NCBI GenBank assembly: GCA_963774955.1 | Contig: CAVZGV010000004.1 | Coordinates: 195,522 to 259,521, forward strand | Direction: 5' to 3' | Source: Candidatus Falkowbacteria bacterium | GTDB lineage: Bacteria; Patescibacteriota; Patescibacteriia; CAIXNZ01 | Length of the DNA stretch: 64,000 nt | Shown here: positions 1 to 64,000 of the stretch, in pieces | Layout of the letters: each line of letters begins with the position of its first letter | Numbering within the stretch: the stretch's first letter is position 1 | The notes under the pieces: generated by a model | What the model saw: the letters and a program-made list of their open reading frames with translations, nothing else | Databases searched by the model: none | What the model was told of the DNA's origin: nothing | Translations under genes and position numbers: made by a program

Positions 1-1296
1 TTTATCCTGAATATAGATGATAAAATAGTTATTATTGGAGTACCTAATGCCTTCACTAAAAGCTGGCTGGAAAAAAAATACAATTCTGAGCTGCTTAAGG
101 CGTTACGAAACATTACCGGCTCCAATCTAAAAGAAATAACCTACAAGGTTGCCTCGTCTAAGGAGCTAAATGAACAAACTCCGGTTGAATATTCCAAGCA
201 AGAAGAGGATGAAACAGAAAAAATACCCTCTGAAAAATTTACGCCCTCAACCGCTTCTCCTTTGGCTAGCTCTTTTGGTTTGAATCCAAAATATACTTTC
301 AATAATTTTGTTGTGGGCAAAAATAATGAATTGGCTCGAGCCGCTTCCTTGGCTGTAGCCAGTAATCCCGGGGTTACCTATAATCCGTTGTTTCTTTATG
401 GAGGCGCTGGCCTCGGAAAAACTCATCTTTTACAGGCTATTGGCCATGACATTTTATCACGGCGGCCTGAGCATAAAATTCTTTATATCACCTGCGAAAA
501 ATTTACCAATGATTTCATTAATTCGGTTTCCAATGGTAAGGCCGCTAGCTTTAAAGATGTCTATCGTTCTGTTGATGTGCTTTTAATCGACGACATTCAG
601 TTCTTGGCGGGAAAAGACGGAACCCAGGAAGAATTTTTTCATACTTTTAATAGCCTGCATCAAAACAATAAACAGGTTGTCTTATCATCAGATCGTCCGC
701 CAAAGTCAATACCGGCTCTGGACAATCGACTTTTAACCCGCTTTGAATGGGGGATGATTGCGGATATATCCTTGCCGGATTTAGAAACCAGAATGGCTAT
801 TTTAGAAACCAAACTTAGAGAAAAAGGCTATACTTTAGATAAAGGTGTTGTTAATTTTTTGGCCAACAACATTGTCTCTAATATCAGAGAACTGGAAGGA
901 GCCTTAAACCGGATAATGGCGTATCATCAGCTAAATGCGCTGCCTCCAACCCTTGAAAGTGTTAAAAAGATTCTCTCTGGATTAACGACCAATTTACAAA
1001 AAAAGTCTATAACTACGAAAGACATTGTTAATACTGTGGCTAATTTTTATGATGTTTTAATTGATGATATTATGGGCGGCTGTCGAGAAAAAAAGCTGGT
1101 AACCCCGCGCCAAATTATTATGTTTTTAATGCGTGAAGAAATTAAAAGCTCTTTTCCGACCATTGGCCAGGAACTGGGCGGTCGTGATCACACCACGGCT
1201 ATTCACGCCGTAACTAAAATTAAAAATGACTATGATAATGATGAAAGGATTCGCAGAGAAATAGAACAAATCAGGCAACGCTTGTATAATATCTAA
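1..1296 (+). CDS. dnaA: Chromosomal replication initiator DnaA (5' end may lie before the window; the frame is open from base 1)
   Basis: Frame 1 is open from position 1 and reads 'VIIGVPNAFTKSWLEKKY...' (DnaA domain I). Walker A 'GGAGLGKTHLL', the AAA+ sensor motifs and the C-terminal DNA-binding helix-turn-helix are present. dnaN follows directly. Confidence 0.9.
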   Translation, partial: FILNIDDKIVIIGVPNAFTKSWLEKKYNSELLKALRNITGSNLKEITYKVASSKELNEQTPVEYSKQEEDETEKIPSEKFTPSTASPLASSFGLNPKYTFNNFVVGKNNELARAASLAVASNPGVTYNPLFLYGGAGLGKTHLLQAIGHDILSRRPEHKILYITCEKFTNDFINSVSNGKAASFKDVYRSVDVLLIDDIQFLAGKDGTQEEFFHTFNSLHQNNKQVVLSSDRPPKSIPALDNRLLTRFEWGMIADISLPDLETRMAILETKLREKGYTLDKGVVNFLANNIVSNIRELEGALNRIMAYHQLNALPPTLESVKKILSGLTTNLQKKSITTKDIVNTVANFYDVLIDDIMGGCREKKLVTPRQIIMFLMREEIKSSFPTIGQELGGRDHTTAIHAVTKIKNDYDNDERIRREIEQIRQRLYNI

Positions 1297-1384
1297 CCCT
1301 GTTAAAAAGCTGTTGAAACTTCTGGGTAAAAAGTATTTATTACTTGTTCACTCATTGAACGCAAAAATAAAAAAACTTTTTCAG

Positions 1385-1558
1385 CCCATTTAATCCACAA
1401 ACTAATCACAAGATTGCACATGGTTTTTCCAAAACTTATAAACATAGCGGTGAAGTATTTTAACCAACATTAATCGAGTGAAAAACTTTTCCTTTCTACT
1501 TATCCACCCCCTTATTACTATTACTATAATAAATAATTAATAAATAATAATATATAAT
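1385..1558. promoter_or_regulatory. oriC-like dnaA-dnaN intergenic region with DnaA-box-like 9-mers and an AT-rich unwinding stretch
   Basis: TTAATCCACA at about 1390-1399 and TTATCCACC at about 1500-1508 (each one mismatch from the TTATCCACA consensus), followed by the AT-only run 'ataataaataattaataaataataatatataatat' before dnaN. Confidence 0.4.
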
Positions 1559-2719
1559 ATGAAAATATCTTGTACTCAAGAAAATTTAAATCAAGGTTTA
1601 AATATTATTTCACATATAGCCAGCAAAAACACATCTTTACCAATTTTAAACAATGTTCTAATTAAAGCCGAGAAAGGCGTTTTAACTTTAGTCACAACTA
1701 ATTTGGAAATGGGGATTAAATGCCAAGTCCGGGGAAAAATTGAAAAAGAGGGTAATTATACGGTCAACTCTAAATTATTTACTGATTATATAAATTTATT
1801 AAATAATCAAAAAATAGAGCTTGAATATAAGAATGATAATTTGGAAATTACCACCGAACAACAATCCACAAAAATTAAAGGCAATAGCGCTGATGAATTT
1901 CCCTTAATTCCCCAATTAGAAAGGAAGAGTCCTTATAAATGCAGACTTAATGATATTGTAACGGCTTTTTCCCAGGTCTTGTTTGCGGTTTCGGTTTCAG
2001 AAACCAGGCCTGAAATTTCCGGTGTTTATCTTAACTTTTCAGAAGACATAATTACATTAGCCGCAACAGATAGTTATCGCTTAGCGGAAAAACAAATTAA
2101 ATTAAAAGAAAAAAGCAAAGAAGAACGGGAGGTGATTTTACCGGCTAAAACAGCCCAAGAATTACTGAGAATTCTCGGAACAGTTTCTCATGGACAATTG
2201 GAAGATGAAAAAGAGCCGAATAATTATGTGGAAATATATTTTGAAGATAATCAGGTTTTATTTGTTTTTGATAATGTCGAATTGGTTTCCCGCATTATTG
2301 AGGGTCAATATCCCAACTACAAGCAAATAATTCCGGCAAATTTTAAAACCAAAGGGGTGGTTAATATTTCCAGCTTTGTTAAGGCGGTAAAAACCGCAGC
2401 CTTGTTTTCCCGCACCGGTATTTTTGATATTAATTTGGAATTTAAGGGCGGTAACTTAATTGTTTCCTCTACTAATAATCAATTAGGCGAAAACAAAGCC
2501 AAGCTAGAAGGCCAGATAACCGGAGATGACAATAAAATAGTGATTAATTATCGTTATTTATTGGATGGTTTACAGAACATTGATTCCACGGATGTTATTT
2601 TTGAAATGATTGACTCTGCCAATCCCTGCATTCTACGCCCGGCCGAAAGCTTGAATGACAAAAAAGAAGCCATCGCGGCCCAGGATTATTTGTATATCAT
2701 AATGCCGATAAAGCAGTAA
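1559..2719 (+). CDS. dnaN: DNA polymerase III beta sliding clamp
   Basis: 386 aa. Three-domain clamp architecture. The N-terminal 'MKISCTQENLNQGLNIISHIASKNTSLPILNNVLIKA' is typical of DnaN. The gene is in the conserved position after dnaA. Confidence 0.9.
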   Translation: MKISCTQENLNQGLNIISHIASKNTSLPILNNVLIKAEKGVLTLVTTNLEMGIKCQVRGKIEKEGNYTVNSKLFTDYINLLNNQKIELEYKNDNLEITTEQQSTKIKGNSADEFPLIPQLERKSPYKCRLNDIVTAFSQVLFAVSVSETRPEISGVYLNFSEDIITLAATDSYRLAEKQIKLKEKSKEEREVILPAKTAQELLRILGTVSHGQLEDEKEPNNYVEIYFEDNQVLFVFDNVELVSRIIEGQYPNYKQIIPANFKTKGVVNISSFVKAVKTAALFSRTGIFDINLEFKGGNLIVSSTNNQLGENKAKLEGQITGDDNKIVINYRYLLDGLQNIDSTDVIFEMIDSANPCILRPAESLNDKKEAIAAQDYLYIIMPIKQ

Positions 2720-2896
2720 AGGTTAAATAAAAAATTAAATAGAAAAGATAAAACAGTAGAAATTAAAAAGAGGGTGTCAAAGCTCTCTTTTTGTGTTAAA
2801 ATAAAGGAAAGATTAACCACGAAATTTTAATCACTAAAAAACACGAAATGCGGGTTTTGTGCGTTTCGTGCAAGTTTTTGTGGTTCAGTTATCACT

Positions 2897-3613
2897 ATGA
2901 ACCCTAAATTAATCTTCGACATCGAAACAATCGGCGAGAACTGGGACGACATGGATGAAACCACCCAAAAAGCCTTGACTTATTGGTTAAAGAAGGATGC
3001 CTATTCAGAAGAGGCTTATGCAGCTGCCTTGGCCAATGTCAAAAACGAATTGGGATTTTCGCCTTATACCGGGCAGATTGTGGCTATCGGCGTTTTGGAA
3101 GTGGAAACAAATAAAGGCGCGGTTTATTATCAGGCACCGGAAAAATCCACAGAAGATTTCGAAGAAGATGGAATCAGGTTTCGAGCTTTGAGTGAAAAAG
3201 ATATGTTGGAAAATTTTTGGAAGGGCGCTATAAATTACACAGAATTTATCAGCTTTAACGGCCGGGGGTTTGATGTGCCTTTTTTAATGATTCGTTCAGC
3301 AGTCAACAGTATTAAACCGACCAAAGACCTGATGTCCAATCGCTATTTAAGCAGCCAGAAATTTAATGCCCAACATATTGATTTAATGGATCAGCTGACT
3401 TTTTACGGTGCTGTCCAAAGACGACCCAAGCTGCATTTGGCTTGCCGGGCCTTTGGCATCAAAAGTCCCAAAGATAATGGAGTTGATGGGGATGAGGTTA
3501 ATCCACTTTTTAAAGCTAAGGAATATCTGAAAATAGCCAAATACAATGCGGCAGATTTAAAGGCGACCCGGGAATTATATTTAAAATGGCAAGAATTTAT
3601 TAATATAAAATAA
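2897..3613 (+). CDS. RNase H-like 3'-5' exonuclease (PolB-exonuclease-like, COG3359/YprB type)
   Basis: 'LIFDIETIG' DEDD Exo I motif and 'FNGRGFDVPFL' Exo II-like motif. 238 aa. Confidence 0.6.
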   Translation: MNPKLIFDIETIGENWDDMDETTQKALTYWLKKDAYSEEAYAAALANVKNELGFSPYTGQIVAIGVLEVETNKGAVYYQAPEKSTEDFEEDGIRFRALSEKDMLENFWKGAINYTEFISFNGRGFDVPFLMIRSAVNSIKPTKDLMSNRYLSSQKFNAQHIDLMDQLTFYGAVQRRPKLHLACRAFGIKSPKDNGVDGDEVNPLFKAKEYLKIAKYNAADLKATRELYLKWQEFINIK

Positions 3614-3660
3614 TCATCAGAAGTTTTGACTTTTAATTTTTAATTTTTGAATTTAAGTTT

Positions 3661-4557
3661 ATGTGGCTATACCTGGCGATTTTCGCCTATTTCTTATTTG
3701 CCCTGGCCAATATCGGTGACAAACTGGTGGTCAGTAAATTTAAAACCGAACCCATCGTTTACGCCTTTTACGTGGGGTTTTTAGGCGTGACTTCCATAAT
3801 TTTGATTCCCTTGGGAGTTCATTGGCAGTCCCTGGGTTTGTTAGTTTTTTCTCTCTTGGCTGGTGTCACCTTTGTGTTGGCGTTATTTTTTATGTACAAG
3901 GCTTTAAGTCTGGGCGAAACTTCCAGAGCCATTACCATCATGGGCGGGTCCAGTCCCATTTTTACATTTTTACTGGCCAATTTATTTTTGCATGAAAAAC
4001 TACAGTTTCAGGAAGTTGGCGCCTTTATTATTTTAGTTTTAGCTATCATTTTAATCAGCTGGGAAAAAGAAAGACCGCTACGTAAAAAATATCACGAGAG
4101 TATGATTTTTTGGTCAGTTCTGGCCGGGCTATTATTTGCCATAAATTATACATTAACCAAGCATCTATTTAATAATGATACTTTTATCAGCGTATTTTTT
4201 TGGACCAGAATTGGCGGCGTTATCACTGCCTTGGTTATACTCTTAATTCCCAAAGCCAGAAAGTTAATTGCCGTTGACTGGAAACGACCTAAAAAGCAAA
4301 AAGGTTCCCTGCTTTTTGGAATTCAGGTTTCCGGCGGGTTGGGCGTTATTTTGCAAAGTTACGCTTTAAATCTGGCTAGTCCAACTTTGGTCAATTCCTT
4401 ACAGGCGATTCAATATGCCTTGGTCTTTGTCTTCGCGCATTTATTAGGCAGGAAAATTCACCAGCTTCAGGAAAAAATATCCAGGGTAGAATTAATCCGC
4501 AAGATTGCCGCCTTTATCTTGATTTTTGTCGGTTTGTATTTACTTGCTAAAATATAA
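3661..4557 (+). CDS. DMT/EamA-like polytopic membrane transporter
   Basis: About 10 hydrophobic helices arranged as two repeated halves. No soluble domains. Confidence 0.45.
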   Translation: MWLYLAIFAYFLFALANIGDKLVVSKFKTEPIVYAFYVGFLGVTSIILIPLGVHWQSLGLLVFSLLAGVTFVLALFFMYKALSLGETSRAITIMGGSSPIFTFLLANLFLHEKLQFQEVGAFIILVLAIILISWEKERPLRKKYHESMIFWSVLAGLLFAINYTLTKHLFNNDTFISVFFWTRIGGVITALVILLIPKARKLIAVDWKRPKKQKGSLLFGIQVSGGLGVILQSYALNLASPTLVNSLQAIQYALVFVFAHLLGRKIHQLQEKISRVELIRKIAAFILIFVGLYLLAKI

Positions 4558-4561
4558 AAAT

Positions 4562-5566
4562 ATGCGTTTACTCAAAAAAACTAAAGTAATAATTTTTATG
4601 CTAATTTTTATTATTGTTTTAATTTGTGTCGGCATTGCTTATTGGGCACACGTTACCTATCAGCCTAATCGTCAAACAGCCTATGGTGTAACTTTTTCCA
4701 AAGAATTTGCGCAATACCTTGGTTTAGACTGGCAGCAGACATATACGGCAATTTTAGATGATTTAAAAGTAAAATATATCAGAATTCCCACTTACTGGAA
4801 TCAGCTGGAACCGGAAATAAATATTTATAATTTTAAGGACTTTGATTGGCAAATATCAGAAGCCGCCAAAAGAAATGTGCGGATTGTCTTGGTTCTTGGT
4901 CGTCGTCAACCGCGCTGGCCCGAATGCCACGATCCAATTTGGGTGGCAGGTTTGGCAGATAATGAGGTCAGGGCCAAAATTTTATATAACATTGAACTCC
5001 TGGTAAATCGTTATAAAGATAATCAGGCGGTGGAAATTTGGCAAATTGAAAATGAACCATTTTTAGATTTTTTCGGTGAGTGTCCGAAAATGAACAAAAC
5101 AGAGTTGCAGGAAGAAATCAGTTTGGTTCAGAAGCTGGATAAAAGAAAAATTTTAATTACTGATTCCGGAGAGCTGAGTACTTGGTATCCGGCCATTAAA
5201 ATGGGAGATATTTTTGGCACAACCTTATATCGCACAACATATAATAAATATTTTGGTTATTGGAATTATTTTTTCCTGCCCGCCTCTTATTATCGGTTAA
5301 AAGCCTTAATTTGGGGCCAGCCTTTGGATGCAGCTTTTGTCGCAGAATTACAGGCAGAGCCCTGGTTTCCCGAAGGACCGCAGAAAACTGATGTGGACAA
5401 GCAATTAAAACTCATGAATGCCGATAAATTAAAGGCCAATGCTGACTATGCCAATAAAACCAATTTTTACCGGGCTTATTTCTGGGGAGTGGAATGGTGG
5501 TATTGGCTGAAAACCGCCAAAGGTAACAGTTCAGTTTGGGATGCGGCTAAGCAGTATTTTAAATAG
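4562..5566 (+). CDS. Membrane-anchored glycoside hydrolase, clan GH-A-like (GH5/GH113-like)
   Basis: N-terminal transmembrane anchor. 'IENEPF' (acid/base Glu after beta-4) and a W/Y-rich TIM-barrel-like sequence. The ATG at 4562 is preferred over the overlapping upstream start at 4526. Confidence 0.45.
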   Translation: MRLLKKTKVIIFMLIFIIVLICVGIAYWAHVTYQPNRQTAYGVTFSKEFAQYLGLDWQQTYTAILDDLKVKYIRIPTYWNQLEPEINIYNFKDFDWQISEAAKRNVRIVLVLGRRQPRWPECHDPIWVAGLADNEVRAKILYNIELLVNRYKDNQAVEIWQIENEPFLDFFGECPKMNKTELQEEISLVQKLDKRKILITDSGELSTWYPAIKMGDIFGTTLYRTTYNKYFGYWNYFFLPASYYRLKALIWGQPLDAAFVAELQAEPWFPEGPQKTDVDKQLKLMNADKLKANADYANKTNFYRAYFWGVEWWYWLKTAKGNSSVWDAAKQYFK

Positions 5567-5604
5567 CAAGCTAACTTGTCAAAATAATATATAATTATTT
5601 CCCC

Positions 5605-5634
5605 GTAGGCGTCACAAGATTGTGGCGCCTACGT
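5605..5634 (+). terminator. Copy 1 of a conserved palindromic hairpin element (CGTAGGCG.CACAAG.TTGTG.CGCCTACG)
   Basis: Near-perfect inverted repeat immediately 3' of the GH gene. The single mismatch is a U-G wobble only in the + strand transcript. Confidence 0.5.
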
Positions 5635-5696
5635 TCGTTTCTGTGATTGACAAGGTAAATTTTAATTGCTAAGGTTTTTGCAAAGGAGGGTAACTC

Positions 5697-6098
5697 ATGG
5701 GAAAATCTCCACAAGCAATAGAGGGGCAGCATATTTTTTCGGCAAAACATTTAAATTTTCGATCAGAAGAAAAGAGGTTGTTGGTAATGGGTGCTGTCGA
5801 TGAAGATTTTTATAACGTTCTGATTTGTTTGGTGGCCGACTTCATGAAAAAGTTATGGAGCCAGGGAAATCATTCAGACAGAAATGCCAAAATTTATATG
5901 GACTATCGACATTTTGATCTACTAGATCGTGTTTCTTTTAGCGAGCTGGGCGCACGTTTTGATCTTTGTCCTTCAAGAATTAGGCAAATTATTAGCAAAA
6001 CGGACAGATTGATTGCCAACAAATTGCTAAGGGATAAATTAAAAATAGAACTTTATTATCAAGTTTTAGCTAAAGCTCTGGAAAGTAAACCTGATTGA
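5697..6098 (+). CDS. Small protein with a sigma-70 region-4-like helix-turn-helix
   Basis: 'SFSELGARFDLCPSRIRQIISKTDRLIANKL' resembles sigma70 region 4.2. Shine-Dalgarno sequence 'aaaggaggg' upstream, and a terminator hairpin at about 6108-6140. Confidence 0.35.
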   Translation: MGKSPQAIEGQHIFSAKHLNFRSEEKRLLVMGAVDEDFYNVLICLVADFMKKLWSQGNHSDRNAKIYMDYRHFDLLDRVSFSELGARFDLCPSRIRQIISKTDRLIANKLLRDKLKIELYYQVLAKALESKPD

Positions 6099-6444
6099 GA
6101 GTTTTTCAAAATCCCCCTTACGGGCGGGATTTTTTTAATAGGTCAAAAGGTTTATAATTAGCTTTAAAAAACTCGACTTATCCACATTTTAATTTGGCTA
6201 ACTCTTGACAAAAATTAAGCCTATGTTATAAATAGAGTATTAGCCAATAAATTTATGAACAATTTTCAAATCTTAAAATCCATCAGACAAATGTGGTCTC
6301 GCTCATATCAAGCAGGGCTATTTTTCCGTCTGGATTTAGGATAAGAATAATTATATAGACAAATTATATTCAGATAGAAAGATAGCCTGCGATAGGGCTA
6401 TTTTTCTTTTGTACATTCAAAGATCAAAAACAAGGGGGTGGAAG

Positions 6445-6627
6445 ATGATCAGGAAAAAAAAGCTGCCTCAAAAAGCTGATGAAATGGGTAATGTCACGGC
6501 CGATAATGATGGTTTGTATAACGACATGATTTATCTGTCGGTTGGTATTGATGGAGCAGATCGTTGTTATAGCCACGAAGATCCGTTTTGCCAGGGACCG
6601 GAATATAATTTCGATGAGTTTCACTAG
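6445..6627 (+). CDS. Hypothetical small protein (61 aa)
   Basis: Strong Shine-Dalgarno 'aagggggtgg' 5 nt before the ATG. No recognizable domain. Confidence 0.3.
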   Translation: MIRKKKLPQKADEMGNVTADNDGLYNDMIYLSVGIDGADRCYSHEDPFCQGPEYNFDEFH

Positions 6628-7156
6628 TGAAAGCGGCAAAGGCAGTTTCTGAATAATCAGAGGCTAAGGTAAAAATTTTCAGCTAAAAAGGAGAAGAACA
6701 TTGAAGCAGAGTAAAGACAACGGTACTCGCCGGGACGGGCCTTGCGCCAAATCCAACATCGGATCGCGGGACAGCGGTATCAACCGTAACAAAAACAGCA
6801 AGCGCGATTCGGGCAACCGGATTTCCTGGGGCTGGTTCAGCCTCTAGGCCCCCACAACTAGGCAGCCTCGCATCATGAGGTGCGAGGTTGCCAAGCTAAA
6901 AAAATCACCGGGCTGGTTAAAAATAGATTCAAAGTGCCAAATGGAATTGGCTGGGCAAAACTGCAAGGTTGAAAGGAGAGAAAAATGATCCGGTCCTACC
7001 GCAATTACATGTCCTGGAAGTAAGCGGCTTTGCCGCTATTTTCTACTTCACATCTTTAAATTCAAATTTCCAGCCGTGAATTTAGGGATAAACCCCAACC
7101 CCCGTACCATTTAAACAAATGGTACGGGGTTAACAAATCTTAAATTATTTAAATAT

Positions 7157-8248
7157 ATGAAAGCGCAGCAGATTTTAGACAAGTTGGTACAATTTAATAC
7201 AGTCGATGATCAGGATAACAGCGGTATCATGAAATTTTTGTCAGATATATTAAGTCCGGCAGGTTTTAAAATCCATCTGGTTAAAAATAAAATTTCCGGA
7301 AAATTAAACCTGCTGGCCAAGTTTAATCAGAAAAAGCCGGTCTTAACTTTTTCCGGCCATACAGATACTGTTCCGGCGACTAACGCCTGGACTTGTTCTC
7401 CGTTCAAATTAACACCTAAAGGAGAAAATTTATATGGCTTGGGAACCGGCGATATGAAAGGACCAATAGCCGCCTTTATCAGCGCAACCTTAAATACGAA
7501 TTTGCAGACGCTGAAAAGAGGTCTTAATTTGGTTTTTACTTACGGAGAAGAGAAAGAGTTGGATGGCATCCAAGAATTTCTAAAAAAAATTAAGCTTAAG
7601 ACCAAACTAGTGATTGTTGGCGAAGATACCGGATTAATCCCTGTTGTGGCCAGTAAAGGTGCCTATGCGGTAAAAATTGAATTTCAGGGCAAAGCTGCAC
7701 ACGGCGCAGATGTTAATAAGGGTATTAATGCGATTATCTCGGCTCAGAAGTTTATTGATAAGCTAAATCAGTATTTTATCGCTTTACAATCTTCTCAGAA
7801 TAAAATATTTGAAATTCCGTTTGCGACCCTCAATGTTGCCAAAATAATCGGCGGCGATTTAATCAACCGCATCCCTGATTATTGTTATTTGGAGTTTGAA
7901 TACCGCACCATCAATAAGCAGCAGGGAGCCAAGATTTATCAGGATATTTTGGAAATTTTAAGGTCTTTGGATTGCAAATTCAAAATCAAGCTGGATTTGC
8001 AGATTCAGCCTATGTTTTCGGCGCCTAAGAGCAAGTATGCGGCGGCGTTAGCAAAAATTACTGGCCAGCAGCCCTTGGGTGTCAATGGAACCTGTGAAGG
8101 GTCTTTTTACAGCAAATACGGCTATGATTGTTTGGTCTTAGGTCCGGGTAATAATATGGCGCATCAGCCCAATGAATATATTAGTGAAGATCAATTGGAA
8201 CAGGGAGTTAAAGTTTACCAAAAAATAATATCTCAATTTTGTCAGTAA
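7157..8248 (+). CDS. M20 family metallopeptidase/deacylase (ArgE/DapE-like)
   Basis: 'SGHTDTVP' metal-binding motif, 'GTGDMKG', a dimerisation-domain insert, and C-terminal 'HQPNEY'. Confidence 0.8.
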   Translation: MKAQQILDKLVQFNTVDDQDNSGIMKFLSDILSPAGFKIHLVKNKISGKLNLLAKFNQKKPVLTFSGHTDTVPATNAWTCSPFKLTPKGENLYGLGTGDMKGPIAAFISATLNTNLQTLKRGLNLVFTYGEEKELDGIQEFLKKIKLKTKLVIVGEDTGLIPVVASKGAYAVKIEFQGKAAHGADVNKGINAIISAQKFIDKLNQYFIALQSSQNKIFEIPFATLNVAKIIGGDLINRIPDYCYLEFEYRTINKQQGAKIYQDILEILRSLDCKFKIKLDLQIQPMFSAPKSKYAAALAKITGQQPLGVNGTCEGSFYSKYGYDCLVLGPGNNMAHQPNEYISEDQLEQGVKVYQKIISQFCQ

Positions 8249-8273
8249 TAGAAGAGAAATGTAACCAAGATAC

Positions 8274-8320
8274 CACGTAGGCGACACAAGCTTGTGTCGT
8301 CTACGTGTGGGTTTTTACAT
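8274..8320 (+). terminator. Copy 2 of the palindromic element plus a T-tract (intrinsic terminator of the M20 gene)
   Basis: CACGTAGGCGACACAAGCTTGTGTCGTCTACGTG followed by 'GGGTTTTT'. The single mismatch is a G-U wobble in + strand RNA. Confidence 0.6.
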
Positions 8321-8364
8321 ATTATTTTATGTCAATTTAGACCTTTTTTTGATATAATGCAAAC

Positions 8365-9531
8365 ATGAAAAACAAACTTAAAATCGGATTTTTTACCGAT
8401 ACTTATTTACCCCAGGTCAATGGCGTGGTGACTTCCATTGAACTTTTTCGCCAGGAATTGGAACGCCAGGGACATAAGGTTTATATTTTTTGTCCCCGGG
8501 TAGCCGGCGAAAAAGACAGCGCTCGGGTGATTCGCTTCAAATCATTCCGTTTTTTATTTCAGCCCGAATATCAGGTATCCATACCTTTTTCCCGACATAT
8601 TTTGCGAGACTTTTGGTCTAAAGATTTGGATATAGTTCATGCCCATACCCCCTTTAGTATCGGTTTGATGGGCTACTATTATGCTTATATAAAGAAAGTA
8701 CCTTTTATCCATACCTATCATACTTTATATCCGGAATATATTAAATCTTACATTCTTAAAGGCCGGTTAATTACCCCCGGGATGGTGGCCAAATTAAGTG
8801 CAGTCTTTTCCAATCGTTGCGATTTAACCATTGCGCCTTCAGTTAAAATAAAAAAATTATTGGCAGGTTATGGCGTGACTAAACCAATTGATGTTTTAGC
8901 TACCGGAATAAACATTAAAGAGTATAGTACTAAAATTAAACAAAATAATTTCCGCCGGCAGTATGGACTTAAACCTGCTGATAAACTTTTGATTTTTGTC
9001 GGTCGTTTAGGGAGAGAGAAGAATATTGATTTTTTGATTTCTGCTTTGCCTTTGATTCAGAAAAAAGTATCCGCCTCAGGCGGAAAAAATACTAAATTAA
9101 TTATTGTCGGTGACGGTCCTCATCGAGCAAACCTGCAAAAGCAGGCAGTTAATCTGAAACTTAAAGATTCGGTTGTTTTTACCGGCTATTATACAAAGCC
9201 AGAAGTGATCAAGGCTTATCAGGCCAGTGATATATTTGCTTTCGCGTCTTTAACCGATACGCAAGGAATGGTGGTAGTAGAAGCCGCTGCAGCCGGGTTG
9301 CCAATTGTAGCTGTAAAAGACGATGCCTTCGGCGAATTTTTGCAGGATGGGAAAAATGGCTTTAACACCCAGCAAAACAAAAAAGACTTTAGTACCAAAG
9401 TCAGTCAAATTTTAAACAATAGGGTTCTCTATACTAAAATGTCCAAAAAGTCTCAGGAGATTGCCAGGGAGTTTACGATTGAAAAGCAGACGAAGAAGCT
9501 GGTAAAAATTTACCGAGATTTAAAGGTATAA
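8365..9531 (+). CDS. GT4 family glycosyltransferase (GT-B fold)
   Basis: N-terminal 'KIGFFTDTYLPQVNGV' and the C-terminal E-x7-E-like region 'EAAAAGLPIVA'. TATAAT at about 8353. Confidence 0.8.
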   Translation: MKNKLKIGFFTDTYLPQVNGVVTSIELFRQELERQGHKVYIFCPRVAGEKDSARVIRFKSFRFLFQPEYQVSIPFSRHILRDFWSKDLDIVHAHTPFSIGLMGYYYAYIKKVPFIHTYHTLYPEYIKSYILKGRLITPGMVAKLSAVFSNRCDLTIAPSVKIKKLLAGYGVTKPIDVLATGINIKEYSTKIKQNNFRRQYGLKPADKLLIFVGRLGREKNIDFLISALPLIQKKVSASGGKNTKLIIVGDGPHRANLQKQAVNLKLKDSVVFTGYYTKPEVIKAYQASDIFAFASLTDTQGMVVVEAAAAGLPIVAVKDDAFGEFLQDGKNGFNTQQNKKDFSTKVSQILNNRVLYTKMSKKSQEIAREFTIEKQTKKLVKIYRDLKV

Positions 9532-9679
9532 TTTTGGCTAATTTTAAAGTAATACTTCTATAAAAAGACCGATAATTCGGTCTTTTTTATTTTTTGATTA
9601 GTATACTAGTCAACTTTTAGCTAAAATCCTTGACGAAAGTTTTAAATATGCTATAATGTGATTATTATAATGATTAAAT

Positions 9680-11353
9680 ATGATTATGATTAAGGTTAAA
9701 TTAGATCAATTGGCAGAGAAGTTAAACAAATCAATAACAGATATTGCCAAAGAAACTAAGTTAAATCGCAATACCATAACTGCTTTATGCCATAATAAAG
9801 TGGATGGGATTAAATTTGCCACCTTAGAGCGCATTTGCAATGCTTATAAAGTCGGAATCGGAGAACTACTTGAAATAGAAAATATCAATATTAATAAGAT
9901 AAAAAAGGAAGCAATCTACAAACAAGAAGGCGCGGCCGTGCCCCTTACTTGCTGGCCTTGGTTATTGGCCTCAACCAGAATCAATAATCCATTTCTGGAT
10001 TATGGCTACGGCAATATTAATTTTTACAGCCTTAAAGAGTATATAGAGGTCTATTGGGATAAAGATGCCTTGAGAAAAACTGCCATAAATGTTTATGAAA
10101 AATATGCTGTTAAGAAAAATTTAGATATATTCTTTAATAATTATCTAAAGGCCGCTGATAAATTGAAAGAAATGTATCTGAAGGCTGATCGGCAAAATGT
10201 TTTAGATTTTAATAATAATCAGCTCGTGGATTATTTTAAGCAATTGATGGAAGCATACGCAGGTATGTGGGATAATGCGCTGTTTGTCGATGCTTTTGAT
10301 CCAGGGTATGATCAGGAAAAAATCAATGAACTTGTAAACAAATACGGTTTTAACAAAGAAGACGTCCAGACGCTGACAACATCTGAAATCATGTCTTTCA
10401 ACAGTGAGCAGCTTTATGAGCTTTTGAAAATAGTCAAAACAATAAGAGATAAAAAGATATCAGGCCAGGTTCTGCAGCAGTTTATCGATAAAAATGATGC
10501 AATTAAAAAATATATCTGGAATTATGATTATTACTGTTCAAATTATGCGCAAACAAGCCATATAAATCGGGTAAATTTAGCTCAAGAAATTAGAAAATAC
10601 CTCAAAAACGAAAAGTTATTCCAGGAGGAATTTTATAAACTTGATAATTTTACCGAGATTCAAAAGGCTAATAAGTTAAAAGTACTTAAAAAATACAAAA
10701 TTACTGAAAATCCTTTATATTTCTTTAGTCTGCTGACATATTGGCGGGAAAATCGCAAACAGGTTAATTTAATGGGTTTTCATGTCTTTGATTTAATCCT
10801 GCAATCGTTGGAAGAAAAAACCGGCATTGAAATGAAATATTTAAAATATCTGGTTGATGACGAAATTCTTCATGTCTTAAAGGGCAGTATAGATCTGGAA
10901 ACGTTGAAGAAACGCAGGGAAACTGGTTGCTTTTTCAGCTTTAAAAACGGTGACTATCAGCTTTTTATCGGCAAGCAGGCTGATTCTTTAAAAAATGAGC
11001 TGGAAAATCAGTTAAATACCCAGGCTGATTTAAAGATAATTCCTGGACAGGTGGCCTGTCAGGGCTATGCCAAAGGCATTGCCAAAATCATATTAAATGT
11101 TAACGATTTTAATAAACTAAAGCCGGGAGAAATATTAGTAACCGGCATGACCAGACCGGAATTCATACCATTAATGAGAATAGCAGCTGCAATCGTGACT
11201 AATGAAGGCGGCATTACCTGCCATGCGGCCATTGTTAGCCGGGAACTGGGCAAACCCTGCATCATTGGCACGGGCAATGCCACCCAACTAATTAGAGATG
11301 GTGATTTAATTGAAGTCCGGGCAAATCATGGTACCGTTAGAATCTTGAGTTAG
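9680..11353 (+). CDS. XRE-type HTH fused to a helical domain and a C-terminal PEP-utilizing-enzyme swivel (phosphohistidine) domain. Paralog 1 of the array.
   Basis: N-terminal 'ITDIAKETKLNRNTITALCHNKVDGIKFATLERICNAYKVGIGELL' (HTH_XRE). C-terminal 'GEILVTGMTRPEFIPLMRIAAAIVTNEGGITCHAAIVSRELGKPCIIGT' (PF00391-like, catalytic His). Confidence 0.7.
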   Translation: MIMIKVKLDQLAEKLNKSITDIAKETKLNRNTITALCHNKVDGIKFATLERICNAYKVGIGELLEIENININKIKKEAIYKQEGAAVPLTCWPWLLASTRINNPFLDYGYGNINFYSLKEYIEVYWDKDALRKTAINVYEKYAVKKNLDIFFNNYLKAADKLKEMYLKADRQNVLDFNNNQLVDYFKQLMEAYAGMWDNALFVDAFDPGYDQEKINELVNKYGFNKEDVQTLTTSEIMSFNSEQLYELLKIVKTIRDKKISGQVLQQFIDKNDAIKKYIWNYDYYCSNYAQTSHINRVNLAQEIRKYLKNEKLFQEEFYKLDNFTEIQKANKLKVLKKYKITENPLYFFSLLTYWRENRKQVNLMGFHVFDLILQSLEEKTGIEMKYLKYLVDDEILHVLKGSIDLETLKKRRETGCFFSFKNGDYQLFIGKQADSLKNELENQLNTQADLKIIPGQVACQGYAKGIAKIILNVNDFNKLKPGEILVTGMTRPEFIPLMRIAAAIVTNEGGITCHAAIVSRELGKPCIIGTGNATQLIRDGDLIEVRANHGTVRILS

Positions 11354-11474
11354 TATATAGGATTGAATAAAAGGTCGCATTAGCGGCTTTTTATTATTGA
11401 CAAAATTTATTAATTATGCTAAGATGGTATTAATTAATACCTTTAAAGTATAGTAATAATAATCCTCAATTATT

Positions 11475-12032
11475 ATGCTGGAAAACTTATTCTCAAGCCA
11501 AGTAATTTTTAAGCTTTTGAGCCTGATGTTTAGCCAGGAAGAACAGGAATTTTCAACTCCGGAACTGGTTAAATTAACCGGTAAAAAACAGACCAATATC
11601 ATGCGTGAGCTGGAAAAATTGGCTAATTGGGACATGGTGATTAAAACTAAAAAGGGCAAGCAGAATTTTTATCGGCTTAACACCAAATACGCTTTTTATG
11701 AGCAGTTAAAAAGTCTGTTTTTAAGATATTTAGGTGCCAACAAAAAGTTTATGGTTTACACGGAGGAAGCCAATGCCGCTTTGCTCACGCTTAATTATTT
11801 TTCTATTGCCTATGCCAATCCCCTGGCTGTTAATTTGGGCATTTTGAGTCAGATGCCAGATTTGCTTTCATATTACAAAAATAATTATGTGCGTTTTTAT
11901 TTTGAAAAAGACGTGGTAGAAAAAATTACTGCTGAATCATTAAAGAAGCTGAGAACTGATGCCAGCTTTGTTAAAGATATTATTTACCAGCAATCAATTG
12001 CCAAAGGCGAAGAAGCTTTGAGTTTTATTTAA
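11475..12032 (+). CDS. Winged-helix transcription-regulator-like protein
   Basis: 'STPELVKLTGKKQTNIMRELEKLANWDMVIKTKKGKQNFYRL' winged HTH. 185 aa. Confidence 0.4.
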   Translation: MLENLFSSQVIFKLLSLMFSQEEQEFSTPELVKLTGKKQTNIMRELEKLANWDMVIKTKKGKQNFYRLNTKYAFYEQLKSLFLRYLGANKKFMVYTEEANAALLTLNYFSIAYANPLAVNLGILSQMPDLLSYYKNNYVRFYFEKDVVEKITAESLKKLRTDASFVKDIIYQQSIAKGEEALSFI

Positions 12033-12035
12033 CAA

Positions 12036-13208
12036 ATGAAGGCCAACGATTATAAAGTTACAGCCGCAGAAGCTTTAAAGCTGCTGGATCAATTTACAGA
12101 TATTATTAATACCCAGATTTCCTTAAACTGCATCGCTATTTTAGATTTATTTAATGAGCCGTACAGCAATTATTTAAAAACCTATTTACAGAAGCAGATC
12201 AAAGAGACTGATTTACGCCTGAATTATGTACTGGAAAAATTACTAGCGCCTGAGCAGCTGACCTGGACCCAGCTTTACCGCCGTGAAATGATCAAGCTGG
12301 TTTTAAAGTATAAAGCAGAAAAGATTGACTATAAGCCTGAACTGCAAACCATTCATGCCAATTGGAAATGGCTGAACTTCAATTACCGCGGACCGGAATA
12401 TACTCTGGAATATTTTGCACAGATATTTAATGAAATGATAAATAAGGCTTTGTCTGAGCTGGAAATAGAGCTGGATTTTATTGATAATAATCAGACTTAC
12501 GTCCTCAAAGAAAAAAACAAAATTTTTAAAGAGCTGAAAATCGACCAGCAACACCAGGATTACATCAATGCTTTGAGCATCCTCTCGTATTTGAAAGTCT
12601 ATCGTAAAGATACGGCTTTTTTATTGGTTTTTCTAACTCTTAAAATCATGGAACAGTTTGCGGACGGTTTGAAAAAGGAAAACTGGCTTTATTTGACTCA
12701 GTCTGAGGCGCGCGATCTGATCAAGGGGCAGTTAAATGTTACTAAAGCTCAGCTGATTGAAAGGGAAAAGGAATGCGCTTACCTCGGTCAGGAAAAGATA
12801 TTAATGGTAGGTCACGACGCCGCCAAATTCGTGGCTGATAATACCATAGCGGATAAATTTAGCGAAGCCGGTGGTTTAAAACTCTTAGAAGGAACCACTG
12901 CTTGTTTGGGTAAAACCGGTGACTGGGTGTACGGCAAAGTAAAAATTATTAATCAGCCAGAAGATATGAGTAAAATGGAATACGGGGACATTTTGGTCTC
13001 TTATGCGACCATTCCTGATATTTTGCCAGCCATGAAAAAAGCCGCAGCCATTGTCACTGATCAGGGTGGTATTACTTCACATGCAGCCATTGTTTCCCGC
13101 GAATTAAATATTCCCTGCGTGATCGGCACCAAATATGCCACTAAAGTCTTTAAAGACGGAGACAAGGTGATTGTCTGTCCGCGTCATGGGCATATTAGAT
13201 TTCAATAA
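12036..13208 (+). CDS. Swivel-domain paralog 2 (helical N-terminal domain plus PEP-utilizing mobile domain)
   Basis: C-terminal 'DILVSYATIPDILPAMKKAAAIVTDQGGITSHAAIVSRELNIPCVIGT'. The 'W-x-W-L-N-F-N-Y-x-G-P' motif is shared with the other paralogs. Confidence 0.7.
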   Translation: MKANDYKVTAAEALKLLDQFTDIINTQISLNCIAILDLFNEPYSNYLKTYLQKQIKETDLRLNYVLEKLLAPEQLTWTQLYRREMIKLVLKYKAEKIDYKPELQTIHANWKWLNFNYRGPEYTLEYFAQIFNEMINKALSELEIELDFIDNNQTYVLKEKNKIFKELKIDQQHQDYINALSILSYLKVYRKDTAFLLVFLTLKIMEQFADGLKKENWLYLTQSEARDLIKGQLNVTKAQLIEREKECAYLGQEKILMVGHDAAKFVADNTIADKFSEAGGLKLLEGTTACLGKTGDWVYGKVKIINQPEDMSKMEYGDILVSYATIPDILPAMKKAAAIVTDQGGITSHAAIVSRELNIPCVIGTKYATKVFKDGDKVIVCPRHGHIRFQ

Positions 13209-13259
13209 TTAATAGTTAGAAGAATATAAATTTAAAATAAATCAGTAAAAATTAATCAT

Positions 13260-14793
13260 ATGGCTTTAAGACAACAATTTGACCGCAAAAATATTTTAAT
13301 CTTCCCTTGGTATATTGCGGATTTGACCTTAACTAAGGATATTGCCGCCATTGCTGACGGCCAAAAAGTTAAGGATTGTTTGGTTATTATTGAAAATTAT
13401 TATTTTAAATATGCCATGGATGTGGACTCGGTCAAAGAGACTGCCCTGGCGATTTTAAATAAATTGGTCAGTGATCCTAAATATTTTGCTTTGGCTAAGA
13501 AGATGATTTATGATTTTGGCGAAGACTTGCTGGCCTTTGGTGACAAAATTAAGGATATTGATTTAGCTCAGGCCAGTAACGAAGATTTATTGAATATTTA
13601 TGCTGAATATACGGAACATTTGAAAGCCATGCGCACCTGGGGCTGGATCCCGGCCATTATTGATGGCACGACTGAAAGCTTTTTGACCGATACGATTATG
13701 GCTAAATTCGGCGCCTATTTAAAAATAATTAATCAGGAGGATAAAATTGCAGCTTTTTACAGCTTATTAAGCTCCAGTGAAAAAATGAGCGAAGTCCAGA
13801 CAGAGGAATTGGCCAGGCTGGATTTACTTTTTAAAATTTTAAAGGATAAGCAAACTGCGTCAAATACTTGATCTGATCAAGTCCAATAATTATCAAGAAA
13901 TAAAAACGCAATTTCCTAAAATATTATAAATTATTAGCTAAACATTTACAGGATTTTGCCTGGCTGCCTTTTGCTTATATTGGCCCGGTCATGTCCTGGG
14001 AATATTTATTTAAATTAATTAATGATAATTTAAACAGCGGGGATATTAAGGCTCAGAAAGAAAAAATCATCAATCATTACAAATCAATTAAAAAAGACAA
14101 AGCCGCTTTGATTAAGAAATTAAAATTGCCGGCTGATTTGCAGTATATTTTTCAGATTTCCACTGAATTCATGTTTATCAAAGATTACCGCAAGGGCATT
14201 TATCAGAAATCTTATGTTTATATGGATCCGGTCATGGCTGAAATCGCCAAAGACTTAAGTCTGAACTTTAAAGCAGGTCAAATTTTTAATTTATGAAGAT
14301 GTTGCTGATGCTTTATTGAATAATAAGGCGGATTTTTATCGTCAGACTGTGCCGAACAACGCCAAAAAAAATGTTGTTATTATGCGACTGACGGTGCAAT
14401 TAAAGTTTATCAGGGGGAAGAATGTGAACAAATGATTAGCTAAATATCTTAAGAGCAACACCGCAAGTTGACGTCAGCCACATTAAGGAATTAAAAGGCA
14501 TGACTGCTTACCCGGGTAAAGTTACTGGTACTGCCAAGATTGTCTTATTGGAAAAAGATGTCAGCAAAGTCCAGGCCGGTGATATTTTGGTTTCTTCGGC
14601 GACTAATCCTGATTTGATTGCGGCCATGAAAAGAGCTGCTGCCTTTGTGACTGATACGGGCGGTATAACTTGTCATGCGGCCATTGTCTCTCGTGAGTTG
14701 AAAAAGCCCTGTATTATTGGCACTCAGCATGCGACTAAGGTCATTAAGGATGGTGATCATGCTGGAAGTTGACGCTGACCATGGCATTGTCAA
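13260..14793 (+). pseudogene. Decayed swivel-domain paralog, broken into three frames (ORFs 13260-13871, 13991-14296 and 14500-14772)
   Basis: Family motifs appear in consecutive frames, including 'DFAWLPFAYIGPVMSWEY' upstream of the 13991 ORF with no start codon. The swivel domain ends 'KDGDHAGS*', while the +1 frame continues 'MLEVDADHGIVKILNK*'. This indicates a 1-nt indel near 14746. Confidence 0.55.
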
Positions 14794-14827
14794 AATTTTA
14801 AATAAATAATTAATTTAAGTAAAATTT

Positions 14828-15432
14828 ATGTCTATCTTAGAAATAAAAAATTTACCCGAGCAATATGAGGCGCTTTGGCAGCGCTGCGCGCCTTTATTAC
14901 AAAAAGGACGGCCAGATGACGAGGGCCATGCCAAAGATACAGTGGAATTTGTTTTAAATTATCAGGGCGATTTGCCGTTTGATCCGGAAGTCATTATTCC
15001 CGTGGCTATGATGCATGATATCGGCCATTCCGCGTTATTGCCAGAGCATTTAAAATACGTACTGGCGGCGTTAAAATAAAAAATGGCAAATTGGTTCACA
15101 TGCTGGCCGGCGCGAAAATTGCTCATGATTTATTGGTTGACAATTAAGCTATGATCACGGCCAATATCAAGGAAATCGTGGATATTATCAGTATTCATGA
15201 CTGGGATCAATTGGACATTCCTGAGGCAAAGACGGTTTATGATACTGATAATAAAAAGTTCTTTCATGATATTGATGCATTAGACCGCTTTAATCAGGAG
15301 CGTTTGGAATATTATAAAAATTCATTTCAGCAGGGTGAACTGCAGAAATTGATAACCAAGCAGTTGGATGTTTTCTTTTATCCGGAATTTAAAAAAATCG
15401 CCGAGGCGAGATTCAAAATTTTGAAGTTTTAA
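14828..15432 (+). pseudogene. HD-domain phosphohydrolase, interrupted by in-frame stops and a frameshift
   Basis: 'MMHDIGHS' HD motif in ORF 14828-15079. After the TAA, the same frame continues 'KNGKLVHMLAGAKIAHDLLVDN*'. A third piece (15151-15432) lies in another frame. Confidence 0.4.
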
Positions 15433-15436
15433 ATTT

Positions 15437-16880
15437 ATGATTAGCGATGTCTTAAAAAAATACAGCCAAGGGCGGAACTTAATGAAGCAAGAAGGCGCCT
15501 TCTCTTTATTAGCATCTTATGGTTTTTGCGCGCTCGGTTTATTTGGACCAAAGTGGTATGACCTTTACCGCAATGATTATAATTTTTTCTTGGGCATATT
15601 TGATCAGACGAATGGCCTTTTTGTTTTTGATTGGGGTAAATATAAGGAAACCACCGACATTGAATATCGTCTGATGATTAAAGAAGGTAAAGGTAGTTAT
15701 TTAAGAGTTTTACCTTTATTTGAGAAGCATTCTGCCGAGATGTTTAAACTCTATCAGGCCAATCATCCAGCAGTTATTGCTAAAATGGATATTGAAAAAT
15801 TAAGGCAACATATTATTAATTCAAATGAATTAACTTCAATTATATTAAGAGACACGCTGTTTAGCGAGTCTTTTGATGAAGATATGGCCAAAGTCTATTA
15901 TTTGCAGGCAGGCGGCCAGGAAGAATATTTCCAGGAATTTTTTGCCATGACCTCTGCGTTGACGTTTGATTCATTTAAATTTAGGAGAGATAAGATTATC
16001 TTAAATGATGCAAAACAAAAAAAGATTGATTATTATAAGTTGCAATACATATATACTGATCACTTTGCTGGCAAACTTTTAATTGAGGTTGAAAAAATGG
16101 TGAATAATTTGAATTTTAATATACTTTTGGAAGAGATAAAAATTAATGATCAACAGGTAGAGAATAATAAAGAAAGAAGGGAAAAATACATCCAAGCTTT
16201 ACCCGACAGTTTGAAAGCATTAGCTCATTTTATGGAAGTGACCATGCGCATCAGAGATGAAAGGCAAGATTGTTTTGCCCAAGGTATGACCATTGCATAT
16301 AACTGCGCTTATGAATACTTTAAGCGGCTAGGTTTTAATCCTAAAGATTGTATTTATTCTTTTTATACTGACTATTTGAATAATATTTTGGAAAACCCCG
16401 AATATTCACAACTGATTGAGAACAGAAAAAAGGGCTGTGCCGTGATTGCAGAAGCAGGCCAGCCAGTAAAATATACCTGGGAATTCAAGGAATATCAGCA
16501 AGTTACGCCAGGAATTTTTAGATATTGTTGAAGCTTCAGTTAAAAAAGAAAATTCCCTAGAGCAGATTAAAGGCCAGGTTGCTAATCCAGGCAAGATAAA
16601 GGGCATGGTTAAAATAGTTTTAAGCAGTACTGATTTTGCCAAATTTAATAAGGGTGATATTTTAGTCGCCTCTATGACCAGGCCAGAATATGTGCCAGTA
16701 ATGAAAAAGGCTAAAGCAATTATCACTGATGAAGGCGGTATCACCTGCCATGCCGCCATTGTCTCCCGGGAATTAAATATACCCTGCATAATTGGCACTA
16801 AAAATGCGACTAGAATTTTGCAAGATGGGGATGAAGTGGAAGTGGATGCCAATAATGGCACCATTAAGATAATTAAATAA
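15437..16880 (+). pseudogene. Swivel-domain paralog with a single frameshift at about 16490-16509. It could instead be an authentic frameshift or a sequencing error.
   Basis: ORF 15437-16531 carries the N-terminal family motifs ('RIRDERQD', 'RKKGCAVIAEAGQ'). Frame 0 is open from 16470 and reads 'RQEFLDIVEASVKKENSLEQIKGQVANPGKIKGMVKIVL', which continues into ORF 16605-16880, a complete swivel domain. Confidence 0.55.
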
Positions 16881-16886
16881 TATTTT

Positions 16887-18395
16887 ATGACTGAGACTAA
16901 AAATAATGTAACGAAATTAGACTGGCAGGAATACATCCGCAGCGGCGCCAATTATCATCTGATGCTGCCTTATGTTGACGGCATCACCCTTGGCGTTAAG
17001 GCAATATTCGGCCAGTCAATCAGCCATTTCATGGCCTTTTTTGAAGGCACGACATTATACTGGTACTATGTTGCCCAGGAATTAGCTGCTTTGGGCAGAG
17101 TTATTGTCGCCAAATTATTGGAGTCTGAGTTTAGAACTAATTTTTTTGCAGTCTGGAATAATTATAAAAATGAACTGGACAATTTGATTAATAAATTTCA
17201 GCTGGAACAAATTAAAAAATTATCTAACCAGGAACTGGCTGACCTTTATCGCGGCTATTTTAAGCAATTGACTGAGTGGTGCGGCTATAGCATGTCCATA
17301 GATGCCACGGATGAATCTTTAATGGCGGATATCCCCACCAGAATTAAAGCTATCATGAAAAATGTCTTGGCTGACGGTTATACAGAAAAGGAATATATCA
17401 GAGCGTATAATATTTTAACCCAGCCGGAAAAATTTTCCTACATGAACGAAGAACGGCTGGCATTATTACAGCTGGCTAAAGATTTACAGTCCGACACAAT
17501 TAAAAAGGACGATTTGGCCTATCAGCAGCAAGTTCAAGCCGTTTTGGATAAATATTGGTGGACTGATATGGGCTGGGCTAAAGGCCAACCAAAAACTAAA
17601 AGCGATGTGGCTAAAAGCTTGGAAGAAATTGTTAAGGCAGGTCAGGATCTTGACGAGGAAATTAAAAAGATTAAAGCTTTACCCGCCAAAATAAAAGCTG
17701 CTAAAGCTGAACTGGAAAAAACCTACCAGTTTAGTCAGGATCAAGATTTAATCCAATTACTGGATTTATTTGACCAGTTGGTTGAATATCATGATTTAAG
17801 GAAAGAAACGCAGATGAAAACTAATTACTGGCACTATCTGGTTTTTGCGGAGATTGCTCAAAGAAAAATGATTGAGCCGCAGCTTTTAGACTGGTGTAAT
17901 TTGGCTGAACTGGAAAGTTTATTAATCGGGAATGAATTTGATCGGGAGGAAATGAGCCGCCGCTCAGTTAATTACCTAAGATTAAATCTTGAGGGAGTTT
18001 TGAGCCTTTATGCCGGCGAAGAAGCCAAAGCCAGGCATGATGAGGTTTTAGGCTTGCAGTTGGAGCAGGTGCATGATTTGCAGGGTATTAGCGCTTCTGC
18101 CGGCAAAGTGGCCGGCCGCGCCCTGGTTGCCCTAAGCATTGAAGCAGCCAAAGATATTAAGCCGGGTGAAATTTTAGTGACTGGCATGACCACCCCGGAA
18201 TTTGTGCCGGCCATGAAGAAAGCCGCGGCCATTGTTACTGATGAAGGCGGGATTACCTGCCATGCGGCCATAATTTCACGAGAGCTGGGACTTCCCTGTG
18301 TGGTCGGCACCAAATTCGCCACCCGCCTGATTAAAACAGGTGATCTGATTGAAGTGGCAGCCAATCACGGTATTGTTAGATTATTAAATAAATAA
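16887..18395 (+). CDS. Swivel-domain paralog 5
   Basis: C-terminal 'GEILVTGMTTPEFVPAMKKAAAIVTDEGGITCHAAIISRELGLPCVVGT'. Begins 7 bp after the previous gene. Confidence 0.7.
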   Translation: MTETKNNVTKLDWQEYIRSGANYHLMLPYVDGITLGVKAIFGQSISHFMAFFEGTTLYWYYVAQELAALGRVIVAKLLESEFRTNFFAVWNNYKNELDNLINKFQLEQIKKLSNQELADLYRGYFKQLTEWCGYSMSIDATDESLMADIPTRIKAIMKNVLADGYTEKEYIRAYNILTQPEKFSYMNEERLALLQLAKDLQSDTIKKDDLAYQQQVQAVLDKYWWTDMGWAKGQPKTKSDVAKSLEEIVKAGQDLDEEIKKIKALPAKIKAAKAELEKTYQFSQDQDLIQLLDLFDQLVEYHDLRKETQMKTNYWHYLVFAEIAQRKMIEPQLLDWCNLAELESLLIGNEFDREEMSRRSVNYLRLNLEGVLSLYAGEEAKARHDEVLGLQLEQVHDLQGISASAGKVAGRALVALSIEAAKDIKPGEILVTGMTTPEFVPAMKKAAAIVTDEGGITCHAAIISRELGLPCVVGTKFATRLIKTGDLIEVAANHGIVRLLNK

Positions 18396-18400
18396 ATCAT

Positions 18401-19729
18401 ATGATCAATTTTAAAAAAGAAGATTTTTTCATGACTGGTTCGGCTCAGTCGGCTTTGATTTATAACTACATTTCAGCCTTGGGTTCTTTAAGCTCATTTG
18501 GCAAAGCTAATGGTGGGATATTATTGTATGAAAATAATGTTGTAACGTTTTATTTTTCTAAACAAGGTATTATTGATTTTAAAAATAAATTGATCAAGAA
18601 GAAAATCGAATATTTTGAAAAAAATTTTACACGCTGGCAGGCAAAATGGCGGAACAAAGAAGCGATTCTTTATAAATTAGCTACACAGGGTAAAAATTGG
18701 CGTAAGAACTGGCAGCGTTTAGACAAATTATGTTTTAAGTACTGGCATGATTCTTATTTTGTTGATACCTATGATCATTTTGCCGAAGAATTTGACCGGC
18801 AAATTATTAAATCTTTAAAAAAGGCCAGGCTTGATCCGGAATTGCGCAATGAATTAGTCTTACCTGACGTAGCGACTAAAGTTCAGGAAGTAGCGGTGCA
18901 ATTACAGGCAGTTAAAGACGGACAATTATCCAAATCAGAATTTTTGAGAAAGTATTGGTATAGCCATGGCTCCTGGAACGGGGGAGAAGTATTAACCAAA
19001 GAATTATTAGACAAAGATCTGGCCAGTATAGATATTGATCTGCATTTTACAATCAGGAAAAAGATCCACGAGGAAGTTGATCCCAAATTGGATAAAAAGA
19101 CCTTAAATTTGCTCAGAGTCCTAAGATTCTTTGCGCTTTGGCGTGATGAGCGTAAGGCCTTTTTGCAAATGATCAGCTTGGGTTTTCGTAAAGTCGCCTT
19201 AGCTGCAGCCAACGAATTAAACGTTGAATCCAAAGCAATTGAATTTGCTTTCCGCGATGAAATTGATGAAGTTTCACATAATCCTCAAAAATTTTTAGAA
19301 CGCAAGAATAGATCAGTTTTATTACTTCCCAATTCTCAGACTCACGGCCAAATTTTGGTTGGAGCCGAAGTAGAGCCGTATTTCCAGGAATTTATGGCCA
19401 CGACCGAAGTCCGGGAAATCAAGGGCATTGTGGCCTCACCGGGCAAAGTCCAGGGAATTGCCAATGTAATTTTACGTCAGCATCAGTTTTTTGAATTTAA
19501 TGAAGGCGATATTTTAGTCACTACCATGACCCGGCCGGAATTTATGCCTTTAATGAAGAAAGCTAGCGCTATCGTCACTGACGAAGGCGGACTGACTTGT
19601 CATGCAGCCATTGTTTCCCGGGAATTAAAAAAGCCCTGCATTGTGGGCACAAAAGATGGGACCAGGATTTTTAAAACAGGGGATAAAATAGAAGTTGATG
19701 CTAACTTGGGGGTGATTAAGAAAATTTAA
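18401..19729 (+). CDS. Swivel-domain paralog 6
   Basis: 'WRDERKAF' motif. C-terminal 'GDILVTTMTRPEFMPLMKKASAIVTDEGGLTCHAAIVSRELKKPCIVGT'. Confidence 0.7.
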   Translation: MINFKKEDFFMTGSAQSALIYNYISALGSLSSFGKANGGILLYENNVVTFYFSKQGIIDFKNKLIKKKIEYFEKNFTRWQAKWRNKEAILYKLATQGKNWRKNWQRLDKLCFKYWHDSYFVDTYDHFAEEFDRQIIKSLKKARLDPELRNELVLPDVATKVQEVAVQLQAVKDGQLSKSEFLRKYWYSHGSWNGGEVLTKELLDKDLASIDIDLHFTIRKKIHEEVDPKLDKKTLNLLRVLRFFALWRDERKAFLQMISLGFRKVALAAANELNVESKAIEFAFRDEIDEVSHNPQKFLERKNRSVLLLPNSQTHGQILVGAEVEPYFQEFMATTEVREIKGIVASPGKVQGIANVILRQHQFFEFNEGDILVTTMTRPEFMPLMKKASAIVTDEGGLTCHAAIVSRELKKPCIVGTKDGTRIFKTGDKIEVDANLGVIKKI

Positions 19730-19739
19730 GTACATAAGT

Positions 19740-21251
19740 ATGAATCCATTAGAGCGGATTAAACAATTTAAACCAGGCGATTGGTATCCGGAAAATACTC
19801 CCTCCCGGCCTTTAATGGTATCAGGTATTGCCAGAGGCTTTACTACCAATATTCTTAAAAACTATAAGCTGGTGCTCTGTTATTTTAGTCAGGGAAAAGT
19901 GTCCTGGATTACTTTGATTAAAGACCAGCAGGAAATAGGAGAACTGATTTGGCAAAAGCAAATGCAGGATAATAAGTATTGGCTTAACCAATTTGCGACT
20001 TATGAGCAGATTAGAAATAATCTGGCTCAAAATTTTGACTTACTTAAAAATAAGTATTTAAGAGAGTTAAGTGATAATCAGCTTGTTGAGGACATAAATA
20101 ATTACGTGACTCAGCAGTGGGCCACCAGAAAATATGATAGTTTGGTAGATCCTTATCTGTTTTATGCGGAAAATAAACTCCCTGAGTTATTGAGGCAATT
20201 TGTCCGGGCCAAGGCGGAAATTGCCTTAAAGCCCCAGGAAGCAATGGAAATTATTACCAAACCAGAAGTACCTTTCTTTTTAAACAAATACTTTTTAGAT
20301 TTGATCGATATTGCCAGGTCAATCAAAAGTGATCATGAGTTAGCAGCTAAAATTTTAGCTGAAGAAATCAAGGAAGCTGATTTACCCCAAGGTTTAATTG
20401 AGCGAATTAAAAAGCATGCAGACAAATATTGCTGGATTAAAGTGGAAAGTTTTTATGGTGCCAATGAGTATACTTTCAATCATATTATAAACGAATTGCA
20501 AAAATTGTTAGCGGCTGATTTAGAGGCAGAAGAAAATCAACATAAAGCCTGGCAGCATAATAAAAAAATAAGGCAGGAATTTTTGATTAAGCACAATTTT
20601 AGTGATGAGATTCGGGCGTTTGCGGATTTGGCGCCTGTATTTGCCAAATGGCAGGATTTAAGAAAGATTAATTCCGTTATGACCACCTATTTGCACGCCA
20701 AATATCTGCAGGAATTGAGTAGGCGGCTAGGTTTGACTGAAGATGAATTGGCTTACCATGATTTTCAGGAGCTAACCCAAATATTACAGGGTAAAATCGG
20801 GCAGGCTGAATTACAGAAAAGAAAAGAAGGCTGTCTGTTTGTCTTTCAGAATGACGGTTTTGAAATGTTTTATAAAGAAGATGTGCAGGATTTAATCAAT
20901 GACATTGTAAATCCGGATTTAAAGGGGATTACTGAATTCAGCGGCATGGTTGCCTCGACCGGCCAGACCCAGGGAACGGTTAAAATTGTCATTACAGTTG
21001 AGGATATGCAGAAAATGAACAAAGGCGATATCCTGGTTTCTACCATGACCAGGCCGGAACATTTACCGGCCATGAAAAAGGCTAGCGCCATAATTACCGA
21101 TGAAGGCGGCATTACCTGTCACGCGGCCATAATTTCCAGAGAATTAAACATTCCCTGCGTCATTGGCACTAAAATCGCCACTCATGTTTTAAAAGATGGC
21201 GATCAAGTAGAAGTTGACGCCAATCAAGGTATAGTTAAAATAATTAAATAA
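19740..21251 (+). CDS. Swivel-domain paralog 7
   Basis: 'WQDLRKIN' motif. C-terminal 'GDILVSTMTRPEHLPAMKKASAIITDEGGITCHAAIISRELNIPCVIGT'. Confidence 0.7.
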   Translation: MNPLERIKQFKPGDWYPENTPSRPLMVSGIARGFTTNILKNYKLVLCYFSQGKVSWITLIKDQQEIGELIWQKQMQDNKYWLNQFATYEQIRNNLAQNFDLLKNKYLRELSDNQLVEDINNYVTQQWATRKYDSLVDPYLFYAENKLPELLRQFVRAKAEIALKPQEAMEIITKPEVPFFLNKYFLDLIDIARSIKSDHELAAKILAEEIKEADLPQGLIERIKKHADKYCWIKVESFYGANEYTFNHIINELQKLLAADLEAEENQHKAWQHNKKIRQEFLIKHNFSDEIRAFADLAPVFAKWQDLRKINSVMTTYLHAKYLQELSRRLGLTEDELAYHDFQELTQILQGKIGQAELQKRKEGCLFVFQNDGFEMFYKEDVQDLINDIVNPDLKGITEFSGMVASTGQTQGTVKIVITVEDMQKMNKGDILVSTMTRPEHLPAMKKASAIITDEGGITCHAAIISRELNIPCVIGTKIATHVLKDGDQVEVDANQGIVKIIK

Positions 21252-21260
21252 ATTAGAAAT

Positions 21261-22715
21261 ATGTTAACATTTTCAGATTGGCAAAATATTTTAAACGAAG
21301 ATTGGTATATCCAGGGCTTTAATGCCGCTCCGATTTTTCTTAATACCGCAGCATATAGTGGTTTGATTATGAAAGACAAGGTGGGGTTTGGCTACACTCA
21401 TTTTTTGTTTCAATACCAAAAGAAATATGCGGAAATGGGTTACTTAAATGATGATTTTATGCGTCTATGGCAGATTATCAAGGAAAAATTGGCGGCTGAC
21501 TCCGATTATTTATCTAAAGTTAAAAAACAGTATGAAACTGAATTGGAGCAATATGAGCCTATTCATAAAAGATTGGAGCAGGAAGATTTAACAAAACTGG
21601 ATGATTCAGAAATCATTAAATTATTAAAAAGCTCTTGCCGGAATATGACTGATGCGGTTGGCATTGCGCATTTGATCGAGCCGATCGGCATTTTTTTGGA
21701 GCAGGAATTTAAAGCTGATTTAAAAAATTTTGTTCAGGAGGAAAAAGAATATAATCGCATTTTCGGCATATTGTCCACGCCGACCCAAAGTTCATTTTTA
21801 GCGCTTGAAGAACAGGAATTAAAAAACATTGCGGCTTTGAAATCTAATCAACAGGCTGCCGCACTGGCTGAACATGCCCGAAAGTATTTTTGGCTGAATA
21901 ACAGTTTTGCCGGGCCGCAGAACATTGATCCGGCGCAATTCAGTAAAAGATTGGCAGCCTTTAAAATGCAAAAAGTTGAAAATCCCTCAGTTTCAGCGGC
22001 TGAACAAAAGAGTGGCTTAATTAAGACTTTAAGGTTAGATCAGGCAATCATTAAAAAGATTGGAATTATTGATTACTGCACTATTTGGCAGGATGAACGC
22101 AAAATCAATGTGCTTAAAGCAATCGGATATTTAGGCAAAGTATTAGCTGAACTCGGACGACGTTTGAACATTGATCCTGTTAATCTTTATTTTTTGGCAA
22201 CTACTGATTTTTTAAATATTAAATCCATAGCCGAGTTAAAATCCTTAGAACCTGAATTGCTGGCTCGACAAGCTGGTTCATTCTTCCTGATTAACGGTCT
22301 AAACCAGGAAGAAGTCGCCAGGGGAAGTGATTATGAGAAATTAATCGATTATAAAAAGGAATTGGAAGTTACGCAAAGCTTTAAAGGTACTGATTTGCAC
22401 GGTTCTATTGCCAATGGCGGCACAGCGATCGGCATTGTAAAAGTTTGCAAAAACTTAAGCCAAATTCACAAAGTTCAGCCAGGAGATATTTTAGTTGCTT
22501 CCATGACGCGTCCCGAATATATTCAGGCAATTAAAAAGGCTGCGGCCATTATAACTGATGAGGGCGGCATTACCTGTCATGCAGCCATTGTGTCCCGGGA
22601 ATTAAATATCCCGGCCGTTATTGGTACCAAAATCGCCACCAAAGTTTTAAAAGACGGCATGAAAGTCGAAGTCAAAGCCAATCACGGCTTGGTCAGAATT
22701 TTAGAAAATATTTAA
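21261..22715 (+). CDS. Swivel-domain paralog 8
   Basis: 'WQDERKIN' motif. C-terminal 'GDILVASMTRPEYIQAIKKAAAIITDEGGITCHAAIVSRELNIPAVIGT'. Confidence 0.7.
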   Translation: MLTFSDWQNILNEDWYIQGFNAAPIFLNTAAYSGLIMKDKVGFGYTHFLFQYQKKYAEMGYLNDDFMRLWQIIKEKLAADSDYLSKVKKQYETELEQYEPIHKRLEQEDLTKLDDSEIIKLLKSSCRNMTDAVGIAHLIEPIGIFLEQEFKADLKNFVQEEKEYNRIFGILSTPTQSSFLALEEQELKNIAALKSNQQAAALAEHARKYFWLNNSFAGPQNIDPAQFSKRLAAFKMQKVENPSVSAAEQKSGLIKTLRLDQAIIKKIGIIDYCTIWQDERKINVLKAIGYLGKVLAELGRRLNIDPVNLYFLATTDFLNIKSIAELKSLEPELLARQAGSFFLINGLNQEEVARGSDYEKLIDYKKELEVTQSFKGTDLHGSIANGGTAIGIVKVCKNLSQIHKVQPGDILVASMTRPEYIQAIKKAAAIITDEGGITCHAAIVSRELNIPAVIGTKIATKVLKDGMKVEVKANHGLVRILENI

Positions 22716-22731
22716 ATAGTATATTAATATT

Positions 22732-24198
22732 ATGTTGACTCTCGATCAAGTTAAAAATATCAAATGGTATCGCCAGTCAGGGGCGGGGATTCCATTGAGC
22801 ATTGGCATGCCATTTTTGGGCATTGCCATCATGAATAAAGTTTCCGGTTTTTATTACCCCAATGATTTGGGTACTTTTTTGAAAACTGGCAAGGGTTTTA
22901 CTTTTTATCATTACTTTGATTATTTTTTGACCCTGGAACAGGTCAAGAAAATTTTTAAAACATTGGAACAAGATCCTGAGCATTTTAGCAAACTTAAGGG
23001 GAAATTTTATCAGGCCGGACCTAAAATGGAAGCCGAGGGTTTAGCGATTCTCGATAAGTCAGTATTTTCTCACGAGTTCCAGCAGGGTTATCAAAAGACA
23101 TATGATTACACTATGGATTTTTGGGGTAATTCACTTTACGTTGACCTGATGGATCCTTTTGAGATTCAGGTCATTGATTTTATTTTTGGTGACATCAAAA
23201 AGAAAATAAACAAAGCAGAATTAAATATTTTAATGAGTCCGGATGAATTGTCCAATTACCAGAAGCAGCAAGCTGAGCTTTTGGAACTGCTTAAAGTCGC
23301 CCAGGCAAAAGGGATTGATAGCAGCGAGGTCTTAACAGGTGCAAAAGAATTATCCCGTAGATATTACTGGCTCAAAAATGATTATGAAAAAGTGGAATTT
23401 CTTGATGCCGATTATTTTATGAATGAAATCAAGAAATTGTTGGTAGATCCCAAGGAAGCTGATAATATCAGCAGAAATCTGCAGAAAAGTCGTGAGTTAC
23501 AGATTGAGAAGCAGACAATTATTAAAAAATATAATTTTTCGGAGATATTGGTTAATCATCTGAATTTTTTCAACTGGGTGACGATCTTGCGAGATGACCG
23601 CAAAAAATATAACCAGATCAGCAATTATATTCTGATTAAAACCATTGAAAAAATTTCTGAGGAAGCAGGAATTGATCTTGAGCTTTTAAAATATGCCATG
23701 CCCAATGAAATAATTAAAATAATTAATAAGGATGCTAAAATCGCGACTGAACTGGAGCAAAGAGCCAATTTGGGCTTAATCGTGTTTGCCGATACCATTG
23801 AAGTGCTGGAAGTTTACTCTGGTAAAATCGCCAAAGAATATTTTGACATCATTGAAAGTACTATTGCTGCCTCGGAAATTAAAGGTACGACTGCTTCACC
23901 CGGTAAAGTTATCGGCACAGCCAAAATTATTTTAAGTCAGCATGATTTTGATAAAATGAAGCCAGGCGATATTATTGTCGCTTCCATGACCAGGCCGGAA
24001 TATGTGCCGATTATGAAAATTGCTCTGGCGATTGTAACTGATGAAGGAGGGATTACTTCGCACGCAGCTATTGTTTCGCGGGAATTAAATATACCCTGCA
24101 TTACTGGAACCCAGGTAGCAACGAGGTCTTTACAAGACGGAGATTTAATTGATGTTAATGCCGATCATGGTTTAGTAAAAATAGTTAAGAAAGCGTAG
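22732..24198 (+). CDS. Swivel-domain paralog 9
   Basis: 'LRDDRKKY' motif. C-terminal 'GDIIVASMTRPEYVPIMKIALAIVTDEGGITSHAAIVSRELNIPCITGT'. Confidence 0.7.
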   Translation: MLTLDQVKNIKWYRQSGAGIPLSIGMPFLGIAIMNKVSGFYYPNDLGTFLKTGKGFTFYHYFDYFLTLEQVKKIFKTLEQDPEHFSKLKGKFYQAGPKMEAEGLAILDKSVFSHEFQQGYQKTYDYTMDFWGNSLYVDLMDPFEIQVIDFIFGDIKKKINKAELNILMSPDELSNYQKQQAELLELLKVAQAKGIDSSEVLTGAKELSRRYYWLKNDYEKVEFLDADYFMNEIKKLLVDPKEADNISRNLQKSRELQIEKQTIIKKYNFSEILVNHLNFFNWVTILRDDRKKYNQISNYILIKTIEKISEEAGIDLELLKYAMPNEIIKIINKDAKIATELEQRANLGLIVFADTIEVLEVYSGKIAKEYFDIIESTIAASEIKGTTASPGKVIGTAKIILSQHDFDKMKPGDIIVASMTRPEYVPIMKIALAIVTDEGGITSHAAIVSRELNIPCITGTQVATRSLQDGDLIDVNADHGLVKIVKKA

Positions 24199-24264
24199 CT
24201 TTTGGAACTTTTCAATTAATTAGGTATATTTAGGTTAGTATTTTTTATTATATTTTCAAATTTT

Positions 24265-25170
24265 ATGTTTAAAAACAGCTTGGAGCTTGGTCCTGATTCC
24301 GTCAATAAATTAACTAAGAAAAAAGAACGCTACGAAAATGCCAGTTCAGTAATTGAGCTTAATTTTTTTCGCCATGGCGACAAGGAAAGCGATAAAAGTA
24401 AGTCTGATTTGGAGATTGAACTGACCAAGGCGGGCGGCAAAGAAGCAGCGGCCAAAAGTAAAACTAAAAGCATTGAGCAGTCTTTGGCTTTGGGCAGCGC
24501 CAGAAACAGGGCTCAACAGACCGCCGGTTTGGTCATGGCCGGGCGCTCTGAGCGCATTACCGGCGAGGAAAGCTTAGCCGAACTCAAAATAAAACTTGAT
24601 CAAGAATTGAAAGTCGGCTCTAAAATCGGCATTGATAAGCGCTTGGATTTTATCATGGACATGAACAGACCCTATGACCAGGAGCTGATGGTGGCTTTTA
24701 AAAAAGGTGAATTTTTACCATTTTTATTTAATGATAGCGATCAACTAGCTAAAGCAGAGGACCTAAAAGAGGGCATGACTTATTCAGGCACGGCCAGTGA
24801 AATTGCCAAGATCGTAGCCAAATATCTAAAAATTGCGCCGCGCTGGGACCAATTGGTTGCTGATGACAAAAAGAAATACTCCAAAATTATGGAAAGATAT
24901 CTGGGCAGCCATCAGGGTGTGGTTGAAACGTTTTTAGCCAAAGTGATTGAAAAGACTAAAGGTGTAGAAGAAAGAAACAACTTTCAGGCAGTCTTAAATA
25001 ATCAGGGCTTTGGCTTTGTCGAAGGCTATCAGGTACAGATCATCAATAAAGCAGGGGAAAAACCGAAAGTATATATTTCGTATAAAAAAGAAAAAGACGG
25101 CCAAACAGTTTACCAATTTAACCAGGAAATAGAGTCACGAATTTTAGAGCAAATTATCAAAGGCAAATAA
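24265..25170 (+). CDS. Histidine-phosphatase superfamily protein (PGAM/SixA-like)
   Basis: 'FFRHGDKES' (RHG catalytic motif), 'LTKAGGKEAAA', 'GSARNRAQQTA' and later 'GSHQG' (second His). Confidence 0.5.
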   Translation: MFKNSLELGPDSVNKLTKKKERYENASSVIELNFFRHGDKESDKSKSDLEIELTKAGGKEAAAKSKTKSIEQSLALGSARNRAQQTAGLVMAGRSERITGEESLAELKIKLDQELKVGSKIGIDKRLDFIMDMNRPYDQELMVAFKKGEFLPFLFNDSDQLAKAEDLKEGMTYSGTASEIAKIVAKYLKIAPRWDQLVADDKKKYSKIMERYLGSHQGVVETFLAKVIEKTKGVEERNNFQAVLNNQGFGFVEGYQVQIINKAGEKPKVYISYKKEKDGQTVYQFNQEIESRILEQIIKGK

Positions 25171-25219
25171 GCAAAAGAAGAAGGCCAGGGAGAAATCCCT
25201 GGTCTTTGGTAAAAGCATT

Positions 25220-25771
25220 TTAGTCCGAGGCAATTACCGCCCTGATATTGCCCTCATCGTCCTGGATGAAGTCAACATACTCAAGCGGTTGCAGACTTCT
25301 GCCGGTGGCATCGCAGGCCATGGCGCAAAGGGAAATGATCGGGTCATGGCCGATAGCCAGACCATAGCCATCATCCGGCATTTGAGCGAACATTTTGATC
25401 AGACCGGATATGGCCCAGTCGCGGATGGGCTTGCGCTCCTCTTCCGTTTCAAAGGCAATCATGAAGGTGGCTAAACCATCATGGCCTTGGGCCGCAGCAT
25501 TTTTCCAGGCCGGGGTGGACAGAGTTTTGAACATTTCCTCATTGCCCAGTTCGGCCACGGCTTCATGCACGCGAATCTCGTAGCCGGTCCGCTGTTTGTG
25601 GCAGTGGCTGGCCAGCGCTGCCAATAGGGTTTGAGCGGTCCTGGCCCAGTCACTGTAAAACAGATCAGTGACATTGGTCAGGTCCACCTGTTTCCCGGCC
25701 TGCTGCAATCCAGCAGCACTGATGTTTTGGCCATTCTTGTCTCCATGCCGCATGTACCTGATTTTCTTCAT
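25220..25771 (-). CDS. Histidine-phosphatase superfamily protein (PGAM/SixA-like). The gene is compositionally G+C-rich.
   Basis: 'IRYMRHGDKNG', 'ISAAGLQQAG', 'SDWARTAQT', 'AIGHDPI'. It is markedly G+C-richer than its neighbours. Confidence 0.55.
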   Translation of the reverse strand: MKKIRYMRHGDKNGQNISAAGLQQAGKQVDLTNVTDLFYSDWARTAQTLLAALASHCHKQRTGYEIRVHEAVAELGNEEMFKTLSTPAWKNAAAQGHDGLATFMIAFETEEERKPIRDWAISGLIKMFAQMPDDGYGLAIGHDPIISLCAMACDATGRSLQPLEYVDFIQDDEGNIRAVIASD

Positions 25772-25889
25772 TTTTCCTCCGTATTTTGTCTTGTTTTTTG
25801 GCTAACCTCTGCGTGATTACTAATATAGTAGCTTATCATATTTTGAAAATAAAGTCAAGAGTAAATCACCTTTATTTTTAGGCTGATTT

Positions 25890-26567
25890 TTGCTATATTT
25901 AAGCTATTATAAGATACTAATTAAGCTCCTAGTTAAAATGATTATGTTAGACAAAGAATCAGGGTTAAACAGAGAAAAGGCGCCTGAATTTAAAAAAGTT
26001 GTCCAGGAATATAAGACATTATCGATTGCTTATGAATTGGCAATCAAGCCTTGCTTTATCTTTGGTGAAATATCAGATGCCTTGGATATTGCCCAGGTTT
26101 ATCAGATTATAAATTTGCAGTTTAAAGATAAAACAACTGGTAAAATCATAAAAATTGCTGACTTGGTTCCGGCTGGCTTTAAACTGGGACTGGTTAAGGG
26201 GAGCGGAGCAAGATTTATCAGGCAGAAGAAATTAATAACCGTGCCTAGCCTCGGCGAACCGGGTAATCAATTTGTTTTGTTGCATGAGATTGGTCATGCT
26301 CATCAAAAAAGAAAAGAGGAAGATAATTTTCATAAGCTAAATACCAAAGACGGCGAATTGGATATTTTAAATCATCTTTCAGATCAGGAATTTAGAAAAG
26401 AATGGCCGTTTGAAGAACAGGCGGATAAATTTGCTGCCGAAAAATTATTAGAAATACGCAGGCAAGGTCTTGACCTGGAGCCGGAAAAGCCCGGTCAGAT
26501 ATTAGAAGATTACATGAAAGAAAGATTAGACCGCTTAAAACATCTTATGTCACTTTGTGAAAAATAA
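25890..26567 (+). CDS. Putative HExxH zinc-metallopeptidase-like protein (ImmA/IrrE-like motif)
   Basis: 'FVLLHEIGHAHQKRKEED'. The exact start is uncertain because there are several in-frame ATGs. Confidence 0.35.
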   Translation: MLYLSYYKILIKLLVKMIMLDKESGLNREKAPEFKKVVQEYKTLSIAYELAIKPCFIFGEISDALDIAQVYQIINLQFKDKTTGKIIKIADLVPAGFKLGLVKGSGARFIRQKKLITVPSLGEPGNQFVLLHEIGHAHQKRKEEDNFHKLNTKDGELDILNHLSDQEFRKEWPFEEQADKFAAEKLLEIRRQGLDLEPEKPGQILEDYMKERLDRLKHLMSLCEK

Positions 26568-26583
26568 TTAAAATTATAAATTT

Positions 26584-27540
26584 ATGTCTGAATTAATCAA
26601 AATTTTCACAGAACTTAATAAAAACAGCACTCATTTAGCCGGAGGTAAAGGCGCGTCTTTGGGCGAGATGACCCAGGCAGGGATTCCGGTACCGCCTGGT
26701 TTTGTGGTTACGGCCAAAACCTTTGACCGTTTTCTGGCAGAAACTGATTTGACCCAGGAAGTAGAAGCCCAATTGGATAAGGTTAATTATGATGATGTAG
26801 CCTCTGTAGAAGAAGCTTCCAAGACAATTGCCGATTTGATCCATGATGCCAAGTTTCCGGAAGATTTGGAAATTGAAATTATGGCGGAATTTAAAAAATT
26901 AGATGTGGAATTTGTGGCAGTCCGTTCGTCAGCTACGGCCGAAGATTCTTCAGTGGCTTCCTGGGCAGGTGAGCTGGAAAGTTATCTGAATACTGATAAA
27001 AATCATTTATTGGGCAATGTTAAAAGATGTTGGGCTTCCTTATTTACCCCGCGAGCTATTGTTTATCGCATGGAAAAGGGTATGCGCGAAACAAAAGTAT
27101 CTGTTGCCGTGGTAATTCAGGCCATGGTGCAGTCAGATATTTCCGGTATTTGCTTTACAGTCCATCCGGTAACCAAAGATAAGAATCAGCTGATCATTGA
27201 GGCGGGATATGGTTTGGGTGAGGCTATTGTTTCCGGCCAGGTTACGCCTGATTCTTATGTTATCCATAAGGATGATCTGGAAATTATAGATATTAATATC
27301 GCCGACCAGGAAAGAAAAATTATGCGCAAACCAGAAGGCGGTAATCACTGGGTTGTGATTGATGCCGCAGACAGGGCTAAGCAAAAATTAGCTGGCGAGC
27401 AGATTATTGAATTAACTAAAATTTGTCTCAACATTGAAAAGCATTATGGTTTCCCCTGTGATATTGAATGGGTCATGACCAAAAAGTTAAATGAGTGGGA
27501 GTTCTTCATCGTGCAGTCACGGCCGATCACTACTTTATAA
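26584..27540 (+). CDS. Stand-alone PPDK_N-type ATP-grasp nucleotide-binding domain (the N-terminal domain of PEP synthase / pyruvate,water dikinase / rifampin phosphotransferase). It has no swivel or PEP-binding domains.
   Basis: 'LAGGKGASLGEMTQAGIPVPPGFVVTAKTF', 'VAVRSSATAEDSSVASWAGELESYLN', 'VAVVIQAMVQSDISGICFTVHP', 'LIIEAGYGLGEAIVSGQVTPDSYV'. It ends at 318 aa, followed by a terminator. Confidence 0.75.
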   Translation: MSELIKIFTELNKNSTHLAGGKGASLGEMTQAGIPVPPGFVVTAKTFDRFLAETDLTQEVEAQLDKVNYDDVASVEEASKTIADLIHDAKFPEDLEIEIMAEFKKLDVEFVAVRSSATAEDSSVASWAGELESYLNTDKNHLLGNVKRCWASLFTPRAIVYRMEKGMRETKVSVAVVIQAMVQSDISGICFTVHPVTKDKNQLIIEAGYGLGEAIVSGQVTPDSYVIHKDDLEIIDINIADQERKIMRKPEGGNHWVVIDAADRAKQKLAGEQIIELTKICLNIEKHYGFPCDIEWVMTKKLNEWEFFIVQSRPITTL

Positions 27541-27580
27541 AAAAAGCCCCGGACAAGAAATTGTCCGGGGCTTTTTATTT
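27541..27580. terminator. Bidirectional intrinsic terminator
   Basis: 'aaaaaagCCCCGGACAAgaaaTTGTCCGGGGctttttatttt' between two convergent genes. Confidence 0.6.
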
Positions 27581-30477
27581 TAATCCAAGATATTGAGATT
27601 TAAACTATTTGACTGACTGCTCTGGCCTGATTCTTCGGAAAATTGGGCATAGACTTGATAACTGCCGGCTGGCGGCGGGTTTTGCCAGGTAATTGTCATC
27701 TGGTCATTGTTAATATTGAGCACTTCTGCCAATTGAGCTTGGTTGCCACCAAAAGATGCATAGTAAAAAGTAATTTTTTGTAAGCCTTTGGTTTTGGTCA
27801 GGGTAAAATCAATATTAAGCGGGAAATTAGATTGATAAAAAGAGCCATTGTCTCTGGGTGAGATCCAGTTTATCTGGGGCGCGGCATAGGGCAGCATGAT
27901 ATTAACATCTATTTCAAGGCTATTGGCATTATCAATGTCATCATAGGCCGTGGTTTTAAGTTTATGATAGCCATTGGCAACGTCAAGATAGTTTAGATCA
28001 AGACTATAAGGATATTGACTGACCATACCGATAACCTGACCGTCAACTTCGTAAATGACTCTGGAAATTCCGCGTGGAGCGCTAGCCTGAACTTCAAGTC
28101 GGACAGGATATGATTCCAGGGTTTGATTAATTTGAGGTGAAAGCAGGGTAATCGTCGGTCTGTTTTCAAGAATATGAAGGTCATCGAATTCAGTCGGGGC
28201 ATTTTCCGAGATTAATTCAATATTTTGTTCTTTGGCAATTTTTTCAGCCCAGGCTCTGACTCCGTCTTCCCAGGGTTGAAACATCGGATCGCCGGCCGGA
28301 TTTTCCGGGGGTGGACCCTGCGGGTTATCCTTGCTGACATAATATAAAATATCATGATGCTGGTTGAATTTTTTCTTCTCCCGATATGATTCCGGGGTCA
28401 GTGGTGTAGCTAATTTGCCGGAAGCGCGGTCAATTTCCACTTCCTGATCAGAGGGAATAATGCCTCGTAAAATCGGCTGTAAATCTTCTGATAGTGGTTC
28501 GGGAGATTTAAATGATTCTACCGGAGTTCCAGATAAAATTCTGCGCATGTATTCATTCCAAATTGGAGCGGCAACTCTGGAGCCACTGGCGCCATTGGTC
28601 ATATCATCACCATTACTGTTGCCCACCCAGACGCCGGTCACATATGAAGGCGTATAACCGATGGCCCAGGCATCATTATTGTCATTGGTTGTTCCTGTCT
28701 TGGCGCAAACCGGTCGATCTCTTAAGGTCAAAAGCGAGCCAGCGCCAAAAACATAGGCGCGCGCTCCATCATCAGATAAAATGCTGTTTAATTGTCGGGC
28801 AGTATTTTCGCTCCAGACCTTGTGTTTCTTTTCCTGAAATTCTTCCAAAACCTGGCCGCTTTTATCTTCAACCTTTAATATCGCGGCAATTTCTGCGCGT
28901 TCTCCGTCACGGGCAAAGGCGGTGAAGGCGCCGACATGATCAATTAGTTTGACTTCGCAGCCGCCCAAGACCAAAGATAAGCCGCACTGGGTTTTTTCAT
29001 TAATAGTTGAATACCCCAGGCTCATCATAATACCCTTGACGTACTCAATGCCGGCTAAATATAGAGTTTTTACTGCAGGAATGTTTAATGACCCGGCTAA
29101 AGATTTGCGCATAGTCAGAGGACCGCGTTCCTTTTTATCAAAATCCATGGGCGCATAGGGTTTGGGATCTGACGGAAAGGTTGTATTGGTATCGTATAAC
29201 ACAGTTTCGGTCGTATAGCCTTTTTCAAAGGCAGAAGCATAAACAACAGGTTTAATTGATGAACCAGGTTGTCTGGGCATAATTGAGACATTAACCTGGC
29301 CGTCTATTTCGTCATTATTAAAGTCCTGAGAGCCGACCATGGCCAGGATTTCACCGGTTTTGGCGTCAACAGAGACTAAGGCTGCATTGGTAGCATTATA
29401 TTTTAAATTATTTTCATTGGCATTGGTCACTGCTTCTTCGGCAATCAATTGTTTTTCAATATCTAAAGTGGTAATAACTTTCAGTCCGCCCTGGTCAACC
29501 AGTGTTTCACCAAGTTTTTCCGCTAATAATTCTTTAACATAAAATACAAAATGTGGCGCCACTAAACCGCTTAATTTTTCTTTTTTAAATTCAAGTTTCT
29601 CCTCTTTAGCCGCAGCCGCTTCTTCTTTGGTAATCCAGCCGATTTCAGCCATCTGATCAAGAATCCAATGTTGGCGTGCAAAAAGCTGGTCAGTATGAGA
29701 ACCATAGGGAGACATCCTGGTGGGAGCCTGTGGAATGGCAGCTAAAATAGCGGCTTCAGCCAGAGTAACATCACTCGCATGCTTGCCAAAGAAATAATTA
29801 GAGGCTGATTCAACACCATAATTTACCGAACCGTAAGGGATTTCATTAAAATACATTTTTAAAATTTGGTCCTTGGTAAACTTTCTTTCAATCTGATAGG
29901 ACAAAATCCATTCTTTTATTTTTCTGGCAATACTGCGCTCATTGGTTAAAATGGCATTTTTGACAAACTGTTGGGTTAAAGTCGAGCCGCCTCTGACACC
30001 TTTGCCTCGTAGGGGATCTAAAATTACACCCTGGATAATAGAAAAGAAATTAATGCCGTGATGTTCATAAAAATGGCGGTCTTCAGCAGCCAAAGTCGCT
30101 TTTATTATATAATCATTAATTTTGTCCAGTTCAATTACGGTTCTTTTTTCATCACCGTGAATTTCCCAAAGCAAGGTTTCGCCTTTGCGGTCGTAAATTT
30201 TTGTAGATTCTGAGATTACGCGGTCAATAACCTTGTTGGGATCAGGCAGCTGTCCAGAATACCAGGCCACGGCTCCGACAAAGAAAATGCCACCCAATAA
30301 AAAAAGAAATATAGCGGCAACAACTGCTATTTTTACAATTTTTACAGGGTCAATTTTATGTTTTTTGGAGGAGCTTAAAACCAGGGCTTTAAGCTTGGCC
30401 AATAGCCCCTGTTTTTTAAGGCGTTTTTTATACTTTTCCCAGTTCTTTGGTGATTGGGTTAAGTTTGGAATAGGCAT
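27580..30477 (-). CDS. Class A penicillin-binding protein (PBP1A-type glycosyltransferase GT51 plus transpeptidase), with a C-terminal beta-rich extension
   Basis: GT51 motifs 'EDRHFYEHHGI' and 'RGGSTLTQQ'. Transpeptidase motifs 'SSIKP' (SxxK), 'SLN' and 'KTGTT'. N-terminal transmembrane anchor. 965 aa. Confidence 0.85.
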   Translation of the reverse strand: MPIPNLTQSPKNWEKYKKRLKKQGLLAKLKALVLSSSKKHKIDPVKIVKIAVVAAIFLFLLGGIFFVGAVAWYSGQLPDPNKVIDRVISESTKIYDRKGETLLWEIHGDEKRTVIELDKINDYIIKATLAAEDRHFYEHHGINFFSIIQGVILDPLRGKGVRGGSTLTQQFVKNAILTNERSIARKIKEWILSYQIERKFTKDQILKMYFNEIPYGSVNYGVESASNYFFGKHASDVTLAEAAILAAIPQAPTRMSPYGSHTDQLFARQHWILDQMAEIGWITKEEAAAAKEEKLEFKKEKLSGLVAPHFVFYVKELLAEKLGETLVDQGGLKVITTLDIEKQLIAEEAVTNANENNLKYNATNAALVSVDAKTGEILAMVGSQDFNNDEIDGQVNVSIMPRQPGSSIKPVVYASAFEKGYTTETVLYDTNTTFPSDPKPYAPMDFDKKERGPLTMRKSLAGSLNIPAVKTLYLAGIEYVKGIMMSLGYSTINEKTQCGLSLVLGGCEVKLIDHVGAFTAFARDGERAEIAAILKVEDKSGQVLEEFQEKKHKVWSENTARQLNSILSDDGARAYVFGAGSLLTLRDRPVCAKTGTTNDNNDAWAIGYTPSYVTGVWVGNSNGDDMTNGASGSRVAAPIWNEYMRRILSGTPVESFKSPEPLSEDLQPILRGIIPSDQEVEIDRASGKLATPLTPESYREKKKFNQHHDILYYVSKDNPQGPPPENPAGDPMFQPWEDGVRAWAEKIAKEQNIELISENAPTEFDDLHILENRPTITLLSPQINQTLESYPVRLEVQASAPRGISRVIYEVDGQVIGMVSQYPYSLDLNYLDVANGYHKLKTTAYDDIDNANSLEIDVNIMLPYAAPQINWISPRDNGSFYQSNFPLNIDFTLTKTKGLQKITFYYASFGGNQAQLAEVLNINNDQMTITWQNPPPAGSYQVYAQFSEESGQSSQSNSLNLNILD

Positions 30478-30583
30478 AAAAATAACTGATAACTTATAGC
30501 TAAGAACTAATAACGTTGGAGTTATTAATTAGAATTATAGTTTATTTTGGCTAAAATTTCAAGTGTTAATGAATTATACAATT

Positions 30584-31348
30584 TTATTTTACTTCCAGGT
30601 TTACAATATCTTTTCTTTCCCAAGCCAGATTAAATATCTGCCTTAGGGCATCGGCGATATCAGGATTATTTATGACAATGCCCTGGGCATAGCGGTGGGA
30701 GGTTATTTGCACGAATTTATCAAAAATCTCAATAGAGATATTGCTGTCATATTTATTTCTATCCAATAATTTAAGGTTAATTAAATTGTATTTAGGATCT
30801 TGGTGTTTTATATATTCATGAATTGTCGGGTCATCAACAGTAAGTCCCTTTATTCTTATCTTAGCCCGTCTCATGGCTTCATTTACTTCAGGCCAGTAAG
30901 CCAATAATGCCGGGTCAGTGTCGCGGCTATGAGCAAAAAAAGCAGAGATGGGAGCATCTTTTTTATATGCCTTAATACCTTTGGCATACATATCTTTTAT
31001 GCCGGCTAAACCTTCATAATAGGTAACACTGACTTCATTTTTCTTGCCTTTCCTTAAAGCCTTTAATTCACCAAGTGCTTCTTGCGCAGTCTGCAATTTG
31101 CTTTGCGCCTGGGCAAAAAGATCTTCCGGCGGAGTCGCAACATACTGCAGTACCTTTTCGCGGGGGATTTTGGTGACTGCGCTTTTATCAATCAATTCAT
31201 CTAAAATCACATAAGTCGTGGATTTTTTAATCTGGCTATGCTTGGACACTTGATAGGCAGTAGCCTTGCCAAGCTGAAGCAGGCTCAAATACGTTTGGGC
31301 CTGTTTTTCGTTTAAACCGATATTTTTAAGTGATTGTATAAGATCCAT
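30584..31348 (-). CDS. TrmB-family transcriptional regulator (N-terminal winged HTH plus C-terminal domain)
   Basis: 'KQAQTYLSLLQLGKATAYQVSKHSQIKKSTTYVILDELIDKSAV' HTH. 254 aa. Confidence 0.5.
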   Translation of the reverse strand: MDLIQSLKNIGLNEKQAQTYLSLLQLGKATAYQVSKHSQIKKSTTYVILDELIDKSAVTKIPREKVLQYVATPPEDLFAQAQSKLQTAQEALGELKALRKGKKNEVSVTYYEGLAGIKDMYAKGIKAYKKDAPISAFFAHSRDTDPALLAYWPEVNEAMRRAKIRIKGLTVDDPTIHEYIKHQDPKYNLINLKLLDRNKYDSNISIEIFDKFVQITSHRYAQGIVINNPDIADALRQIFNLAWERKDIVNLEVK

Positions 31349-31576
31349 ATGTTTATGACAAGCCGCAACTAATATGTCATGGTGAGCTTTATCGATTCAG
31401 GAGATTTTAAGGGACAAGCCCTAAAATCAAAGCATTCAAAACTTACATTTCTATTATAGCACACCCTGAAAAAATAGTCAATATTTTTGACGAATGTGAA
31501 ATGAGTAATTTAAGCAATATGGCTAATATTCGTAGAAATAACTTCCTATTTATATTCGCATTATTAGTCATAAGTC

Positions 31577-31605
31577 TTGACAAAATTTCAAAGATATGCT
31601 ATACT
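31577..31605 (+). promoter_or_regulatory. Consensus sigma70-type promoter (TTGACA-17-TATACT) driving the first gene of the G+C-rich island
   Basis: TTGACA at about 31577-31582 and TATACT at about 31600-31605 with a 17-nt spacer. A ~120 nt leader runs to the ATG at 31726. Confidence 0.45.
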
Positions 31606-31725
31606 GCTATATCAGGCTGAGACAGGGACAACCTAGTTCAAGCTTGAAAACAACGAAAACCAAGTTCTTTAAAGATAAACATACCCTCAACAGTCCGGCA
31701 ATGCGCGGATAAAAAGGAGAGACTG

Positions 31726-32163
31726 ATGATTTCTTATAAGGTTATCGTGGATTATACCCTGACCCTGGCCGAAATGATCGTTGCTGGCAACCATGGGCGG
31801 TTCTGGGATGAGAATGATGATTCCCGCTTTCCGCTTCAGGGAACTGGTCAGCATGAAGTGGAACTGGTTCTGGTTCCAGTTTATCTGAATCAGGATGTCG
31901 AGACTTGGGATGTTCTGGAATATATGGACAGTCAAGGCTTGGAACCGGCCAACATCGAGCAGTTGCTCGCCTTTGGCACGACGTATCCGAAAATTCGCAG
32001 AGAATTTTCGATAGTCGCCCTTGGGTCATCCACAAAGGGTAGATATCATCGATACTATCCGTGTCTGGTGAGTTACGATGGCCGACGTGATCTACACCTC
32101 TGCCAGACTGATGACCACCCTTGGGATGGCGAAAGTTTTTTTCTAGCCGTCCGCACAAAATAA
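31726..32163 (+). CDS. Hypothetical protein, family A (cytoplasmic paralog of 36264-36800)
   Basis: Shine-Dalgarno 'aaaaaggagag'. Alignable with the 36264 protein (YK.xVxY.L...EM..A.N, ...VP..., GL..AN..QLLA, IVA.GS). Markedly G+C-richer than the genome. Confidence 0.5.
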   Translation: MISYKVIVDYTLTLAEMIVAGNHGRFWDENDDSRFPLQGTGQHEVELVLVPVYLNQDVETWDVLEYMDSQGLEPANIEQLLAFGTTYPKIRREFSIVALGSSTKGRYHRYYPCLVSYDGRRDLHLCQTDDHPWDGESFFLAVRTK

Positions 32164-32173
32164 AGTTGCATCA

Positions 32174-32260
32174 GGGGAGAAAACAGAGAACAATATCTGT
32201 TTTGCTCCCCACCTAAATTTAGTCTTTAAGAGAATCTTGAAGATTGAAATGTAGGGGTTC
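32174..32260 (+). repeat. Island cassette element copy A (CCCC-ended hairpin, then ACCTAAATTTAGTCTTTAAG, then TTGAAAtgtAGG..GTTCTTTA)
   Basis: Shares the hairpin and both conserved blocks with the copies at about 33204-33290 and 34000-34080. A degenerate copy lies at about 32927-32990. Confidence 0.5.
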
Positions 32261-32310
32261 TTTAAACCAAAACAATCAAACTGTCAGTTAGCTGACAAAA
32301 GGAGTTTATC

Positions 32311-32553
32311 ATGCAGACTTTTGCTAAGGTTAACGTTTGTGGTAATCGGGTACGCACCATTCAGATCCAGGGGCAGAAATTGCCCTCGGGCATATCTGAT
32401 CAAGTGTGGAGCTTGAACGGGCTTTTAGAAGCCCTCAAGTTCTACCCCAACGTGCAGTTCAGACGTTGGGTCCGGGAGTATCGGGTTTACACCAGGTGGT
32501 TGCCTCTGAACTGCTTGCCCGTAAAACTCCTGGAGCTGGTCAGGCCCCGCTAG
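32311..32553 (+). CDS. Hypothetical small protein (80 aa)
   Basis: Shine-Dalgarno 'caaaaggag'. Follows cassette copy A. Confidence 0.35.
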   Translation: MQTFAKVNVCGNRVRTIQIQGQKLPSGISDQVWSLNGLLEALKFYPNVQFRRWVREYRVYTRWLPLNCLPVKLLELVRPR

Positions 32554-33203
32554 GTGTGAGCGAAATTACACTAAGTCTTCGGAAAGATTCCGAAGCCCGA
32601 TTAACTTATTCAGTTGATTGGCAAGTATCTCCCTTAAAAAAGGAGATAAATGGGGAGTAACATATAACTCCCCTCTAAGTTTTAGACTTGCAATTGGCAT
32701 ATAGCTGATTGAAAGCCTGAAAGATTGGATTTTAGCTCTTTAAAACATCCACCCGCAACCAGTTCGCCAAAGGCGGACAAGGAGGGAACGATGATTATCA
32801 AGTTTATCGGCATTATGGCGTCCCTGGGCGTTCCGTATCTCGAAGGTCGCTTCGAGGACGGGCTCATCCGAGCCTACATTCTGCCGAACGGCAATGTCAT
32901 CGAGGTAAAACTCGAGTGACCTTGCCTCTTATATTTAGTCTTTCAAATGGCTTTGGCTGGTTGAAAGATTGAAACATAGGTCTGAAGTAAATTAAATCTA
33001 TGTAACCACGGGAGTAAGGATACAAACCCTTTACTCCTCAGGCGGTCAGAGTAATTAACTGGCCATTACCCTTGCCGTCATTTGCCGATGCGAGAAAAGG
33101 CAATGCAATTCTTGGGGAAGATCCGAAGCGCGCTAGGGACTACGCGGACAATATCAGCCCCTGGGGGAAGTAGGAGCCTTCCCCAGAGTTATTTCAAAAA
33201 GCT

Positions 33204-33290
33204 GGGGAAATGCATATAATGCTTTCCCCACCTAAATTTAGTCTTTAAGTTAATAACTTAAAGTTTGAAATATAGGTTTGAGTTCTTTAC
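33204..33290 (+). repeat. Island cassette element copy C
   Basis: 'GGGGAAATGCATATAATGCTTTCCCC' hairpin followed by ACCTAAATTTAGTCTTTAAG ... TTGAAATATAGGTTTGAGTTCTTTA. Confidence 0.5.
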
Positions 33291-33342
33291 ATTTTTTATC
33301 ATACCCAGCCATTCCGTTATACGGGATAAAAAGGAGATTCTC

Positions 33343-33963
33343 ATGGCAGCTGCAAAACCAGCTTCAAGTTCCAGGTCTGTTTCTCGTTCCCAGTCGGTTG
33401 CTAGCTCGGAAAGTTATTACCAGGCAGCGGCTGAACCAGAGGCGGTAAGCGTACCAAAAGCCATGGCGCAAGCGCAGGCACAAGCTGAAGCAGTGGCAGA
33501 GGCAATGCTTGTCATTGTCTGTGAATGCTGCGACGCGATATTGGGCATGATTGCGGATACAGCGCGTCCGCCGATTGAAATGCGTTGCCCGCATTGCGGA
33601 TATGCATTTATGCTATATCAGACGCCCAGATGGAATTTTGATTATCCGCAGTGGGCAGTTCCAGCTTGCGACAAAGAGGTCATTGAGAAAAATCCTAAGC
33701 CTGACCAAAATCAAGGAGGCATTAGAATGGAAATCACCACCGGTTGTGGCATTGGCTGGTACCAGCAGCTGGGCTGTATCGTCATCAACAACCCTTTGGG
33801 ACAGAGAATGTTCTGGCCGAACGGCGATGACAAAAAGTCCGTGTCCTTGATCAAGGATGAAAATGATTTCTTTGCTTTCGCGGAAATCATTGCCGAGATC
33901 AACGGAATGAAGATCGTTGAGGCCAAAAGATTCCACTACGGCCCGATGTTCTTCTTGGGTTAA
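33343..33963 (+). CDS. Zn-ribbon protein with an Ala/Ser/Gln-rich N-terminus and a C-terminal ~75 aa 'GCGxGWYQQ...GPMF' domain (family B)
   Basis: Shine-Dalgarno 'aaaaaggag' before the ATG at 33343. 'CECCDA...CPHCG' zinc-ribbon-like motif. The C-terminal domain is duplicated as a stand-alone gene at 34867-35106. Confidence 0.5.
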   Translation: MAAAKPASSSRSVSRSQSVASSESYYQAAAEPEAVSVPKAMAQAQAQAEAVAEAMLVIVCECCDAILGMIADTARPPIEMRCPHCGYAFMLYQTPRWNFDYPQWAVPACDKEVIEKNPKPDQNQGGIRMEITTGCGIGWYQQLGCIVINNPLGQRMFWPNGDDKKSVSLIKDENDFFAFAEIIAEINGMKIVEAKRFHYGPMFFLG

Positions 33964-33999
33964 TAAACCTAGCCGCCACTTGCGAGCGAAATCGCAAAA

Positions 34000-34080
34000 G
34001 GGGAGTAAAATGAAAATTTTGCTCCCCACCTAAATTCTGTCTTTAAGATAACTTCTTAAAGTTTGAAATATAGGTAAGCG
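34000..34080 (+). repeat. Island cassette element copy D
   Basis: 'GGGGAGTAAAATGAAAATTTTGCTCCCC' hairpin followed by ACCTAAATTCTGTCTTTAAG ... TTGAAATATAGGTAAGCGTTCTTAAA. Confidence 0.5.
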
Positions 34081-34121
34081 TTCTTAAAACGTTAATTGTC
34101 TGATAAACAAGGAGGAATCTG

Positions 34122-34325
34122 ATGAAATACCACGAAGTGGCTCGTAAATTGATCCTGCTTGGTTGTCGGGAAATCATGACCAAGGGCGGACAACACCGTA
34201 AATGGGTTAACCCGCAAACACAGGCCATGGCAGTCCTACCTTATTGGGGTTCCAAGGAACTCAAATCTGGTACGGTCAAAGCTGTGTTCCGACGTCTTGG
34301 GGTTAACGAATATTGCAACTGTTAG
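34122..34325 (+). CDS. hicA: HicA-family mRNA interferase toxin (YcfA-like)
   Basis: 67 aa. 'KYHEVARKLILLGCREIMTKGGQHRKWVNPQTQAMAVLPYWGSKELKSGTVKAVFRRLGV' fits the HicA pattern (KGSH-like 'GGQHRK', followed by 'G.K.L..GT....L'). Shine-Dalgarno 'aaggagg'. Confidence 0.6.
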   Translation: MKYHEVARKLILLGCREIMTKGGQHRKWVNPQTQAMAVLPYWGSKELKSGTVKAVFRRLGVNEYCNC

Positions 34326-34372
34326 CAACTGCCGCCTATCTCGGCGGGGTAAAAATTGATTAGGAGAAAAAA

Positions 34373-34843
34373 ATGAGTCCAATGATGATGTGTCCGGTTT
34401 ATCGTCCGGAACCAGAGAGGACGCCTGTCATGGAATCCCGGCCTCAGCTGAGGGCAGAAACAGACAAGGATAAAATTACCCGATTCTTTGGGGATTTTAC
34501 TTCCACACCATTGGCCGTTTGTCCTTCGTGTAAGCATGAACTGACAGACGAAGAAATCAGGAAGGGTTTTTCCACTGACCCGCTTGATTTCAACACCACC
34601 TGTCCTAAGTGTGGAACACGATTCTTCGCCTCTCTGATTATCAGCGTTGACGGTAGGGTGGTTGAGCAAATCACTTACTTCTGCCCTGATCAGACTCTAC
34701 ATCAAATGAAGACTATCAAAGTCGAGCGCGGCAGAATCGGTATTGTCTACCTTGGCAAACATGATCGGCAGCTTTTCTTCAACATCGTCAGGCATTTTCG
34801 CACTTACAACCAAGGTCTTAAAAGACTGAAACTTCTGGTCTAA
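34373..34843 (+). CDS. Hypothetical Zn-ribbon protein (156 aa). It sits where a HicB partner would be expected but is not HicB-like.
   Basis: Shine-Dalgarno 'aggag'. 'CPSCKHE...CPKCG' four-Cys motif. Confidence 0.4.
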   Translation: MSPMMMCPVYRPEPERTPVMESRPQLRAETDKDKITRFFGDFTSTPLAVCPSCKHELTDEEIRKGFSTDPLDFNTTCPKCGTRFFASLIISVDGRVVEQITYFCPDQTLHQMKTIKVERGRIGIVYLGKHDRQLFFNIVRHFRTYNQGLKRLKLLV

Positions 34844-34866
34844 CTATGAGGTAAAGGAGCTTAAGG

Positions 34867-35106
34867 ATGATAATGATTACCAGTGGCTGTGGCCTCGGTT
34901 GGTACCAGCAGCTTGAATGCATTGTCGTCAATGATCCTTCAGGGCAGAGAATCTTCTGGCCGAACGGTGATGACAAACGCATTTGTAGTTTGATTCATGA
35001 TGAAAGCGAGTTCTATGCTTTTGTCGAAATCATCGCCGAACTTAACGGGCTGAAGATCGTTGAGGCTAAAAGGTACCACTATGGCCCGATGTTCATTCTT
35101 GGCTAA
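34867..35106 (+). CDS. Stand-alone family B domain protein (79 aa)
   Basis: Aligns along its whole length with the C-terminus of the 33343-33963 protein ('TSGCGLGWYQQLECIVVNDPSGQRIFWPNGDDK...IVEAKRYHYGPMFILG'). Followed by the conserved 'CCGCCAnTTGCGAGCG..AATCGCAA' hairpin, as is its paralog. Confidence 0.5.
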   Translation: MIMITSGCGLGWYQQLECIVVNDPSGQRIFWPNGDDKRICSLIHDESEFYAFVEIIAELNGLKIVEAKRYHYGPMFILG

Positions 35107-35215
35107 TTAAAATAAACCGCCAGTTGCGAGCGGGAATCGCAACAGAAAGAACCAGGTGTAAAATCGGTTCAAAAAAGAGCCAGGTGTGAAACCGGCTCTT
35201 TTATATTTGCTCAGA

Positions 35216-35479
35216 TTATTTTTCAAGCGCTTCTGTAAAACGTTCTCGTAATTTTTTTATACCATCCTTAAATTCTCCTTTTTTATCATCATCAAGTTCT
35301 TCCAGCTTTTTTATGGCGTCATTAATTTCTTCTTTGAGTCCTTCCAGCGGCTTATTGTCTTTAATCAGGTTTTCAAGTTTATGTAACAACCCTTGAATTC
35401 TGGTGATTTCTTTGGTTGTTCTTTCGAGATCAGTGCGTCTTTCTTTGCCTGATTCAAAAAATCCAGATTCGATGCCCAT
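35216..35479 (-). CDS. Small coiled-coil protein (87 aa, Glu/Lys-rich)
   Basis: On the same strand as ruvC and immediately downstream of it. Heptad-like 'LLHKLENLIKDNKPLEGLKEEINDAIKKLEEL'. Confidence 0.35.
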   Translation of the reverse strand: MGIESGFFESGKERRTDLERTTKEITRIQGLLHKLENLIKDNKPLEGLKEEINDAIKKLEELDDDKKGEFKDGIKKLRERFTEALEK

Positions 35480-35504
35480 AGGATTTTAAGGTTAATTATT
35501 AAAA

Positions 35505-36020
35505 TTATTTAATTTTATCGAGAAAATTTTTAGCCTGCAAATAGGTAAGCGCAATAGCCAAAGCATCAGCCGCGTCATCTGGTTTGGGAATGGTTCTGAG
35601 TTTAAGTAATATTTTGACCATATTCTGCACCTGGCATTTGTCTGCCTGGCCATAGCCGCAGACAGCCTGCTTGACCTGCAGGGGGGTAAATTCAAAAAGT
35701 GGGAGTTTGTTTAGAATTGCGGTCAGTAAAATTACTCCACGGGCTTGGCCGACATTAAGCGCAGTTTTAACGTTTTTCGCAAAGTATAATTGTTCCACGC
35801 AAACAGCATCTGGTTTATACTTTTTCATAATCTTGCTTAAAGCCTGATGCAGATATTTTAAGCGTTCAGAAAATTCCTGTTTGGTTGTGGTGGTAATGAC
35901 GCCATAATCCAAAACTTCCAGCTCTTTATTTTTTTCCGTAATCAAAGCAAAGCCCGTGGTGGCAAAGCCGGGATCGATGCCGAGGATGGTGAAGGGGGAA
36001 TTGGGTTTAGATTGGGACAT
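35505..36020 (-). CDS. ruvC: Holliday-junction resolvase RuvC
   Basis: 'ILGIDPGFATTGFALI', catalytic Asp/Glu pattern. 171 aa. Confidence 0.85.
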   Translation of the reverse strand: MSQSKPNSPFTILGIDPGFATTGFALITEKNKELEVLDYGVITTTTKQEFSERLKYLHQALSKIMKKYKPDAVCVEQLYFAKNVKTALNVGQARGVILLTAILNKLPLFEFTPLQVKQAVCGYGQADKCQVQNMVKILLKLRTIPKPDDAADALAIALTYLQAKNFLDKIK

Positions 36021-36047
36021 AATTTATTTATATTGAAGTTTAGGAAT

Positions 36048-36109
36048 CACGGATAATGTTCACGGATTGCACGGATGTTGATCCTTGAGATCCGTGATAA
36101 AAATCCGTG
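36048..36109. promoter_or_regulatory. Cluster of CACGGAT direct and ATCCGTG inverted heptamers in the divergent ruvC / family-A promoter region
   Basis: Three CACGGAT copies (about 36048, 36061, 36070) and two ATCCGTG copies (about 36090, 36103) within roughly 62 bp, beginning about 30 bp upstream of the ruvC start codon. Confidence 0.35.
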
Positions 36110-36263
36110 GTTTAGAGGCTTTCATACATTCAGTCTACCAAATCTTCCTATTATTGACAAAAAGTTTTTTTAATTGTAAGTTTGGGGTAGTTACTCAAGT
36201 GTCCTTTTAACATATTTGGGGTAAACCAGCTAACATGTGCCATTCATGGCAGGAGGTGCAATC

Positions 36264-36800
36264 ATGAAAAAAATAGAAAGCAGGGGATTGGTAGTAATGA
36301 TTTTTGTTTTAATCATCATTGTAAGTGTCGGAATACAATGTGATAATCAAGTCCCGAAAAACCTAAGGGTTTATAAGGCGACAGTGAATTATAATTTGTC
36401 TCCTGATGAAATGCTTATAGCAAGCAATTATCAATGGTGTGCCGGCGATCTTAAAAAGGATCAATTAACCGGTAAGGGCGTTCAGGAGATTGAACTTTTT
36501 GTAGTCCCCATCGAAAAAGAATTTTTGTCGGGGGAAGTTGTTCAGTACTTAAATAGTTTAGGGCTTAAATCTGCAAATTTTGCGCAACTACTCGCATTAG
36601 CAGCAATCGATCCTGATATTGAAAAAGATGGAGCGATTGTAGCAATGGGATCTCAATGGTGGGATTACGACAAAGACCGTGTTTGTCCTGTATTACGTAA
36701 CGATAATGGTAAACGCGGTATTGCGATCCAACGGATGAGATATTTAAATTTGCTGGATGTTACTTGGGATACACAATACCGTTTTTTAGCCTATAAATAG
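36264..36800 (+). CDS. Hypothetical secreted/lipoprotein-like protein, family A (paralog of 31726-32163 with an N-terminal signal/anchor)
   Basis: Shine-Dalgarno 'ggcaggagg' before the ATG at 36264. 'MKKIESRGLVVMIFVLIIIVSVGIQC'. The rest aligns with the 31726 protein. Confidence 0.5.
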   Translation: MKKIESRGLVVMIFVLIIIVSVGIQCDNQVPKNLRVYKATVNYNLSPDEMLIASNYQWCAGDLKKDQLTGKGVQEIELFVVPIEKEFLSGEVVQYLNSLGLKSANFAQLLALAAIDPDIEKDGAIVAMGSQWWDYDKDRVCPVLRNDNGKRGIAIQRMRYLNLLDVTWDTQYRFLAYK

Positions 36801-36941
36801 GAATAACAAGAAGCGAGACGCGATGCGTTTCGCTTTTTAAAATTTAAAAATATCAGCATGCATTGACAAAGGACAAAGTTTAAGTTAAAATAGATAATCA
36901 AGGTTCTTTTTACTCCAAACGCTAGCCAAGGAGGCTTGATC

Positions 36942-38087
36942 ATGAAAAGATTGATAATTATCGTAACAGCCATAATTCTGGGAGGGATGCCAATGATAGC
37001 TAAGGCTCATTCTGTCGGTGTTAAGGTTTTGGACCTGAACAATGGCCAGAGGATCATTGTCTGGTATCCAGGCATCAGGTTGGCTAGACAGGAACCGTTT
37101 TCCCATTTTGGCAGGGCCAGAAGCTTAAATGCTTATCTTGACGCCCCAATCGATTTTTTTGGAGCGCCTTACCCGCTGATTGTCCGGTCTCATGGCTTGG
37201 GCATGGGTGCGCTGGACGCTGTTAACTGGTCTGTCAAAGTCGCGGCTGAAGGCTTCGTGGTTGTGGCTTTTGACCACAGCGATGCTCTGGCCTGTAAACT
37301 GGACGGGTCAAGTGATTTAGATTGGATTGCGGCCAGCAAGGCCATGATTCAGTATCATGATGACTTTGATATGGCGGTTCAGACCGCCTTTAGTCAAAGT
37401 CTGACTTATCTGGACAATTCGGTTTATCGTACTCGGGAATTTTCCGCTGTCTTGGATGGAGTCTTGGTTCATCCGTTTTTTCAGGGTTTAATTGATCCTG
37501 ATAAGATCGGCGCGGCTGGTCATTCTTTTGGCGGAGCTACAGTCCTGGCTTTAGGTCATCAGGCTGAAATGGATTGTACTGATCCGGCTAGCTATTCGCC
37601 GCAAATTTGCGGCACTAACCCAAGTACGGGGTTTTCAGGTAGCTTTTTAGCCAGTCAGTGCTGCCGGCCGGCTTATCAGGGCAAAAAGAGCAGCTTCTAT
37701 GACCCGCGAGTTAAAGCTGTTATGGCAGTCGGTCCTGGCACATTTCTTTTCTGGCCGCTGGAAGTCAATATTCCGGTCATGCTGATTAGCGGCGATCATT
37801 TCGAGGTTGATCAGCAGAACATGACCAAGCCGTTTGAAACATTTTCGCAGGTTTATTGGTTGGTGGTAAAGAACACCGACCACATGAACTGGGTATCCTG
37901 GATTTACAATAATATTCCCGGAGCGCCAATGTTTTTTAAAGGCTACAGAGCTTACTGGCTTAAGCAGGCGATTTTTCAGGAATATTCACTGGCTTTTTTC
38001 CAGGCTCACCTTAATGGCGATTTTACCCAGCTGAACAGGCTGAAAAATATTCATTGTTCCCGCATCAACTTCAGATATAAACCTTAA
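36942..38087 (+). CDS. Secreted alpha/beta-hydrolase (esterase/lipase-like)
   Basis: Signal peptide 'MKRLIIIVTAIILGGMPMIAKAHS'. 'GHSFGGA' nucleophile elbow (GxSxG). Shine-Dalgarno 'aaggagg'. Confidence 0.6.
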   Translation: MKRLIIIVTAIILGGMPMIAKAHSVGVKVLDLNNGQRIIVWYPGIRLARQEPFSHFGRARSLNAYLDAPIDFFGAPYPLIVRSHGLGMGALDAVNWSVKVAAEGFVVVAFDHSDALACKLDGSSDLDWIAASKAMIQYHDDFDMAVQTAFSQSLTYLDNSVYRTREFSAVLDGVLVHPFFQGLIDPDKIGAAGHSFGGATVLALGHQAEMDCTDPASYSPQICGTNPSTGFSGSFLASQCCRPAYQGKKSSFYDPRVKAVMAVGPGTFLFWPLEVNIPVMLISGDHFEVDQQNMTKPFETFSQVYWLVVKNTDHMNWVSWIYNNIPGAPMFFKGYRAYWLKQAIFQEYSLAFFQAHLNGDFTQLNRLKNIHCSRINFRYKP

Positions 38088-38108
38088 GATTCAATTGTAA
38101 TCATAAAG

Positions 38109-38138
38109 GGCGATTCCGCAACGCGGCTCGCCCTTTTA
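38109..38138 (+). terminator. Intrinsic terminator GGGCGA-ttCCGCAACGCGGc-TCGCCC-TTTT (copy 1)
   Basis: Perfect 6-bp stem plus a T-tract 3' of the hydrolase gene. The 24-nt core is identical to the copy at about 38563. Confidence 0.55.
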
Positions 38139-38285
38139 TAATTTGACAGAATTATGAAAATTTTATATTTTAATATTAACAACTTCTATACGTTCAAATA
38201 AAATATGGGCCAGCTGCGGTTATTTGTAGGCTTAAAGTTCTTAAAGAAAGTATTCAAAAATTTTTAAGCAAAAAAGGAGTAGAAA

Positions 38286-38507
38286 ATGAGTAGGACTGGT
38301 TATAAAGCTCAATATCGTCAGCATCTCCATCAAGATCCAAAACACAGGCGCTTTTTGGCTAAAGATTCAGAAGCAAATAGGAGAAATTTATTAGGGGCTG
38401 AACTGCTTGAATATAAAAAATTTGTAAATGCAGCCTTGGAAACTTTTTTTATGGAATGCCGCCGGCTTGTAATGAAACTAAAGAAAGACCCGAATAAGGA
38501 GGACTAG
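38286..38507 (+). CDS. Hypothetical small basic protein (73 aa)
   Basis: Shine-Dalgarno 'aaaaaggag'. No recognizable domain. Confidence 0.3.
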   Translation: MSRTGYKAQYRQHLHQDPKHRRFLAKDSEANRRNLLGAELLEYKKFVNAALETFFMECRRLVMKLKKDPNKED

Positions 38508-38562
38508 CTGAAAAAATATGCTCTGGCCGAAACAATATTTTTCAGCCACTTGAAACCCAAAA

Positions 38563-38590
38563 GGCGAGACCGCAACGCGGCTCGCCCTTT
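38563..38590. terminator. Intrinsic terminator GGCGAGACCGCAACGCGGCTCGCC-TTTT (copy 2, bidirectional position)
   Basis: Same core as the 38109 copy. Lies between the convergent 38286-38507 gene and yebC. Confidence 0.55.
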
Positions 38591-38616
38591 TATAATTCGT
38601 TTAAAATTAGTGTTAA

Positions 38617-39348
38617 TTAGTTTTCCCCTAAATTCGTCCAATAATCATCCACATCCTCATTTTCATCCAGAGCTTCAAAAAAATTACTTAATTTCTGTCC
38701 GGTTTCATCATTAACTTTTACTTGTTCCTTGGCCACATATTCCATGGCAGCATCTTCCAGGTTAAAACCCAGATCTTCCAGCCCTTTTTTGACTTTTTGT
38801 AAATCAGGAATTCCGCAAGATACAGTAACGCCTTCTTCACTTTTTTTAATATCTTGAGCGCCTAAGTCAATTAACTGCAATTCAAGTTCGTCCCAGTTTT
38901 TTTTAGATAATTGTTCGTTGCTGAGGCGAATGACGCCTTTATTTTCAAATTGCCAGGCTACAGCTCCGGGTCCACCCAGGGAACCGCCATATTTGGAAAA
39001 TAAATGCTTTAACTCTGAAGAACTACGGTTTTTATTATCGGTTAAACATTTAACTATCACGGCAACGCCGCCAGGGCCAAAACCTTCATAAACCATTTCT
39101 TCAATAGTTGCGCCCTCAAGTTCTCCGGTACCGCGTTTAATTGCGCGGTCAATGTTTTCTCTGGGCATATTGGCGGCTTTGGCTTTGTCCATGGCTAAAC
39201 GCAAAGAAAAATTAGTAACGGGATCACCGCCCCTTTCTTTGGCTGACACAGTAATTAATTTGGCCAGTTTGGTAAATAAAATCGCGCGCTTAGCATCTGT
39301 AGCGCCCTTAGCTCTTTTGGTTGTGGCCCACTTTGAGTGTCCGCTCAT
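38617..39348 (-). CDS. yebC: YebC/PmpR-family transcriptional regulator
   Basis: 'MSGHSKWATTKRAKGATDAKRAILFTKL...' over the full length. 243 aa. Confidence 0.85.
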   Translation of the reverse strand: MSGHSKWATTKRAKGATDAKRAILFTKLAKLITVSAKERGGDPVTNFSLRLAMDKAKAANMPRENIDRAIKRGTGELEGATIEEMVYEGFGPGGVAVIVKCLTDNKNRSSSELKHLFSKYGGSLGGPGAVAWQFENKGVIRLSNEQLSKKNWDELELQLIDLGAQDIKKSEEGVTVSCGIPDLQKVKKGLEDLGFNLEDAAMEYVAKEQVKVNDETGQKLSNFFEALDENEDVDDYWTNLGEN

Positions 39349-39597
39349 ACATTAAGTCTAAAGTATAAAGTCTAAAGTCTAAAGTTTGGAGTTTTTAATA
39401 TATTTTTTCCTTAACTTAGCCTTTCGGATAATAGAATCTTACCAAAATCATTCATTAAAATCAAGAAGAATTGAAACAATTTGATAAATTAGCCGATTTT
39501 ATCCCCAAAAAACTATTGCTATTTATGAATAAGCTGTTATACTGGTAACAAATAGAATTTAAATCAGTTTTTATCCAGACTCAGTTATTTTATTGCC

Positions 39598-40260
39598 ATG
39601 CCTAATAAAATGACGGTCGGGAATCGAATTATGTACCAGGTTTTTTTTGTCTGTTTTTCTTGGTTTTTATTATTGCTGGCGGCTTTTTATCTAGGACTAT
39701 ATTCCATAGCTTATTATTTGGGAATTATTATTGTCGTTTTTACGACATTTTTTTTACTCTTTATTTTGCAGGAATTTTTTCGGGTAGTTATTAGGGGCAA
39801 TGCTCCATATGTGACTAGCTCAAAGAAATTTATTAGGAAAATTATTGATTCCGTGGATTTTAAAGAAGGCGCCCTGGTTTACGAACTAGGTTGTGGAGAT
39901 GCCAGGTTTTTAAGGGAATTGGTTAAAAAACACAATGTACAGGCAATCGGTTATGAGTATTTTTTGGTTCCATATCTAATTGCAAGATTCTTTAATTTTT
40001 TCAGCCGCAATAAGGTTAAAATATATTTTAAGGACATTAGCAAGGTGGATTTATCAGAGGCAGATTACATCTATTGTTATTTGATGGTCAAACAAATGGA
40101 TGTTTTGGAGAAAAAACTGCAGCAAGAATTAAAACCCGGCGCTTTGGTTATCTCCAATACATTCGTGTTTAAGACTTGGCAGCCGGAAAAGGTCATTGTT
40201 TTAGACGAAAATAAAAATTATAAACTCAGCAATAAGATTTATCTTTACCGCAAAGTTTAA
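39598..40260 (+). CDS. Membrane-anchored class I SAM-dependent methyltransferase
   Basis: Two N-terminal transmembrane helices. Motif I 'VYELGCGDARF'. Confidence 0.55.
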   Translation: MPNKMTVGNRIMYQVFFVCFSWFLLLLAAFYLGLYSIAYYLGIIIVVFTTFFLLFILQEFFRVVIRGNAPYVTSSKKFIRKIIDSVDFKEGALVYELGCGDARFLRELVKKHNVQAIGYEYFLVPYLIARFFNFFSRNKVKIYFKDISKVDLSEADYIYCYLMVKQMDVLEKKLQQELKPGALVISNTFVFKTWQPEKVIVLDENKNYKLSNKIYLYRKV

Positions 40261-40307
40261 ATCTTGATTAAATACCAAAAATTAAGTTTTCTTGCTATAA
40301 TTAGACC

Positions 40308-41927
40308 ATGAAGTGGCGTAATATTGCAATTAAACTCCAAGAACTGATTGCCCGCAATCAGTTTGTTTTATATCTGGCTGTTTTTGGGCTGGCTTTTTTT
40401 TGTTATCTCTGGATTCAATCCACCCCCTCAATGATTGACCCGGATTCTTTTTATCATTTAAAAATGGTTAAATTAACTGCCCAGCAGGGGCCGGTGCTGG
40501 ATTTCCCCTGGCTGCAGTTTACGGTTTTAAAAGATTACTATACTGACCATCATTTTCTATATCATGTAGCGGCTATTCCCTTTATTGAAATTATGGGTGA
40601 TTTTTTGGGCTTCAAATATTACACTGCTTTTTTAGCGGCTTTTTTTATCATTCTGGTCTATTGGTTTTTTAAACGTCAGCAGATAAAATGGGCAGAATTT
40701 TTTATTTTAGCTCTGCTTTTTGCCCCGGCTTTTATGTTTCGTGTTTCTTTAACTAAAGCCACGGCTTTTTCCCTAATATTATTGTTTTTTAGTATTTATA
40801 ATGTTTTTCAGAAAAAATATTGGCCTTTATTTCTGATTTCATTTATATATGTTTGGTCGTATGGCGGCTATTTTTTAATTTTAGGTATGGCTTTGATTTA
40901 TGTTGCGGCGGAGACTATTTATTTGGTACTGCAAAATGAATTTGAAGATAGAAAGAAAACATGGCCGCGACTCAAAACCATGGCAAAAAATACAGTTATT
41001 TATTTTTTTAGCCCGGCACATTTAAAATTAATCGGCGTAGTTATTATTGGTCTGGCAGCCGGCATTGTCATTAATCCCTACTTTCCCAAAAATTTATATT
41101 TTATCTGGCAACAATTAGTTCAAATCGGCTTGATTAATTATCAGGGCCTGGTTAATGTCGGCGGGGAATGGTATCCATATCAGGCCTGGAATTTAATCGC
41201 TGATATTAATTTGGTTGCCTTGATCGCAGTTAGTGCTTATGTTGCTTTTATCGTTAGTTTTAAAAAACAACAGCCAAAATCATACTTTTTTTTATTGACC
41301 AGTGTTTTGTTTTTAATCTTGACTTTGAAATCTAAGCGTTATGTCGAATATTTAGTGCCCAACCTGGTTTTTTTTGCAGCTTTTAGCTTTAACTATGCAG
41401 TTCAAAATCATCAGCTGAAAGCCGCCTATTTAAGATGTAAAAATGTTGCTTATTCAATGAAATATTTGCTGGCGATACTCTTGGTTTATCTCAGTATCCT
41501 GGTAGTTTCTGTCTGTGTCAGAAATGTCCTGGCTACGAAACAATCGTTTAGCGGGGGCATAGGTTTTCAAAATTTTGCAGGCATATCTCAATATTTAAAA
41601 ACAAATGCCCAGCCCGGACAAATTATCATGCATACTGATTGGGATGATTTCCCCATGCTTTTTTACCATAATGATAAAAATTATTATATTGTCGGTTTGG
41701 ACCCGACCTTTATGTATAATTATAATAAGGACCAGTATAATCTTTACGCTGATATTACTACGGCTAAAAAAAAGGATAATCTGTATCAAGCCGTTAAGGA
41801 TACTTTTAGAGCCAGTTATTTTATAGTCAATAAAGACAGGGGGCAATTGAAAAAAAACTTGGAAAATGACGGCGGATTTGTTATGGTTTATGAAGACAAG
41901 GATGCCTGGCTCTACCGGTTGAAATAG
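40308..41927 (+). CDS. Polytopic membrane protein (possible GT-C-type glycosyltransferase)
   Basis: At least 12 predicted helices, with a C-terminal soluble segment. Confidence 0.35.
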   Translation: MKWRNIAIKLQELIARNQFVLYLAVFGLAFFCYLWIQSTPSMIDPDSFYHLKMVKLTAQQGPVLDFPWLQFTVLKDYYTDHHFLYHVAAIPFIEIMGDFLGFKYYTAFLAAFFIILVYWFFKRQQIKWAEFFILALLFAPAFMFRVSLTKATAFSLILLFFSIYNVFQKKYWPLFLISFIYVWSYGGYFLILGMALIYVAAETIYLVLQNEFEDRKKTWPRLKTMAKNTVIYFFSPAHLKLIGVVIIGLAAGIVINPYFPKNLYFIWQQLVQIGLINYQGLVNVGGEWYPYQAWNLIADINLVALIAVSAYVAFIVSFKKQQPKSYFFLLTSVLFLILTLKSKRYVEYLVPNLVFFAAFSFNYAVQNHQLKAAYLRCKNVAYSMKYLLAILLVYLSILVVSVCVRNVLATKQSFSGGIGFQNFAGISQYLKTNAQPGQIIMHTDWDDFPMLFYHNDKNYYIVGLDPTFMYNYNKDQYNLYADITTAKKKDNLYQAVKDTFRASYFIVNKDRGQLKKNLENDGGFVMVYEDKDAWLYRLK

Positions 41928-41963
41928 GGAAAAATAACGAGTATTTACACTAGTCAACAAATT

Positions 41964-42686
41964 ATGAAAATTTTAATTGTGCTACCTGCCTATAACGAAG
42001 CCAAAATATTAGAGGCTAATGTCACTAAGCTTTTGTTATTTGTCAGGGCCAATTTAAGCAACCAGGAATTTAAGCTTATAATTTCCGATAATAATTCTAC
42101 TGATGATACCCAAACAGTCGCAGAGAGCTTAAAAGTAAAATTTCCTGAAGTTGATTATATTTTTGTCCCCGAACAGGGTAAAGGCAACGCCATAATGGTT
42201 CCTTGGCAAAAACTGCAAAATGACTATAATCTTTATATTTTTATGGATGCTGACTTGGCTACAGACTTGCAGTCTTTGCCGGATTTAATTTCTGGGCTTA
42301 ATAATGGATATGATCTGGTGCTGGGCTCCAGATATTTGAAGGCTTCCCAGGTCAAAAGAACTATTTGGCGGCGGATGTTTTCCCTTGGCTATCGCTGTTT
42401 ATTGAAATTAGTTTTAGGCACAAAAGTGCGTGATTTACCCTGCGGTTTTAAGGCTGTTACCCCAAGGGTCGTGAAAGAAATTATACCAAAAATAAGGAAC
42501 CATACCTGGTTTTTTGATTCTGAAATGGTATTTTTAGCTGAAAAAGACGGCCTGAAAATAAAAGAGATTCCTGTTAAGTGGCAGGAACCCCGGGGTAATG
42601 AAGATAAAAGCCGGGTTAATATGCTTAAAGTTACTAGTCTATATTTTAAAGAGGTTTGGCGACTCAGAAAACAATGCAAAAAATAA
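41964..42686 (+). CDS. GT2 family glycosyltransferase (polyprenol-phosphate sugar synthase, Dpm1/GtrB-like)
   Basis: 'ILIVLPAYNEA', 'ISDNNSTDDT', 'FMDADLATD' (DxD). Confidence 0.75.
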   Translation: MKILIVLPAYNEAKILEANVTKLLLFVRANLSNQEFKLIISDNNSTDDTQTVAESLKVKFPEVDYIFVPEQGKGNAIMVPWQKLQNDYNLYIFMDADLATDLQSLPDLISGLNNGYDLVLGSRYLKASQVKRTIWRRMFSLGYRCLLKLVLGTKVRDLPCGFKAVTPRVVKEIIPKIRNHTWFFDSEMVFLAEKDGLKIKEIPVKWQEPRGNEDKSRVNMLKVTSLYFKEVWRLRKQCKK

Positions 42687-44302
42687 TTAATTTTATTTGT
42701 GCTCATAGCAGCTGGTCACTGTTGGTGATCCTATTTATAGCCCTTATCTTTAGGGTTATTTTAATTGATAAAATACCCGGGGGTTTGCAGGGTGATGAAA
42801 GCCTGATTCTATATAATGCCTGGTCAATTGCTGAAACCGGTGCTGATATTTTTAATGACAGCTTGCCAGTACATTTAAGGGGTTATGGCTGGGGAGAAAA
42901 TTCCTTTTTAGTTTACTTGCTGGTGCCGCTGATTAAATTATTTGGTCCCTTTCAGGTCTCAATTTTTCGGTTAGTAGTTGTTTTATTCCATTTACTGCTA
43001 ATATTATTTTCATTTTTTTTGGCCAGGGAATTATTTGATGAAAAAGTCGGCCTGTTAACGGCTTTATTTTTAACTTTTTCACCCTGGGATTTAGCCTTAT
43101 CCCGGATATTATTCAATGTTTCTCTTTTGCCTTGTTTTTATATTGCCGGACTGTATTTTTTAATTGTTGGTCTAAAAAGAAAACGGGTTGTTTATTTCAT
43201 GATCTCTGGTTTTATCTTAAGTTTAACTTTTTATATTTATGCTTTATCATATTTTTGGGTGCCCATTCTAGTGTTGATAACAGCAATTTCATTTTGGCCA
43301 AAAATAAAGGCCTTAAAATACTGGCATTTTCTAGGGTTTACACTGACGGTCTTGATCATTGGCTTGCCTATCATTTTATTTTATATAAAAAATCAATTCG
43401 GTTTATTGCTGAACCTGGATAAATTCTTGTTTTTTTCTCTGCCCAAATTAACCTCGACCCGTTTTAATAATATTTCAATTTTAAATGAAATTGATATTTT
43501 AATGCCACTAAGCTTGGCCAAAAATTATTTGGCCCATTTTAATCCGGTTTTTTTATTTTTTAATGCGACTTTGCCCAGCTTTGTAAAACACTTCGGATTA
43601 ATTCAGCTTTATGAACTGCCGTTTTTGGTTATCGGCTTGGTCTTAATTTTCATTAATTCACGGTCAGCCAACTATAAGTTTCTTATTTTATGGCTTTTGG
43701 CGGCGTCGTTACCAGTGGCTTTGACCATTGAAAATCTGCCCCATCCCTTACGTTTTGTGAGCGCCTTGCCGATTTTTGAAATCATTGCCAGCCTGGGAAT
43801 TATTTATTTTTTTACCAAGTTTATAACCAACAGAAGAAAAATACTCATGACTTATATTGTTTCAATTGCCATTATTGTTACTGTGGGCTCATATTTTTTT
43901 AATTACTATGTTATTTATCCGCAGACTTCATTCAGGGAACAGCAAGCAGGCAGCCAAGAACTGACTGAGTTTATTCAGGAAAATTATAACCAATATACCA
44001 ATATTTATATTGTAAATCGCGGTTGGTTATATCTGTACTTTCCTTATAATTATTTGTATTTTGCCCGGATTCAGCCGCAAAGGATTCAAGCCCTAAAATT
44101 TGAGCAATTGAAAACAAATTTTGTGCTTGATAAGATAAATTTTGTAGATAAATTGCCAGTGTCTGCGGCTGAAAACGAGCTGACTCAAGATTTGTATTTA
44201 CTGCCAATCGGAGAGGCCTTTGACGGTTTTATTAAGAGTAAACAGCTGCTTAAAGAATTTAAAGATTTAAATAACCAGACCTACTTTGTTGCGCTTAAAT
44301 AA
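42674..44302 (+). CDS. GT-C fold glycosyltransferase (ArnT/PMT-like, GT39/GT83 family)
   Basis: 'GLQGDESLILYNAWSIAETGAD' (DE motif in the first periplasmic loop) and a multi-pass topology. The ATG at 42674 is preferred over the TTG at 42656. Confidence 0.6.
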   Translation: MQKIINFICAHSSWSLLVILFIALIFRVILIDKIPGGLQGDESLILYNAWSIAETGADIFNDSLPVHLRGYGWGENSFLVYLLVPLIKLFGPFQVSIFRLVVVLFHLLLILFSFFLARELFDEKVGLLTALFLTFSPWDLALSRILFNVSLLPCFYIAGLYFLIVGLKRKRVVYFMISGFILSLTFYIYALSYFWVPILVLITAISFWPKIKALKYWHFLGFTLTVLIIGLPIILFYIKNQFGLLLNLDKFLFFSLPKLTSTRFNNISILNEIDILMPLSLAKNYLAHFNPVFLFFNATLPSFVKHFGLIQLYELPFLVIGLVLIFINSRSANYKFLILWLLAASLPVALTIENLPHPLRFVSALPIFEIIASLGIIYFFTKFITNRRKILMTYIVSIAIIVTVGSYFFNYYVIYPQTSFREQQAGSQELTEFIQENYNQYTNIYIVNRGWLYLYFPYNYLYFARIQPQRIQALKFEQLKTNFVLDKINFVDKLPVSAAENELTQDLYLLPIGEAFDGFIKSKQLLKEFKDLNNQTYFVALK

Positions 44303-44356
44303 AAAAACACCTCTATCGAAGCGGGGCAGGCTTAAATAATCATTATTAATATGATT

Positions 44357-46249
44357 TTAAAAGTTTAATGCACCGATTGTTTCATAACGGTCAAATTCCC
44401 AGGTAATACTGCCAATGCCATTAAGTCCGGGCATGCCGTCAAAGCTGATAATTTCAGCTTTTTTTATTGGCCCCAGATCAAAAAAGTTTAGCTGGATGAT
44501 TTGTCCCGGTTGCCAATTGTGCGTCGGATAAAAACCATAGCCCAGCGGAAAGATTTGGTCATTAATTTTTATAAAATAATTTTGCTCTAGAGGAGTTAAA
44601 GCTTTAAAAAACAATGATAGCTGGGTTGCAGTTTGAGCAGAACCCATGAAGGCTAATTTGGCCTGAAGAATTTGGTTTTGCGGGCTAGATATTTGCGGTA
44701 ATTCCTGATCATTATAGACAATATAAAGCTGAGTGGTAGATGGTGTCTCGGATTTTTGCCATAAAGCCAGGTTGCGCGATACTTTTGTAAGTTTAAAATT
44801 CTTTTCCTCAAGCAGGCTCTTTAATCTGTCTGGAATTTTGTAATAATAGTCTGGATATTTTTGGGCAAATTGCAGCTGAAAGGTTATATAGTCGCTAAAA
44901 TCAATTAAAAGATATTGAGTCTCGTCAGGAATAATATAATCTCCGGCATTAAATTGCTGCCTGCCGGTAACCGCATAATTTAAGGGATAAATATATTGCC
45001 GCGAAGACAGATTTGTTACTAAATCATAAGAAGTTACCAGAGATGCTGATTGCGGTATTTGGGCTACAAACTCCTGTTTAATGGAGGTATTGGCATAATT
45101 AAAATGGATAACGGTCTTGGCCAGGCAGGGCAGGGGACCGAGAATAATAAAATTATAAAGCAAGCCGCCGATAAAAATCAGAGGCAGGACCCCGCCATAT
45201 TCGCGATTAATAAAGGAAATCTTGGAATTTTTGCTCATGGCTTTTAGTGAGAAAATAGTGGCAAGACTAAAAATTATCAGATAAATCGCGCCATAGTGCC
45301 CTTTAATCGTGGCTCCGGTGGCAAAAGACGCCAGCATTAATTGCAGCAGATTACCCAGGCAGAGAAGCAGGTATTTTGGCCGCCAAACCGGAATAAATAA
45401 AAAGACCAGAAAGAAACCCAAAATTAATTCAAGATTTTGAACCGTAACAACATGAGTAAATACCAGAGGAAATTTAGCAAAGAAATTTATAAAAATTTCT
45501 CCCGGAGTTTTGCCCAGCCAATAATAATAAGTCAAAAATTTATAAGAAGACATTGAAGAGACCAGGGCGGCTAATTTCATAATAATTAAAAAGTATGAAG
45601 CGGCCAGCAAAGAGGGTGTCAGAATCCATTTAAGTTTTTTTCTATCCAGGAGGGCAACCAGGCCAAATAAGAAAATCACAAAGGCCACGTCCTCACGCAC
45701 TAACAAACTGAGTCCGCACCAGGCCAGAAAAGGCCAGAATTTATTCTGATCATAAAAATAAAAAGTCCAGGCTATAAAAAAAGGAGCAAAGGCTAGAATA
45801 TGAAATTCATATAGGGCAATATTGAAGGTCAGCGGGTTAAATAAAAAAAGCAGAATAACCAATAGTCCCAATTGAGGCGTTAAGTGCTTTTTGGCCAGCA
45901 GGTATAGGGGAATGGCAGTAAAGCCTAATATGCAGGCTTGAATAAAAAGCAGATTAAGAGGCGAGCGCCAGATAGTATAAATTGGGACTAGAAAAAAGAT
46001 GATTAATTCAAAATGGTCACCTAAATATGAGGTCGGATGAATGGAAAATTCAAATAAACGGCCGAATGAGGAATTATAAAAGACTTGGTTGAAAATGGCT
46101 AAATCCAGGCCATTATAAAGGAAATTAAAGTATTTGTATAGACAGATTCCAAAAATAATAAAAATATAGATAAAAATTAAGCCAAAAGTAATTTTGGCTA
46201 ATTTTGGCCAATCAAGCTTTTTAAACCATTTAAATTCAGGAGTTTTCAT
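44357..46249 (-). CDS. Large polytopic membrane protein (DUF2079-like / putative GT-C-like)
   Basis: 630 aa, multi-pass, with a C-terminal soluble domain. Confidence 0.35.
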   Translation of the reverse strand: MKTPEFKWFKKLDWPKLAKITFGLIFIYIFIIFGICLYKYFNFLYNGLDLAIFNQVFYNSSFGRLFEFSIHPTSYLGDHFELIIFFLVPIYTIWRSPLNLLFIQACILGFTAIPLYLLAKKHLTPQLGLLVILLFLFNPLTFNIALYEFHILAFAPFFIAWTFYFYDQNKFWPFLAWCGLSLLVREDVAFVIFLFGLVALLDRKKLKWILTPSLLAASYFLIIMKLAALVSSMSSYKFLTYYYWLGKTPGEIFINFFAKFPLVFTHVVTVQNLELILGFFLVFLFIPVWRPKYLLLCLGNLLQLMLASFATGATIKGHYGAIYLIIFSLATIFSLKAMSKNSKISFINREYGGVLPLIFIGGLLYNFIILGPLPCLAKTVIHFNYANTSIKQEFVAQIPQSASLVTSYDLVTNLSSRQYIYPLNYAVTGRQQFNAGDYIIPDETQYLLIDFSDYITFQLQFAQKYPDYYYKIPDRLKSLLEEKNFKLTKVSRNLALWQKSETPSTTQLYIVYNDQELPQISSPQNQILQAKLAFMGSAQTATQLSLFFKALTPLEQNYFIKINDQIFPLGYGFYPTHNWQPGQIIQLNFFDLGPIKKAEIISFDGMPGLNGIGSITWEFDRYETIGALNF

Positions 46250-46292
46250 ATCTATATTTTAGCTTAAATTTAGTAAAATATAAAGGCGGGTA

Positions 46293-46321
46293 TTGACAAA
46301 TGACTATTAATATGCTATACT
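46293..46321 (+). promoter_or_regulatory. Consensus sigma70-type promoter TTGACA-17-TATACT upstream of the G+C-rich lipoprotein gene
   Basis: TTGACA at about 46293 and TATACT at about 46316. The 'ATATGCTATACTG' -10 context matches the island promoter at 31600. Confidence 0.45.
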
Positions 46322-46410
46322 GTAGAGATTGAAGAAATTCGGAAATTGTCTTTAGTTATACCAATAACAAGTTGCAAACAAACTGCCCTCAGGGCAGAGG
46401 AGGAAAAATC

Positions 46411-46950
46411 ATGAAGAAAGTCACCGTTCTTTTTATGGCGTTGATCGCGACCGTCGCGATTTTCACTGGCTGTGCCACTGCCAAACGCGGCGATACCTCG
46501 TATCACGGGCCGAGTAATGCTCGGGCCGAAGAAGTGATCGAGCCCAGCCCTGGCTGGTCCGTAGCCCAGGAGGCCGTCCGCAACAACCCTAATGCCAACG
46601 TGCGCATGCGGTCGGGCAGTGACGTTTTCGAGTACAACCCTCCCGGTTCCACCCCAGCTCCTGGCAATGATCTGCCTGCCAATGGTATGCTCAAAGGCAC
46701 TTTTCACAACGGTATGCCCGACGTGATTGATGTTAAAATCATCCATTCTGGCAGTGTCGTGGACAGCTTTTCCGTCCAGCCGGGACAGTGTAAGCCTGTG
46801 CCTTTGCCTCCTGGCAAATACAGCTATACTGTTTCGAATCGCGGGACTGGAGAGAACGTCAGCCTGCCTTTCGAGCTCATGGGAGTGAGAAACTACACCT
46901 CTCCATGTGGAGGCGGGCACGTAGATTTCGTGCTCTACGTCGTGCCGTAA
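46411..46950 (+). CDS. G+C-rich lipoprotein of unknown function (probably horizontally acquired)
   Basis: Shine-Dalgarno 'gaggagg'. 'MKKVTVLFMALIATVAIFTGC' lipobox. Clearly G+C-richer than the surrounding genes. Hairpin terminator at about 46961-46995. The antisense ORF 46315-46920 is judged spurious. Confidence 0.55.
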   Translation: MKKVTVLFMALIATVAIFTGCATAKRGDTSYHGPSNARAEEVIEPSPGWSVAQEAVRNNPNANVRMRSGSDVFEYNPPGSTPAPGNDLPANGMLKGTFHNGMPDVIDVKIIHSGSVVDSFSVQPGQCKPVPLPPGKYSYTVSNRGTGENVSLPFELMGVRNYTSPCGGGHVDFVLYVVP

Positions 46951-47003
46951 AATGAATATAAAAGGGCAATCCTTCGGGATTGCCCTTTTCTTTTTGAATT
47001 TTT

Positions 47004-47441
47004 TTAGGTGCTGGCGCCTGGATTCATAGGACCGCCACCACCTTCAAGTGATGCCCTTAAGATGGCATTAACCACAAAGGTTGTGATGGCATAGGCAGTC
47101 GCAATAATTAACACCCCAATAACCGCATAAATAATGACATTCTTGGCATGTTCAACTTTTTTGGCTTCACCGGTTGAGGTCATGTATAAAACTCCGCCAT
47201 AAATCATTAAAATTACAAAGACTATACCTAAAAGGCCAAGCATTATTTGAATGATTGTCGCGGCAATTTGTGCCGGGTGAGCCGGTTCATCCTGTCCATA
47301 CACCTGGCCGCCGAAATTTTGAATAGAATTGGTGATAGAACCGCCGGCAGGAGTGTCGCCGGTTGCGAAAACAGCGCTAACGGACATTAAAATGCAACAA
47401 ACAATGATTAAGAGTTTAAAGGCCAGATATATTTTTTTCAT
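47004..47441 (-). CDS. Pilin-like small secreted protein with a two-TM core (VirB2/TrbC-like topology), array member 1
   Basis: Signal peptide, variable segment, then 'IIQIMLGLLGIVFVILMIYGGVLYMTSTGEAKKVEHAKNVIIYAVIGVLIIATAYAITTFV'. Confidence 0.55.
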   Translation of the reverse strand: MKKIYLAFKLLIIVCCILMSVSAVFATGDTPAGGSITNSIQNFGGQVYGQDEPAHPAQIAATIIQIMLGLLGIVFVILMIYGGVLYMTSTGEAKKVEHAKNVIIYAVIGVLIIATAYAITTFVVNAILRASLEGGGGPMNPGAST

Positions 47442-47464
47442 ACAATTTTACTTTAATTTATATT

Positions 47465-47851
47465 TTATTGAGGAATTAATGATTGTTCAATGCTGCTGGA
47501 AACAAAATAAGCTATGGTGTAAGCCATTAAGACAATGGCCAGGCCGATGACCGCAGTAATCAGCAGCCCTTTAGCTTTTTGTACTTTTTTTGGCTCACCC
47601 TGAGAAAACATATATAAAGTACCGCCGTAAATAAAGACGATCATGAAAATTACGCCCACAAAAACAATCAGGCTTTTTATTAGGACGGCGGCAAAGCTTT
47701 GGGGCGTGGCTTTGCCCAGATTAGTTACATTGCCGGCGGTATTTTGTAAACCTCCGGAAAATTGGCTAGCCTGCACGGCTTGAATTCCAAAAGTAGAAAA
47801 TAAAATAAATATCAAAAAGAAAATGGCCAGACATGTATAAAATTTTTTCAT
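47465..47851 (-). CDS. Pilin-like two-TM protein, array member 2
   Basis: 'LIKSLIVFVGVIFMIVFIYGGTLYMFSQGEPKKVQKAKGLLITAVIGLAIVLMAYTIAYFV'. Confidence 0.55.
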   Translation of the reverse strand: MKKFYTCLAIFFLIFILFSTFGIQAVQASQFSGGLQNTAGNVTNLGKATPQSFAAVLIKSLIVFVGVIFMIVFIYGGTLYMFSQGEPKKVQKAKGLLITAVIGLAIVLMAYTIAYFVSSSIEQSLIPQ

Positions 47852-47864
47852 AAATGTAAGCGTT

Positions 47865-48251
47865 TTATTTTAGGGATGTTTCCAGGGTTGTGGCAATGAA
47901 ATATGTAACCGCATAGGCCGTCATCACAATAAGAAATCCAAAAATTGCCAGTTTGAGCAGATCCTTGGCCTTTTTAATTTTGGACTCTTCGCCTAGCGAA
48001 GTCAGGTAAGTAAATCCGCCGTAAATAAACATAATAACAAAGACTATGGCGATTAGGCCCAGTAAAACTTGGATTATTTGAGCGGCCAAACCAGCCAGCG
48101 AAGTCTCTGTCTTTATGCCGGCGCCTTCGCCAGTTTGGGCAATAAAGCCATTTACATTGCTTAAATTCAAAGGCTGGGCAAAGGTTATGGTTGCTTGGGC
48201 GCCAAGACTAATAACTAAAAGTAAAATAATGATCCAATGGGATATTTTCAT
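47865..48251 (-). CDS. Pilin-like two-TM protein, array member 3
   Basis: 'IIQVLLGLIAIVFVIMFIYGGFTYLTSLGEESKIKKAKDLLKLAIFGFLIVMTAYAVTYFI'. Confidence 0.55.
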   Translation of the reverse strand: MKISHWIIILLLVISLGAQATITFAQPLNLSNVNGFIAQTGEGAGIKTETSLAGLAAQIIQVLLGLIAIVFVIMFIYGGFTYLTSLGEESKIKKAKDLLKLAIFGFLIVMTAYAVTYFIATTLETSLK

Positions 48252-48282
48252 AAACCATAATTTAAAAAGATACTTATTGGGC

Positions 48283-48780
48283 TTAACGGCAGTCGCAACA
48301 ATGAGGTGATTCAGCTGGGCAGCTTAATTGACCCAGGTCAGGACAACTAGCGCAATTTTCCTGGGCGCATGTTCCGGGGCAGGTTTGCCCGGCCGGCTGA
48401 GTGGCATTTTCAATGGTACTGGCCACAAAATAGGTAATTGAATAGGCGGCCATAATTATTATAAACCCGATTATGGCTTTGCTGATAATTTGTTTGGCCT
48501 TTTTTATTTTTGCCTCCTCGGCAGCGGAGGTCATGTAAGTAAAGCCTCCGTAGATAATTAAAATTAGAAAACCAGCGCCGACCAAGCCTAAAAGAGCGTT
48601 GATTACCCGGGCAATAATTAAGCCGAGATTACCCTGATTTTCCGAATAACCAATGGTATTTCTGGTGGAGTTTAAAAATTCATTCTGATTGGCAAAGCTA
48701 TAACCAAAAGCCGGGCTAAAGTACAAAAACAAGCCCGAAATAATAAGCACTAAAAATATTAAAAATAATTTATTTTTCAT
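48283..48780 (-). CDS. Pilin-like two-TM protein with a Cys-rich C-terminal tail, array member 4
   Basis: 'VINALLGLVGAGFLILIIYGGFTYMTSAAEEAKIKKAKQIISKAIIGFIIIMAAYSITYFV' followed by '...CPGTCAQENCASCPDLGQLSCPAESPHCCDCR'. Confidence 0.55.
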   Translation of the reverse strand: MKNKLFLIFLVLIISGLFLYFSPAFGYSFANQNEFLNSTRNTIGYSENQGNLGLIIARVINALLGLVGAGFLILIIYGGFTYMTSAAEEAKIKKAKQIISKAIIGFIIIMAAYSITYFVASTIENATQPAGQTCPGTCAQENCASCPDLGQLSCPAESPHCCDCR

Positions 48781-48798
48781 TTTATTTAAAAGGCCCGG

Positions 48799-49167
48799 TT
48801 ATTGCGCGGTTAGCGTACTGAAAATCAGCGAGGTAATCGCATAGGCTGCGCCTAAAACCATGGCGCCGATAATGGCCCAGGTAATAACTGTACGACCCTT
48901 TTTTAAGGTTGTTTCAGTGCCTGCTGAAGCCATCATTAATATTCCGCCATAAATAATTAGAAACAAGAAAAGTGATCCGGCCAGAGCTAAGCCTGCGCCG
49001 GCAATCCGACCCAAAAAAGCCGGGACGCCACCGCCGCCAAATTCAGGTAATTTAGCTTCTGACTGAGTTCCGGGAAGGCCATAATCAGCAGTCGCCTGGG
49101 TTTGATTTAACGGTACTAGGCAAGTCAACGTGACTATAAATAAAGATAATATTATAAATGTTTTCAT
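48799..49167 (-). CDS. Pilin-like two-TM protein, array member 5
   Basis: 'GAGLALAGSLFLFLIIYGGILMMASAGTETTLKKGRTVITWAIIGAMVLGAAYAITSLI'. Confidence 0.5.
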   Translation of the reverse strand: MKTFIILSLFIVTLTCLVPLNQTQATADYGLPGTQSEAKLPEFGGGGVPAFLGRIAGAGLALAGSLFLFLIIYGGILMMASAGTETTLKKGRTVITWAIIGAMVLGAAYAITSLIFSTLTAQ

Positions 49168-49238
49168 GATTTTGTGTAAAAAATTCCCCTAAGGGATGAG
49201 GGATGGACAGGCGTCCATCCCTCAAAAGGTACATTAGA

Positions 49239-49628
49239 TTATAGGGCACCTGTAGTTGCACCAATAATAGAATTGATGACAAAGGTGGCGATGGCATAGG
49301 CCGTTAAAACAATAATCAGGCCAATAATGCCGGAGTAAATCAACTGTTTAGCTTTTTTAACAGATTCTTCATTACCCATTGCAGTCATATACTTGAAGCC
49401 GCCAATCAAAATGATTAAGACAGCAACAATTCCCAATAAACCCATGGCTACGCGGATGATATTAGCGATGGTGATTCTAACATCCTGGGTTCCCATGCCA
49501 ATGTATGGTCCGACGTATTGGTTTAGACCCGGATCAATGGTTTTGCCTGTAGCACTAACCATTAAAGGCATGACCAAGATGCCGATAAGGGCTAAAGAAA
49601 GTGCTAACTTGACTAAATTCTTTTTCAT
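49239..49628 (-). CDS. Pilin-like two-TM protein, array member 6
   Basis: ATG start at 49628 ('MKKNLVKLALSLALIGILVMPLMVSATG'). 'IIRVAMGLLGIVAVLIILIGGFKYMTAMGNEESVKKAKQLIYSGIIGLIIVLTAYAIATFV'. Confidence 0.5.
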   Translation of the reverse strand: MKKNLVKLALSLALIGILVMPLMVSATGKTIDPGLNQYVGPYIGMGTQDVRITIANIIRVAMGLLGIVAVLIILIGGFKYMTAMGNEESVKKAKQLIYSGIIGLIIVLTAYAIATFVINSIIGATTGAL

Positions 49629-49741
49629 GTTTTTTTTACCCTTTGTCAATACTCGGTTTAGAAAAACCAAGCATTGATAAGTTAATTATTAATATTTAAT
49701 TGTTTACTATATTATAATATTATTTCCTACATTTAGCAATT

Positions 49742-50338
49742 TTATTGAGGTGCTTGGGTTTCGCCGCCTCCGCCTCCACCGCCGGTAGTCAGGCCGGTAA
49801 AAATAAAATTAACAATCACATAACTGCCCAAGATTACCATAATGCCGATAATGGCCCAGGTAATTATTTTTTTGCCTGCCTGAATCTTGGGGTCTTGCCC
49901 GGCTGCGGTCATGAGCATAAAACCGCCATAAACAAACATAAATAAGGCCACAGAACCGGTAATGCCCAAAACAGCGTTAATCACCCGACCAATAACAGTA
50001 TTAATGCCGGAAATGCCGGAAACGCCCAAGGGATTAACTTCGCTAAGGTCAACAGTGGTGCCTCCAGTGGTGGCTGGTGGTTGCTGGGTTGTTGGGGGGG
50101 GGGTTGTTGGTGAAGGAGTTTTGGGGACACAACATTCTTTTCCTGCGGCACTTGTACAATCACTTGTAAATTGACTATTTTCAGTTGCAGGATTACAAGT
50201 ATTACCACCTTCCATATTAGTAAAACGACAATTACCACCTAATTCACTACAAGTGGCTGCTAGGGTTACTTTAGGTGAACTAAAAAACAAGCCGGTGAAA
50301 AGCAGTAAACATAAGATAATTAACCAGTTTTTTTTCAT
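49742..50338 (-). CDS. Pilin-like two-TM protein with a Cys-rich and Pro/Thr-rich N-terminal extension, array member 7
   Basis: 'CSELGGNCRFTNMEGGNTCNPATENSQFTSDCTSAAGKECCVPKTPSPTTPPPTTQQPPATT', then 'VINAVLGITGSVALFMFVYGGFMLMTAAGQDPKIQAGKKIITWAIIGIMVILGSYVIVNFI', then a poly-Gly tail. Confidence 0.55.
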   Translation of the reverse strand: MKKNWLIILCLLLFTGLFFSSPKVTLAATCSELGGNCRFTNMEGGNTCNPATENSQFTSDCTSAAGKECCVPKTPSPTTPPPTTQQPPATTGGTTVDLSEVNPLGVSGISGINTVIGRVINAVLGITGSVALFMFVYGGFMLMTAAGQDPKIQAGKKIITWAIIGIMVILGSYVIVNFIFTGLTTGGGGGGGETQAPQ

Positions 50339-50419
50339 AAAGATATGTTTTTAAGTTTTAAAATATAATTATTTACCCATCTTTGCGGCTATAGCGTGGG
50401 TTTTGTCTGGGAAGTTTTT

Positions 50420-51409
50420 TCATTCAGGTTGACAGGTAGATATTGAAGCAATACCCGGAGTATCTTTACATTTAGATCCTGGCGGGCAGGGAATGTCATC
50501 ATCACCAGCAAGTCCACGATCGATGTTGGCATCTTCGCATTCTTGTCCTACTGTTATGGCGCTAACGCATTTGCCTCGTCCGTCATCATCCTTACCATCT
50601 CCATAGGGTGGTTCCGCAAATTCAAAGCAAATGCCAGATTGGCACTCAGCTTTATCATCACAGTCGCTGTCAACACCATTTCCTTTTTTATTAGCAACAC
50701 AACATTGTCCGGCAATACATTGTGTAGTTGCTGCTCCACCAAAAAATCCGGCGCAATAAGCATCAACACAAGCAAGATTATCTGCGCCATCAATTTCCAT
50801 GTCTTTACAGCCAAATTTAGCAGGGTCTTCAATTTTACCGCCACTGGGTAATTTTGTGGCGCAAATTTTGGCTTTGGTGCAATACAAAGTTGCACCGCAT
50901 TCAGCGGTTTTAGCGCAGGGTTTGCCTATCTTATCCGCATCACTGGGTTTGGGCATAGCGTCTGTAAGATTGACTGCGTTTTCAGGCGGTTTAGGCGTAA
51001 ATGAAACAGGAACACAGGTAAGCTTGGCTTGCCAGTCAAATTCTTGAGCGGTTAAAACCGAAACTAAGGTCGTAACAATCAGGTAAGCGGAAAAAATAAT
51101 ACCCAAGCCGATAACGGCATTAACCAGAATATCTTTCCCCTTTTTAATATTTCCCTCATTACCGCCGGAAACCAGCCAGGTAAAACCGCCATAGACAAAC
51201 ATTAAAAGCACCAAACTGCCGATTATGCCCAGAATTACTTTGCCGGCATTGATGGCTGTCTGTAAAATATCACACAAGGAACAGTCGCCGGTGCTGGTGC
51301 AGGCAGGCAGGATAGAATCCTGAGCCCAGGCAATCTGAGATAAAGAAACCAAAACCCCCAAACTTATTAAAATTATAAGCAAAAATCTGATTTTTTTAAA
51401 GCTGGACAT
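50420..51409 (-). CDS. Pilin-like two-TM core fused to a ~220 aa Cys-rich extracellular domain, array member 8
   Basis: 'VILGIIGSLVLLMFVYGGFTWLVSGGNEGNIKKGKDILVNAVIGLGIIFSAYLIVTTLV' followed by a domain with more than 25 Cys residues and D/G-rich segments. Confidence 0.55.
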   Translation of the reverse strand: MSSFKKIRFLLIILISLGVLVSLSQIAWAQDSILPACTSTGDCSLCDILQTAINAGKVILGIIGSLVLLMFVYGGFTWLVSGGNEGNIKKGKDILVNAVIGLGIIFSAYLIVTTLVSVLTAQEFDWQAKLTCVPVSFTPKPPENAVNLTDAMPKPSDADKIGKPCAKTAECGATLYCTKAKICATKLPSGGKIEDPAKFGCKDMEIDGADNLACVDAYCAGFFGGAATTQCIAGQCCVANKKGNGVDSDCDDKAECQSGICFEFAEPPYGDGKDDDGRGKCVSAITVGQECEDANIDRGLAGDDDIPCPPGSKCKDTPGIASISTCQPE

Positions 51410-51441
51410 AAAAATATGTAAATTAATAATCGGTATAAATT

Positions 51442-52818
51442 TTATTGGATGGTCAGGCTAACTTTGCTATTGGCCTGGCTGACCAGATCAATAGTTTTAT
51501 AAGCACCGGTTAAATTATCCGTAATCATATCTGTAAATATTTTCTCGGCAGTTTGCGGGTTTTTGCCTTTATACCAACTGCGGGCCGTCAGGATTTGTTC
51601 CACAAAAGGTGCCAGCACCACATCATCTTGCTGCCATTCAATCAATGAGCGTAAAGCAACCGGCTTTTGCGCCTTGGTCACATATTTTTTATTAATATCC
51701 TGATTGGTTGTAATGAATAATAAGAAATCCCAGGCCTCATTTTGATACTGACTTTTTTTAGAAACGGTTTCTGCCCAGTAATTGGCGAAATTAATTGAAG
51801 GCTGTGAAAGCTGCGGTATGGGGGCAATATCAAAATTAAGTTTGGGTGCTTGGGTTTTAATAGTCGGAATATCAAAGGCATAGCCGATATAAAAAGCAGT
51901 CAGACCTTGGATAAAAGCTTGTTTAGAATTTGGCATGGTTTCATTCCAGGAATAGGCTTCATTGCTGGGGACGGCAAAACGATTATAAAAGTTTAAGGCC
52001 GAAACAGCCGGAGCATCTACACTTGTGTAACCTAGAGGTTTGGCATTAAATGTCGGAAAGCCGTTATCATCAGTCATTGGAGCGCCGACTTGCATCATCA
52101 GCAAGCTCAGAATGTCAGAGGCGCGGTTAACATTAGCAGCCGTGCCCATCGCTACACCGGACTGGATAATATCTTTTTGCGGATCGCGTTTGGTCAATTT
52201 ACCGACCTGCACCAGGAGCTGATCCCAGGTTGTAGGCGGGGCTGTAATCCCGGCGTTATTAAGTAAATCTCGATTATAAAACAAAGCCAGCGTGTCAATG
52301 CTTAAAGGCAGACCATATATTTGGCCGTCGATCAGCTGGTTATCAGTGACTACATCCGGAAATAAAATGCTCAGATCTCTGGTTGTCAGAGTCTTTTTTT
52401 GCTGTTCCTTGGTGTAGGTTACTTTTTGAAGTGTACCCATCTGGACCGAGTAAAGCATTTTTATCTGGGCCGGCAACGGTTGGATTTTAGACTGGTATTT
52501 TTTCATCCAAGTAGTTTGAATGGAAAAAATATCCGGACCGCGATCTTCGGCCAGCGCATTGAGCACTTTATCCTCGTATTCATCATAGCGAAAATTTTCA
52601 TAGCGGATGGAAACATAGGGATTGATTTTTTGGTATTCAGTTATTAACTCGCTGATATTGTCGCTTTCCTCAAAAACTTTCCAGTATTTCAAGGTTATTG
52701 GTTTGGGTGGCCCTTCTTTTATCACACCAGCCGGCAAACTGCCGCATTTGGCGCCGGTAGTAGCCAGAAAGGCAAAAATTAAGAAGGCGATGATTAGTTT
52801 TTTGTTTGGTTTTAACAT
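51442..52818 (-). CDS. ABC-transporter extracellular solute-binding protein (family 1, sugar-type), lipoprotein-like
   Basis: Signal/lipobox 'FLATTGAKC'. 458 aa, periplasmic-binding fold size. W/Y-rich. Confidence 0.5.
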   Translation of the reverse strand: MLKPNKKLIIAFLIFAFLATTGAKCGSLPAGVIKEGPPKPITLKYWKVFEESDNISELITEYQKINPYVSIRYENFRYDEYEDKVLNALAEDRGPDIFSIQTTWMKKYQSKIQPLPAQIKMLYSVQMGTLQKVTYTKEQQKKTLTTRDLSILFPDVVTDNQLIDGQIYGLPLSIDTLALFYNRDLLNNAGITAPPTTWDQLLVQVGKLTKRDPQKDIIQSGVAMGTAANVNRASDILSLLMMQVGAPMTDDNGFPTFNAKPLGYTSVDAPAVSALNFYNRFAVPSNEAYSWNETMPNSKQAFIQGLTAFYIGYAFDIPTIKTQAPKLNFDIAPIPQLSQPSINFANYWAETVSKKSQYQNEAWDFLLFITTNQDINKKYVTKAQKPVALRSLIEWQQDDVVLAPFVEQILTARSWYKGKNPQTAEKIFTDMITDNLTGAYKTIDLVSQANSKVSLTIQ

Positions 52819-52897
52819 ATTTTTGGAAAATTTTTTAATTTATATTTTTATTAAACCGTTAATTTGCGCTGATGGCTTGGAGACTGAAAACATGCCG

Positions 52898-53767
52898 TTA
52901 GTTAATGGAGTCTAGGTACTCTTTAAATTCTTTGGCCAGGTCAGGACGCTGTAAGGCAAAATCAACATTGGCTTTGAGCCAGCCGAGCTTGGAGCCCGTA
53001 TCATAATAATTGCCTTCAACTAAACAGGCGTAAAGGTTTCGTTTTTGTGACAAATTAAAAATGGCATCTACCAGCCACAGTTCGCCGCCTTGGCCGATCT
53101 TGGTTTTTTCCAGAATATCAAAAATGTCAGGGGTTAAAATATAGGCGCCGATAGTGCCTATGCGGCTGGGCGCTTTGTCCGGTCCAGGTTTTTCAACGAT
53201 TTTTTTTACTTGGATAATATTTTTTTCAACTTCAGAACCTTCAATGACTCCGTATTTTTTAGTTTCCTCATCATTGATTTTTATGGCAGTTAAAACCGGA
53301 GCCTGGTATTTTTCATAAACAGCCATCAGTTGCTTTAAACGCGGCTGGCCTTGGTTGTTGACAAATAAATCATCTCCCCAAATAACCGCAAAAGGCTCAT
53401 CGCCAATAATTTTTTTGGCATTTAAAACAGGCGTGCCGTTGCCGTAAGGTCCTTTTTGGCGGACATAAATAAAATTGGCCATGTCGGCAATTTCTTTTAT
53501 TTCTTCTCTCATATCTTCTTTGCCGGTTTTTTTCAGCCAGTTTTGCAGTTCATAATTATAATCAAAATGATCCTCAATTGCCCGTTTTGATGCGCCCGTA
53601 ACTAAAATAATGTCTTCAATGCCTGAAGCCACGGCTTCTTCAACTATATATTGAATTACCGGTTTATCAATAATCGGCAGCATTTCTTTGGGCATGGCTT
53701 TGGTCGCTGGTAAAAATCTGGTGCCAAATCCGGCCACTGGAATGATACACTTTTTAATAGCATTCAT
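52898..53767 (-). CDS. galU: UTP-glucose-1-phosphate uridylyltransferase (GalU-type sugar-nucleotidyltransferase)
   Basis: 'KKCIIPVAGFGTRFLPATKAMPKEMLPIIDKPVIQY' signature. Start at ATG 53767 ('MNAIKK') rather than the ORF-track start at 53833. Confidence 0.8.
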   Translation of the reverse strand: MNAIKKCIIPVAGFGTRFLPATKAMPKEMLPIIDKPVIQYIVEEAVASGIEDIILVTGASKRAIEDHFDYNYELQNWLKKTGKEDMREEIKEIADMANFIYVRQKGPYGNGTPVLNAKKIIGDEPFAVIWGDDLFVNNQGQPRLKQLMAVYEKYQAPVLTAIKINDEETKKYGVIEGSEVEKNIIQVKKIVEKPGPDKAPSRIGTIGAYILTPDIFDILEKTKIGQGGELWLVDAIFNLSQKRNLYACLVEGNYYDTGSKLGWLKANVDFALQRPDLAKEFKEYLDSIN

Positions 53768-53886
53768 AGCTAAATTATAGCACAAACAGTGATAAATTTG
53801 AAAGTGAATCTGGGCAAGACTCGTAGCCGGCAAACGAGCTGGCCGGGAAATAAAAAATCCCCGGCTAAGTGAGGGGATTTTTTTGT

Positions 53887-55932
53887 TTATCTGTCGACCC
53901 TGGTATACGTCAGAAAATTATCCGCACCATTTATATAGACCTGGTCACTGCCGGAGGTAAGCAGATAAACATGAGGATAGGTATTGGGTTTCCAATATGG
54001 CTGAATTTTGAAGTCAAAGGTAATTTCTTCTCCGGGATTGACCGTAGTTTTCGTAGTTTTTATAGTTTTATTGTTTTGCCATGACCAGTCCCTGAACCAT
54101 GAATTTGTGCCGTCAATATCCGTGCTTTTTAAGGTAACATTAGTCCAGGCTTTACTGCCGATGTTTTTAAAGGTAAGTTTGACTTTTGGTCGCCATGAAG
54201 TTTTAACGGCGATGGGCAGGGTATTGGCTGTAATTTGGGCAGCATAGGGTGCCACAACATCAATGACCTGAGCCAGACTGAAAAATTCAGTCTCATTATA
54301 ATTTAAACTTACGGTCAAAGGAATGGATCCGGGATTTTTTGGGGCTTGAATGGGGAATTCAAAAGTAGCCGTGGCATTTGGATAGATCAATTCTTCTCTG
54401 GGAGTAAATGAACCGGATTGGTCAGACCAAGTAGCAGTTTTTAAGGTTGAATTTGCGGTTAGTATTTTTAATTTCAGACTGCTTTTTTTCCAGGTTTGAT
54501 TGCCGTCATTACGAAACTGCATAAGAACTGTTTGGTCTTGTTGCAGGGATAATTGGCCGGGCAGATTTGACTGAAGTAAACTGGCTTTAAATATCATTTG
54601 TTCCGATTGAGTATTTTGGCAGTCGCAGGCAATTTTATGGGCAGTAATTGAAAAATCAGTCTCAGGGAAATAGCCTTTATTTTGCCAGGCGAGAATGAAA
54701 TTTTTTGTTTCAGTAGACTGTTGCGGTGAATTCAGGGTGATTTTAAACCTGCCGATCTGACCGGGATAAACATTGCCGTCTATAAGCTTGAAAACAGGGA
54801 AACTATTAGTGGCCATTTTTACTCCGCCAGCTTCATCCGAAGCCAGCGCAATTTTTAAAGTATCAATTTTCGCAATTTTATTTTTGATTTGGGAGTCTGT
54901 TAAATACAGATAATTATCCTCATAACCCCGCCAGGTGGCTTGGCCGGTATTTTTAAATTGGGCATAAATATCCGCAGATTTAGTTTCTTCGATATTAATT
55001 TCCGTGGCGCTCAGGCTGACAAATTGAGCTCCGGTCGGCAGCGGTTTCTTATATCCGCCCAGATCAATCAAGGCATTATAGGCAAGTTGTCTGACTTCAG
55101 GCAGGGTATTAGAAATTAAATTACCGGGACAAGTGGTGTTGCCGACATCGCGATGACCGATTACGTTTGGTAAAATCTGTCCGTGAAACTCACTTTGCCC
55201 CAGAGGATCAATATTAAATTCTTGACCTTTAAGCGCGATTAAGTTATCCAGTGATAGTTTTGTTGCTTCGGTTAAATTGTCCGGAGTATTGCAATTAATT
55301 TTATTTTTTTCATTTTGTTGGTTGTCATAACAGCCTAAAATAGCAATACCGATGGTGTTTCGGTTTCTTAAATAAGCATGACCGCCGACAACGCCATCAC
55401 CGCCTGCTCGTCCTTCATATATATTGCCGTTGGAATCAATCAGATAATTATAACCGATATCGCCCCAGCCCAGCTGGACAGCATGGTAATAATAAATCGC
55501 GCGCATTGTTGCTTTGGGGTCAAGATTGGCTTTTTCACCGGCAGTATGATGGAGCACAAATTTTTGCGGAGTATAATATTCTTCCGGCCATAAATTGGCG
55601 CCGCTGGGTTCAAAGCGTAAAGATTCATCAGCGCCCCATTCAGCCCGGGAAATAATTTTTAAATTCTGATCATTAGCACTTAAGCTGATTTTAAAGTTTC
55701 CGGCTGGTCCTTTGGTTGTATCCAAATATGTAAATTGCAAATTTTGCAGGTCTGTTTTGGCCTCATTGGCATTAAAAATCAGTTTGTATTGAAATGAATC
55801 TGTCAGTTTGGTCGGGATCATCTGACTGGTCAGCTGGGCTTTGGCCGTGTCTTTACCCTGAGAATCATCATCAAGCTCCATTTTTATCCAATCACTCCAG
55901 TTTTCATTCAAAAAACGAACATACAAGTTCAA
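53887..55932 (-). CDS. N-acetylmuramoyl-L-alanine amidase (Amidase_2/PGRP domain) with C-terminal beta-sandwich repeats. The 5' end is frameshifted relative to a signal-peptide ORF (55904-56200).
   Basis: 'FVLHHTAGE', 'GWGDIGYNYLID', 'GHRDVGNTTCPG' (zinc amidase motifs). The ORF has only a TTG start. Its frame stays open upstream of the TTG and overlaps the signal-peptide ORF 55904-56200, which is in another frame. Confidence 0.6.
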   Translation of the reverse strand: MNLYVRFLNENWSDWIKMELDDDSQGKDTAKAQLTSQMIPTKLTDSFQYKLIFNANEAKTDLQNLQFTYLDTTKGPAGNFKISLSANDQNLKIISRAEWGADESLRFEPSGANLWPEEYYTPQKFVLHHTAGEKANLDPKATMRAIYYYHAVQLGWGDIGYNYLIDSNGNIYEGRAGGDGVVGGHAYLRNRNTIGIAILGCYDNQQNEKNKINCNTPDNLTEATKLSLDNLIALKGQEFNIDPLGQSEFHGQILPNVIGHRDVGNTTCPGNLISNTLPEVRQLAYNALIDLGGYKKPLPTGAQFVSLSATEINIEETKSADIYAQFKNTGQATWRGYEDNYLYLTDSQIKNKIAKIDTLKIALASDEAGGVKMATNSFPVFKLIDGNVYPGQIGRFKITLNSPQQSTETKNFILAWQNKGYFPETDFSITAHKIACDCQNTQSEQMIFKASLLQSNLPGQLSLQQDQTVLMQFRNDGNQTWKKSSLKLKILTANSTLKTATWSDQSGSFTPREELIYPNATATFEFPIQAPKNPGSIPLTVSLNYNETEFFSLAQVIDVVAPYAAQITANTLPIAVKTSWRPKVKLTFKNIGSKAWTNVTLKSTDIDGTNSWFRDWSWQNNKTIKTTKTTVNPGEEITFDFKIQPYWKPNTYPHVYLLTSGSDQVYINGADNFLTYTRVDR

Positions 55933-56200
55933 AATTTGGATTTTGATCGATTTTACTTTGGTTCCAACTTATATAAAGGGCATTAAAGGGGAAATCTGCA
56001 ATTAAAACCGGGGAAATTGTTTCATTTTGGCTTATATTAGCAGAAATAAAAAATGAACCATTTTTAGCAGGTTCACTGATAATCATTTGGCCCATTTTAG
56101 TTTCAGTATTTGGTTGTGCATAAGCTAAAACAAACGCTAGCAGGGCAGAGCCGAAAATAACTAAAATTAGCACTAATTTGGTTTTAATTTGATACTTCAT
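55904..56200 (-). CDS. Signal-peptide-bearing N-terminal segment. It is probably the true 5' part of the amidase gene, separated by a frameshift at a T6 run.
   Basis: 'MKYQIKTKLVLILVIFGSALLAFVLAYAQ' signal peptide. Ends inside the amidase frame near 'cgttttttgaatg'. Confidence 0.35.
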   Translation of the reverse strand: MKYQIKTKLVLILVIFGSALLAFVLAYAQPNTETKMGQMIISEPAKNGSFFISANISQNETISPVLIADFPFNALYISWNQSKIDQNPNFELVCSFFE

Positions 56201-56351
56201 TTTGTTTTTTTATTTTTATTTTTGTCTAAATTAGGCTTAATTTAGCTTAATTCTATAATCATTATAGCAAATTTTTTGGACTTTGTAAAGGGGTATGTTG
56301 CTTTTACGGCTAAAGTTACTGCGGAAAGTTATGAGTTACCAGTGTTGGGGG

Positions 56352-56630
56352 CGTTCGTTTGGAATCCAATTCCTACGTAATTTTAGCTTAATTAATAACT
56401 TGAGAGTTTTCCCTAGGGAATTGGATTCCGAATGAAGATTATGACGTTCGTTTGGAATCCAATTCCTACGTAATTTTAGCTTAATTAATAACTTGAGAGT
56501 TTTCCCTAGGGAATTGGATTCCGAATGAAGATTATGACGTTCGTTTGGAATCCAATTCCCTCGTAATTTTAGCTTAAATCATAACCTGAGCATTTTCCTA
56601 TAGGGGATTGGATTCCGAATTCAGTTTTCA
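56352..56630. repeat. Tandem direct repeat, 3 x 93 bp. Each unit holds a 13-bp perfect inverted repeat GGAATCCAATTCC ... GGAATTGGATTCC.
   Basis: Units begin at about 56352, 56445 and 56538. The first two are identical and the third is degenerate. The repeat is intergenic, between the amidase and flippase genes. Confidence 0.7.
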
Positions 56631-56708
56631 GTCTCATTATTTTCGCTAATTAACAATAAAAAACACTCCTCTGGAAGCGTTTTTTTAGGTTAATTTCTTT
56701 AATTTTAA

Positions 56709-58163
56709 TTATGGTTCGGCTTCAATTTTGGGTTGTTCTGGCTCACTTTTTAGCTTTACAATTTCGAGAATCAGATTTTTATCTATGCCCTTTAATAGAT
56801 ATAAAACTCCCAGATAAATAACGCCGGCAAAGAATAATTGCAGAATTACATTCAAGTCAGTGATAAAGTGCAGACTAACACACATGATCAAGGTTGCCAA
56901 AATAATTTTTGGTAAAATTTTTAACGAGGGGACTTGCCCGGTTGTTTTGGTAACGACAATAAAATTCACGGTAAAAATAAAGGCTTCAGAAATGATGGTA
57001 AAGACTGCGGCGCCCCAATAGCCGTAAATCGGGATAGTAATAATGTAACCGGCTAAAGCAACAATGGCGTTAATTATATAAAATTTGACCATCTGGGTTT
57101 GTTTGTCCAAGACAACAATGGTATAGCCGTAGATGGAATTGATAAAAATAATAGCTGTGGCAATAATCAAAATTTTCAAGATGTCTCCGGAAACAGCAAA
57201 GTCAGGGCCGGCAATCAAGGTCATCAATTTCCCGGCTACAAAAAAAGTGCCAAAGGTCATGGGCACGGTAACAATTAAAAGCAGATCAAAGATTTTTTGA
57301 AAAAATTCTTTAAATTTTTCTAAGTTTTTGGTCGTCCAGTATACGGTTAATAACGGCATGACAATACCCATGAACATAAAAATAAAATTAACCAGGATTT
57401 CCAGCACCCGGTAAGGCGCATTATAAATTCCGACTTCAGCCTGAGTGCGAACCAGAGAGAGGATTAAAGTGTCGGCCTTGAAGTAGACCAGATTAAAGGC
57501 AATGCAGAGGGCAAGCGGCCAGGTTACCTTGAGAATTTTTTTCCACTCGGGCCAGTTAAATGTAAATTTGATTTTGACATAGCGTAAAGCAAAAATATAA
57601 TTGATCAGAAAATTTATCAAACTGCCCAGAACAACCGCCCCCATAATGGCCAAGAGTCCATAATTCAAATATGCAAAAATTGCGGTTAGGACCAGGAGGA
57701 TTGCGCGTCCGACAATTTCCGCGATGGTTACAGCGACCATCTTTAATTCTTTTTGGTACAGGCTGATTAATATTTGGTTTAAAGCTGAAAAGAAAAAAGA
57801 TGCCGTAGTGACTGCGATGCCGATTTTGACCAGATTATCATAGGGAAAGAAAATAACAACCAGGGGAGCGATGCCCAGAAAAATCAGAGCTGAAAAAAAT
57901 CTTAAAGTAAATAAGTTATTAAAAGTTTCCTGCTGATTATTTTGCGGATCGGAAATTAAACGCAAGACAGCAACGGACAAACCCATATCGACCAGAATGG
58001 CAAAAAATTGCAGGTAGGCCGTAATCGTTGAATACTGGCCAAAGCCGATCTGGCCCAGATAGCGGGCCATGATAGCAATGGTTAAGACACCTAAAAAAGT
58101 GCCGACTATTTTGCCGGAAAATTGGATCATGGTACTATGGGCGATTTTACGGGTTAGGGACAT
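56709..58163 (-). CDS. Wzx-like oligosaccharide/polysaccharide flippase (MOP superfamily)
   Basis: 484 aa, 12-14 transmembrane helices, 'polysaccharide biosynthesis protein' pattern. Confidence 0.65.
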   Translation of the reverse strand: MSLTRKIAHSTMIQFSGKIVGTFLGVLTIAIMARYLGQIGFGQYSTITAYLQFFAILVDMGLSVAVLRLISDPQNNQQETFNNLFTLRFFSALIFLGIAPLVVIFFPYDNLVKIGIAVTTASFFFSALNQILISLYQKELKMVAVTIAEIVGRAILLVLTAIFAYLNYGLLAIMGAVVLGSLINFLINYIFALRYVKIKFTFNWPEWKKILKVTWPLALCIAFNLVYFKADTLILSLVRTQAEVGIYNAPYRVLEILVNFIFMFMGIVMPLLTVYWTTKNLEKFKEFFQKIFDLLLIVTVPMTFGTFFVAGKLMTLIAGPDFAVSGDILKILIIATAIIFINSIYGYTIVVLDKQTQMVKFYIINAIVALAGYIITIPIYGYWGAAVFTIISEAFIFTVNFIVVTKTTGQVPSLKILPKIILATLIMCVSLHFITDLNVILQLFFAGVIYLGVLYLLKGIDKNLILEIVKLKSEPEQPKIEAEP

Positions 58164-58598
58164 AGGAGAAGGGTAAAAAGAGAAAGAGGGGTAAGGGTGG
58201 TAAGAAGGGTTAATTTTATTGCTCCAGTCTGAAGGACAGCAACCGTTTTCGTTCTTTCACTTATCATACCAAAATTTTTACTTTTTTAACATCATTTTAC
58301 TGAAAGTCAGTAGCCTAAAAACAGGTCGAATTTTCAAGACTCAATCTGAATTAGTCTTTGTAATTAGCCAAAATTTGCTGAGTAAAATTTTTGAACAAAA
58401 ACCCCAAAATCATTGACCAAATGTGAAAAAAATGATATAATAGATTATACAAGATCAAAAAAGTATTTGCTACGGTTTGGGCAGAACTAAATTCAACCGC
58501 CTTTGATACGTTAAGGCGCTATGGCGGATGGAGTAGTCCCCTGACTAAGGTAAATTTAAAAATTGACTTGTGAAAAATAAAAAACAAAAATAAAAATT

Positions 58599-60773
58599 AT
58601 GAAAAATCTATTTAATCTTTCCTTAGGCTGGAAAGAAGTCCAAATACATAATCGAGCTATGATGCGTAAAAAGTCGCAAATCGACTTTTGGTTAAGCATA
58701 ATCATAGCTTTTTTAATTATATTCGTCATTACCCAATTGCTCTCAAAGGTGGATTTATATATCCGTTCACCGTTGGAAAGGAGTTTGTCATTATTAAGCC
58801 CATTGCAAATTAATAATGCCTCAGCTGCGACTGAAGAAGCTTTGAAAATGATACAGTCTCAGGATTATTTACAGCTCAAACCCGGGGCCAGCACTGAATT
58901 TACAGTCGGTTATAAAAATACCGGCAGTTTAACCTGGAAACAAAACGGCAGCGGCAAGGTTGATATTCGCCGTAAAGATACCTACGCCTTAGTCTTTAAA
59001 GCGGACTTGCAGGTTAATGAGAATAAACCCGGAGAAATCGGCTACTATAAAATGAAATTAACAGCCCCGACTAAAGAGGGCAGCTATAAATATAAATTTT
59101 TATTGGTTCGTGACGGCTCTAAAGTTTTAACAGGTAGTGATTTGGATATTGTTATTGTAGTTACCAATTCAGCAACTGCCGTTACCAATACCGTAGCCGT
59201 TAACAATATTATTACGACTCAGCCTGCTCCGATTATTACAGCCGTAGCCACCAACCAGGAGGCTTTAAAATTAGTTCAGTCAGAGACTAACTTGCAAATG
59301 AAACCAGGTTCAGTGTCTGAGTTTACAGTCGGTTATAAAAATAACGGTCAAGCAATCTGGAAACAAAGTGCTAGCGGTAAAGTTGATCTGCGACGCCAGG
59401 ATTCCAAGACAATGGCGTATAAGGCTTCATTATCGACCAAAGAGAATAAACCCGGTGAAATCGGTTATTATAGTATGAAATTGTATGCACCGACCTCTGA
59501 AGGTACTTATACTTTCAAGTATGTTTTGGTTCGTGATGAGAAAACCATTTTAAGCGGCAGTGAATTAACTTTAGTTATTAAGGTAACCAAAAATCCTGTT
59601 CAGCCGCAACTGGCGGTCAATTCCAACACTCAGCCTGCGACGGCAGTAACTTCAAATGTTACTACCAAGCCCATGGGTTTGGCTGAAATATGTTTGAGTT
59701 TTGGCAAAGCTAACTTTAAGGCCGCTACTATTGATAAGCTTTTGGCTGATGAATGTTTGAAAATCGGCATTAAAGTTACAGACGAAGGCACTTCTTATAT
59801 TAATTTAAATACTCAACCAGTAGCGCAAACCGCTACTTATCCCGCTGTTCAGCCAACTCCGATCCCGACTCCGACTCCAACACCAACTCCGACAACAGCT
59901 AACGGACCGATGCTTCGTGTAGGCTTATACTCCACAACCGAGCCGATTATTATCACTGCAAATGCTGATTATAAAATTTTAGACCAGAATAAAAATATTT
60001 TAGCATCTGTACCTGCCGGAATTTCAGCCACAGTCCAATTTAACTTTGCCTCAAAAACTTATTCCTTTACCGCCAACAGTACCAGCTCAGCCTCCAGCTC
60101 TTATCTTAGATTTGAAAGCGCCAATAGCGGAAATGTCTTTGAAATAGTCTCATTAAATCAAAGACCGGCCTGGAATCAGACCCTGAATGACAATAAATAT
60201 CTGGGCACGCTGGAAATCCGTTATGCAGCGGCAACTTCCAAATTATGGGTAATTAATGAAATCGAACTGGAAAGCTATTTAAAAGGTCTGGCGGAAACTT
60301 CCAATTCTTCGCCCATGGAATATCAAAAGGCTTTGATTACAGCCGCTCGTACTTATGCCATGTACCATTATAACCGCGGGACCAAGCATGCAGCTGAAAA
60401 TTACACAATTGACGCGACCTATGATCAGGTTTATAAAGGGTATAATTCCCAGATTCGGTTGACACAGGTTAGCCAGGCAGTTGAAGCCACAAGAGGTCAG
60501 GTAGTGACTTATAATGGTGTAGTCGTGGTCACTCCATATTTCTCTTACTCTGACGGCTGGACCAGAAATTGGGAAGATGTCTGGGGTGGTGCTTCTATAG
60601 CCTGGTGCCGTTCAGTCAAAGAACCGGCTGATTATGACAAGACAACCATGTACGGTCATGGTGTCGGTATGTCAGCTCATGGGGCTTTGCATCTGGCCGC
60701 CAATTACAATTATACATTTGATCAGATTTTGAAGTATTATTATACCGGTATTGCTGTGCAAAAAATTTATTAA
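58599..60773 (+). CDS. Secreted SpoIID/LytB-domain protein with two N-terminal ~115 aa beta-sandwich repeats
   Basis: C-terminal 'AARTYAMYHY...YKGYNS...VVVTPYFSYSDGWTRN...MSAHGA' (SpoIID/LytB). Internal repeats 'LKPGASTEFTVGYKNTGSLTWKQ...NKPGEIGYY' occur twice. Pro/Thr linker 'PTPIPTPTPTPTPT'. Confidence 0.65.
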   Translation: MKNLFNLSLGWKEVQIHNRAMMRKKSQIDFWLSIIIAFLIIFVITQLLSKVDLYIRSPLERSLSLLSPLQINNASAATEEALKMIQSQDYLQLKPGASTEFTVGYKNTGSLTWKQNGSGKVDIRRKDTYALVFKADLQVNENKPGEIGYYKMKLTAPTKEGSYKYKFLLVRDGSKVLTGSDLDIVIVVTNSATAVTNTVAVNNIITTQPAPIITAVATNQEALKLVQSETNLQMKPGSVSEFTVGYKNNGQAIWKQSASGKVDLRRQDSKTMAYKASLSTKENKPGEIGYYSMKLYAPTSEGTYTFKYVLVRDEKTILSGSELTLVIKVTKNPVQPQLAVNSNTQPATAVTSNVTTKPMGLAEICLSFGKANFKAATIDKLLADECLKIGIKVTDEGTSYINLNTQPVAQTATYPAVQPTPIPTPTPTPTPTTANGPMLRVGLYSTTEPIIITANADYKILDQNKNILASVPAGISATVQFNFASKTYSFTANSTSSASSSYLRFESANSGNVFEIVSLNQRPAWNQTLNDNKYLGTLEIRYAAATSKLWVINEIELESYLKGLAETSNSSPMEYQKALITAARTYAMYHYNRGTKHAAENYTIDATYDQVYKGYNSQIRLTQVSQAVEATRGQVVTYNGVVVVTPYFSYSDGWTRNWEDVWGGASIAWCRSVKEPADYDKTTMYGHGVGMSAHGALHLAANYNYTFDQILKYYYTGIAVQKIY

Positions 60774-61037
60774 TTAAATATAAATAATAAAACGTATGCC
60801 AAGATTTTCATTTGAAAGAGGTGATTCTGATGCCGAGAAACCGCAAACTATTAAGCCGGATGAAATTAAAAAAAAGCCGAGGCAGAATATGACGCTGGAA
60901 GAGATTGAGAGCTTGGTTAGAGCAGAATTATATAATCAAGATAACCAAAAATGAAATTAATTTAAAATTTAATTCTAAATCTGCTAGTTTAAATAAAAAA
61001 GAGTCTCGTCTTACGGGGCTCTTTTTATTTGGTTATT

Positions 61038-61619
61038 TTATTCTGCAGCTTGTTTTTTTTCTTTGATTTCGGCAAAGACCCTGTCGTCAAAGTTTTTTTC
61101 GTGTTTTTCAATCAGGTTGTTTAAGATGCGTACAATTTCAAAGGGATTATCCACCTGGCGGAAAAGGAAACGCTGAATTTCACCGGCAGTCTGGACATGG
61201 ACATCACCGTAAGAAAATAAAGATGGCCAAAAGCCTTTTTGGAGGCCGGTTACATCCTGAATCCTCTCCAGGCTATGTTCAGATATTTCGCGGTTAAATA
61301 AACCGCGCTGTTCAATATTTATAATTCTTTGGTCAGTAACTATCCAGACATCCAGAAAATAATCTATAAAAGTATTCAAAAAGAAAAGCATGACAAATAA
61401 ATAATAAAGACTGCCCAAAAGCAGTAAAAACGAATATGGAGCTGCCAGACTGATAATCGTGAAGAAATTTGCGTATAAATAAAAATATACTCCAACAGGG
61501 ATAAATATTATAACTACAAGCAGAGCCCAGCGGCCGGCTAAAGCCACGGGATGACGACGTAAAAACAGCACAAGTTTTTCACCTTTTTGTCTGTTGGGGA
61601 TGGATTTTTCGATATACAT
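61038..61619 (-). CDS. Membrane protein with a bacterial PH domain (YdbT/bPH_2-like)
   Basis: Two transmembrane helices followed by 'VWIVTDQRIINIEQRGLFNREISEHSLERIQDV'. Confidence 0.5.
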   Translation of the reverse strand: MYIEKSIPNRQKGEKLVLFLRRHPVALAGRWALLVVIIFIPVGVYFYLYANFFTIISLAAPYSFLLLLGSLYYLFVMLFFLNTFIDYFLDVWIVTDQRIINIEQRGLFNREISEHSLERIQDVTGLQKGFWPSLFSYGDVHVQTAGEIQRFLFRQVDNPFEIVRILNNLIEKHEKNFDDRVFAEIKEKKQAAE

Positions 61620-61667
61620 ATATAATAACTAATAATTTACAACTAAGAACTAAAAACTATGGAAGAT

Positions 61668-61892
61668 TTAAAATACCAGGGTTTGCGACCAGTCAATTTG
61701 GGAACCGAGTTTGTAGGTAATAAATAAAATTAAAACCACGCCGGCCAAAAAGATAAAGGTTACAAAAAAACTGCTAAAGCTTAAAAAGCCGTAATTAAAT
61801 AAATGGACAAGATTAAAAATAGCAAAGACAATAAATCCTGCCAAAGCAAGGCCGTAAATGATGAGTAAGACGTAAAGGGAAATTTCGATCAT
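61668..61892 (-). CDS. Small two-TM membrane protein (74 aa)
   Basis: Entirely hydrophobic. Adjacent to the bPH gene. Confidence 0.3.
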   Translation of the reverse strand: MIEISLYVLLIIYGLALAGFIVFAIFNLVHLFNYGFLSFSSFFVTFIFLAGVVLILFITYKLGSQIDWSQTLVF

Positions 61893-61951
61893 GTGATATT
61901 AAGGCTATATTAGGTTATATAAAGTTTTTTGAGGTTATATAAGGTTGCTTG

Positions 61952-62983
61952 TTAGAATAAAGCGCTTGAATTATCAGTAACCGGTTTCATGCCTAAATGT
62001 TCGTAACCCAACTTGGTTACGGTGCGGCCGCGGGGAGTGCGGGATAAAAAGCCCAGTTGCATTAGAAATGGTTCATAAATATCTTCAATCGTATCCATTT
62101 CTTCCCCAATGGCTGCGGCCAGCGTATTTAAGCCGACCGGACCGCCGGAAAATTTTTCAGCGATTACTAATAGGATTTTGCGGTCAATTTCATCCAGACC
62201 AAGATGATCAATATCCAGTTTAGCCAAAGCGTCATTAGCCAGTACTAAGTTAATTTTACCATTTCCTTTGACCTGAGCAAAGTCGCGTACGCGTTTGAGC
62301 AGTCGGTTGGCAATGCGTGGGGTCTTGCGACTGCGGCTGGCAATCTGCTGGGAGGCTGGTTCATCTATTTCAATGTCCAGAATTTGGGCGGCGCGTTCAA
62401 TAATTTTTTGAATATCTTCGTCCTTATAAAAATCTAAACGGAAATTAACCCCAAAGCGGTCGCGCAGGGGAGAGGAAATCAAGCTGACTCTGGTCGTGGC
62501 GCCGATTAAAGTAAATTTAGGCAGATCTAAACGTAAAATTCTGGCGCTGGGGCCTTTACCAATGACAATATCCAAAGCAAAATCTTCCATGGCCGGGTAA
62601 AGGATTTCTTCAATGACTTTATTTAAACGATGAATTTCATCAATGAATAAAATATCGCCATTGGCCAGATTAGTTAAAATCGCGGCCAGATCCCCGGTTT
62701 TTTCAATGGCCGGCCCGGAAGTGATTTTAATATTGGATCCCATTTCATTGGCAATAATATGAGCCAGTGTTGTTTTGCCCAAGCCGGGACAGCCGTGTAA
62801 AAGTACATGTTCAATCGGTTCATTCCTCTTTTTAGCCGCAGCCATAAAAATAGACAAGTTGTCCTTGACCTTGTCCTGACCAATATATTCCCCAAGCTTT
62901 TTCGGTCGTAATGATTTTTCAAAGGCAACTTCGTCAGGGGATTCTTTGGTCGAAATTATGCGATTTTTATCGTCTTTAGTCAT
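61952..62983 (-). CDS. ruvB: Holliday-junction branch-migration helicase RuvB
   Basis: '[14 protein letters not shown]' Walker A, '[10 protein letters not shown]' Walker B, and the C-terminal winged helix. Confidence 0.9.
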
Positions 62984-63067
62984 AATCTTATTGTTATCTT
63001 AACGGTTTTGAGAGGAAAAAACAAGTTGTCTCGCGTGCTGGTAGCATTAATAAATTACCCACGTCCC

Positions 63068-63101
63068 CACGTAGGCGCCACAAGCTTGTGGCGCCTACGT
63101 G
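63068..63101. terminator. Copy 3 of the palindromic element, a perfect 34-bp palindrome CACGTAGGCGCCACAAGCTTGTGGCGCCTACGTG
   Basis: Lies between ruvB and the upstream minus-strand gene. Both arms are identical. Confidence 0.5.
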
Positions 63102-63173
63102 GAGGCTATTCTCTATATTTCGTATTAAATAAAAAACCGGGCAAGCAGTTGCTTGCCCGGTTGCGTCGGCGGG

Positions 63174-64000
63174 TTACCTAGTGACAGTGACCCAAGCCAG
63201 AGCATTCGTGGTTACCGAGGCAGGAATTGGGTTGTTCTCCAGAAGTGGAGTGTTAAACCCGATCGGCATCAGATAAGCCCTGATTTCAGGCGCATTGGTG
63301 TCACCGGTTCCGGTGGTGACATTGTTGGTCCACCAGCCGTCCGGATAAATCATGGTGTCTGGTTCTTCCCAGGTCGGCTTGTTGTACCAGCCTGAGCCGG
63401 TGTAAATGAAGATGATGACTTTAGTTTCACCCGGTTTGACATGACTGACCTGACCTTGCAGCCAGGCAGTACTGCCTTTGGGCGGAACATAAGTAAAGAC
63501 AATACTGGGTGTGCCCGGACCGTTAACGAGGTTATCACCAGACCAGTTGTCGGCAACAGTCTCCCCGTCAAAAACCGATTGCATCCCGGGTTTCATTTCT
63601 CCGGTTTCTTCCCAGATCCCCCAGCTTTTACCCTGAACGCCCTCGTCGTAAAATTTCCAGAGCTCATCGTAGGCTTCAAAGTAGAAATAATTTATGTTTT
63701 CAGCCCGAGCCCAGGAAATAAAGTTTTTGAAATAAGCAGCCGCGTTGGCCGGAGAAGGGATGGCCTTGATTTTTGTTTCACCTGCGCTGGGCCAGCCGAT
63801 TTCACCGATAATCACGTCTTTACCAAACTGGGTTTTCATCTTGTAGTAAACCTGCTTGGTATAATAGACTGCGTATTTCAGGTCAATACCTTCCCAATAA
63901 GGATAGATGTTGCAGAAGACCAAGTCTGATTCAGTCACCAGTTCCGGGTGTTTGCGCAGGATATTGTAGGTATCAGAGTAAACAACCGGAATTTCCGGTG
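63174..64000 (-). CDS. Glycoside hydrolase, clan GH-A (GH17-like beta-1,3-glucanase-like). The 5' end lies beyond the window.
   Basis: 'VIIGEIGWPSAG' (GH17-type nucleophile motif E-x-G-W-P-S). The frame is open to the window edge. Confidence 0.45.
   Translation of the reverse strand, partial: PEIPVVYSDTYNILRKHPELVTESDLVFCNIYPYWEGIDLKYAVYYTKQVYYKMKTQFGKDVIIGEIGWPSAGETKIKAIPSPANAAAYFKNFISWARAENINYFYFEAYDELWKFYDEGVQGKSWGIWEETGEMKPGMQSVFDGETVADNWSGDNLVNGPGTPSIVFTYVPPKGSTAWLQGQVSHVKPGETKVIIFIYTGSGWYNKPTWEEPDTMIYPDGWWTNNVTTGTGDTNAPEIRAYLMPIGFNTPLLENNPIPASVTTNALAWVTVTR

Follow-up and report, generated by a model that had tools for sequence, protein, structure and literature searches.

The window, a 64-kb stretch of DNA, contains a G+C-rich operon of 3.6 kb that adjoins a TrmB-type regulator gene and consists of unrelated small genes with a two-hairpin element between them. 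The repeat is best explained as an element of a variable, single-promoter operon that lies divergent from a trmB-family gene in several CPR (Patescibacteria) lineages. Its sequence hardly varies between lineages whose neighbouring proteins share only 25-31% identity, and it marks the joints where close strains differ in gene content. With a probability of roughly one half, we propose that the element punctuates and stabilises the RNA between cistrons and, being conserved, also serves as the recombination joint for cassette swapping. No prior description of the element was found in the literature. The locus comprises the following features (window coordinates, strand, description):

30584-31348, minus: trmB-family wHTH regulator gene (Pfam PF01978, E = 1.4e-14), divergent from the array
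31453-31481, minus: predicted trmB promoter TTGACT-17-TATAAT, overlapped by the palindrome TAGTCAATATTTTTGACGA
31577-31605, plus: predicted array promoter TTGACA-17-(TG)cTATACT, 11/12 matches, TG upstream
31612-31725, plus: 5′ UTR of the first gene, with a predicted 5′-terminal hairpin (UCAGGCU…AGCUUGA), then the leader box AAGTTCTTTAAAG
31726-32163, plus: g1, 145 aa, member of a large family of uncharacterised proteins (2557 clusters at E<1e-3)
32174-32257, plus: element copy 1 (cmsearch 70.5 bits; fold), with P1 at 32174-32210 and P2 at 32211-32255
32311-32553, plus: g2, 80-aa ORFan (GC3 0.69)
32652-32730, plus: element copy 2, diverged (cmsearch 60 bits; fold)
32791-32919, plus: g3, 42-aa ORF with a strong Shine-Dalgarno sequence
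32904-32982, plus: element copy 3, degenerate (cmsearch 37.7 bits, E = 1e-5; outside the training set)
32983-33203, plus: interval without an ORF that separates copies 3 and 4; a further P1-like hairpin at 33164-33184
33204-33278, plus: element copy 4 (cmsearch 79.3 bits)
33343-33963, plus: g4, 206 aa, in-frame fusion of a putative zinc-ribbon part and a 78-aa domain
34000-34076, plus: element copy 5 (cmsearch 77.6 bits)
34122-34325, plus: g5, HicA-family toxin, 67 aa (Pfam PF07927, E = 1e-9; phrog_353)
34373-34843, plus: g6, 156 aa, two CxxC pairs in the sequence (putative zinc ribbon)
34867-35106, plus: g7, 79-aa ORFan, paralogue of the g4 C-terminal part
35177-35208, plus: predicted canonical intrinsic terminator closing the array (AGAGCC…GGCTCT TTTATATTT)

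A covariance model trained on 10 copies and applied to the 64-kb window with cmsearch retrieved five sense-strand copies, every one inside the island, and none elsewhere in the 64 kb at comparable scores, even with filters off. The repeat unit, for which the initial annotation had claimed at least four copies, is real, and the other sequence features annotated there hold as well; CCTAAATTTAGTCTTTAAG was found three times at ≤3 mismatches, with 0.08 occurrences expected from shuffles. The copy at 32652 had been missed in the initial annotation. In this copy the P2 base and inner stem are altered on both sides (UCUAA/UUGGA), while copy 3 has an eroded P1 that overlaps the end of g3. Behind four of the five units, at a distance of 46-65 nt, stands an ATG preceded by a Shine-Dalgarno sequence of AGGAGG type. 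The degenerate copy at 32904 precedes a 220-nt stretch without a convincing ORF, probably a decayed cassette.

Each unit consists of two hairpins, P1 and P2, with 0-1 nt in between. P1 is variable, G+C-rich and closed by GGGGAG/CUCCCC. P2 has a conserved base (RCCUAAAUUYAG…YUGAAAUAUAGGU) made up of a 5-bp basal stem (RCCUA/UAGGU), a 2x3 internal loop and a 5-bp middle stem (UUYAG/YUGAA), and ends in a variable but compensated terminal stem-loop. The same fold was obtained for every copy (z-scores -2.4 to -8.5), with 95-96% paired cells in the model alignment. Two-sided changes affected 7 of 23 pairs in the 10-copy alignment and 16 of 23 among 18 model matches, a level reached in 0 of 500 shuffles, and slid controls collapsed. 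One and the same base carries three unrelated inner stems, namely CUUUAAG/CUUAAAG, AAUCUUGCUU/AAGCAAGAUU and UUUUCUUC/GAAGGAAA. Within the model pairs, G.U outnumbered A.C by 28 to 5, the sense fold was that of the more stable strand in 11 of 16 copies, and one-sided changes were C-G to U.G and U-A to U.G; this sense-strand bias argues that the element acts as RNA. Co-oriented genes flank all 16 copies, which invariably lie in the sense orientation. The stems keep their sequence as well, as do unpaired loop bases; this counts against the proposed role, since it exceeds the needs of a passive stabiliser and implies a specific partner (protein or nuclease).

The consensus sigma70 promoter that the initial annotation had placed at the island's 5′ edge was confirmed. 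Its region, ATATGCTATACTGCT, is conserved at the related loci L013, L020, L031 and L034, and close variants of it occur in L022 (ATATGCTAGACTACT) and L034 (…TATACTGAG). Each array has one near-consensus promoter, a near-perfect TTGACA-17-TGnTATACT at these loci, and the elements contain no conserved -35/-10 pair. P1 lacks a U-tract in four of the five window copies (P1 of copy 2 has a T-rich stretch behind it), whereas array ends carry canonical terminators with a U-tract. Because of this combination, the whole array would be read through from its one promoter into a polycistronic RNA. On the opposite strand, the palindrome overlapping the trmB promoter is a candidate TrmB operator, and GTCAA is invariant across an alignment of eight trmB-array intergenic regions.

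A partial element copy lies behind the array promoter (ACCTAGTTCAAGCTTGAAAAC at 31631-31651, AAGTTCTTTAAAG at 31662-31674), such that part of the P2 3′ arm recurs in the 5′-terminal hairpin of the window's leader; L022 has a homologous leader. A hairpin is also predicted at the start of the primary transcripts of L020, L034 and L031; in the window and L020 it is visibly homologous to the P2 3′ arm, and the remaining leader (P3 and an A-rich box) is common to primary and internal leaders. Because of these hairpin-first primary transcripts, P2 may be regarded as the 5′-proximal hairpin of the downstream cistron, and P1 would be the 3′ protective hairpin of the upstream one. An endonuclease would probably cut at or near the P1|P2 junction, leaving each cassette with its own stable, standardised mRNA composed of P2, P3, the A-rich leader and the Shine-Dalgarno sequence. 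Two further observations count against this scheme: P1 and P2 abut without a single-stranded linker, which is not typical of an RNase Y or RNase E site, and a signal for RNA processing in general should also occur in other operons, whereas the element is confined to one locus per stretch, with none in the other 60 kb of the window or in flanks of 4-20 kb. Early mRNA of phage T7 carries intercistronic RNase III processing hairpins that remain at the mRNA ends after cleavage, and processed operon mRNAs bear 3′ and 5′ stabiliser hairpins. Like the element, the T7 sites are irregular hairpins, ~17-20 bp long, that recur between the cistrons of a transcript initiated at upstream promoters. Unlike them, the element is associated with cassette turnover, its cleavage is only inferred, and processing sites are not usually so nearly identical between distant lineages.

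The element recurs in four other CPR lineages, patchily distributed over distant branches and in every case within a co-oriented array behind one consensus promoter, divergent from a trmB-like gene (five of five lineages including the window). This gene is the conserved neighbour of every element-bearing array, with the same arrangement in L013, L018/L021, L020 and L034. While the TrmB proteins of those lineages are just 25-31% identical to the window's, the element core matches at 41-45 of 47 nucleotides (87-96%). Between L018 and L021, the flanks are 88-90% identical and a cassette between two elements is 99.4% identical, yet the genes either side of this cassette are unrelated (93 vs 70 aa and 364 vs 100 aa); homology stops at GCCTAAATT, with breakpoints on the 5′ side of the hairpin. 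L031, whose TrmB is 84% identical to that of L018, has an empty array (methyltransferase gene, P1, GCCTAAATTC, terminator); L020 and L034 (TrmB 83% identical) bear different cassettes, and L034 retains a gene relic in front of one element. Counting against the proposed reading, some inter-strain junctions are away from the elements: one lies just past the methyltransferase stop codon, and the break between L031 and L018 is 6 nt further in. Recombination has therefore not always taken place at the same nucleotide. Such differences by whole genes at the elements between close strains, with the same element between unrelated small genes in other CPR genomes, agree with the earlier description as a cassette array. 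The ~50 conserved nucleotides may provide homology for recombination within and between genomes, so that genes would be acquired, lost or exchanged as whole cassettes, in the manner of the PeSL repeats in T4-type phages, although the repeat here has no promoter.

PeSLs (promoter-early stem-loop regulatory cassettes; Arbiol et al. 2010, PMC2839356; Comeau et al. 2014, PMC4122927) are likewise short conserved intergenic repeats with a G/C-rich stem-loop, ending in the next gene's Shine-Dalgarno sequence and preceding ORFans that cluster in a hyperplastic region. Where close relatives differ by an insertion, deletion or replacement, its ends fall in these repeats, making them both expression signal and recombination joint. 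They differ in their phage context, as opposed to the cellular chromosome of a CPR bacterium, and in being defined by a consensus sigma-70 early promoter; the element has two abutting hairpins, the second with a covarying tip, and mini-circles are not among our observations. The initial annotation had proposed just such an arrangement, in which P1 is a terminator and TTGAAA…TAnnnn a promoter, each gene forming its own transcription unit as in PeSLs or morons. TTGAAA does look like a -35 box, copy 4 reaches 9/12 with TTGAAA-17-TACATT, PeSL stem-loops may sit inside or next to the promoter (PMC2839356), and both the T-rich stretch of copy 2 and the end of the L013 array, a P1-type hairpin followed by TTTTTTATT, would fit a terminator. 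We nevertheless consider this quite unlikely. Only one of five window copies passed a loose sigma-70 scan, and TTGAAA is separated from any TAnnnn hexamer by 11, 11, 13, 16-18 or 20 nt depending on the copy, whereas the true promoters here are close to consensus and have an extended -10. TTGAAA itself forms the 3′ arm of the covarying hairpin P2, paired with UUYAG; in two copies it reads CTGAAR, a change that brings back a G-C pair but would impair a -35 box. ACCUAAAU rather than a U-tract stands behind P1, and in L031 a canonical terminator follows within 20 nt of P1, redundant were P1 to end transcription. Very unlikely, too, is a double-stranded operator for a TrmB-type or other dimeric protein that binds the palindromes CTAAATTTAG and CTTTAAG-N5-7-CTTAAAG and controls each gene, even though a trmB-like gene is linked to the element in five of five lineages and stems keep their sequence, not pairing alone. 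The inner palindrome is swapped for unrelated self-complementary sequences (spacer 3 to 8 nt), so that pairing is conserved rather than a binding sequence; the wobble pattern is strand-specific, there is no promoter beside the element to regulate, and the candidate operators that are conserved between trmB and the array (TTGACGA and GTCAA…TTGAC palindromes) bear no relation to it.

The remaining alternatives concern mobility. An attC-like role is possible, though unlikely: P2, folding in single-stranded DNA, would be the site of an integron-like platform without an integron integrase, where a recombinase encoded elsewhere recognises the conserved base (corresponding to the R/L boxes), the internal loop (the unpaired central spacer) and the variable tip, and inserts or excises cassettes at RCCTAAATT; the trmB gene, the strong promoter and the leader's partial element would be counterparts of intI, Pc and attI. 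The architecture of P2 parallels that of attC, with its conserved basal stem, asymmetric internal loop, second stem and variable terminal structure (PMC2727003), and RCCTAAA agrees with RYYYAAC at six of seven positions. Also shared with integron and CALIN arrays (PMC2727003, PMC4889954) are co-oriented, mostly promoterless ORFan and toxin cassettes behind one promoter, with a divergent conserved gene alongside and, as in CALINs, no integrase nearby. The different cassettes of near-identical strains, the halt of homology between L018 and L021, the restriction to one locus with a patchy spread over distant lineages at such core identity and the deviant G+C content of the cassettes point the same way. 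However, the AAC/GTT triplets of the RYYYAAC/GTTRRRY boxes are absent (the element boxes being RCCTAAA and TATAGGT), as are evident extrahelical bases of attC type, and the G.U excess favours a sense-strand fold, whereas attC uses the bottom strand and is conserved mainly in structure rather than sequence. Breakpoints lie 5′ of the hairpin instead of at R′, the junction nucleotide is not constant, P1 has no counterpart in attC, and the divergent gene codes for a wHTH regulator instead of IntI. Among the 48 window ORFs scanned, no tyrosine or serine recombinase was detected, and very small genomes are reported to have no complete integrons (PMC4889954). Most improbable is a selfish dispersed repeat (MITE-, REP- or Correia-like) that accumulated in the operon by chance. 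The element is short, structured and intergenic, and degenerate copies exist, but terminal inverted repeats with target-site duplications are lacking, no RAYT or transposase was found, and the strictly single orientation of all 16 copies, the restriction to one locus type and a cross-lineage conservation far above neutral expectation speak against it.

As initially annotated, the island is G+C-richer than its host (0.459 vs 0.389 in the remaining window), the top value among all 3.6-kb stretches (mean 0.392, sd 0.024), and its seven genes have a GC3 of 0.50-0.70, compared with 0.39 ± 0.04 for 22 background genes; these outlying values support a foreign origin of the window's cassettes. The reported lack of an integrase or transposase was upheld by a Pfam scan of the island and 48 window ORFs (46 of them ≥100 aa). 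For a phage-derived moron cluster, also suggested earlier, we found no evidence: searches for viral-contig, phage-genome and plasmid matches gave none, and in the PHROG comparison HicA was the sole clear match, g6 having weak matches to function-unknown families. Phage morons are similarly small accessory genes with a deviant composition that are inserted between conserved genes and flanked by hairpins, but the array lacks a prophage context, phage homology and per-gene promoters or terminators. Of the products initially annotated, HicA stands, whereas the small zinc-ribbon proteins rest on CxxC pairs and sub-threshold Pfam hits; no HicB domain was detected in g6. For g1, no match was obtained in Pfam, PDB or NCBIfam; its family also provides the first array gene in L034, and a paralogue is located at 36237-36800. 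A word-indexed search of 5.8e9 proteins with g7 returned only g7 itself and missed even the window's own paralogue g4, with which it shares 75% amino acid identity (the DNA repeat is 79% identical). The 78-aa domain of g4 retains its own Shine-Dalgarno sequence and ATG at 33727.

The repeat that punctuates the G+C-rich island beside the trmB-family gene is, with high confidence, a structured, conserved and array-specific element. It consists of a variable G+C-rich hairpin (P1) and an abutting hairpin with a conserved base (P2), and its copies, as matched by R1, a covariance model built from 10 copies, are dispersed among seven plus-strand genes:

30584–31348, minus strand, trmB-family gene (Pfam PF01978), divergent left neighbour of the island
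31726–32163, plus strand, g1
32174, plus strand, element copy 1
32311–32553, plus strand, g2
32652, plus strand, element copy 2
32791–32919, plus strand, g3
32904, plus strand, element copy 3
33204, plus strand, element copy 4
33343–33963, plus strand, g4
34000, plus strand, element copy 5
34122–34325, plus strand, g5, HicA (PF07927, E = 1e-9)
34373–34843, plus strand, g6
34867–35106, plus strand, g7
right neighbour, convergent 87-aa gene, then ruvC
36237–36800, g1 paralogue with a hydrophobic N-terminus, just outside the island

The presence of HicA and the compositional contrast with the host, both put forward in the initial annotation, were borne out. Within the 64-kb window, the island has a G+C content of 0.459 (vs. 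0.389), the highest of all 3.6-kb stretches, and its genes a GC3 of 0.50–0.70 (vs. 0.39 ± 0.04 in background genes). The neighbourhood is chromosomal in kind (dnaA, PBP, RuvC, tRNA) and, as the window begins at dnaA–dnaN, the DNA is chromosomal.

Allowing 3 mismatches, the 19-mer CCTAAATTTAGTCTTTAAG is present three times where 0.08 would be expected, which establishes the repeat as real, and AAG.TTGAAA is invariant in an alignment of six intergenic regions. R1 finds five sense-strand copies where at least four had been claimed and, with or without filters, nothing more in the 64 kb. Every copy is predicted to adopt the same fold of ~70 nt. P1 is closed by GGGGAG/CUCCCC, with an interior variable in both length and sequence and a stem of 6 to 16 bp. 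After a gap of 0–1 nt, P2 begins with a 5-bp base (RCCUA/UAGGU), an internal loop (AA/AUA, 2x3) and a 5-bp middle stem (UUYAG/YUGAA) that mostly ends in G.U; past a 1x1 mismatch, this stem gives way to the terminal stem-loop. Between P2 and the Shine-Dalgarno sequence lie one more hairpin, the third and specific to the lineage, and a leader rich in A. No Rfam family matched the window at gathering thresholds; in E-value mode, applied to the island and to the array contigs L013 and L020, the only matches on or beside the element were far below gathering (ncr1575 in the window, other weak families in L013 and in L020), none of which recurs across loci. As a full-text literature search found no published description, the element appears to be undescribed so far.

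Compensatory changes support the fold. Paired cells make up 95.6% of the 10-copy alignment, in which both sides change in 7 of 23 pairs, a result reached by none of 500 shuffles, with slid controls 28–63% paired. Both-side changes extend to 16 of 23 pairs among 18 model matches, in an alignment that leans towards structure since it was fitted to the model. The clearest structural evidence comes from the terminal stems of P2, where three unrelated sequences sit on one and the same base:

CUUUAAG/CUUAAAG, most copies
AAUCUUGCUU/AAGCAAGAUU, contig L018, 9703–9639
UUUUCUUC/GAAGGAAA, both copies of contig L034

In degenerate copies the base is compensated too (UCUAA/UUGGA and UCAUU/AAUGA). G.U outnumbers A.C by 28 to 5 in the model pairs, favouring the sense strand, and the sense fold is the more stable one in 11 of 16 copies. 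Together, these biases point to a structure formed in RNA, with sense-strand DNA being less likely.

In the sequences covered, the element is confined to one kind of locus. When one genome from each of 185,579 species was scanned for the exact pattern, 16 matches resulted, and only two genomes, both CPR and with one exact match each, showed the full unit: a Candidatus Uhrbacteria MAG and a Candidatus Falkowbacteria bin. A metagenome scan contributed three further loci, and contigs reached via TrmB homologues one further lineage (L034 to L036). In all five lineages, the units separate genes that share one orientation within an array; this array is transcribed divergently from a trmB-family gene, behind a near-identical promoter (ACTTGACA-N17-TATACT with ATATGCTATACTGCT). 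The core of the unit retains 41–45 of 47 conserved nucleotides (87–96%) despite the TrmB proteins of the other lineages being only 25–31% identical to that of the window. Following TrmB homologues to more arrays also led to loci that lack the element: no copy accompanies the trmB paralogues of L022–L030 and L037, and the element is therefore not general to trmB neighbourhoods. Among them, L022, the closest long-contig relative of the window (TrmB 60% identical), has the same promoter, the leader box AAGTTCTTTAAA and two small genes, and no element.

Having described the repeats as terminator-promoter units, the initial annotation took TTGAAA for a –35 box. This hexamer is the covarying 3′ arm of the P2 middle stem, turning into CTGAAR exactly where the G.U pair becomes G–C. 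Its distance to TAnnnn varies from 11 to 20 nt, and only one of the five window copies passes a 9-of-12 promoter scan; on the strength of spacing, covariation and scan, the idea that the unit holds a sigma-70 promoter was rejected. Comparison by eye with the consensus of extended –10, sigma-H, sigma-B and T7-type promoters gave no consistent fit either. P1 was likewise rejected as an intrinsic terminator because it lacks a U-tract: it is followed by ACCUAAAU, and copy 2 alone passed a terminator scan. Promoters at these loci are near-consensus with an extended –10, and true terminators at array ends combine a hairpin with a U-tract; the unit, whose P1 is a stable G/C-closed hairpin with no U-tract after it, has neither form, making promoter and terminator roles unlikely. 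The other proposed promoter, at the 5′ edge of the island (TTGACA-17-TATACT, 31577–31605), did prove a consensus one and the best in the region. In L013, the last P1-type hairpin of the array (2090–2125, minus strand) is followed by TTTTTTATT, so that the same hairpin type is a true terminator at the array end. In the same contig, a 13-codon mini-ORF and then a hairpin (2523–2564, minus strand) separate a degenerate element from the gene that follows it.

Conserved palindromes overlap the –35 box of trmB (window 31453–31495; L022 7975–7995; L020 ~1690–1730; L034 ~9960–9990), where the window and L022 share TAGTCAATATTTTTGACGA, while L020 and L034 have TTGACGAATTTACCGTCA; the latter two contigs also have a second TTGACGA ~40 bp upstream of the array –35 box. 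These palindromes, unrelated to the P1–P2 element, are candidate TrmB operators for both divergent promoters.

Comparison of related strains suggests, with moderate confidence, that cassettes are exchanged at the element. L018 and L021, whose TrmB proteins differ by one residue, are 88–90% identical in their flanks and 99.4% identical over a segment that runs from one element, across a 101-aa gene, as far as the following P1-GCCTAAATT, with unrelated genes upstream (93 aa vs. 70 aa) and downstream (364 aa vs. 100 aa). Homology extends exactly to the end of GCCTAAATT and breaks off there, on the 5′ side of P2; what is left of P2 goes with the downstream gene. In L031 and L032 (TrmB 84% identical to that of L018) the array is "empty", the order being methyltransferase gene, P1, GCCTAAATTC, AATCT and terminator, and L020 and L034 (TrmB 83% identical) have no cassette in common. 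Arrays therefore turn over gene by gene. Their genes are mostly ORFans, with HicA, receiver domains, an HD domain and a methyltransferase as recognisable members. The "cassette array" reading of the initial annotation thus stands, as the element marks most joints where close strains differ in genes; some junctions lie elsewhere and the breakpoint nucleotide is not constant, a pattern no less compatible with homologous or illegitimate recombination than with a site-specific reaction.

We consider it about an even bet (probability ~0.5) that the element acts as an RNA punctuation mechanism. A predicted 5′-terminal hairpin starts the primary transcripts of the window, L020, L034 and L031; in the window and L020 it is homologous to the 3′ arm of P2, and the remainder of the primary leader is common to the internal leaders. 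This resemblance would make P2 the internal-cistron counterpart of the 5′-terminal hairpin of the primary mRNA, with P1 at the position of a 3′ protective hairpin. Read-through polycistronic RNA would be split into stable units by P1|P2, a nuclease cleaving at or near their junction, and the same ~50 conserved nucleotides could provide the homology for cassette exchange. Sequence signals, namely a single upstream promoter and no terminator between cistrons, are consistent with this scheme. Since stabilisation alone would not account for such extreme sequence conservation, a specific partner is implied. A double role of repeats in recombination and expression was shown experimentally for PeSL of T4-type phages (PMC2839356, PMC4122927), and the element would follow the same logic, minus the promoter.

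The strongest rival to RNA punctuation is that P2 is an attC-like single-stranded DNA site. An attC site (PMC2727003) is built on a conserved base, above which come an unpaired spacer and a terminal structure that varies, a layout reproduced by P2 with its 5-bp base, 2x3 loop, 5-bp stem and variable, compensated tip; moreover, the locus is laid out like an integron platform, and restriction to one locus along with a patchy but highly conserved distribution would suit a dedicated mobile system. However, the AAC/GTT triplets within the R″/R′ heptamers (RYYYAAC … GTTRRRY) are absent, all strong copies having RCCTAAA … TATAGGT boxes instead. While attC folds on the bottom strand, antisense to the cassette ORFs, with extrahelical bases, the element has no attC-type single-base bulges and its sense-strand bias (28 to 5; 11/16) runs the opposite way. 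Crossover in attC occurs at R′, the 3′ end of the site, which stays with the upstream ORF, whereas the L018/L021 breakpoints fall on the 5′ side of the hairpin. In agreement with the reported lack of an integrase or transposase, the 48 window ORFs scanned, 46 of them of at least 100 aa, contain no recombinase domain, Phage_integrase included; an adjacent IntI is needed for a complete integron, though not for a CALIN, and complete integrons are reportedly lacking in very small genomes (PMC4889954). A further-reaching version, which we regard as improbable, is that trmB-linked arrays form a CPR-specific, integron-like gene-capture platform without integron integrase. P1–P2 would then be a new class of sense-strand-folded recombination sites cut at or next to RCCTAAATT, a recombinase or nuclease would move cassettes between distant ultra-small bacteria, and the strong promoter with its partial leader element would be the insertion and expression site.

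PeSL offers the other close likeness, in that repeats flank ORFans and the differences between relatives end in repeats (L018, L021, L031; L020 vs. L034). Yet PeSL repeats contain a consensus sigma-70 promoter, whereas one of five window copies passes the 9-of-12 scan, and reside in T4-type phage genomes, while the element is chromosomal. A PeSL stem-loop may act as a terminator or attenuator, a role for which P1 has the stable hairpin and lacks the U-tract. Three pattern scans of IMG/VR and a blastn search with the island as query, covering 50,697 phage and 72,556 plasmid records, gave no match, offering nothing for a phage or plasmid origin; the "phage-derived moron cluster" considered earlier is thus not demonstrably phage-derived. 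Because defining features of both PeSL and attC were tested and found absent, we file the element as a variant of regulatory and recombinogenic cassette joints that belongs to neither class. Two weaker alternatives, a double-stranded operator and a MITE-type repeat, founder on the covariation of the palindrome and on the strict orientation and locus restriction, respectively. A self-cleaving ribozyme found no backing in Rfam, and inspection revealed no hammerhead core; dif/Xer (pdif) modules were dismissed as the sites are direct rather than inverted and, by inspection, have no dif-like 11-6-11 core. P1 followed by RCC resembles a tRNA acceptor end, but with a stem of 6 to 16 bp, and ARAGORN called only the tRNA-Leu at 37315, leaving a tRNA-like minihelix as speculation only.

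CPR/Patescibacteria have tiny genomes with few recognised mobile elements and, to our knowledge, almost no characterised regulatory RNAs, and their genetics has become tractable only recently. The element is a specific, searchable mark of a locus that swaps unrelated small genes (ORFans, a toxin, receiver domains, zinc-ribbon proteins) between strains. If RNA punctuation holds, it would be a standardised cassette from which accessory genes are expressed, and no earlier signal for processing or stability would have been defined in these organisms; should it act as DNA instead, it would be a new cassette-capture system. Either way, it would give a handle on the flexible gene pool of CPR genomes, a testable account of how this pool may be expressed from one TrmB-controlled promoter, and a portable part for Patescibacteria genetics.

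Several island genes merit description in their own right. Directly downstream of the HicA gene (34122–34843 for the pair), g6 encodes a 156-aa protein with two CxxC pairs and zinc-ribbon signals; no HicB domain was found in it, and it may be a non-canonical antitoxin for HicA. The 78-aa domain of g7 is duplicated within the island (33343–33963 vs. 34373–35132): one copy is g7 itself, a separate gene downstream of the zinc-ribbon gene g6; the second, in g4, forms an in-frame fusion with a different zinc-ribbon part and keeps an internal Shine-Dalgarno sequence and ATG at 33714–33729. The duplication (79% DNA identity) takes in the 3′ hairpin TTGCGAGCG…CGCAA. A word-indexed protein search with g7 returned g7 alone, missing even its paralogue g4 in the window, so more distant relatives may exist. 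The uncharacterised family to which g1 belongs is a large one, with 2557 clusters at 50% identity (E<1e-3), its members typically being ~200 aa long with an N-terminal extension, or tandem repeats; g1 itself has no Pfam or NCBIfam match and the family profile none in PDB. It is the sole cassette family common to the window and L034, where a homologue is the first array gene (9262–9732) and a C-terminal relic stands in front of an element (~8560–8480). Between element copies 3 and 4, 220 nt without a convincing ORF (32983–33203) hold an extra P1-like hairpin, GGGGAAGTAGGAGCCTTCCCC (33164–33184), and are probably a decayed or non-coding cassette.

Beyond the island, a run of small genes occupies 46315–51409 (minus strand), two of which contain a T4SS_pilin domain (49742–50338 and 50420–51409). 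In L026, a CPR contig reached via its TrmB homologue, 2 kb adjoining dnaA (3678–5638) carry no called gene. Lastly, seven large paralogous plus-strand ORFs (9680–11353, 12036–13208 and five consecutive ones from 16887 to 24198) represent an unusual tandem family, each with a PEP-utilizers mobile domain at its end (PF00391, E of about 1e-24 to 1e-26) preceded by 300–430 variable N-terminal residues that have no assignment, with HTH_26 in one; a stand-alone PPDK_N ATP-grasp gene comes next (26584–27540).

Follow-up and report, generated by a model that had tools for sequence, protein, structure and literature searches.

Eight co-directional pilin-like genes occupy the minus strand at positions 47004-51409 of the stretch of a Candidatus Falkowbacteria contig analysed here (64 kb; hereafter the window). 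These paralogues are ancient, and each is held at its own position in related genomes. On balance, and with moderate confidence, we favour the explanation that they encode co-expressed, non-redundant subunits of what would be one heteromeric pilus- or channel-like assembly, with fast-evolving adhesive modules and with a type IV secretion system (T4SS) encoded elsewhere; both the assembly and its T4SS link are what we infer from the data below. The array is a kind of locus already published for Patescibacteria (PMC12102498, PMC10633639). Its relatives carry the names Parcubacteria, Uhrbacteria, Falkowbacteria and similar, in agreement with the CPR origin that a first-pass annotation had proposed from the DNA letters.

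The window's ORF list holds all eight genes at exactly the coordinates which that annotation had assigned to eight tandem paralogues. Neighbouring pilin genes are spaced by 13-81 nt. Upstream, on the same strand, lie the gene of an orphan carbohydrate-type solute-binding protein (SBP; SBP_bac_1, 51442..52818), 32 nt from member 8, and galU (52898..53833), which encodes a UTP-glucose-1-phosphate uridylyltransferase and is the first gene of the galU-SBP-pilin block. GalU matches TIGR01099 with 347 bits (cut-off 326.8) and PF00483, and the SBP matches PF01547 and PF13416, with weak matches to NCBIfam models of the GanS/MalE type; no ABC permease or ATPase gene for the SBP was found in the 64-kb window. 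After member 1, a bidirectional terminator-like hairpin (46960..46989; 13-bp stem with 6 G-C pairs and T-runs on both strands; also inverted repeat I3) is the strongest such site within 46200-54000, and it ends both the array operon and a convergent gene on the plus strand. Given the short gaps and this single strong terminator, galU, the SBP gene and the eight pilin genes probably form one chromosomal operon. At the DNA level the array has no repeats beyond the conserved motif, no conversion tracts and no invertible elements, and thus nothing that points to a recent duplication or to gene conversion.

The family assignment is well founded for most of the members. Seven of the eight exceed the Pfam gathering score of PF18895 (T4SS_pilin), at E = 3e-10 to 8e-08, a resemblance far beyond chance, whereas PF04956 (TrbC/VirB2) gives only sub-threshold matches; these searches, which the first-pass annotation had suggested, thus uphold its reading of a VirB2/TrbC-type pilin topology. 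The Mycoplasma ICE pilin-like model NF045849 is matched by seven members, with member 6 above the cut-off. A common core can be aligned in all eight, in which GG, G and Y are invariant, and each member has three hydrophobic segments, namely an N-terminal signal peptide with an AxA-like site followed by two helices of ~22-24 residues. The order of elements described earlier, a signal peptide and then two helices joined by a basic loop, therefore holds throughout, as opposed to a single signal-anchor. The inter-helix loop is net positive in every case (K+R 3-5 vs D+E 1-3), the outside segments at the N-terminus (21-87 aa) are either neutral or acidic, and cysteines beyond the signal peptide all fall in predicted extracellular segments, with a few further ones in the signal peptides. 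The topology and charge distribution are consistent with an N-out, loop-in, C-out arrangement. Each product has a Sec-type signal peptide that can be cleaved, followed by a helical hairpin with its basic loop expected on the cytoplasmic side, which places both the N-terminal segment and the C-terminus outside the cell.

AlphaFold models a helical hairpin with confidence, and in a profile comparison the family and A. tumefaciens VirB2 (PDB 8cue) align in register, albeit weakly (P = 0.001); a profile search of PDB sequences gave no significant match. Fold searches tell nothing here, since thousands of helical hairpins without any relationship, for example ATP synthase subunit c, match this one. 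Such generic matches, together with the small size and two hydrophobic helices, are what could be said for small holins, bacteriocin-immunity proteins or other two-helix membrane peptides without a role in secretion. We regard this identity as highly improbable and effectively refuted: no such family matches at E <= 1, whereas PF18895 is significant; the products bear signal peptides that can be cleaved and, outside the cell, Cys-rich domains; the surroundings of the array are free of bacteriocin, lysis and phage genes; and no relatives turned up in 2.9 million viral contigs. The pilin family shows no similarity to F-type TraA, and the eight members have no match to PF07963 and neither a class III signal peptide nor an N-methylation motif. 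That the basic loop and the GG motif are kept across 85,295 cluster representatives suggests a shared assembly interaction. Some single polypeptides in the database contain 2-17 pilin hairpins in tandem, a hint of co-assembly, and there are also giant proteins of 2,200-4,000 aa with one N-terminal pilin module. The 819-aa protein P0241 likewise has one N-terminal pilin module, and the long tail after it looks adhesin-like by eye.

The members differ mainly in what is appended to the hairpin. Member 8 (50420..51409; 329 aa; PF18895 39.5 bits) has a signal peptide, the hairpin core and, from about residue 118, a Cys-rich C-terminal tail of 212 aa, modelled with low confidence by AlphaFold. The Cys-rich character noted earlier is real, but the protein has 22 cysteines, 19 of them in the tail, and not more than 25. 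Member 7 (49742..50338; 198 aa; 37.4 bits) consists of an N-terminal 6-Cys module, a Pro/Thr-rich linker, the hairpin core and a Gly-rich tail. Members 8 and 7 are nearest the SBP gene, and their Cys-rich modules, predicted to be disulfide-rich and carried on Gly/Thr/Pro linkers, evolve much faster than the hairpin. Member 6 (49239..49628; 129 aa; PF18895 40.6 bits; NF045849 41.4 bits against a cut-off of 40) is taken to start at ATG, its ORF extending back to a TTG at 49670. It is the most conserved member, with orthologues 53-84% identical in six other genomes, and its AlphaFold model has the hairpin at residues 50-127 with pLDDT 84-94; it is our candidate for the major subunit. The divergent member 5 (48799..49167; 122 aa) scores 18.0 bits, under the PF18895 gathering score of 26.6, and yet shares the alignable core and has same-position orthologues of 90% (L001) and 49% (L002) identity. 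Member 4 (48283..48780; 165 aa; 37.2 bits) adds a 40-aa C-terminal 8-Cys module; this tail is 73% identical in L001, a conservation that sets it apart from the modules of members 7 and 8. Members 3 (47865..48251; 128 aa; 34.9 bits), 2 (47465..47851; 128 aa; 32.6 bits) and 1 (47004..47441; 145 aa; 33.7 bits), the last being the array's final gene and reaching 19.2 bits with PF04956 TrbC, below threshold, have L001 orthologues of 82%, 81-83% and 77% identity, respectively.

Same-position reciprocal-best orthologues exist for all eight paralogues in L001, the closest relative, and L002, and for most of them in L003 and L004. Whole members are 77-90% identical to their L001 orthologues, much like flanking housekeeping genes, and the hairpin cores reach 87-97%, vs 78-81% for the flanking SBP and DUF2079 proteins. 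Even in the small members, the short segments at the N-terminus retain 65-100% identity to the closest relative, and the closest arrays have a stable copy number (8, 8 and 8). Fast divergence is seen only where members 8 and 7 carry Cys-rich modules (12-48% identity to L001). Member 8 has a core of 90% and a C-tail of 32% identity with many indels, and member 7 a core of 97%, an N-terminal module of 48% and a C-terminal tail of 12%, its L001 orthologue having an additional C-terminal Cys-rich tail; L003 and L004 also differ in how many large decorated members they have and in how large these are. With their positional orthology and their conservation from genome to genome, the paralogues read as eight fixed, distinct subunits and not as a variation cassette.

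The first-pass annotation had leaned to the latter, in the form of hypervariable ectodomains and surface-appendage variation. On that account the array would supply eight alternative major pilins, one or a few used at a time, for surface variation or host-strain matching. Paralogues only 23-45% identical (BLAST-aligned parts), with outside segments unlike one another, would suit it, as would the fast evolution and varying number of the decorated members 8 and 7; furthermore, this role was proposed for the VirB2 paralogue arrays of Bartonella and Anaplasma and suggested for Patescibacteria (PMC12102498). Hypervariability is thus found between paralogues, but between orthologues it does not extend beyond the Cys-rich modules that members 8 and 7 carry. 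The comparison of arrays across relatives, put forward earlier as a check, goes against a variation cassette through the stable copy number and the conserved short segments, as do the lack of repeats, conversion tracts and invertible elements, the short gaps with a single terminator, and the fused multi-hairpin proteins, which imply co-assembly. We therefore consider a variation cassette decidedly unlikely.

As the first-pass annotation had stated, the window appears to hold no VirB4, VirD4 or VirB6 gene: VirB4 and VirD4 were absent from 48 window ORFs scanned with Pfam, including every ORF of at least 440 aa, and VirB6 had no match among the same ORFs, although a divergent one could escape Pfam. 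None of the three was found within 10 kb of the array in any of 11 related loci, nor, in 80 relatives, within 10 kb of dnaA. The array also has no relaxase or ICE context. In the 11 independent loci, two of which were found by way of the SBP, at 48% identity, T4SS_pilin genes always directly follow the SBP gene, with galU usually before it. An NTP_transferase gene is directly upstream of the SBP gene in L003, L004/L005, L006, L007, L090 and L091, and in L088/L089 one pilin gene stands between the two. On the other side, the array is followed by a polytopic DUF2079 protein gene (44357..46249, minus strand; PF09852 178.6 bits), presumably GT-C-glycosyltransferase-like, which also follows the array in L001-L005 and the distant L091. 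Beyond it is a plus-strand pair (41964..44302; PF00535, PF13231), kept in L002-L005, of a polyprenyl-phosphate-sugar-synthase-like GT2 gene, whose best NCBIfam matches (PgfS, AglJ, dolichyl-phosphate hexose transferase and ArnC-type) are all sub-cut-off, and a PMT_2 (GT-C) gene; it is a possible context for an outside-the-membrane glycosylation route. The convergent gene (46411..46950) is small and lipoprotein-like, with a lipobox-like FTGC and a G+C of 0.557 vs 0.39 for the window, and has no Pfam or NCBIfam match. A similar-sized opposite-strand gene occupies its position in L001-L005 (the L001 copy, the sole one compared in sequence, is 37% identical), and whether it is part of the pilin system is uncertain.

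These neighbourhoods bring up a T4SS-independent membrane scaffold, to which we give a low though appreciable probability. The hairpins would never be extracted; they would serve as two-helix anchors or a membrane platform displaying the extracellular modules, working with the SBP and envelope-glycan enzymes, and the likeness to pilins would reflect shared ancestry only. This would fit SBP-pilin adjacency in 11/11 loci with virB4 within 10 kb in 0/11, the recurrence of GT-C, GT2 and flippase genes as array neighbours, and the giant proteins, P0241 and polypeptides of up to 17 hairpins; for the giant one-module and 17-hairpin forms, permanent anchorage in the membrane is at least as good a fit as the role of a pilus subunit that can be extracted. 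However, the pilin series predicted in Southlakia (Saccharibacteria), counted as six VirB2-like pilins in S. epibionticum ML1 (PMC12857230), lies inside a T4SS cluster and is essential together with it (Wang 2023, PMC10633639), and PF18895-matching genes adjoin virB4 and trsD in many assemblies of the PMC12102498 table. Furthermore, the very small, highly conserved and undecorated member 6 has nothing to display, and the conservation of the basic loop and GG motif also speaks against a mere scaffold.

Therefore, our preferred reading remains a heteromeric, membrane-rooted assembly of eight non-redundant pilins. Member 6 would be its major subunit, and the decorated members would present the host cell with variable binding modules. 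A monoderm-type (MPF-FATA-like) VirB4 system, which in this lineage would be encoded elsewhere on the chromosome, would pull the hairpins out of the membrane and polymerise them. The orphan SBP and the GalU/GT2/GT-C neighbours might cooperate by ligand capture or O-glycosylation of the Pro/Thr linkers, roles that are speculative and suggested by gene neighbourhood alone. We know of no filament of the PF18895 family seen in any organism. In the published survey, VirB4 occurs in 2,417 of 3,035 Patescibacteria assemblies (~80%) and nests inside the MPF-FATA class, which includes Tenericutes, and some assemblies have virB4 and distant VirB2-like genes, e.g. GCA_000990355.1 (PMC12102498).

Several known systems can be compared with the array. 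First, the 441 VirB2-like arrays of 383 Patescibacteria assemblies (Quinonero-Coronel 2025, PMC12102498) and the Southlakia series belong to the same PF18895 family and are likewise chromosomal, in monoderm CPR hosts and not on a mobile element. Those arrays are tandem, of 2-11 genes, with a within-array identity of 25% on average and 54% at maximum, against 23-45% here. The published work examined virB4 neighbourhoods; the sampled arrays lie few genes from virB4 and the Southlakia series inside its T4SS cluster, whereas here the 64-kb window has no T4SS gene and the array is part of a conserved galU-SBP-array(-DUF2079) block. In the published text and supplements searched, we found no mention of SBP linkage, positional orthology of members or Cys-rich decorations. 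Second, the diderm pilins A. tumefaciens VirB2 (PDB 8cue/8exh) and RP4 TrbC share the cleaved signal peptide, two hydrophobic helices, short basic loop and similar size; the array members differ in falling under the PF04956 gathering score, in their monoderm host and extra Cys-rich domains, and in having no VirB5 or VirB6-11 neighbours. Third, the hairpin core of seven members spans nearly the whole 80-position model of the Mbov_0395 / MMCAP2_0565 family (NF045849), and both occur in wall-poor or monoderm lineages. That family belongs to a Mycoplasma conjugative ICE, as opposed to the chromosomal set here, whose eight copies have signal peptides and decorations and lie outside any relaxase/ICE context. 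Fourth, the tandem VirB2 paralogues of Bartonella and Anaplasma phagocytophilum (via PMC12102498) are also several and divergent, but their presumed function in these intracellular pathogens is antigenic or host-range variation, whereas orthology and conservation favour fixed subunits here. Finally, the minor-pilin operons of type IV pili and type II secretion pseudopili, although not homologous and different in signal peptide class, membrane topology and fold, resemble the model proposed here, with one major and several conserved, non-redundant minor subunits, some of them adhesive, in one operon.

The eight open reading frames that the first-pass annotation had read as a tandem array of pilin-like genes were all recovered exactly where it had placed them, on the minus strand between 47004 and 51409. 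Numbered from the 47004 end, the listed ORFs are members 1 (47004-47441), 2 (47465-47851), 3 (47865-48251), 4 (48283-48780), 5 (48799-49167), 6 (49239-49628, with a frame extending back to a TTG at 49670), 7 (49742-50338) and 8 (50420-51409), consecutive genes separated by gaps of 13-81 nt. A promoter-like site at 49180-49151 (11/12 matches) was treated as a chance match because it falls within the coding sequence of member 5. The proposed architecture, a signal peptide followed by two helices joined by a basic loop, is borne out by hydropathy, charge counts and an AlphaFold hairpin. Each member has three hydrophobic stretches, a signal peptide with an AxA-like site at its end and then two helices, each some 22-24 residues long, and all eight share an alignable core in which GG, G and Y are invariant. 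All eight have a net positive loop between the helices and a neutral or acidic N-terminal segment of 21-87 aa in the mature protein, and the cysteines beyond the signal peptide are all confined to predicted outside segments. This distribution of charge and cysteine fits a topology with the N terminus out, the loop in and the C terminus out. For member 6, the predicted hairpin comprises helices 50-82 and 87-127 (pLDDT 84-94). The cysteine content of member 8 had been overestimated, as the count is 22 rather than more than 25. Identity among the paralogues is 22.7-44.8% over the BLAST-aligned parts, and 24-37% to member 1 in global alignment.

Whole-protein Pfam scores of 32.6-40.6 bits place seven of the eight above the gathering threshold of PF18895 (T4SS_pilin; 26.6 bits), in line with the T4SS-pilin relationship suspected at first pass. 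Member 5 scores 18.0 bits, below the threshold; it aligns over the same core and has orthologues at the same position. For PF04956 (TrbC/VirB2), the other suspected family, matches do exist, the top ones at 19.2 bits (member 1) and 15.6 bits (member 8), but all are below the gathering threshold of 27.9; a precomputed PF04956 match is present on some database homologues. Therefore, the array proteins are members of PF18895 and not demonstrable members of PF04956. Judged from sequence, they are VirB2-like in predicted topology and in remote similarity. NCBIfam NF045849, the Mbov_0395 pilin-like conjugal transfer protein of Mycoplasma ICEs, matches six to seven of the eight, with member 6 (41.4 bits) above the cut-off of 40 bits, members 1, 2, 3, 4 and 7 at 27-33 bits, and none for members 5 and 8. 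An hhalign comparison of our family alignment (A2) with VirB2 (sequence checked against PDB 8cue) gave a weak, in-register match (P = 0.00099, probability 21.7%), and one with F TraA gave none; the same alignment, used as a profile against PDB sequences, returned 0 matches. The PF18895-type family is large, with 85,295 representatives of 50%-identity clusters matching at E <= 0.001.

In Pfam, no VirB3-like or PrgI family was found at E <= 1 for any of the eight members. The same holds for holin and immunity families, similarity to which the first-pass annotation had itself named as evidence against a pilin array. That the eight genes encode holins or immunity proteins is further contradicted by their neighbours, which are envelope and housekeeping genes, and by the pilin profile, which returned no relatives when run against viral contigs, a result on which we rejected a phage or holin context; we give this reading almost no credence.

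The gene 32 nt upstream of member 8 encodes an orphan carbohydrate-type solute-binding protein (SBP; 51442-52818) and is itself preceded by galU (UTP-glucose-1-phosphate uridylyltransferase; 52898-53833). After member 1 come a bidirectional terminator with a 13-bp stem (46960-46989) and a small, convergent, lipoprotein-like gene on the plus strand (46411-46950). The G+C content of this gene is 0.557 (window, 0.39), a long ORF (46315-46920) runs antisense to it, and Pfam and NCBIfam searches gave no match. The related contigs L001-L005 each have a same-strand gene of comparable length between their array and DUF2079, but conservation of the sequence is poor, the L001 copy being 37% identical. 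Further downstream of the array are DUF2079, PMT_2 and GT2 genes, and upstream are genes for an amidase, a Wzx-type flippase and a SpoIID protein, and the array thus sits among envelope genes, at a distance of about 47 kb from dnaA. The Amidase_2 protein (53887-55932, minus) and the SpoIID protein (58599-60773, plus), two cell-wall-remodelling enzymes encoded on either side of the flippase gene, share N_BRCA1_IG-type Ig-like domains.

Several features elsewhere in the window deserve mention. The window starts within dnaA (1-1296), whose frame is open from base 1; the listed ORF has 344 aa, the DnaA proteins of relatives about 460 aa. The next gene, dnaN, is at 1559-2719. Between 9680 and 24198, on the plus strand, Pfam places a C-terminal PF00391 domain (PEP-utilizers mobile domain) in seven proteins (9680-11353, 12036-13208, 16887-18395, 18401-19729, 19740-21251, 21261-22715 and 22732-24198), the N-terminal parts of which match no Pfam family, apart from an HTH in the 9680-11353 product. 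Next, at 26584-27540 (plus), comes a separate PPDK_N (ATP-grasp) protein. Such an expansion close to the replication origin is unusual. At 31.7-38 kb, the G+C content is higher (0.43-0.47), and in several places an ORF overlaps another on the opposite strand; here, a 383-aa ORF call (36936-38087) is probably spurious, because it overlaps tRNA-Leu CAG (37315-37396), the sole tRNA gene found in the window.

The same eight genes, in the same order, lie between the SBP gene and the lipoprotein/DUF2079 genes in L001, a Lac Pavin contig from a MAG labelled 'Candidatus Parcubacteria bacterium' that is the closest syntenic match, and in L002, a Logan contig. In the same setting, 7-11 pilin genes occur in more distant contigs (L003; L004/L005; L006; L007; L088/L089; L090). 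A search from the SBP side added two homologues at 48% identity (L091 and L092), each directly followed by pilin genes; in L091 the order is galU, SBP, eight pilin genes (seven matching PF18895) and DUF2079. The SBP gene thus leads directly into pilin genes in 11 of 11 independent loci. In L092 (complete 896-kb genome OW818634.1, 10001-18895), just one pilin gene comes after it, and six more pilin genes form an array of their own 5 kb further downstream, past unrelated genes, showing that the galU-SBP-array block can split. Homologues carry the names Parcubacteria, Uhrbacteria, Magasanikbacteria, Falkowbacteria, Buchananbacteria or Patescibacteria group, and the array's own proteins are also encoded on a contig of 455 kb. 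In two distant relatives (L006, 2205-4619; L088, 1843-4257), the block is preceded, at a distance of a few genes, by type IV pilin-like genes (PF07963, N_methyl) with products of 596 aa and about 204 aa, and the two kinds of pilin gene may therefore be neighbours in some lineages.

For all eight paralogues, the reciprocal-best orthologue in L001 and in L002 occupies the corresponding array position, and in L003 and L004 this is true of most of them. Identity to L001 is 87-97% for the hairpin cores and 77-90% for whole small pilins, compared with 78-81% for the flanking SBP and DUF2079; member 6 is the most conserved (53-84% across genomes). DNA repeats within the array are confined to the conserved core motif, at 60-77% similarity, and recent duplication or gene conversion was rejected on this basis. 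The surface variation first suggested for the array would make it a variation cassette. Positional orthology and the comparative data speak against such a cassette and favour eight fixed, co-expressed subunits, and we consider it rather improbable. The paralogues appear to act as fixed, distinct subunits, not as interchangeable variants.

Rapid change is found in the modules of the decorated members 8 and 7. Identity to L001 is 32% in the Cys-rich tail of member 8; in member 7 it is 48% for the N-module and 12% for the C-terminal tail, and the L001 copy of member 7 gains a new Cys-rich tail. In L003 and L004, the decorated members close to the SBP gene differ in how many there are and in length (281-456 aa, with as many as 43 Cys), and in L004 an IS200-type transposase gene stands among them. 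Pfam assigns no domain to the Cys-rich parts of either member 8 or seven large relatives. The AlphaFold model of member 8, from a 4-sequence alignment, has a mean pLDDT of 47, and its Cys-rich tail scores below 50. What evolves fast is a set of discrete Cys-rich modules carried by particular members, and these are obvious candidates for host-specificity determinants. Among or beside large decorated pilin genes are an IS200-type Y1 transposase gene and a 23S_rRNA_IVP (bAvd-like) gene (L004/L005, 4438-6635; L088, 5729-6100); these sit at the SBP-proximal end of the array, which is also where the genes vary in number and size.

Database proteins outside the window show the hairpin in other arrangements. 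'Polypilins' are single polypeptides with one signal peptide and 2-17 tandem T4SS_pilin hairpins (P0133, 552 aa and 6 units; P0138, 1,775 aa and 17 units; P0136; P0141), which suggests that different hairpins can pack side by side. Giant proteins of 2,263-4,039 aa start with one complete pilin module (P0217, P0224, P0233, P0258, P0261, P0265, P0270, P0273, P0277), as does an 819-aa protein (P0241) whose tail is adhesin-like in appearance. With one N-terminal module preceding hundreds to thousands of residues, the hairpin appears to be widely used as a carrier or anchor for large extracellular proteins.

The remark that VirB4, VirB6 and VirD4 genes are missing from the window held up: Pfam found no VirB4- or VirD4-like ORF among the 48 window ORFs scanned, which included all of at least 440 aa, and no VirB6 match. 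Nor is virB4 present within 10 kb of the array in any of the 11 related loci. Guided by the literature placement of T4SS loci in several classes, we searched upstream of dnaA in 80 relatives, including a 413-kb contig with an orthologous array; virB4 was not found there, and the Walker-A ORFs of at least 450 aa were only DnaA, PilB/GspE-type ATPases and SMC. The SBP relatives are named after Falkowbacteria, Uhrbacteria and Buchananbacteria, which we take to belong to class ABY1. If right, this would fit the location of ABY1 T4SS loci away from dnaA, with comF, recG and radA (PMC12102498).

Our best model, held with some confidence, is a heteromeric pilus- or channel-like assembly built by a T4SS encoded elsewhere. 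Eight ancient, non-redundant subunits would be expressed together, member 6 would be the major subunit, and members 8, 7 and 4 would display disulfide-rich modules. The assembly, its T4SS link, and the roles of SBP and glycosylation are what we infer. The main rival, a T4SS-independent membrane scaffold working with SBP, we judge to be unlikely. A bolder proposal, to which we give little weight, is that the galU-SBP-pilin-array block, often with a DUF2079/PMT-type GT-C, represents a second, T4SS-unlinked class of VirB2-like locus. Its eight fixed subunits would form one heteromeric, possibly O-glycosylated surface filament or conduit, with SBP as dedicated partner, serving nutrient capture or host-glycan recognition rather than as a conjugation-type pilus, and it might assemble without VirB4.

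The pilin-array interpretation is right in substance, given the PF18895 match and the published Patescibacteria arrays, and it is not new because such loci have been described (PMC12102498, PMC10633639). Quinonero-Coronel et al. 2025 (PMC12102498) ran PF18895 and PF04956 on 3,035 Patescibacteria genomes and, defining an array as at least two pilin genes in tandem or with one non-pilin gene between, reported 441 VirB2-like arrays of 2-11 genes in 383 assemblies (mean within-array identity 25%, maximum 54%). The present array, with tandem genes, low identity between members and a Patescibacteria/CPR host, is of this kind. In Southlakia, the sole Patescibacterium surveyed genome-wide by Tn-seq, epibiotic growth depends on both the T4SS and the pilin series of its cluster, which are essential (Wang et al. 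2023, PMC10633639). Pili on a monoderm T4SS would have no precedent (PMC10633639, PMC11665869, PMC12857230), and a 2025 review (PMC12857230) lists their possible existence as an open question. The window yields no new kind of element, and comparison with relatives sharpens the question of T4SS-pilin function. SBP linkage, positional orthology and module-restricted divergence may be new, if modest, additions.

The published arrays also provide the closest comparison. VirB4 was reported in 2,417 of the 3,035 assemblies, and a pilin gene near virB4 in 1,135 of 1,948; some genomes in the published table have virB4 with distant VirB2-like genes (PMC12102498). Whereas pilin genes there lie near virB4 in part of the cases, the window's array has no VirB4-like ORF nearby and is tied, across a broad set of lineages, to an orphan SBP and to UDP-glucose and GT-C glycosylation genes, which hints at a functional partner missed by virB4-centred studies. 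The array also differs from type IV pilins, whose hallmark is the G/(F,M)xxxE cleavage and methylation motif: none of the eight matches PF07963 in Pfam, and instead of a class III signal peptide they begin with an ordinary Sec signal peptide that has an AxA-type site.
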